DNA of 40,178 nucleotides from Octopus bimaculoides (lineage: Eukaryota): contig NC_068996.1 of assembly GCF_001194135.2 (NCBI RefSeq), positions 26,650,872 to 26,691,049 on the forward strand. Reading direction: 5' to 3'. The notes below the pieces were generated by a model. That model worked only from the letters and a program-made list of their open reading frames with translations, was not told the DNA's origin and searched no databases. Made by a program: the position numbers and the translations under genes. Shown here piece by piece: positions 1 through 40,178 of this stretch (position 1 is its first letter; the number at the start of each line of letters is the position of its first letter).

Positions 1-328
1 TGAGCGTGGCCGTTGCCAGTACCACCTGACTAGCTCCCGTAGGATTTTCGAGCGAGATCGTTGCCAGTGCCCCTGGACTGGCTTGTGCCGGTGGCACATA
101 AAAGACACCATTTCGAGCGTGGCCGTTTTCGTGCGGGTGACACGTAAAAGCACCCACTACACTCTCTGAGTGGTTGGCGTTAGGAAGGGCATCCAGCTGT
201 AGAAACTCTGCCAAATCAGACTGGAGCCTGGTGTTGCCATCCGATTTCACCAGTCCTCAGTCAAATCGTCCAACCCATGCTAGCATGGAAAGCGGACGTT
301 AAACGATGATGATGATGATGATGATGAT
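1..328 (+). mobile_element. RTE-type 3' UTR / RTE-tailed SINE copy with (GAT)n tail, truncated by the window start
   Basis: Contains actacactctctgagtggttggcgttaggaagggcatccagctgtagaaac...ggacgttaaac followed by (GAT)8. Near-identical to 23649-23810 and to the reverse complement of 15235-15351. Internal duplications of gagcgtggccgtt/ttgccagt. Confidence 0.85.
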
Positions 329-522
329 ATATATATATTTCAACACATAAATACTAAACAGTATATATCAAGGATAAAATCCTTTATATATACTGTTCAG
401 TATTTACGCATTGAAAAAATTTTATCTTTCTACTCATTCTACAATACATTCCAATGCTTCAAAAACAAACTTGTTTGTTTACATATGACGTTATACACAC
501 ACACACATATATATATCATTAG

Positions 523-1915
523 CATCATCATCATCATTTAACATCCATTTTCCATGTTGGCATGGTTTGACAGGAGCTGGTAAGGCCAGAGGCTGTACCA
601 GGTTCCATTGTCTGTTCTGGCATGGTTCCTTTGGCTGGATGTTCTTCCTAATGCCAACCACTTCACAGAGTGTTTACTGGGTGCTTTTTATGTGACACCA
701 GTATGAGTGCTTTTAACATGGCACTAGCACTTGTGCTTCTTAAGTGGTACCAGCACCAGAATCAATTCTGCTTTGGTGGACAGCTCATTTTGAGAATAGC
801 AGGGCTCCAGACATCTCAGTCCTTTGCCATCTCCTTCACAAGGCTCAGTGTCTTGAGATTGGCCTGCAGTACTTTGTCCCATGTCTTCCCCTTCAACTGA
901 TCGACACTTCTGTATACAACTGCCCTCATCCATACACATAACATGACCAAACCAGTGTAGTCTGCTCTCTTGCACACTGCATCTATTTTCTCTTAAGCCT
1001 AACTTTTCCCTCAATGCATTATGATTTTGTTGCACATGTACGCTGATGTTGCACATCCAGCAGAGCATACTAGCTTCATTCCTCTCTAGTCTTCGCATGT
1101 CCTCTACATTCAAGCCCCAATATCTCACCACCATATAGAATTGCTGTTCGTAAACATGCACCATACAACCTTCCATTCACTCAGAGATCGAGAACTTTGG
1201 TTGCCAACAGAGGCAAAAGCACTTTGAATGTTCTCCATCCTATTCTTATTCTAGTGATTACACTTTCTGTACATCCTCCTCCACTACTAACTAGGTCACC
1301 TAGGTAGCAGAAATTATCCACTGCCTATAAAGAACTTCCGCAACATTTGAGAAAATCAATTTCCCAAGTAGTTTTTATGGCTCCTGTGCATCTTCCACAT
1401 ACAAACACTACACTCACTGATAACCCTATTATTCCATTGCACCTCTTGTGTATCCATAGCTTGCATTGGGTACACCAAATGGAATTACTGCCTACACCTT
1501 TCCTACATATCAAGCAGAGCCATTTATCTAATGAGGGAAGGGTCCTGTCCATTTTCTTGCTTACTAGATCCCTAGTCTTTGCTAAGTTAACCTCAAGGTC
1601 CTTTGATTCCAAGTTTTACTTCCACACCTGGAATTTTTATTCCTAGTTCTGTTAAAGAATCAATATGAGAGCTATATAGCAGTTCCTGCGGGTAGCCAGT
1701 CTTGAATTTCTGTTATGTCGTGGAGGACTATGATGAATAGGAGGAGACTGAGAACCAAACTCTGAGGAATGCTTACCTGCACACTAAATTCATACTTATA
1801 TTCATGGTTAACTGTCACCTTACCAACAGAATCTCTGTACATAACCTGTACAGCTTTCGGAAGCCACTCATCTGCCCCTAGCTTCCTCAGAGCCTACCAT
1901 ATCACACAGTGGGGT
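523..1915 (-). mobile_element. Decayed RTE-clade non-LTR retrotransposon: RT 3' half, Cys/His finger, C-terminal region, 3' UTR and (GAT)n tail
   Basis: Minus-strand translation across frameshifts gives RTE ORF2 motifs: ALRKLGADEW, VQVMYRD, VLSPLLFIIVL, LEVNLAKT, VDNFCYLGD...SGGGC...RIRIGW, RLERNEASMLCWMC, RLHWFGHVM. Stops and frameshifts are present and the YADD-type catalytic motif appears deleted near 1670-1685. The ORF runs directly into the (GAT)n-tailed 3' UTR at 523-735. Confidence 0.9.
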
Positions 1916-1922
1916 ACACACA

Positions 1923-2110
1923 CATCATCATCAGCAGCTGCTTTCTATGCTGGTATGGGTTGGATGGCTTAACAGAATCTTGGATTGGAGGATAACTTTT
2001 TCTTCTAATGTCTCAGTTTTGGTATGCACTTTATGGCAAAATGCCCTTTCTAACACCAACCAGTTTGCAATGGATTCTGTATGATTTTTCTTAGTATCAG
2101 CATTACAAAG
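1923..2110 (-). mobile_element. Diverged copy of the (GAT)n-tailed repeat nested in the RTE element
   Basis: catcatcatc...gctttctatgctggtatgggttggatgg and atgccctttctaacaccaacc match the reverse complement of the family tail. The far boundary is approximate. Confidence 0.6.
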
Positions 2111-2499
2111 TTGTCTTGACAAGGGAAAGACTAAACATTTCTCTTAATCCTGTGTTACCCCAATTCGATTTAGCAATCACTTTACAGAGTGTATTGAGCG
2201 TTTTTTGATGGCTCCTTGTATCTGATGTCACCTTGTAACTAAAGAGAGAGCTCCTGTGACTGAGAGAAAGAGAATAAGAGAGCAAGTGATGAATTTAGGT
2301 GAGGTGTGGAGAAGTTAAAGTGTGATGGGAGGAAAAGGTTTATTGCTGTCACAGTTAGTGAGGAGAGTAATAGAAACATTGCTAGAGAAGGGGAAAGGGA
2401 AGGAGTAATGTCAGGAGTTAGCAAGAGTGATTCAGGAGATAATAGGGTGGGCTGAATAGAAAGAGATTTAGAGCTATTTTGCAGTGTATATGGGTGGGT

Positions 2500-2960
2500 A
2501 GGTGGAGTTTGGGGAGTCTTCCCTGCCTTCACATTCTTAATTGTTGTATCTATCATACAGCTGTCTACTGGAATGGCCAGTCTCTTCGTTGGGTTTATAA
2601 TGTGTAGACCTCTCTCTCTGCCTTGCAATTCCCAGTCTGTTATAGCAGCACTTCCATGCCTTTTTCATTTCAGAATTACTAAGTGCAAGTGTACCATTAT
2701 TCATGTCTACATACATAATGTAGAATATTGACAAAGCTCCTATTTCTGGTTTTCCCCCTCGCTATGTATAACTGATGTCTAACTTCTCATAAAGTTTCTT
2801 TGCTCTTTTCCTCTTTCCAAGCCTATCGCTTTGCTTTTATGCCTCTGTTCCATCACCACATCACCTTCAGTTTGCCTGGCACCTTGCACCAGCTATAAGT
2901 TTGATCTGTAGCCTTCAGGTTTTCCTGTAGGAACATCTAGTTGTCTTTCATGCTATAAAT
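2500..2960 (-). mobile_element. Upstream (pre-RT) part of RTE ORF2, probably the same element as 523-1915
   Basis: Minus-strand translation gives W*WNRGIKAKR*AWK, GTLALSNSEMKKAWKCCYNRL and IPVDSCMIDTTIKNVKAGKTP, resembling the RTE linker ending in 'AIKxMKxGKAPG'. Same strand and correct order relative to the RT part. Confidence 0.7.
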
Positions 2961-3135
2961 TTTTATCTCTCCCTCATTTTGTCAAATGCTTCAGATTGGT
3001 TTAAAAAATTTTTTTTTTTTAAAGTTCTGGTTGTTTGATGGCTCTTTGAACTTTCCTATCTTCTTTTTTCAAACTGATTTGTGCCCCTGAGTCTATCTAG
3101 CTCTAGAATCTGAAATCATTAATTTTGTCACTAAC

Positions 3136-3232
<97 letters not shown>

Positions 3233-3245
3233 GCACACACACATG
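3136..3245. repeat. Compound (CA)n(TA)n microsatellite
   Basis: Directly visible, followed by a degenerate AT-rich tract to about 3400. Confidence 0.97.
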
Positions 3246-3978
3246 TACACAAACGCATACATGCATACACATATATAAATACAATATATACAAATATATT
3301 ATATAAAAATATATTTTATAAATATATATATTATGCATATACACCTATATAATATTTAGATTATACACAGTGTATATATATATTATTTATATATTTTATA
3401 TGTGTACGTACACACCCTCTTTTCTGATGTAGTCTTAATACAAGTCACTTAGTTACATGCGGTCATTTGTCACGTGACAAAAAAATGCTTTTCTTTTGGT
3501 GTTGTCGCTTGGTTATAATACAGATTGGTATATAGTCACCGACTGATCGACATCTCTCCGTCTAAGTTGAGTTAGTTACAAACCGGCCACGTGTCTGATA
3601 CCATATGTATTCATACCACGGCTGCCACACCGAGCAATGGTTCAGTAAGCAGAATACTTTAACATGGTCGTGCAGTCAGCTGATCTTCCACCCATGTTCA
3701 GGGGTTGGGGGAGGTAGAAAAACTGCTAAATGTTAAATGGGGTTCCTTTTAAGTCCATAAGTTTAAACGTAGACGATTTGTTGTGTCGCCTAGATGCTTG
3801 TTTTATCAAAAAGTTTTGTAAATGCTTATTTGTAAGTTTAAGAGAAAAAAATGAAAAAAAAAATGAACTCATGTGAGTGTTACTATGCACTAGTATGTGC
3901 ATAAGCACAAGTGTGTGCATGGGATGTCTATTTTATTTACTGCTAATTTGTTTTTAAGACTAACTTTCTAAAAGTATG

Positions 3979-4452
3979 NNNNNNNNNNNNNNNNNNNNNN
4001 NNNNNNNNNNNNNNNNNNNNNNNNNNNNNNNNNNNNNNNNNNNNNNNNNNNNNNNNNNNNNNNNNNNNNNNNNNNNNNNNNNNNNNNNNNNNNNNNNNNN
4101 NNNNNNNNNNNNNNNNNNNNNNNNNNNNNNNNNNNNNNNNNNNNNNNNNNNNNNNNNNNNNNNNNNNNNNNNNNNNNNNNNNNNNNNNNNNNNNNNNNNN
4201 NNNNNNNNNNNNNNNNNNNNNNNNNNNNNNNNNNNNNNNNNNNNNNNNNNNNNNNNNNNNNNNNNNNNNNNNNNNNNNNNNNNNNNNNNNNNNNNNNNNN
4301 NNNNNNNNNNNNNNNNNNNNNNNNNNNNNNNNNNNNNNNNNNNNNNNNNNNNNNNNNNNNNNNNNNNNNNNNNNNNNNNNNNNNNNNNNNNNNNNNNNNN
4401 NNNNNNNNNNNNNNNNNNNNNNNNNNNNNNNNNNNNNNNNNNNNNNNNNNNN
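3979..4452. other. Assembly gap (N run), followed by (AT)n(AC)n
   Basis: 474 N. Confidence 1.
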
Positions 4453-4498
<46 letters not shown>

Positions 4499-5922
4499 CT
4501 ATATATTATCTTTTTACTTTCATCGAACCATCATTACGTTGTTATATAAAATATTTTTATACTCTTAGATTGTTCTGTATATGTAGTAAAGGAAAATTCA
4601 TAAATATATTAACTATGCTGCATCTATTTTCGTAGAGTTGTATATAATTAAAAAAAGAAAAACATTATAACATGTATATAAAGAGCAAACTTATATTGAG
4701 TTTGTCAATGTTTTTATAGAAGTCGTTTTGTGTCTTGTTATTGTATTTTACTCAATTCCTCATATTGATGCTTTATGCTCATTCAGTGTTGCATTTATCA
4801 TTTTCCCTCTCTCTTTCTCTCGTTCTCTATAAATATTAACAAATGGTAATAATCGATACTGCATTTATACGTGTCCATTCGACCCTTTTAACGCCTGTAA
4901 AGCATCCTATTTGCGTATTAAGAATTGCGCTATGATATTTGATAATTTTTGCAAGATATAATGCCCTAAGTATATGTTTAAAAACAAATAAATATTGTAT
5001 TCCATATTAATGTTCTATGATATAATCCAGGTTTAATTGAAATCGCTATAAGATTTGTCCTACGTGCTACGCAGCTTGGACCAGCTGATTTCTCTTTTCT
5101 TTCTTTTTTTTTCCTCGTCTAATGAAATATACATAATGGTGCAGGGAAGGAATCATTCTGGATCACGTTATTCAGATGCGCAATATTTTAGTCTCATTTA
5201 TAAAGAAAAAGTTATTTATAATTATAAGACAATCGGTTAGGTATGAAATAAAATGTAGATTCGAGAAAATAATCTTGTCTGTTGCTTCTAAGACCCATCG
5301 TTTATGTGCATTTATCAAATGTATTAATTACTGGTAAAATGTAATAAAGATGAAAAGAAGAAAATCGTTCACCAGAAATTATACATATTATACATGAAAC
5401 TGTGTATTATATATGTAGCAAAAAAAAAATGTGTATTTTACGTTGTAATAATATTGTTGCATGTTCTTCGCACTTGAAAATTCATCAATCTGTGATAGGT
5501 GATTGAAACACGCTATAAGTGATTCATAAAACACTAAAGGTTATTATCTATCATCCATGTAAGTAGTGTGCAAAAATATAACATGTCCGATTTGTATTAT
5601 TTTTATAATAGTAGTAATTAGGTGTTCCTGAATTTGTGTCAATTTATGCTTGTACTTCGAACTACAAACACACTCGCTCTTTTTTCTTTTCTTGTTTTCT
5701 CTTTCGCACTTTGTTCCCCTCCCCACCCTTGTTTCTTTTCTTTTCTTTTTTTTTTTTACAAATACACTTGTGTTGTGTGTGCTTGTTGCTGTTTACATTA
5801 AATAATTGGGGGATGGGGGGATATGTCCGTAATTCTAGTTTTCTTAATAGGATTTTTGCAACGTGAATAAAATCAATGAAAGGAAAATTGCTGCTATCAA
5901 TTGTGATTGTGCGTTGTGGTGC

Positions 5923-6040
5923 AGGAGAGAGAGAGAGAGAGAAGGAGAGAAACAAGTTGAGAGAGGTAAGAGAGAGACAGAATGGGAGAAGAGAGACCAA
6001 GAGTGGGGAAAGAGAGAGAGAGAGACGAAAGATAGAGAGT
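5923..6040 (+). repeat. Degenerate (GA)n purine tract upstream of Nova exon 1
   Basis: Directly visible gagagaga array. It produces the ERERE stretch of track ORF 5876-6283. Confidence 0.9.
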
Positions 6041-6416
6041 AGTTTAACAGTGGGAGTGATTGATGCGAATTATTTGCCAAGCAGTCTTCTTTCTACTGCC
6101 ACTACAACACACTACAGTTATAACAGACATTCTCTGGATATATTATGGAGAGAGAGAGAAGTTGTAGATGATATTGTTGCACTTTGTTTGCCAACAAGTC
6201 CTAACTGCTTAACTACATTATACAATAAGAAAACACACACACATAGAGAAGCTCTGGAGATACACACATACATATATATATAAAATAATATTTATATATA
6301 TATATATACGTTTTTTTTTTTTTTCGTTTTCACCCTTTCTCTTACTCCCATGTTCACATTCAACTTGCTAACTTTCTAATATCGTCGACGGCTACTTGAA
6401 CTACCTACCTAACCAG

Positions 6417-6676
6417 GCTGGCTCAGCCCTATCACCATCGCCACCACCGCCATCATCATCATCATTATTGCTACAACCACCGCCGTCGCCGCCATCATCA
6501 TCATCATCATCATCATTCACTGTCTCACTCAGTCTCTCACTCACTCACATACACACTCTCACTCTCTCTCTCGGTCTCTTTCATTACCTCTACTCTCATT
6601 CCATTTCATAAGTGAACTATTCAATTAGTCTCGTGCTCGTGCCGTGGTACTCCGCGAGATCTGGGCTTAGCGAAAG
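6417..6676 (+). promoter_or_regulatory. Nova 5' UTR segment with (CAT)n/(CCA)n/(TCAC)n repeats forming a YCAY cluster
   Basis: No ATG in these 260 nt. In-frame TAG at 6668-6670 precedes the start codon. About 28 YCAY by hand count in 6432-6609. The left boundary is a candidate acceptor ctaaccag at 6415-6416. Confidence 0.6.
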
Positions 6677-6794
6677 ATGGCGATGAGTTTCGATGGCATG
6701 AATGGGTCAGATATGGACACATCCGACTCCCGAAAAAGACCCTCAGACGCCGAAAGTGATAGCGGGGTGACGAAGCGCTCAAACCAAGGCGGAG
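6677..6794 (+). CDS. Nova: Nova/pasilla first coding exon (MAMSFDGMNGSDMDTSDSRKRPSDAESDSGVTKRSNQGG-G), NLS-bearing
   Basis: Strong Kozak context aagATGG with an in-frame stop upstream. DSRKRP...TKR matches the vertebrate NOVA1 N-terminus (DSRKRPLE...TKRTNTG). Phase-1 donor GAG|gttaga at 6795 is compatible with the KH1 exon. Confidence 0.9.
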
Positions 6795-9700
6795 GTTAGA
6801 TACATTTTGAATATCCTTTTGGTTTTTTTCTTTTTTTTACCATTTTATTTTCTCCATTTTTATGTCTTTTTTTTCTTGCATCCTTCCGAAACGGCAATTT
6901 CTATTTCACTCATATCTCTCTCTCTCGGTCTCTCCACCTTCTACGTAATATATATATATATTCAGTTGACGACTATATATATATATATATATATGCATAT
7001 GCGTGTGTATGTATTTATGTGTGTGTGTGCCTCCTCAATTAGCATTATTCCTTCGTTTCAACTTGATTTTTTTTCTTTTTAAATCTATGGGTTTTCTTTT
7101 ATACGTTAGACTGGAAAACGCTATCGCTTGTCTTCTATCCCCCCTTTCATTCCGTTTCTTGCCTTTCTTTCTCTTCACCCCTCTCTCCACAGAACGTTCT
7201 CTATCAATCTATCCTCATTATAACATTTGGCATTCAAGTAAATCGTTATTGCTTACAATAATGACCACTTGTCCAAAGAAGTCGACCGACATGCAAGAAA
7301 TGGCAACCAAATCTTCCTCCTTATACTGCTGTCTGAATTACAATCAGAAAAAAAAGAGAGAAAAGGAGGGGGAGAACGTATTAGATAATGTAGTCCTAGT
7401 TACATCAGTACATAAATGATACACACACACACACACGCACACATAATGTTACACATGTATATTCTATATAAAATACGTACATTTTAAATATACTGGAAAT
7501 TGCATTTATTAAGATTAAAATATTGAGAAGTGTATATATATATATATATATACACACACATTCTATGCTTTTCACTGTCGCTATTCGGAGTTTCTTGCTA
7601 TACGTCCTTTCAGTTGACGACTAATATTAACTCCTTTTCCTATACGAATTTTATTCCCTTACATATCTCTATGTGTTATGTTTACACACACACACACACA
7701 CACACAGAGTATTGGTGTGTACTCCCACCATATTATATGTTTGAGACGGGATGGTCATGGTCGGTAGATCTTTTGAAACACATATTGAAAAGTCTTGATG
7801 GAGGAGGAGGGGGTGTTAATTATGTGAGTCGGTGAGGGGACTAAGCAACACCAACCACTTGTCCAAATAATTTGCGTGTCATACAATATACACACATATA
7901 TGTATATATGTGTGTGTGTGTCTATATATATAGAGATAGATAGATAAATAGATATGTATATATTATATACATATAGAGATATATATATCGAGTAAAAGTC
8001 GGCATCGGTTGAGAGGAAACCAACGATTGTTGGCAATATGGCCGACGCCACCATCAACTCCGACGACGTCGTTTACTGCTTTCACCAATGTTGTTGGCTG
8101 CTTAAACACTGCTGCTATATAAAACCTACTGCGTATAAGGCAGTATAAGATAGCAGCAAGGAGAATTTTAGTGTTTTTATTACTAATCATCTCCTTTCCT
8201 TTCTTTTTATATATATATATATTACATTATTTTTGATTTTGGTATATTTCCTACCTACCTCTCTCTATCTCTCTCACACATGAATAATTACTCTTGACTT
8301 TGCAAAAATACTCATTTTAACAATTTAATTTTTCTTACCCTTTTATTCACACCACCTTCTCATTCTTTTTCACCTTTGATATTGGAAATATCCCACTGGG
8401 TGTTTCTTTTTTTGTCGTTTTAGATTAGTTTCTTTCAGTGTTAATGAAAAATTAAGCCAACATAATGTGACGCTATTAACACATTGACGTGCATATTATG
8501 TGAATATGCGTATGTGTACACACACATACATATATATACATGTATGACACTACGGGCACATAAATGTAGATATATGATGTATATATATAATCACATCTAT
8601 ATGACAGTATTAATGCACAGTATGTGTGTATGTAATTCTGTGTATTTACATATGTATATCTAATATATATACAATCTAGTGGAATATTTCTAATTTTGAG
8701 TGCGTACATGTATATATAATAATTTCGATTTTTGATTTATGTACATACGCATGTAATTTCGATATGAAATTTTAATGTTTATACAAAATGTTTGTCGTAT
8801 GAATATTAAAATTTTATATAAAGTTAAAATTATGCATGTAGGTACAATTGTGCAATATTCATATACGTATTACTATATATTTGAAATATATCCAATATAT
8901 ATATACTTGTACAGTAAACGTTAAAGAATATTGGAATATCAAAAAAAAAAAAAAAGCGAAAAGAATGTATCTAAATGTCCTGTTATAAGTTAATTTTGTA
9001 AATTTTCATTATGAAAGAAGTGTGGTTGTCCTTCTTGGTATCCCGTACGGGACAGATAGAGATTAGTTTGTCATTCAAAAGTGTGTGTGTGTGTCATAGG
9101 ATGGTTGTTGGACCTTTTTGATAATTCTGACACAAGTAAAGCAATTCGTATTCTTGACTGGATTATTTAAAACCATTTGTTCTATATTTAAGATTTTGTT
9201 TTCTTTAATATCAATTAAATTTATATTTTCTGTGTGTGTATGTGTGTGTGTGAAATCCTTCAGATATATCAATGAACTAGATGGCTATGTTTTATGATCC
9301 TGAATTGACTTTTATATAACTACAGTCAATAGTTAAAAACCTCTCCATCTTTGCATTTTTATATCGGCTTGTGTGCCCCTCCCACCTTTACTCCAATCCC
9401 TTCCGAGATGTAATTGTTCATAGATCCACTCCACCCCCTAATTATTAAAGTTCTAAGCTATTAGTGCGTTCTCCCAATAAACCGAATACGTGTGTGCGCG
9501 CGCGCGTACGTGCACGTTCTCAATTCATTTTGAACAGTTCCTATAAATTAATTTCAGCTGTGAAATATAACGATCAAAAGAATAAAGGATATATATATAT
9601 ATATAAAATGCTTTTTTTTTTTAATGTAGAAGGGTTTTCAAATACAAAATATGCTCAGGAAAACGAAGGTTTATGATTTACTAAAGGAGAAAGTCGACAT

Positions 9701-9956
9701 TTTATCGAATTATAAATGTACGATGAACATGTATCGTTTTAGAGCCGATATTTTATGGCAATCTTTAGAAGATGGTATTTCAGCGACATGCAAGAGAAGA
9801 AAAGAAAGAAGAAAAAACCCCTCATTCTGATATCTCGTTCTGAATATTACGTATGACAGGCAGAACTATATATAGCAATGAATTCGGAGTACGCGATTCA
9901 GACAGCCTGAAGGTGGGAGCCGACATCACTTCGCATTGCGCAAAAAAAAAAAAAAA

Positions 9957-10020
9957 ATGACTCGACTCGACCTACATACTTCCGTCTATAATATTGAAGA
10001 CAACAACCTTTTCGATAGAT
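9957..10020 (+). CDS. Candidate alternative first exon of Nova (MTRLDLHTSVYNIEDNNLFDR-), no NLS
   Basis: aaaATG start, open to a phase-1 donor GAT|gtgagc (good intron side, weak exon side), in a CpG-rich region. No transcript evidence. Confidence 0.3.
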
Positions 10021-10486
10021 GTGAGCTAGCAAGTTTTCCTGCATGGAGAGGTATTATCTTGCCTTCTTCGGAGTTAGGAAATTTGAGGTTTATAATTTTA
10101 TTACATACACACTTAGTGATTTTAATGGGTTTCTTTTGATTATCATCCTCTTTAGTGCTGGTTGGATTGGATGGATAGCTAAACAGATAGCTAGGTAGAT
10201 AAATGATCGCAAATGTATGTAGGACTTGTGTGGCCACGTCGTAACAAGAGCAACACCCACTGACACAGCTAACGTGATGTCTAGCTATCACTTGTAGACA
10301 TTTCTTTGCTAATGCGGACACGTGTCAATTAATATCAAGTTTTCTTTTTAATAATTTTGTATTATATTTGGATGTTGAGACATTTTGCTCTCTACCTTCT
10401 TTAAGTCGAACTATATATATATATATTTAACCGATTGGTATTGTATTGCTGCTTCGTCTGTTGATCATGTCAGAACAAGTATAACG

Positions 10487-10532
10487 ATGGCTACGTATGG
10501 CACATCTGATATATCTACACCCGAACTACCAG
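10487..10532 (+). CDS. Candidate alternative first exon of Nova (MATYGTSDISTPELP-G), no NLS
   Basis: Strong Kozak context acgATGG, 15 codons plus 1 nt, and a phase-1 donor CAG|gtatct that matches downstream exons. Reverse CCAAT (attgg) at 10434-10438. Confidence 0.5.
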
Positions 10533-10578
10533 GTATCTGATATCTACCTCTCTACATCGCCCCTCCCTTATTTGTCTC

Positions 10579-10580
<2 letters not shown>

Positions 10581-10617
<37 letters not shown>

Positions 10618-10660
10618 TATATATATCCTATATATATCCTATATATATCCTATATATATA
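10581..10660. repeat. (TA)n followed by an 11-bp minisatellite (cctatatatat)x4 running into a gap
   Basis: Units start at 10616, 10627, 10638 and 10649. Confidence 0.95.
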
Positions 10661-23810: not shown

Positions 23811-24858
23811 AGGAGACATATTAAAAGTAGTATAATTTATTACACAATTAAATTTGACTAAGTTTGTAAACTGTCAGGTGAAATTTAATGGCTTGGTCAA
23901 AAAGAAACATGTATTGTTATTGGTCAAGAGAGTTCCAGCTGTTATCACCTTGTCTTTATATGTCAAGGACTCCATTCCCCAGGTGTAGGCTCTCTTGATA
24001 TGTTTGCAAAATTGTGATATACAACATGAATAAAACTAATTTTAAAAGACCTGAATAGGCAAGTGTACTACACTTAGTCTGCAAACCTTTTTTTCTCTTA
24101 TTTTGCAAAATTTGACTCTTGTTTGAAAGTAACCTTTGGGTGTAATGTTGGAAAGAAGTCCCCATATTTTGGTTAGCTATTATTAGATTGAAAATAATTC
24201 TGTTAAAATGAACAGTAGTTGCAACAAACATTTTTGTAAGCATTTTAACTAAGATTTGTGTCTTGTTGGTTTGAAGAAGTAATCCTCAACTAGCATGTTC
24301 AATTGAATAACTTTTCTCAGTTTTATTCATTTAACATGAAGATGTTAGAATTAAAAATTGTGTTAAGACCTATCATGAAACTGATTCTGAACAAATATGA
24401 ACTAAATCAGTCTATTTACTAATTGCTTCACTGAAGATTCCAATAAATAATTGAAAGATGGTTTAGCTATGATCAAATTAGATTGAATTGGCAGTTATTA
24501 ATGTTAGATAGAATGCTCTGGCTTCAAATACCACTGAGGTCAATTTTCATGTTTTTGAGGATTGGATTGACAGAATTGTTACTCAAATGAGATTCTTTTT
24601 GGTTGCAATGTGTGTTTTGACTCTGTATTTTGATTTCAAATCCAACTCCTCACTGGAAAAATGGTGATAGCTCTTTCAGGACTTGTGACCATAATATTGT
24701 GTCAGCAATTTGAAAACCAGAACTGCTTAAACCATCTGTGGTCATGTTGCCAAAGCGACAAATACCACCATAAACTGCTTGTTTGTTAATAGTTACAAGT
24801 TAGATAAACACTTATATATCAACAAATTGTTTACTTTGCTAGTATACAACTAGTATTC

Positions 24859-24934
24859 NNNNNNNNNNNNNNNNNNNNNNNNNNNNNNNNNNNNNNNNNN
24901 NNNNNNNNNNNNNNNNNNNNNNNNNNNNNNNNNN
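24859..24934. other. Assembly gap (N run)
   Basis: 76 N. Confidence 1.
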
Positions 24935-25681
24935 TCTTTCATGGAAAGTGTTCTACCATTTTTCTTAAGCTAACTCTGAATTTGAATAATCTTTGAATGC
25001 AGTAAATAAAAGAAATGCTACAAGTATATCAATGTAGTTGACTTGGAAATGAGTACTCCAGTGTCTGTCTAATAATGTTAACTGGTACAGTGTGAACAAT
25101 TTCCAGAAAGTATAACATTAAATCTTTAAAAAGTATTTACGTTTCAAATTTTCAAAAGGCATTGGACTCGGTTACTTGTCTTCGTGATTCAAAATCATTA
25201 TTCCAAACAATAAAGGGAAAATTCATTGGTACTTAGGGTCAGCAGAAAATATGATTGACAAATTGGACCAAATAAGTGCATTGTTTGTTATACTTCTAGT
25301 AAGCTTTTCATGTAAATTTTTGCCTATAATAATCTACTGAAAATATCTGAATAACAAATAGCCAGAATGAGTAGCCTAACTACACCTCTGAAACTACTTA
25401 TGTGATCTATCATGTAAACAAATATATTTAAATGATTTACATTTCAGTTTTGAGACTAACATTCTATAATTGTTTTATGGAGATGATCTAAATTCATAGT
25501 TATTTTAGAATTTTGAAACAAAATGTAGTAATGAAAGAGTTAAAGAAGTTTAAAAATACTTATTACAAATAAGGATTTTTTAAACTTTGAGATTTTATAT
25601 TATCCATAAGATTTTCTTGCTGGTCCTTTGTGGTCAGTTTTCTGTTTAATTTCCTGCTGAACTAGCAGAATTTTTAGTGAC

Positions 25682-25870
25682 AGAACAAAATGCCTCATGG
25701 TATTTCTTTTGGCTCTTATATATTCTGAGTTCATATCCCACCATGATCAACTTTGCCTTTCATCCTTTCAGGGTTGACAAAATAAGAGTGCCAGTCAAAT
25801 ATTGAGATTGGACTGCATCGACTGACTCCTTTCTCCTAATATTGCTGGCATTGTTCTTTAATTAGAAACA
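25682..25870 (+). mobile_element. Decayed SINE with a ctttgcctttcatcctttc.ggg.t.ga.aaaataag core (resembles the MESC/Meta central domain, from memory)
   Basis: Core motif at about 25750-25795. Related fragments lie at 38450-38570 and about 24510-24570. Confidence 0.6.
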
Positions 25871-26236
25871 TCTTATGAAAACATGAGCAGAGGTCACAGT
25901 GTGGAAGAAATAAGTGGTTTGAGACAATTGGGGTTGTATGTGAGATAGGGAGGTGTTTACAGATGTTTTAAATTATTTAAAACATTGAATAACTGACTTT
26001 TTTTAAAAGTACCTTTTGGTGGAGTTTTTTTTCTTTTTTTTTTAAAGTAAAAAGAAGTGATTCTGAAGGTTGGTAAGTCTTCCAACCTGTATTAGTTGAC
26101 AGTCCTTAAGTAAATATTGTGTGGAATTGATTGTTGAAAGACAAATGTGTATCTAGGCTTAAACAATTTCACGAGTGTAGTATGTTAGAAATTTATTTCA
26201 AATGAACAAATGAAGATATTTTAAGTAGTTATTAGG

Positions 26237-26267
<31 letters not shown>

Positions 26268-29200
26268 TTCCTACAGAGTTTAGTGTACTAATTCAGCAAA
26301 ATTAATTTTTAGCATGTTTAAAAGATTAAGTTGAAATAAGTAAACATTGAAAATATTAGATTGTCATCTTCAAGTACTATTATTCTCTATGAACATATTT
26401 TTGAGTTAGGACTAAGCTTTTGATACCTTTTATTTGTAAATATTGTTACTATTTTTAAGAATAGCATAAAGGCATAAGTAGCTCACAAATACCACCCTTC
26501 AACCCCTTTTATAGTGAATTTTTTTGTGCCACTCCTTAATACGAAAAAACAAAATAGTTTGCTTCCACAAAATTCTTCTTTCTTCACAGTATTTATAAAA
26601 TTAGAAGCCATCTTGATTTTATTAAACATGGCTATATGTTCACCTCTTTTCAGTCCTCAAAGGCCTCACCCACCTGAGAAACACTATACCAGATAATGAA
26701 AGAATGGGAGTGTAGACAATTAAAATGTTAATAGTCGTTTTGTTCATGGCATATTACTCTAGAAATAGTTTTATCTCAGCTATGCAGAGGGCATAAATCA
26801 CTCCTAATTTGACATTCACCAAAGACAAGCATTTTTGTTTTAGATATGAAGCATATCTTTTCTTTTATGAAACCAAGTCCTTTTCGCAACATAACAGTTT
26901 CATTCTAAAAAGTGGTGACCGCCTCCAGTTTTCTCTTCACACTATTTGAACAAATTTCTTTCAAAATTTTAGCACAATTTCTTGCTAAAATTATGTAGTG
27001 AGGCTTTATAAAGTAAAGGAAAAAGGAATCGACATATATTTCCCCTTTGTTGGAAGGAACTTAGCATAGTCTATGAAATATATGCATTGTTAGTATTATA
27101 TAAAAAATAGCTGGTAATAGTATTTTGTATATCTTGTGTATATGTGAAACTATGTGTATGTCTTAATTTGATTTGATAATTACTGCTGCATCTCATCATT
27201 TCATCCACTTTTACTTTTCAATGAGTTTATAATTTTTAAATTCTAAAATTTGTATAAGTAACTGAATTATATAAAATTTGATGATGACTGTAGTTTAAAT
27301 TCTGATCCTTCCATTAAACTATCAAAATAACTTTATATTGGTGCTGCTTCACACTTCTCACTCTTGTTATCTAGCTTATTTGCTTGATATATTGATTTGC
27401 TTTTATGAGTGAAAATGCTTGTCCCAAAGCTAATTAAAACCTGATACTTCAGTGTATAAAGTTTTGTTGGGATGCTAAGTTCTTGACAATTATATCCAGT
27501 GTCTAAGCGTAGTAGTACTATTTCCAAATATGGGGAACAATAGTTATTCCTTTCTCTAATTCCTCAACTATCAGCTGAATATAATTCTGACAGAGATAAT
27601 AAATTGAGATTAATTTCAAAACTTGATACCTGATGGTATCAATGAAAGAATTGAAAAATGATCAGAATTTTGCTGTCATCTGAACTTAGGATCAAACTAA
27701 TTATTTTATAATCGAATTCTTCATTTTTTTCTGATTTTTATAATTGTACCTGTATTTCAATTTGTCAAATTGTTCTTATGGCTTACAGCCTAATCACTCT
27801 TACTGCTCTTGCTTCTAAACTGTCCTGATTTTTTGCCATTTACTTATAGAAGTATGTATATTTAATTTTACTTAACAGTACTGTATAAATCTGATTACTT
27901 AACCATTTTATTCATGACCCAGTATTTTAAGAAGCTTCTATTTAGATTACACTGATAATACAGGTTATAATTTTTCTTTATGAACTTGTTGGTCGAGTTA
28001 ATGAAACAATGTCATCTAAACTACTTGTTTAGAGATGTTTGCAGCCTTGTAAGTTACACTGGGTTATGTGTAACGGTAATTCTAAACTTGGTTGAAAACA
28101 ATATTTTAATATATTTCTATTTCAATAAGAGTCCATATAAAAAGTCATCATTAAAGACAACAGCAGAGGCAAGAAGCAGGAGTGCAGCTGAAGCCAGTGT
28201 TAAACTGAATGGAAGAGAGAGCTCAGTGGACAGCAGGAGTGGTCCATATTAAAGGGAATTTAGAATGAAAAGCAGTGATGAGCAAGATATTCAGAATTGC
28301 AGACAGAGCTAACAGTCTATTTTCTAATAGATTTTTTTCATGATCAATATTTTCATTCAAGGAATATTGAATAGTATTTTTAGTAGAAAGTGATTATTTT
28401 CTAAAGATTAACATATCTCTAGGCTAACATTGCATTTTTTTTATATTATGAAAATATAGTCTTCAATTTTCATCCTTTGTAACTTAATACAAAACATCAG
28501 AAGCAGCACTCAAAAGTTCTTTTTATTTCTCTGGTTTATTTTTTCCTTTCTTGCTCACTGTAATATAATCCTTTGACATTGAAAAATCATTTGAGTTATA
28601 GAAATTAAATTTCTATAGGGCATCAACAAGATTCATTATTGCTGCCAAATTATGTAACAAAACCTGTCTAATTTTTCAAAATTAAACGAACAATTCAGAT
28701 TAAATCTTGGAACAAAGCTGAAAGAAACCAGTTCATATTAAAAGGAATGTTTTAGTCTCTTAAAGTTTGTTAGTTTCATACTAAATATGATCTGCACTGA
28801 TATAATATAATCATCCCATCTTTCCACCTCAAAAGAGCCCTAAAGGTTGTCTCTTCCTTCTTGGGATTTTTTGAATTTTTATTGACACCATTACTAATTG
28901 TTGCAGTGTATTCATGCTCACCATAATTTTAATAATGTTAAGTTGATAAATATGTCTCCAATCTAACACAGGGTTTTTCTGTAAGAGAATATCTTAGTGT
29001 TTAATATTTTATTAGATTTAGCTAGTGTGCTAATGACCACAGTTGTCGTTGGTTGTAGCACTTTCATAATCAAATTAAAATTCTCAACTGAAACCATGTT
29101 GTTATAAGACAGAATGAAAACTGCTTGAATTCTGGTTGTATTTCAAACATCAGTAAATAAAAAATTTAATACAAACCTCTGTAAAATACTTATTTTAAAA

Positions 29201-32200
29201 ATACATTGAAGCACATGAACAGTGTAATGTTGGAAGTAGAACAACAGAGCAGATGACAAAGACAGAAAAATGGGTTTGATATTGTTTGAAAATGATTAAT
29301 TACATGTAGTTTCCAAATTAAGTTAATGAAACACTATTGAAATGTGAGTGATATTCAGTATTAGTTTGTCATTGTAAATCATGAACTCTTATCAATTAAT
29401 ATTGTGTAGCCTCTGAACTTTATATTTGAGCATTTATTTGTTAAATGTTATTACAAAAATTGGTAGATTAGAAGACATTTGTTAACATAATGTGCTGCAT
29501 TGAAGCATCTGATGTTAGAAACATTTATAATCAATATATCTGCATAGTTATTATGCTAACAAAATTTTTTGATCTGAACTAAGAAATTGGTAAATTTTGT
29601 TTACATTACAAAAATGAAGAACTTGAAAAAGTATTTTGAGCAGAAGTAATTTTTTTTATATTTTGTAAATCTCTTAAATTCTTGGTTGTTGGTAACCTAG
29701 TTTTTAAAATCTTCAGATAACATGAAAGATGGTAACAAATTTAATGTACTTACTCTTCACTAATATTAAAAGATATGGAATTGTTTTGTAATTATGTAAT
29801 GTATTGGTAGTTGAGTTTTAAAAAACAATTTCATTTATATTTCATGTATTAAAAAAGAAAATATTGAATGTTCAATCAAATCCTAGTTACATCTTAACTA
29901 TTATAATTAGATGATTTGTTTTTAATTTTTTTAATGCAAAGAATAGTCCATTTGTATTTTTTTTTTTCTGTAAAAATGGTGTAGCCTTTTATATTTTACT
30001 GAATCTTTTTTTTTCTTCCATTCACACCCTTTATCTCAGAATTTTCAAATAACAGTAAAGTTTTTAGATAATGTAACAAAAACTTGATCATGTGAAATAT
30101 TTTTTAGTTTAAATTTTAGTTGAAAATTTGTAATTTATTGATTCTGTCAGGTTAGCCCTATAAAATCTAAGTGTCATTTTCTTCACATTATTGCTGAAAG
30201 AGAATGTCTTGAATTAATATTTCTGGTTAATGTAAACTGATGTTTAAAGAAATCATATTACTGCCCATCATTGCAGGAACTTCAATGTTTACAATGAAAA
30301 ATATCCTCATGAATCAAATAATGAATTACGAAACTGCTGAGATACTTAGCGTAAAGTTATGCTAGGCATTATAAAAGTACTATTCAGAAATGACAACCGG
30401 AAACGGACCTGTCTCTCTTTTGTGCCTCAACAGCACATATAATGTTGCTTACAGTGTTGGGCATTATTTTTTAAATTTCAAATGGAACCAAAAACAGCTC
30501 TTATTCATTATATATGTACACACATATACATGCAAGATCTTGCATAGAAAATTAATATCCACCCTACATTCTCTACTGGTTGCTACTTACTAAGTATGTA
30601 TAATTTTTGTAATGTGCCATATTTGGGTTTTAAGTAAGATTTCCATTTCATATTTCAGCTACCATATAGTTACTATCTAAAGGTTAGCAACATTAATTTT
30701 TCAGTATTAAAATAAATTTGGTAGCTGTAATTTTATAATTTCAGATACTATATTCAGGACATTCTCTATGAACTGTTGATATCCTGATACTAAATAGTTA
30801 TTACATTTAAATTTATTCTGCATTTGACCTAGTTGCTAATGCCATTGGATTACTTTCTCTTCTATTAATACTAGCTTATTGTTCTTGTATAGTGTAAGCT
30901 GTCTTATTGAGCTATGTCTGGTGCTAGTAAACAACTCTTGCTGACAAGCTACCTACCTGGCAAGCAAATAGGAATCAATAAAAGGTTTTTTTTTTTCTTG
31001 TAAATATATATGTTAATATATTCAAGTTATTTCTAAAATATTTGTGTGGAAGATTGATGCAATTATTTGTTGTAATTATATATTTGTTTTAATACAAACA
31101 TTAGGATTGATTTAAATAAGTTTAAACTATATTTATGATCTGTAAACTTATTAAAATTCATATTGATTTGATGGTGTATACGTGTGTATACACTACCTTT
31201 TGGAAGAAAAATTACCAGTAATTAATATTATACTTTTATATTCACAAGAAAATGCCTGTCAAAGTTAATTACCAACATAATTATGTTTAATGCTTGATTC
31301 ACTTCTTGGAGTATTAATAATTTAGCATGCAACCTTGATTCTTCATATCACATTTACATTGATTCCATAAACATATCTCAAAATATAATCGATTGGAGTC
31401 AAACCAATCTTGTCTCCTTTGGCAGTATAAATACAGTCACTAGGCATAGAAAGAAAACATACCTTACCCTCCTAAAATTTGAACAAAATGCATCAAGAAC
31501 CCTCAAGATAGATACTGATGCCAGGCCCCATTACTAAGAATTGCTGCTGTCAAAACGCTTTCAACACAGCAAAAACTTTATCTCTAAGGCGTTTTCTTCA
31601 GGGTTGGAAAATAAATTTAAATCAAGGCCTTTTTCAACAAAACTTAGGTGAGACCCACAACAAAATATTGCTTTCACATCTAGGTTAGTGCGGTGGTTAA
31701 ACATACATTCTAAATTGCATTGTAAAACAAAAAAAGGGGGGGTGCCTATTTGATTGGCATGAAGTTTTCCTCTGCCTTTTGTCACTACTACTTCAGTGAT
31801 CTCTGCACCTTTCGATTTGGCTTAATCTCATATTCGTCCATTTCAGGCACTTCCAACTTGTTCCTTGCTACTCCCTCCTGTCAATCACAGATCCTGCACT
31901 AACTACTACATCTTTCTTCCTAGAAATATTTCCATATCCTTGTTTTCCCTGCAGACATCAATTTACAACTGGGGGAGAAACATTAACTGCATTGACTTTG
32001 TCTTAGAGGTTGTGTGCTAATCATTGACTACTCACTTTTCCACACCAAAATAGGACCAAAAATAAAAGTCAATATTTTAAAAATCACAAACTGTTGCATT
32101 TAATTTAAGAGATCTGTGAACAATAAGTCTAGAATATGTTTGTTTTTAAATATTTCATTATGATAATGAATATAAATGGATTAGAAGTTAAATATACAAA

Positions 32201-32906
32201 ATGACTTCATCTGAATTTTCAGTGTTTACATTTAACAATTTTGATCTACTTAAAATCACAAGGTCATGACTTCTAAAGGATTACATTGAAAATATAACTT
32301 GCAATTAAGTTCATGTGTTACCAGAATCATGTGGTTTGTGCATTTAAGTTAAAACTTGCAAAAGTCAATGTCATCATATAAGATAAAACTTCATCAAACA
32401 GTGGTAACGAAACGATAAAAGAAATAAACTTACTCTAGTAATATATAACTACCCATTATTATGAAAACCATGTTTCATGCTTACATAAAAATATAGATTT
32501 TTAAAACAATAAATGAATTGAAATCTACATAGATCTTAACATTTGTTGATATGAAGATTCATGTTTAGGATCATTTCATTTCATCTCATTTGATATTTTC
32601 CTTTCTAGTTGTGTGCATATTTTCAAATCAAACTAGTTCATTGTTAGAAATATTTGATTTTTAATAAAACATTAAATATATTTGACAAATATTTCTATAA
32701 AATATTGAAATTTTTAGGAATTTTTTTTTTTTTTTAATCTTATAAATTAATTGAAATACTTTATACAAATTGCTAAAATATTGAATATTGATACTTTCAT
32801 GGTTTTCTGCCAGAACATTTGCTTTCTTCACTTTTCAAAATGTTTTTTTTTTTTAATGGTTGCTTGTATTGGTCTATTTAATGTTTTAAATATATATATA
32901 TATAAG

Positions 32907-32943
<37 letters not shown>

Positions 32944-33898
32944 ATTTTTTTTAGTATATTATCTAAATTCTAATATATTGAAATAGTAAAAATTGCTAAA
33001 TCATATCAGTACTTTATTAGAAAATGATTCTTTACAGCACTTAGAAATTCTTCCTTTGTGGATGGCAAACCATCAACTTTGATTGTAGTATTATTAGGGG
33101 GTCAGATATTGATGTTCCATACTGTTTATATTTCAACTAGTGTGGAAAGTGCACAACTTATATGTGGATAACTTGGGCTCTATTCAAAAAAGAGAGGAAA
33201 AAAATCTACTACAGCAATAGTGCCAATCAATTGCTTTAAGCCATCTTTCAGAGATGAATGAACAAAGATTTATAATAATTAATTTTAATTTGCTTTTAAG
33301 TTTCATTTAATTCTGTTTTTATTTATTCAATTTTCCTTTTCTCTTTTTTTCTGGCTCACCTTGGTACAACTCTGTGATGCCTGTTATATTAGATGAAATA
33401 CAGTAACCATGCTACTGCTGGTAATATAATTCTGAAAACTTCTGGCTTCAGTATCTTAGCAGTTAGCTTAGATATCTTTTAAAGTCTTCCATATAGAAGT
33501 TATATTTTAATTGTATATTATGAAGATACTTTGGTAGGAAAATGGGAATGGATTTAGGAAGTTATTGAAGCCAGTCTTTCTGAATTATTTTTTTTTATAT
33601 TACAATAATATTAGGAATGCTGCTGTTGAGTACCTATCTTGAGATTTGATTATAATAGCAGCAATATTCCTCACTTTATGCATAATCAAAATGCATAAAA
33701 TATCATTCATTTGAACTCTATTTACTTCTTTCTCTCTTCACTTTTCTTCTTACTCTTCCTCTCTCTTTTTTTTTTTTCTTAGTTGGTTCAAATTTCCATC
33801 TTCGACAGTTTTAATCCGGGTAACAATTTGTATCCAAATGATGCATAATAGTGTAGACATTTATAGAAACAAACATTTATAGATTTTATTTAAATTAG

Positions 33899-34045
33899 GC
33901 TGAAAGTTCCACTCAATGGTATCTTGATAGGTATTGAAAGTCAGGTCTGGGCACCCTCATATGCATACGAAGATTGTCAACCCGGGGACGAACCGTTGAG
34001 ACATAATATGATGGCTTCTCTTCAAATTTGGCACAAAAACCAAGG
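33899..34045 (+). other. Candidate Nova exon: either a 147-nt poison cassette exon or an alternative first exon with CDS 33961-34045 (MHTKIVNPGDEPLRHNMMASLQIWHKNQ-G)
   Basis: Consensus phase-1 donor AAG|gtgagc at 34046. The frame is open from ATG 33961 (also ATGATG at 34009-34014). Local CpG cluster in a CpG-poor intron. Upstream acceptor ttttatttaaattag|GC is followed at once by an in-frame TGA. Confidence 0.45.
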
Positions 34046-36816
34046 TGAGCCATGAATGCATTGCTTTGATTTTTCCCATAGCCAAATTTTTCATTTGTTC
34101 TCATTACAATATCTGTCAGGAGAATGATGTCACTTGCCAAATTTAGCATAATTCTATTTTGTGAACGAGTGGATAAAACATGCATGTCTTAAATAACTTT
34201 TTAAAAAATGGTAAAAATCAAACATATCCATGCTTTTTGTTTGTGTCTAACATTAAAGTTTCAGGTGGCTGACTCTGGACATCACTGTTACTTTTGTCCT
34301 TTTCCCTTCGGTGTCCATTTATTTCCATGCAAAATTTTGCCTGGCTTGATTGGAAATTTGCAATTATCATTTTTTCAAGGCATTTATGTAATGAGATTTC
34401 AGAAAAACTTTTAATGCTTTAAGCCCTTGCCTAGCCTTCCTCTTTAGTGGCTATTAGATTCTTTATTTCTCAAATTGACAGCACCATCCTTATACATTTA
34501 TGGCCATTGCTTGTTGCACACCTGTAATCTAATTTTTTTTTTCATTCGAAAGTTACAGTATTGTATTCTAGATTTAGTATTCCTTTTCTGTATTTACTAA
34601 CAAATTTTATTTTTCCTTATATATATTCATTAGTTTACTTAATTTTACACCAGATACACTTTTAATTTTATCATATATAGTTTAGATGGTTTTGAACCGC
34701 TTCTATAAAATGATAGCAGTATGTGCAAGTTCCAGTGTTTGTAAGTGTTCATTTAAGTAGATATCCTTAGCAGTGAGTGTTGAAACCTTCAAAACTTAGG
34801 GCAAGCCATAAATAACTAATGAATACGTTGATTCCAGCGTCTCCCCACAAGCCTAAGGCTATTTATTTTTAATGATATTGGGTTTCACACATTCTATGTA
34901 ACTGAAAAATTTTCTCAGGATAATCACTGGATCTTAATGTAACATATTTTGCTTTATGACAAATGTAATTAAAATATACGAGAATAGTTGTGAAGCACTT
35001 GTTTTATGGAATAAAAATAATGTACAATTACAAAGATGTGATAGGAAAGATTTGCTTGTGAATCTTGTTTCCACTATTAAAAACCAAAGAATAACTTCTA
35101 TCACAAACAAACAAACAAATGGTATGGTCCTTAGTCCATGCTTGCAACACATTCAGAAATTGAGTTTTGAATCACCATGTTAAAATTTAAAAAATCAAAA
35201 GCATCATCTTCCAATAGTTGAAAAAAGTAGGTTTGTGTACGGAGTAATAAAATATTCCATAATTGATTTCTGCATTTATGTGACTGCCTGACATATGCTA
35301 CACTGCAATAAGAATATATGCTCCATAAAATTGGGAAACCAAAGTTTATACACACACAGACATACATGTCACTGGCTATAGTAGTTTTTCAATTGCCCTA
35401 ATGCCCAAGAATGGCATATGCAGGCAAAAATATCAAAATCAATATTTCAAATGTACTGAAAATAGGAAGAAATAGCTTACAAAATTACAAATGATGGTGA
35501 GAGATGGTACCAGTGAGAAATTTTTATTACTTTATCTTTTCAAAAAAATTCCTCTCCCCCACTTTTTTTTCCCTAGCAGTTGTTAATAAATTTATGGATA
35601 GACAAAAGTTTATAACTGAGGTGTTTTATTAGTTCGTTTATTTAAAAAGATCTCCCTTGGCATATATTTCACAAAGACTTATTTTATTTTTTAAAGGTAC
35701 ATGTGTAGGCATTATTAGTTGATCACTTTAGACTGCTGAAAAATGGCAAGATCTGATTGAATATCTATTTAGAATGTTCCACTAGTTTCCAGTTTACAAC
35801 ATTTTCATTTATTTTTACTAACAGAGACCTGGACTACATTTTCTTTTTAACATTTAGCAACCATGGCAGTCTTTTGATCTTCCTCTCCCTTTCTTATTTT
35901 TTTTAAGTTTATAAAAATGTAGCTCAGAAAAATGAAAAAAATTATTCCTTGATCTTGGTTCTCATAAATACGAGTTCTGAATTTTCTTTTTAAACAATTT
36001 TATATTTCATTAATCGAAATTGACTTTGTCTCACATTTCTTTTCTGTACTCAAATGCAACTAATATAAAATAATTCAACATTAAAAAATAAGCTATTTAT
36101 ATAACATTTGCTGTGGTTTTGAACATATATAATGCATATATATGTTATATATATTGTATATATTATGTATATTTTATATATTGTATACATTATATATATA
36201 TTTTGTATTAACTGTTTTTGCAAAATCTCATTGCCTAATACTAATTTGGATTTTTTTTTTCTATTAAAAGCTGAACTTATTTCAATTTATTTTAAATGAC
36301 TATTATTTATTTTAATCAAGGAACATTTTTATGTTTTTCTATTACTATATTAGGATTTACTACATCAACTGTGGCTACAAATTAAAATTATATGCCATTG
36401 TAGTAAATAATTTTAAAAATGTTTTACTTTTAGTATTGAGTGATTATATATTTAACTCATCTGAACGTTATAACCAGTATTTTTCTTGTGTAGGTGGGGT
36501 AAGTCATTTTGGCAAATCTACTCCTTTCCAAACAATACCCATTTAAGCTTACTATTTTGCAAGTTACTAATTTTGGTATATAGCAAGTTGATATTGACAC
36601 CATATAAATTAACCAATTTTTGGTTGATAGCCAAGTATCTTTGCTTCACCCACAGTTTCTATCTTAACAATAAAAAAAGAAAATCACTTTCCTGGCTTAT
36701 GAATAAATATATATGTATATGTCTGCACTCTTTCTGATTGCAGTGTAAGTACTAAATAAGCAGAACATGTCCACAAAGGGAGCCCAGCATTTTTTTTTTT
36801 TTTTCATTTGTTTGTT

Positions 36817-36990
36817 CAGGTATGACTGCATGGTGCAGAAGCTTGCTTCTCAACCACATGATTTTGAGTTCAGTCTCACTGTGAGGCACTTTAGGCAAGT
36901 GTTTACTAAAGCCCTTGGTTGGGCTAAGCCTTTTGAGTGGATTTCATAAATGGAAAAATGAAAGGAGCCTGTTGTTTGTGTATCCCAGTA
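36817..36990 (+). mobile_element. Near-full-length decayed tRNA-derived SINE
   Basis: cagg.atgactgcatgg (A-box-like), agcttgcttctcaaccacatg, gagttcagtctcac (B-box-like), ggcaagtgt and gagtggattt. Confidence 0.7.
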
Positions 36991-38449
36991 TTGACATTGT
37001 ATGATAATAGTAAATTTGGTGACAAAGGTCATCTACCTGTAGAAAATCTGCCCTTGCATTCTTTGACTCATGCAACTATGGAAAATTGGATTCCAAAATT
37101 GTCATTTTTGAAATTTTTAGCTGGTAAAGCAACTCAGTGGAGGCTCCTTCATAAATGTAAAACTAAAATTGTTAGTACAGGAGAGGGTTTTTTTTTTTTT
37201 TTTTTTACCTGAGATAGAAAAAAATTTACCCTTTTCAAGAATTCTCTATTTCAGAGAAAAGGTCCTTGTAAATCTCAGTTGACTAGTTTTCCTACTGGGT
37301 TTGGTTTTGCTATATAAATTAGCAAAGCTTAAAATTTGTGGTTGCTGACACTTGGGATAATATTCAGTCAGGTGTCTGGTATGTTCAAATGATAGAGTAA
37401 ACTACCTTTTAATATCAATTTGCTGATATCACCACAGAACCATTAAATTAATCATGGTATTTTCTATTAGTTATAATATTGCCATATTTTCAGAATATTT
37501 GTTAGTGCGTAGTATTTCACAGAGACTGATGTTGATGAACAAGTGGTTAGTGTCTTAACAATATCCACCTCTTTTCATATAGAAAGTCCATATCCTTGCT
37601 ATGGATAGTTTAGTTATTTGAGGATGTTTATTATTTATTCAAGCAATTGCATGAGTAAAAGCTGAGATTTTATGCCAATAATGTTAGTGCAATCTCTAAC
37701 CTACACACAACACGTTTTGATTCAAGCCTTTGCTGATGTGGCACGTTTCCCCCACCTTTGAATAGTGTTGTTTACAAATAATTGCTTGATTGTATTTCAC
37801 CTTCCTCTCTTTAGAGCCAAACTTCTTTGCATAAAGTTAAATTTCATTAAAGATTTTGATTTTTCTCAAAAGCCAAATGCCACTTTAGCATTGTATGGAA
37901 GAAAAGCCTTATGAAATTTAATAATTTATAAAACTGAAATCAATATAATGAATTTGGTGTTGCTACTTCTATTTTTATCATTGTGCCATTACTGATTTAC
38001 TACTACTTCATTTTTTTTAGTTTTGAAAAGTTTCCTGATAATTTCTGAATCATTTCTATTTTCCCTACTATATTATAGTAGTAGTACAGGAGAAATAAAA
38101 TACAGCTTTACTATTTTAACTTCCTGCATGTAAATATATGGAAGAATTCTGATAATTTACTTAATTCTTCCTTGAATTGGTCTCGGTTATTTTTGTCATG
38201 GTCTTTCAATTAATATACAAACAAGTATCATTAAAAACAAAATGATATACATTAGAGATACAGAGAGCCTATGTGGTAACTAGAATTACTACACACTTAC
38301 TAGACTACTAATGCCCTTTGGCTGACTACAAAATCATTAAAACTGTTACAAGCAAGGTGCACTGTTTTGTTTGACTGTTGGAGTGGGTTTCATTTCTAGT
38401 TAATATTAAAACTACCTGGGCAGTGGATTGACTGAATCTATTGAATGAT

Positions 38450-38570
38450 AGATAAAATACCTTGTGATATTTAATTACAGATGTTCAGATCATGCTGTTG
38501 TTAATTTTGTTCTTCATCCTTTCAGGGATGGTAAATTAAGTACCAGTGAGCTGCTATTAAATATAGTCAG
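38450..38570 (+). mobile_element. Decayed SINE fragment (same core as 25682-25870)
   Basis: ttcatcctttcagggatggtaaattaagtaccag. Confidence 0.55.
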
Positions 38571-39722
38571 CTATACAACTTCCTCTATATAAAATCTTTA
38601 AAAACTTAAAAACTCACTATTTGGAAGACAATCCAGTTGGAAACAATTCTAATAAAGACCAATTCATCCTGCTAGTTTTTTTTAAGTTTTTTTTTTTTTT
38701 ATCCTGGCATATTATACATAAAATAGTACTGCTAAATCATTTACTTGTCAGCCTGAAAATGTAATATTTAGTGTCTTTGTTCTGTCACACCATGTAGTGG
38801 AACAGCTGTACTTAAGCATTCAGTTAAACAAGCTATATAAATGCTCAATCTTTAACCTCAGCTACAAAACCAAGGTTAACTGTCCATTGTAACTGAAGCT
38901 GTCTACCCTGGCTATTATTTTATTATTCCCTTGGTTTAGATCATTTCTCTATATGTTTGGTGCTAAATCCCTTGCAAAGCATTCACTGCTTTCAACAGTT
39001 ATTGTGTGTGTATTAATAACTTTTTTGTGGTATCGTGTAAAGAAATTTAGGAATTCCTAAAGAAAAAGTTTAATTTCAAACTACTAGCTGTCGTTTTAGT
39101 TGAAGATATTTTCCCTTACTTATAACACAGCATAATGTCATTACTGTTTTTGCTCCATCATAATGTTTCTTTACACATTTTATAAAAACCCACATTCTGA
39201 AATACACCTTTGTTTTTTTTTGTTTTTTTGTTTTTTGTGAATTCTTTAGGCATATTTTACAAACATTCAGTTGGATTTTTAAAAAATTACTACTCAACAC
39301 ATTTACGTTTTGCTGTCTAAAGAAAAGAATTGTTAAATATTTCAGTCAATCTTGTCAGTATTAACTTGCATTTTATATTTTTACTATTAATGCTCAAGAA
39401 GTAGTTTATCCTTTTAATTAGTGAAGCTTGCAGTTACATTTTCTCTTTTCTATTTAATGTTTGAGTATTTTAAAATGACTACATTTTTTAACCATAAAAA
39501 TATTGTTTAAAAATTATGCAGTGTTTTTTCTTCTTTAAACAGTAATTTTTTTTTTTTTTTTTGTAAGCATTAAAAAAATGTTTCAAAGATGAATTACAGA
39601 TGTTATTAATGTAAAATTTTGTTAGTGTATTTTATTAAAGATAACTTGTTCATCTTTAGGGAGGTGGGATTCGATGAAATTTTAAGTAGAAATTATTAAA
39701 GGTAAATTAATTTTTATTACAG

Positions 39723-39863
39723 GGGAGAATGTCCACCTTAAGATTTTAGTTCCAAGTGCAGCTGCTGGAGCCATTATTGGCAAAGGTGGAGAAACAATTG
39801 CACAAGTGCAGAAAGATGCAGGAGCCAGAGTAAAGATGTCGAAAGCTAATGATCATTATCCTG
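39723..39863 (+). CDS. Nova: Nova/pasilla KH1 exon ([48 protein letters not shown])
   Basis: Type-I KH signature with an intact GKGG loop, closely similar to NOVA1 KH1 ([21 protein letters not shown]...KLSKSKDFYPG). Acceptor tttttattacag, donor CTG|gtaact, 141 nt, phase 1-1. The gene continues beyond the window. Confidence 0.97.
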
Positions 39864-40120
39864 GTAACTATTTTCTGTTTGTGAGGACTAACAAATATAT
39901 TTTTAGGTTATAAGCTGAGAAATGGGGGGCATTTTATAATTAACAAATGAAGACATCTGGATGAATGTAGTGAGTGTTTACAATGATTGTCTATTTTATC
40001 TTCTAGTCTAATAAAAGAATTATGGAAATGTTTTAGATTACTTATGTGGCAAATATCTTACTTTAACTAGTTTAAGTTGAGAAATAACTGATTTTAACTA
40101 TCATTTGGTATGTCTTGGTG

Positions 40121-40123
<3 letters not shown>

Positions 40124-40178
<55 letters not shown>
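40124..40178 (+). repeat. (TG)n microsatellite truncated by the window end
   Basis: Directly visible. Confidence 0.98.

What the first reader, a model, noticed from the sequence alone, without database searches (positions are those of the whole stretch)
6677..39863. Putative Nova N-terminal switchboard: one NLS exon versus several NLS-less alternative starts feeding the same KH1 exon
Seen: four ATG-initiated segments (6677, 9957, 10487, 33961/34009) each end in a phase-1 GT donor and splice in frame to 16035-16085 and/or 39723-39863. Only the first encodes RKR...KR. Established: Nova acts in nuclear splicing and in cytoplasmic mRNA regulation. I recall alternative first exons with and without an NLS in invertebrate chordate Nova (recalled, not verified). 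Inference: promoter choice could set nuclear versus cytoplasmic Nova in cephalopod neurons. This is the best candidate for an undescribed system in the window.
Basis: partly seen in the sequence, partly recalled or inferred. Interest (0 to 1): 0.72.

Follow-up and report, generated by a model that had tools for sequence, protein, structure and literature searches.

The report
Octopus Nova gene: alternative first exons
This is the 5' end of an octopus Nova-1 splicing-factor gene, which uses several alternative first exons: one carries the conserved nuclear-import motif and one without it is shared with bivalves; public annotation already holds these isoforms and sea-squirt Nova is built the same way.

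Summary
The window holds the 5' part of a Nova-1 gene, most likely from Octopus bimaculoides. E1 (6677-6794) carries the SRKRP...KR motif. A2 (9957-10050) and A3 (10487-10532) lack it. Each ends in a phase-1 GT donor and joins the 51-nt exon 16035-16085 in frame.

The fourth segment needs correcting. The frame from 33961 hits a stop. The usable ATGs are at 34008 and 34011, and they lie inside an in-frame 114-nt internal cassette exon (33931-34044), not a first exon.

All of these N-termini already exist as RefSeq isoforms X1-X10 of O. sinensis Nova-1. A2 is ancient: a homologous MTxLDLH...W(R/K) start occurs in bivalve isoforms and in bivalve mRNA contigs. The Mactra genome has the same exon order, E1 then A2 then a cassette then KH1. 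A3 and the fifth exon were found only in Octopus species.

The nuclear-versus-cytoplasmic switch is untested. In Ciona, Nova has the same exon 1a (NLS) and 1b (no NLS) layout, yet the NLS-less form still drives splicing. Verdict: a real feature and a new member of a known kind. The assembly gaps do not affect it.

The parts
3822..3872 (+). The donor CAT|GTGAGT is at 3873. In O. vulgaris and O. sinensis it encodes MLNCKFKRKKGKKMNS. In the window the A-run differs by 2 nt, so ATG 3822 meets TGA and only ATG 3851 (MKKKMNS) or ATG 3863 (MNS) stays in phase 1.
   Evidence: RefSeq isoforms X3 and X8. tblastn against the window and L007. Sequence read. Alignment with O. vulgaris. Donor score 9.5. Not found in Argonauta.
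6611..6794 (+). Canonical first exon E1. Bases 6611-6676 are conserved 5'UTR and 6677-6794 is coding, carrying the Nova-family SRKRP-x11-KR motif (the predicted NLS). The donor is in phase 1.
   Evidence: 94.8% identity to Argonauta over 6611-6800. The motif is present in most Nova/Pasilla proteins retrieved. It is homologous to the Ciona exon 1a peptide ESRKRPLEEPIELVDFKRE, which that paper calls a predicted NLS.
9831..10050 (+). Alternative first exon A2. Bases 9831-9956 are a conserved 5' flank containing TATATATAG, and 9957-10050 codes for MTRLDLHTSVYNIEDNNLFDRCELASFPAWR. It has no NLS pattern. The phase-1 donor GAG|GTATTA is weak.
   Evidence: RefSeq isoforms X2 and X7. Homologous bivalve N-termini. 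A profile built only from bivalve peptides finds this ORF end to end, E = 7.7e-4 in a six-frame search of three loci. Same exon order in the Mactra genome. 78% DNA identity to Argonauta, where the ORF is broken.
10487..10532 (+). Alternative first-exon coding segment A3 (MATYGTSDISTPELP), with phase-1 donor CAG|GTATCT. Found only in the Octopus species sampled. It could be a separate start site or an alternative donor of the A2 transcription unit.
   Evidence: RefSeq isoforms X5 and X9. Identical in O. vulgaris. Absent from Argonauta.
16035..16085 (+). 51-nt in-frame exon (G)TIGTPDDYSCEYKSDS. It is the common acceptor for all four first exons and is present in isoforms X1-X9.
   Evidence: 100% peptide identity and 93% DNA identity in Argonauta, with both splice sites conserved.
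33931..34044 (+). 114-nt in-frame cassette exon GIESQVWAPSYAYEDCQPGDEPLRHNMMASLQIWHKNQ. It is included in X1-X5 and skipped in X6-X9.
   Evidence: Conserved in Argonauta (95% aa) and in a more distant cephalopod contig, L001 (79% aa, with only 3-nt indels). Donor score 12.5.
33767..34528 (.). Conserved block surrounding the 114-nt cassette exon. It is the longest conserved non-coding stretch of the big intron and presumably holds splicing-regulatory sequence.
   Evidence: 83% identity over 778 nt to Argonauta. 87.6% over 307 nt to L001, where the rest of the intron does not align.
39723..39863 (+). First KH1 exon, (G)[46 protein letters not shown](G).
   Evidence: Pfam KH_1 E = 8e-10. 100% peptide identity in O. 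vulgaris, Argonauta and L001.
10661..11016 (.). Assembly gap in the intron 128 nt downstream of the A3 donor. It corresponds to only about 15 nt of TA-repeat sequence in O. vulgaris. The other gaps, 3979-4452 and 24859-24934, are also non-exonic.
   Evidence: Colinear blastn blocks either side of each gap against the gap-free locus L007.

Best explanation
The window is the 5' part of the Nova-1 (Pasilla-type) gene of an octopus, most likely O. bimaculoides.

Structure. Transcription starts at several alternative first exons, in the order A5 (3822-3872), E1 (to 6794), A2 (to 10050) and A3 (to 10532). Each has its own ATG and a phase-1 donor, and each splices to the same 51-nt exon (16035-16085). 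That exon is followed by an optional 114-nt in-frame cassette (33931-34044) and then the KH1 exon (39723-39863). The result is a set of Nova proteins with the same three KH domains and different N-termini.

Age of the parts. Two of the first exons are old. E1 carries the family-wide SRKRP...KR predicted NLS. A2 (MTxLDLH...FxxW[RK]) has no NLS pattern and is shared with bivalves in both peptide and exon order. A3 and A5 look young or incidental. The 'start' at 34008 is an internal ATG of the cassette exon, used only when the upstream exon supplies no in-frame ATG.

Most likely mechanism (inferred, not shown). Promoter choice sets where and when Nova is made and, at the same time, which N-terminal module it carries. 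The NLS-less forms probably differ in import efficiency or N-terminal regulation. They are probably not strictly cytoplasmic, because the equivalent Ciona isoform still works in nuclear splicing.
For: Shown here:
- Frames, phases and splice sites are as described.
- RefSeq O. sinensis isoforms X1-X10 carry exactly these N-termini and exon combinations.
- All the exons are present and colinear in O. vulgaris and O. sinensis.
- E1, the 51-nt exon, the 114-nt exon and KH1 are 90-95% conserved in DNA, with intact splice sites, in Argonauta. Most of the intron aligns at 72-77% or not at all.
- A2-type starts occur in Ostrea, Saccostrea, Mercenaria, Mactra and Dreissena models. They also occur in Logan RNA-seq contigs of 2.3-2.6 kb with an uninterrupted 578-aa ORF, which means spliced mRNA.
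- A profile built from bivalve peptides only picks the octopus A2 ORF as the top hit. The match runs end to end from the ATG to the splice junction, E = 7.7e-4.
- The Mactra genome has the E1 exon 490 nt upstream of the A2 exon, then a cassette, then KH1.

From the literature:
- Ciona Nova has exon 1a (NLS) and exon 1b (no NLS). Both are expressed, and deleting the N-terminus abolishes splicing activity in the minigene assay (PMC12445529).
Against: - I found no direct octopus transcript evidence. Exact look-ups of X2, X7 and X9, and a search with A2 plus the 51-nt exon, returned nothing. Octopus usage therefore rests on RefSeq models whose read support I could not inspect.
- In Argonauta hians the A2 DNA is conserved but the ORF is broken: a 5-nt deletion after the ATG, TGA in place of AGA, and a 1-nt deletion at the donor. 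The A2 peptide is therefore dispensable in at least one octopod, or that assembly has errors.
- A3 and A5 are not conserved outside Octopus. The A5 reading frame differs between O. bimaculoides and O. vulgaris.
- The O. bimaculoides versus O. vulgaris comparison is too close to show constraint: 92% identity overall, and 17% of 100-nt windows are at least 98% identical.
- No localisation data exist. E1 fails the strict bipartite NLS consensus, and all isoforms share a C-terminal KRAR patch.
Confidence: 0.6

Rival explanations
1. One reading: a localisation switch. E1 isoforms are nuclear splicing regulators. A2, A3 and X10 isoforms lack an NLS and stay in the cytoplasm or neurites to regulate mRNA transport, stability or translation. 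Promoter choice therefore sets nuclear versus cytoplasmic Nova.
For: Only E1 has the RKR-x11-KR pattern. The A2 peptide is conserved across cephalopods and bivalves, which argues for a protein-level function of the NLS-less N-terminus.
Against: The Ciona NLS-less MLN isoform promotes Agrin Z-exon inclusion in a minigene assay and rescues a Nova CRISPR phenotype, so lacking the N-terminal NLS does not prevent nuclear function there. E1 does not meet the strict bipartite consensus, and all isoforms carry KRAR near the C-terminus. No NES-like pattern is present in A2. No localisation data exist for any mollusc.
Confidence: 0.25
2. The alternative first exons exist mainly for transcriptional control, for example neural versus maternal or ubiquitous promoters. 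The short peptides they add are functionally neutral passengers.
For: A3 and A5 peptides are not conserved beyond Octopus, and the A5 frame shifts between congeners. In Argonauta the A2 promoter-like flank, including TATATATAG, and the exon DNA are conserved while the ORF is broken. In Ciona the two first exons differ in developmental expression. Other clades have unrelated NLS-less starts: MSELEARVFQ in heterobranch gastropods and MTCDLAMTSEVQYHDQGQ in spiders.
Against: The A2 peptide is recognisably conserved end to end between octopus and bivalves, which neutral sequence would not be over that distance. In Ciona, deleting the N-terminus abolishes activity.
Confidence: 0.3
3. Part of the isoform set (A3, A5, X10) is annotation or transcriptional noise: rare cryptic start sites or partly processed transcripts turned into models by the annotation pipeline. 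On this reading only E1 and A2 are biologically used.
For: The intron offers about 29 chance ATG-to-phase-1-donor segments. A3 and A5 lack conservation outside Octopus. The basic cluster of A5 is a translated A-run that is frame-shifted in the window. No independent transcript contigs were found.
Against: The A5 and A3 donors and ATGs are conserved in the three Octopus species. Each appears in two RefSeq models, with and without the cassette. To my knowledge, which I did not check here, RefSeq builds alternative variants only from transcript alignments.
Confidence: 0.3

Closest known systems
Ciona robusta Nova, with alternative first exons 1a (MMM, predicted NLS) and 1b (MLN, no NLS) (PMC12445529)
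   Same: There is a 5' first exon encoding the SRKRP...KR-type motif, and a more 3' first exon without it. Both join a common downstream exon ahead of KH1. The order on the gene is the same: NLS exon first.
   Different: Octopus has at least four first exons, plus a shared 51-nt exon and a 114-nt cassette before KH1. The NLS-less peptides are unrelated in sequence: MLNAMEYECQYNAGYS... in Ciona versus MTRLDLHTSVYN... in octopus. Expression and function were tested in Ciona and not in any mollusc.
RefSeq Nova-1 isoforms X1-X10 of Octopus sinensis (XP_029648569-73, XP_036367417-22)
   Same: The N-terminal peptides and exon combinations are identical to those encoded in the window. The locus is colinear.
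   Different: The species differs: the window matches O. bimaculoides, whose own RefSeq and UniProt models show only the E1 start and read through the KH1 donor. In the window the long A5 ORF is interrupted.
Bivalve Nova/Pasilla isoforms starting MTLLDLHS... (Ostrea edulis X11, Saccostrea X7 and X9, Mercenaria X3, Mactra antiquata, Dreissena X15)
   Same: The alternative first-exon peptide is homologous and ends at a phase-1 junction. The exon lies just downstream of the E1 exon in the genome. Spliced mRNA contigs exist.
   Different: Bivalve first exons join KH1 directly or through cassettes of their own (GTSDQLHQMMTEE..., NCHEYPEGEEM...). These show no detectable similarity to the octopus 51-nt or 114-nt exons.
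Vertebrate NOVA1/NOVA2
   Same: They share the N-terminal SRKRP...KR motif followed by KH1. They also have an alternatively spliced, in-frame coding cassette within the gene (from memory: NOVA1 exon 4, 24 aa, autoregulated).
   Different: I know of no described vertebrate alternative first exon that removes the N-terminal NLS. This is from my own knowledge. The two literature searches I ran for Nova isoforms lacking the NLS turned up only the Ciona paper.

Membership tests
Nova/Pasilla family of KH-domain splicing regulators (gene 5' end) | A type-I KH domain with a GxxG loop immediately after the N-terminal region | tested here: met
   The exon 39723-39863 encodes ...[16 protein letters not shown].... 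Pfam KH_1 E = 8e-10, above the gathering score.
Nova/Pasilla family of KH-domain splicing regulators (gene 5' end) | Three KH domains, with full-length orthology to named Nova/Pasilla proteins | tested here: met
   The rest of the gene lies outside the window. The window's exons are identical to the N-termini of O. sinensis Nova-1 and O. bimaculoides models that carry KH1-KH3. The best non-cephalopod hits are mollusc Nova-1/Pasilla, with E down to 1e-262.
Nova/Pasilla family of KH-domain splicing regulators (gene 5' end) | Binding of YCAY clusters and regulation of alternative splicing | not testable with these tools
   This is a biochemical property. I only counted YCAY motifs.
Dual first-exon Nova architecture (exon 1a with NLS, exon 1b without), as described in Ciona | Mutually exclusive first exons, each with its own ATG and donor, joined in frame to a common downstream exon | tested here: met
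   Lengths of 118, 94 and 46 nt all give phase 1, and the 51-nt exon is phase 1 to 1. RefSeq isoforms show each first exon joined to TIGTPDDY....
Dual first-exon Nova architecture (exon 1a with NLS, exon 1b without), as described in Ciona | The 5' exon encodes the basic SRKRP...KR motif and the 3' exon or exons do not | tested here: met
   The pattern scan finds RKR-x11-KR only in E1. The order E1 then A2 holds in octopus and in Mactra.
Dual first-exon Nova architecture (exon 1a with NLS, exon 1b without), as described in Ciona | Both transcript classes are detected experimentally | tested here: inconclusive
   Spliced mRNA contigs with the A2-type start exist for a bivalve. For octopus there are only RefSeq models. 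Direct look-ups found no transcript contig.
Dual first-exon Nova architecture (exon 1a with NLS, exon 1b without), as described in Ciona | Sequence homology of the NLS-less exon to Ciona exon 1b | tested here: not met
   The Ciona 1b peptide MLNAMEYECQYNAGYSIVSNGNEYGLIQAYTAH shows no evident similarity to A2 or A3 by eye. The A2 profile was run only against the retrieved mollusc and other proteins, where it hits only bivalve and octopus N-termini. The architectures are alike, but common origin of the 1b exons is not shown.
Classical bipartite nuclear localisation signal | Two basic residues, a 10-12 residue spacer, then at least 3 basic residues out of 5 | tested here: not met
   E1 has RKR, an 11-residue spacer, then only KR. 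It matches the Nova-family motif that authors call a predicted NLS, but not the strict consensus.
Poison (NMD-inducing) cassette exon of a splicing regulator (considered for 33931-34044) | Inclusion introduces a premature stop codon or a frameshift | tested here: not met
   The true acceptor is at 33931. The exon is 114 nt, phase 1 to 1, with no stop. It is translated in RefSeq and Argonauta proteins, and its indels in L001 are multiples of 3.

The most novel reading that the evidence does not exclude
The paired first-exon layout of Nova is an ancient feature. It consists of a 5' exon with the SRKRP...KR import motif followed closely by a 3' exon with a different, NLS-less N-terminus. On this reading it is shared by molluscs (octopus and bivalves, with a conserved MTxLDLH...FxxW[RK] peptide) and tunicates, and is perhaps ancestral to bilaterians. 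The NLS-less N-terminus would be a functional module that changes Nova's nucleo-cytoplasmic partition or relieves autoinhibition, as the Ciona N-terminus does. In octopods the conserved MM start inside the 114-nt cassette would add a third N-terminal class, available to transcripts whose first exon is non-coding, as A2 appears to be in Argonauta.
Probability: 0.2. Interest if true: 0.6.

Novelty: new member of a known kind. Interest (0 to 1): 0.4.

Why it matters
Nova proteins are key neuronal splicing regulators that also act on cytoplasmic mRNAs. How a cell divides one gene's product between these roles is not settled.

This locus shows that a cephalopod, an animal with a large and independently evolved brain, has the same choice found in a sea squirt between a first exon with the NLS motif and one without it. 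One NLS-less N-terminus is conserved between cephalopods and bivalves. That makes the question testable in molluscs with defined exons, junctions and peptides. It also suggests the layout is old rather than a tunicate oddity.

The practical value is modest. The isoforms are already annotated, and the functional claim remains a hypothesis.

Tried and rejected
1. Poison-exon reading of the conserved island at about 33850-34140. An upstream AG at about 33905 would give a stop. I rejected this once the proteins showed the true acceptor at 33931 and an open 114-nt frame.

2. Homology of the octopus 51-nt and 114-nt exons with bivalve cassettes (GTSDQLHQMMTEE...; NCHEYPEGEEM...). Profiles built from the bivalve peptides found neither exon in six-frame searches.

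3. Similarity of A2 to Ciona exon 1b, to the gastropod MSELEARVFQ start or to spider starts. None was detected.

4. A nuclear-export-like motif in A2. None matched a loose pattern.

5. Direct octopus transcript evidence.
- The third homology search, with A2 plus the 51-nt exon, found no candidate.
- Exact look-ups of X2, X7 and X9 found nothing.
- The homology tool appears to return only proteins of a length similar to the query. That is why the first search, with a 104-aa query, missed all full-length Nova proteins.

6. Using O. vulgaris to detect constraint. The species are too close: 92% identity, and 17% of 100-nt windows are at least 98% identical.

7. The basic cluster KFKRKKGKK of A5 as a second NLS. 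It is a translated A-run and is frame-shifted with a stop in the window.

8. YCAY enrichment just downstream of the 114-nt exon. There are 6 motifs per 200 nt, and 12% of windows reach that count, so it is not significant.

9. Rfam families in the window: none. Pfam domains in the variable N-terminal peptides or in the ORF at 724-1176: none.

Full report
WHAT IS IN THE SEQUENCE

The window carries the 5' part of a Nova gene. The segment 6677-6794 encodes MAMSFDGMNGSDMDTSDSRKRPSDAESDSGVTKRSNQGG and ends in a phase-1 donor (GAG|GTTAGA). The segment 39723-39863 encodes the first half of KH1, (G)[46 protein letters not shown](G) (Pfam KH_1 E = 8e-10).

The 51-nt segment 16035-16085 has a good acceptor (tttatttctag|) and donor (CAG|GTAGGT), and it keeps phase 1. 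The ATG at 9957 opens a 94-nt segment that ends at GAG|GTATTA. The ATG at 10487 opens a 46-nt segment that ends at CAG|GTATCT.

The fourth item needs correcting. The frame from 33961 stops at 33997-33999. The usable ATGs are 34008 and 34011 (MMASLQIWHKNQ), with donor AAG|GTGAGC at 34045.

GAPS

The three runs of N are 3979-4452, 10661-11016 and 24859-24934. All lie between exons. Against the gap-free O. vulgaris locus (L007), the flanks are colinear. The gaps correspond there to about 320 nt, about 15 nt (a TA repeat) and about 47 nt. No reading frame or splice site depends on them.

IS THE PATTERN MORE THAN CHANCE?

Not by itself. With a simple donor matrix, the intron 6795-39722 contains 29 ATG-initiated open segments of at least 10 codons that end in a phase-1 GT with a score of 4 or more. 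The true A2 donor scores only 2.9. The case therefore rests on outside evidence.

OUTSIDE EVIDENCE 1: ANNOTATED ISOFORMS

A full-length query was built from the window's exons plus the downstream exons of a related cephalopod contig. It retrieved octopus Nova proteins. The 90% cluster of the best hit holds ten RefSeq isoforms of O. sinensis Nova-1. Their N-termini are:

- E1 (X1, X4, X6).
- MTRLDLHTSVYNIEDNNLFDRCELASFPAWR|G, which is A2 (X2, X7).
- MATYGTSDISTPELP|G, which is A3 (X5, X9).
- MMASLQIWHKNQ|GENVHLK (X10).

Every first exon is joined to TIGTPDDYSCEYKSDS, the 51-nt exon. After that exon, GIESQVWAPSYAYEDCQPGDEPLRHNMMASLQIWHKNQ is either present (X1-X5) or absent (X6-X9).

This peptide is encoded by 33931-34044, a 114-nt exon with acceptor cttgatag|GTATTG. 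X10 simply starts at its internal ATG.

The window itself is O. bimaculoides or something very close. Its intron after KH1 translates to [17 protein letters not shown], exactly as in the read-through O. bimaculoides model XP_052829436.1. O. vulgaris differs at this point.

OUTSIDE EVIDENCE 2: CONSERVATION WITHIN CEPHALOPODS

I fetched the loci of O. vulgaris (L007), O. sinensis (L010) and Argonauta hians (L006), plus 10 kb upstream of KH1 in a more distant cephalopod contig (L001).

O. vulgaris is 92% identical overall, and 17% of 100-nt windows reach 98%. It confirms presence and colinearity of all the exons but cannot show constraint.

Argonauta is informative. E1 is 95% identical in DNA, the 51-nt exon 93%, the 114-nt exon lies in an 83% block of 778 nt, and KH1 is 90%. 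All have intact splice sites. The rest of the intron aligns at 72-77% in patches or not at all.

In L001 the only alignable island in 10 kb of intron is the 114-nt exon with its flanks (87.6% over 307 nt). Its two indels are 3 nt each, as expected for coding sequence.

A2 is conserved to Argonauta at 78% over 281 nt, including about 125 nt upstream with a TATATATAG box. However, the Argonauta ORF is broken. There is a 5-nt deletion right after the ATG, TGA in place of AGA, and a 1-nt deletion at the donor.

A3 and the fifth exon (window 3822-3872) are not found in Argonauta.

The fifth exon's basic cluster is a translated A-run. In the window the run is 2 nt longer, so ATG 3822 meets TGA, and only MKKKMNS or MNS remains in phase. 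It is therefore not a dependable second NLS.

OUTSIDE EVIDENCE 3: CONSERVATION BEYOND CEPHALOPODS

Among the retrieved mollusc proteins, many isoforms lack the E1 peptide. A whole group of bivalve isoforms starts with MTLLDLHSCLSNVDE.MT.SQEYMNFNVWKG or close variants. The group includes Ostrea, Saccostrea, Mercenaria, Mactra and Dreissena.

The same start is present in Logan RNA-seq contigs of 2.3-2.6 kb that carry an uninterrupted 578-aa ORF. These are spliced mRNA.

A profile built from six bivalve peptides only was searched against the six-frame translation of the window, L006 and L007 (232,000 residues). It ranks the octopus A2 ORF first. The alignment runs from the initiator Met to the junction residue, with E = 7.7e-4. 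The Argonauta remnant ranks third.

In the Mactra antiquata genome, the E1-type exon lies 490 nt upstream of the A2-type exon. A cassette exon and then KH1 follow. That is the same order as in the octopus.

Within the proteins in hand, the A2 profile recognises only bivalve and octopus N-termini. Heterobranch gastropods (MSELEARVFQ...) and spiders (MTCDLAMTSEVQYHDQGQ...) have other, unrelated NLS-less starts.

LITERATURE

In Ciona robusta, Nova has two first exons. Exon 1a encodes a predicted N-terminal NLS (MMM isoform...ESRKRPLEEPIELVDFKRE...). Exon 1b, which lies more 3', does not (MLN isoform). Both are expressed from the egg onwards (PMC12445529).

That paper also reports the following:

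- The NLS-less MLN form is the more widely expressed one.
- It promotes Agrin Z-exon inclusion in a minigene assay.
- It rescues a neural Nova CRISPR phenotype.
- Deleting the N-terminus abolishes activity unless KH3 is also deleted.

I found no paper on cephalopod or mollusc Nova isoforms in the held library.

HOW IT MOST LIKELY WORKS

Shown: this is a multi-promoter 5' end whose first exons all feed one small exon, followed by an optional in-frame cassette and then KH1. The result is one set of KH domains with several N-termini.

Inferred: promoter choice couples expression domain to N-terminal module. E1 provides the family's import motif. A2 provides an old alternative module of unknown activity.

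I rate a strict nuclear-versus-cytoplasmic switch as unlikely (about 0.25), for three reasons:

- The Ciona equivalent without the NLS works in nuclear splicing.
- E1 satisfies only a loose bipartite pattern (RKR-x11-KR).
- All isoforms retain KRAR near the C-terminus.

A quantitative shift in partition, or an effect on N-terminal regulation of the KH domains, fits the evidence better.

A3, A5 and X10 may be minor or lineage-specific products.

The 114-nt cassette has the strongest donor in the region and the longest conserved flanks. It is the best candidate for regulated splicing in this region. Its conserved internal MM codons would allow translation to start just before KH1 in transcripts whose first exon is non-coding, as A2 appears to be in Argonauta. 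That last point is speculation.

COMPARISON AND NOVELTY

In architecture this matches Ciona Nova exons 1a and 1b. In detail it matches what RefSeq already lists for O. sinensis.

What this analysis adds:

- The finding that one NLS-less first exon is homologous between cephalopods and bivalves and keeps its position next to E1.
- The observation that its ORF is broken in Argonauta.

I therefore classify it as a new member of a known kind, not an undescribed system. I score interest at 0.4.

Noticed in passing
window 6271-6640 (also L007 about 9680-9960; L006 about 9080-9400): The densest YCAY (Nova-binding motif) tract of the whole locus lies 40-400 nt upstream of the E1 start codon. It reaches 28 motifs per 200 nt, against a mean of 3.2 (sd 2.5). 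It is made of (ATC)n and (CTCA)n-type repeats. O. vulgaris has the same tract. Argonauta, where this sequence does not align, still has its locus maximum (19 per 200 nt) upstream of E1. It could be a plain microsatellite, or a Nova autoregulatory site in the 5'UTR or promoter.
   Followed up: partly
window 33767-34528: About 780 nt around the 114-nt cassette exon are conserved to Argonauta (83%) and, in part, to a more distant cephalopod (87.6% over 307 nt). The surrounding intron is not conserved. Five YCAY motifs lie within 90 nt downstream of the donor, and four of them are kept in L001. The count per 200 nt is not statistically unusual.
   Followed up: partly
L010 47605-47676; L007 44791-44862; L006 39013-39084 (downstream of the window): A 72-nt, 24-aa cassette exon (TIDLAAPTQFDRLQPSDSLEPFLQ) lies between the KH1 and KH2 exons. 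It is present in most O. sinensis isoforms, absent from X4, and conserved in Argonauta. From memory, vertebrate NOVA1 has an autoregulated 24-aa alternative exon at a similar position. I did not check this.
   Followed up: partly
proteins P0167/P0253-P0256 and P0214/P0257 (other loci): Octopus species have two further Nova paralogues. One starts MNASQSGGGGSMGSDEIYTCDYKSGDSSSGG... It has no SRKRP motif, but it carries a DEIYTCDYKSGDS stretch resembling the 51-nt exon peptide PDDYSCEYKSDS. Ciona exon 1b also contains EYECQYNAG. This is a short Y-x-C-x-Y-(K/N) resemblance that may be chance.
   Followed up: no
window 39864-39915 and beyond: The O. bimaculoides protein models (XP_014769033.1, XP_052829436.1, A0A0L8HVK4) read through the KH1 donor into the intron ([16 protein letters not shown]...). 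They also lack the next exon (TSERVCLITG...), which O. vulgaris has about 590 nt downstream. This looks like a mis-annotation in that assembly.
   Followed up: partly
L006 14660-14915: In Argonauta hians the A2 exon and its upstream flank are conserved as DNA, but the reading frame is destroyed by a 5-nt deletion, an in-frame TGA and a 1-nt deletion at the donor. Either the coding use of A2 was lost in this lineage or the assembly has errors.
   Followed up: partly
window 724-1176, minus strand: A 150-aa ORF (MEGCMVHVYEQQ...RLHWFGHVMCMDEG...) sits upstream of the gene. From memory it resembles the C-terminal tail of retrotransposon reverse-transcriptase ORFs, but it has no Pfam match.
   Followed up: partly
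proteins P0170-P0175, P0210-P0212, P0221, P0228-P0229: Other animal groups have NLS-less Nova/Pasilla starts of their own, conserved within the group: MSELEARVFQ in heterobranch gastropods and MT(C)DLAMTSEVQYHDQGQ in spiders. Replacing the NLS exon by an alternative first exon seems to recur across protostomes.
   Followed up: partly
window 40124-40178; 10575-10660; 3147-3229: There are long dinucleotide microsatellites: (GT)n at the window's end and (TA)n next to the gaps. These are the likely cause of the assembly gaps.
   Followed up: no
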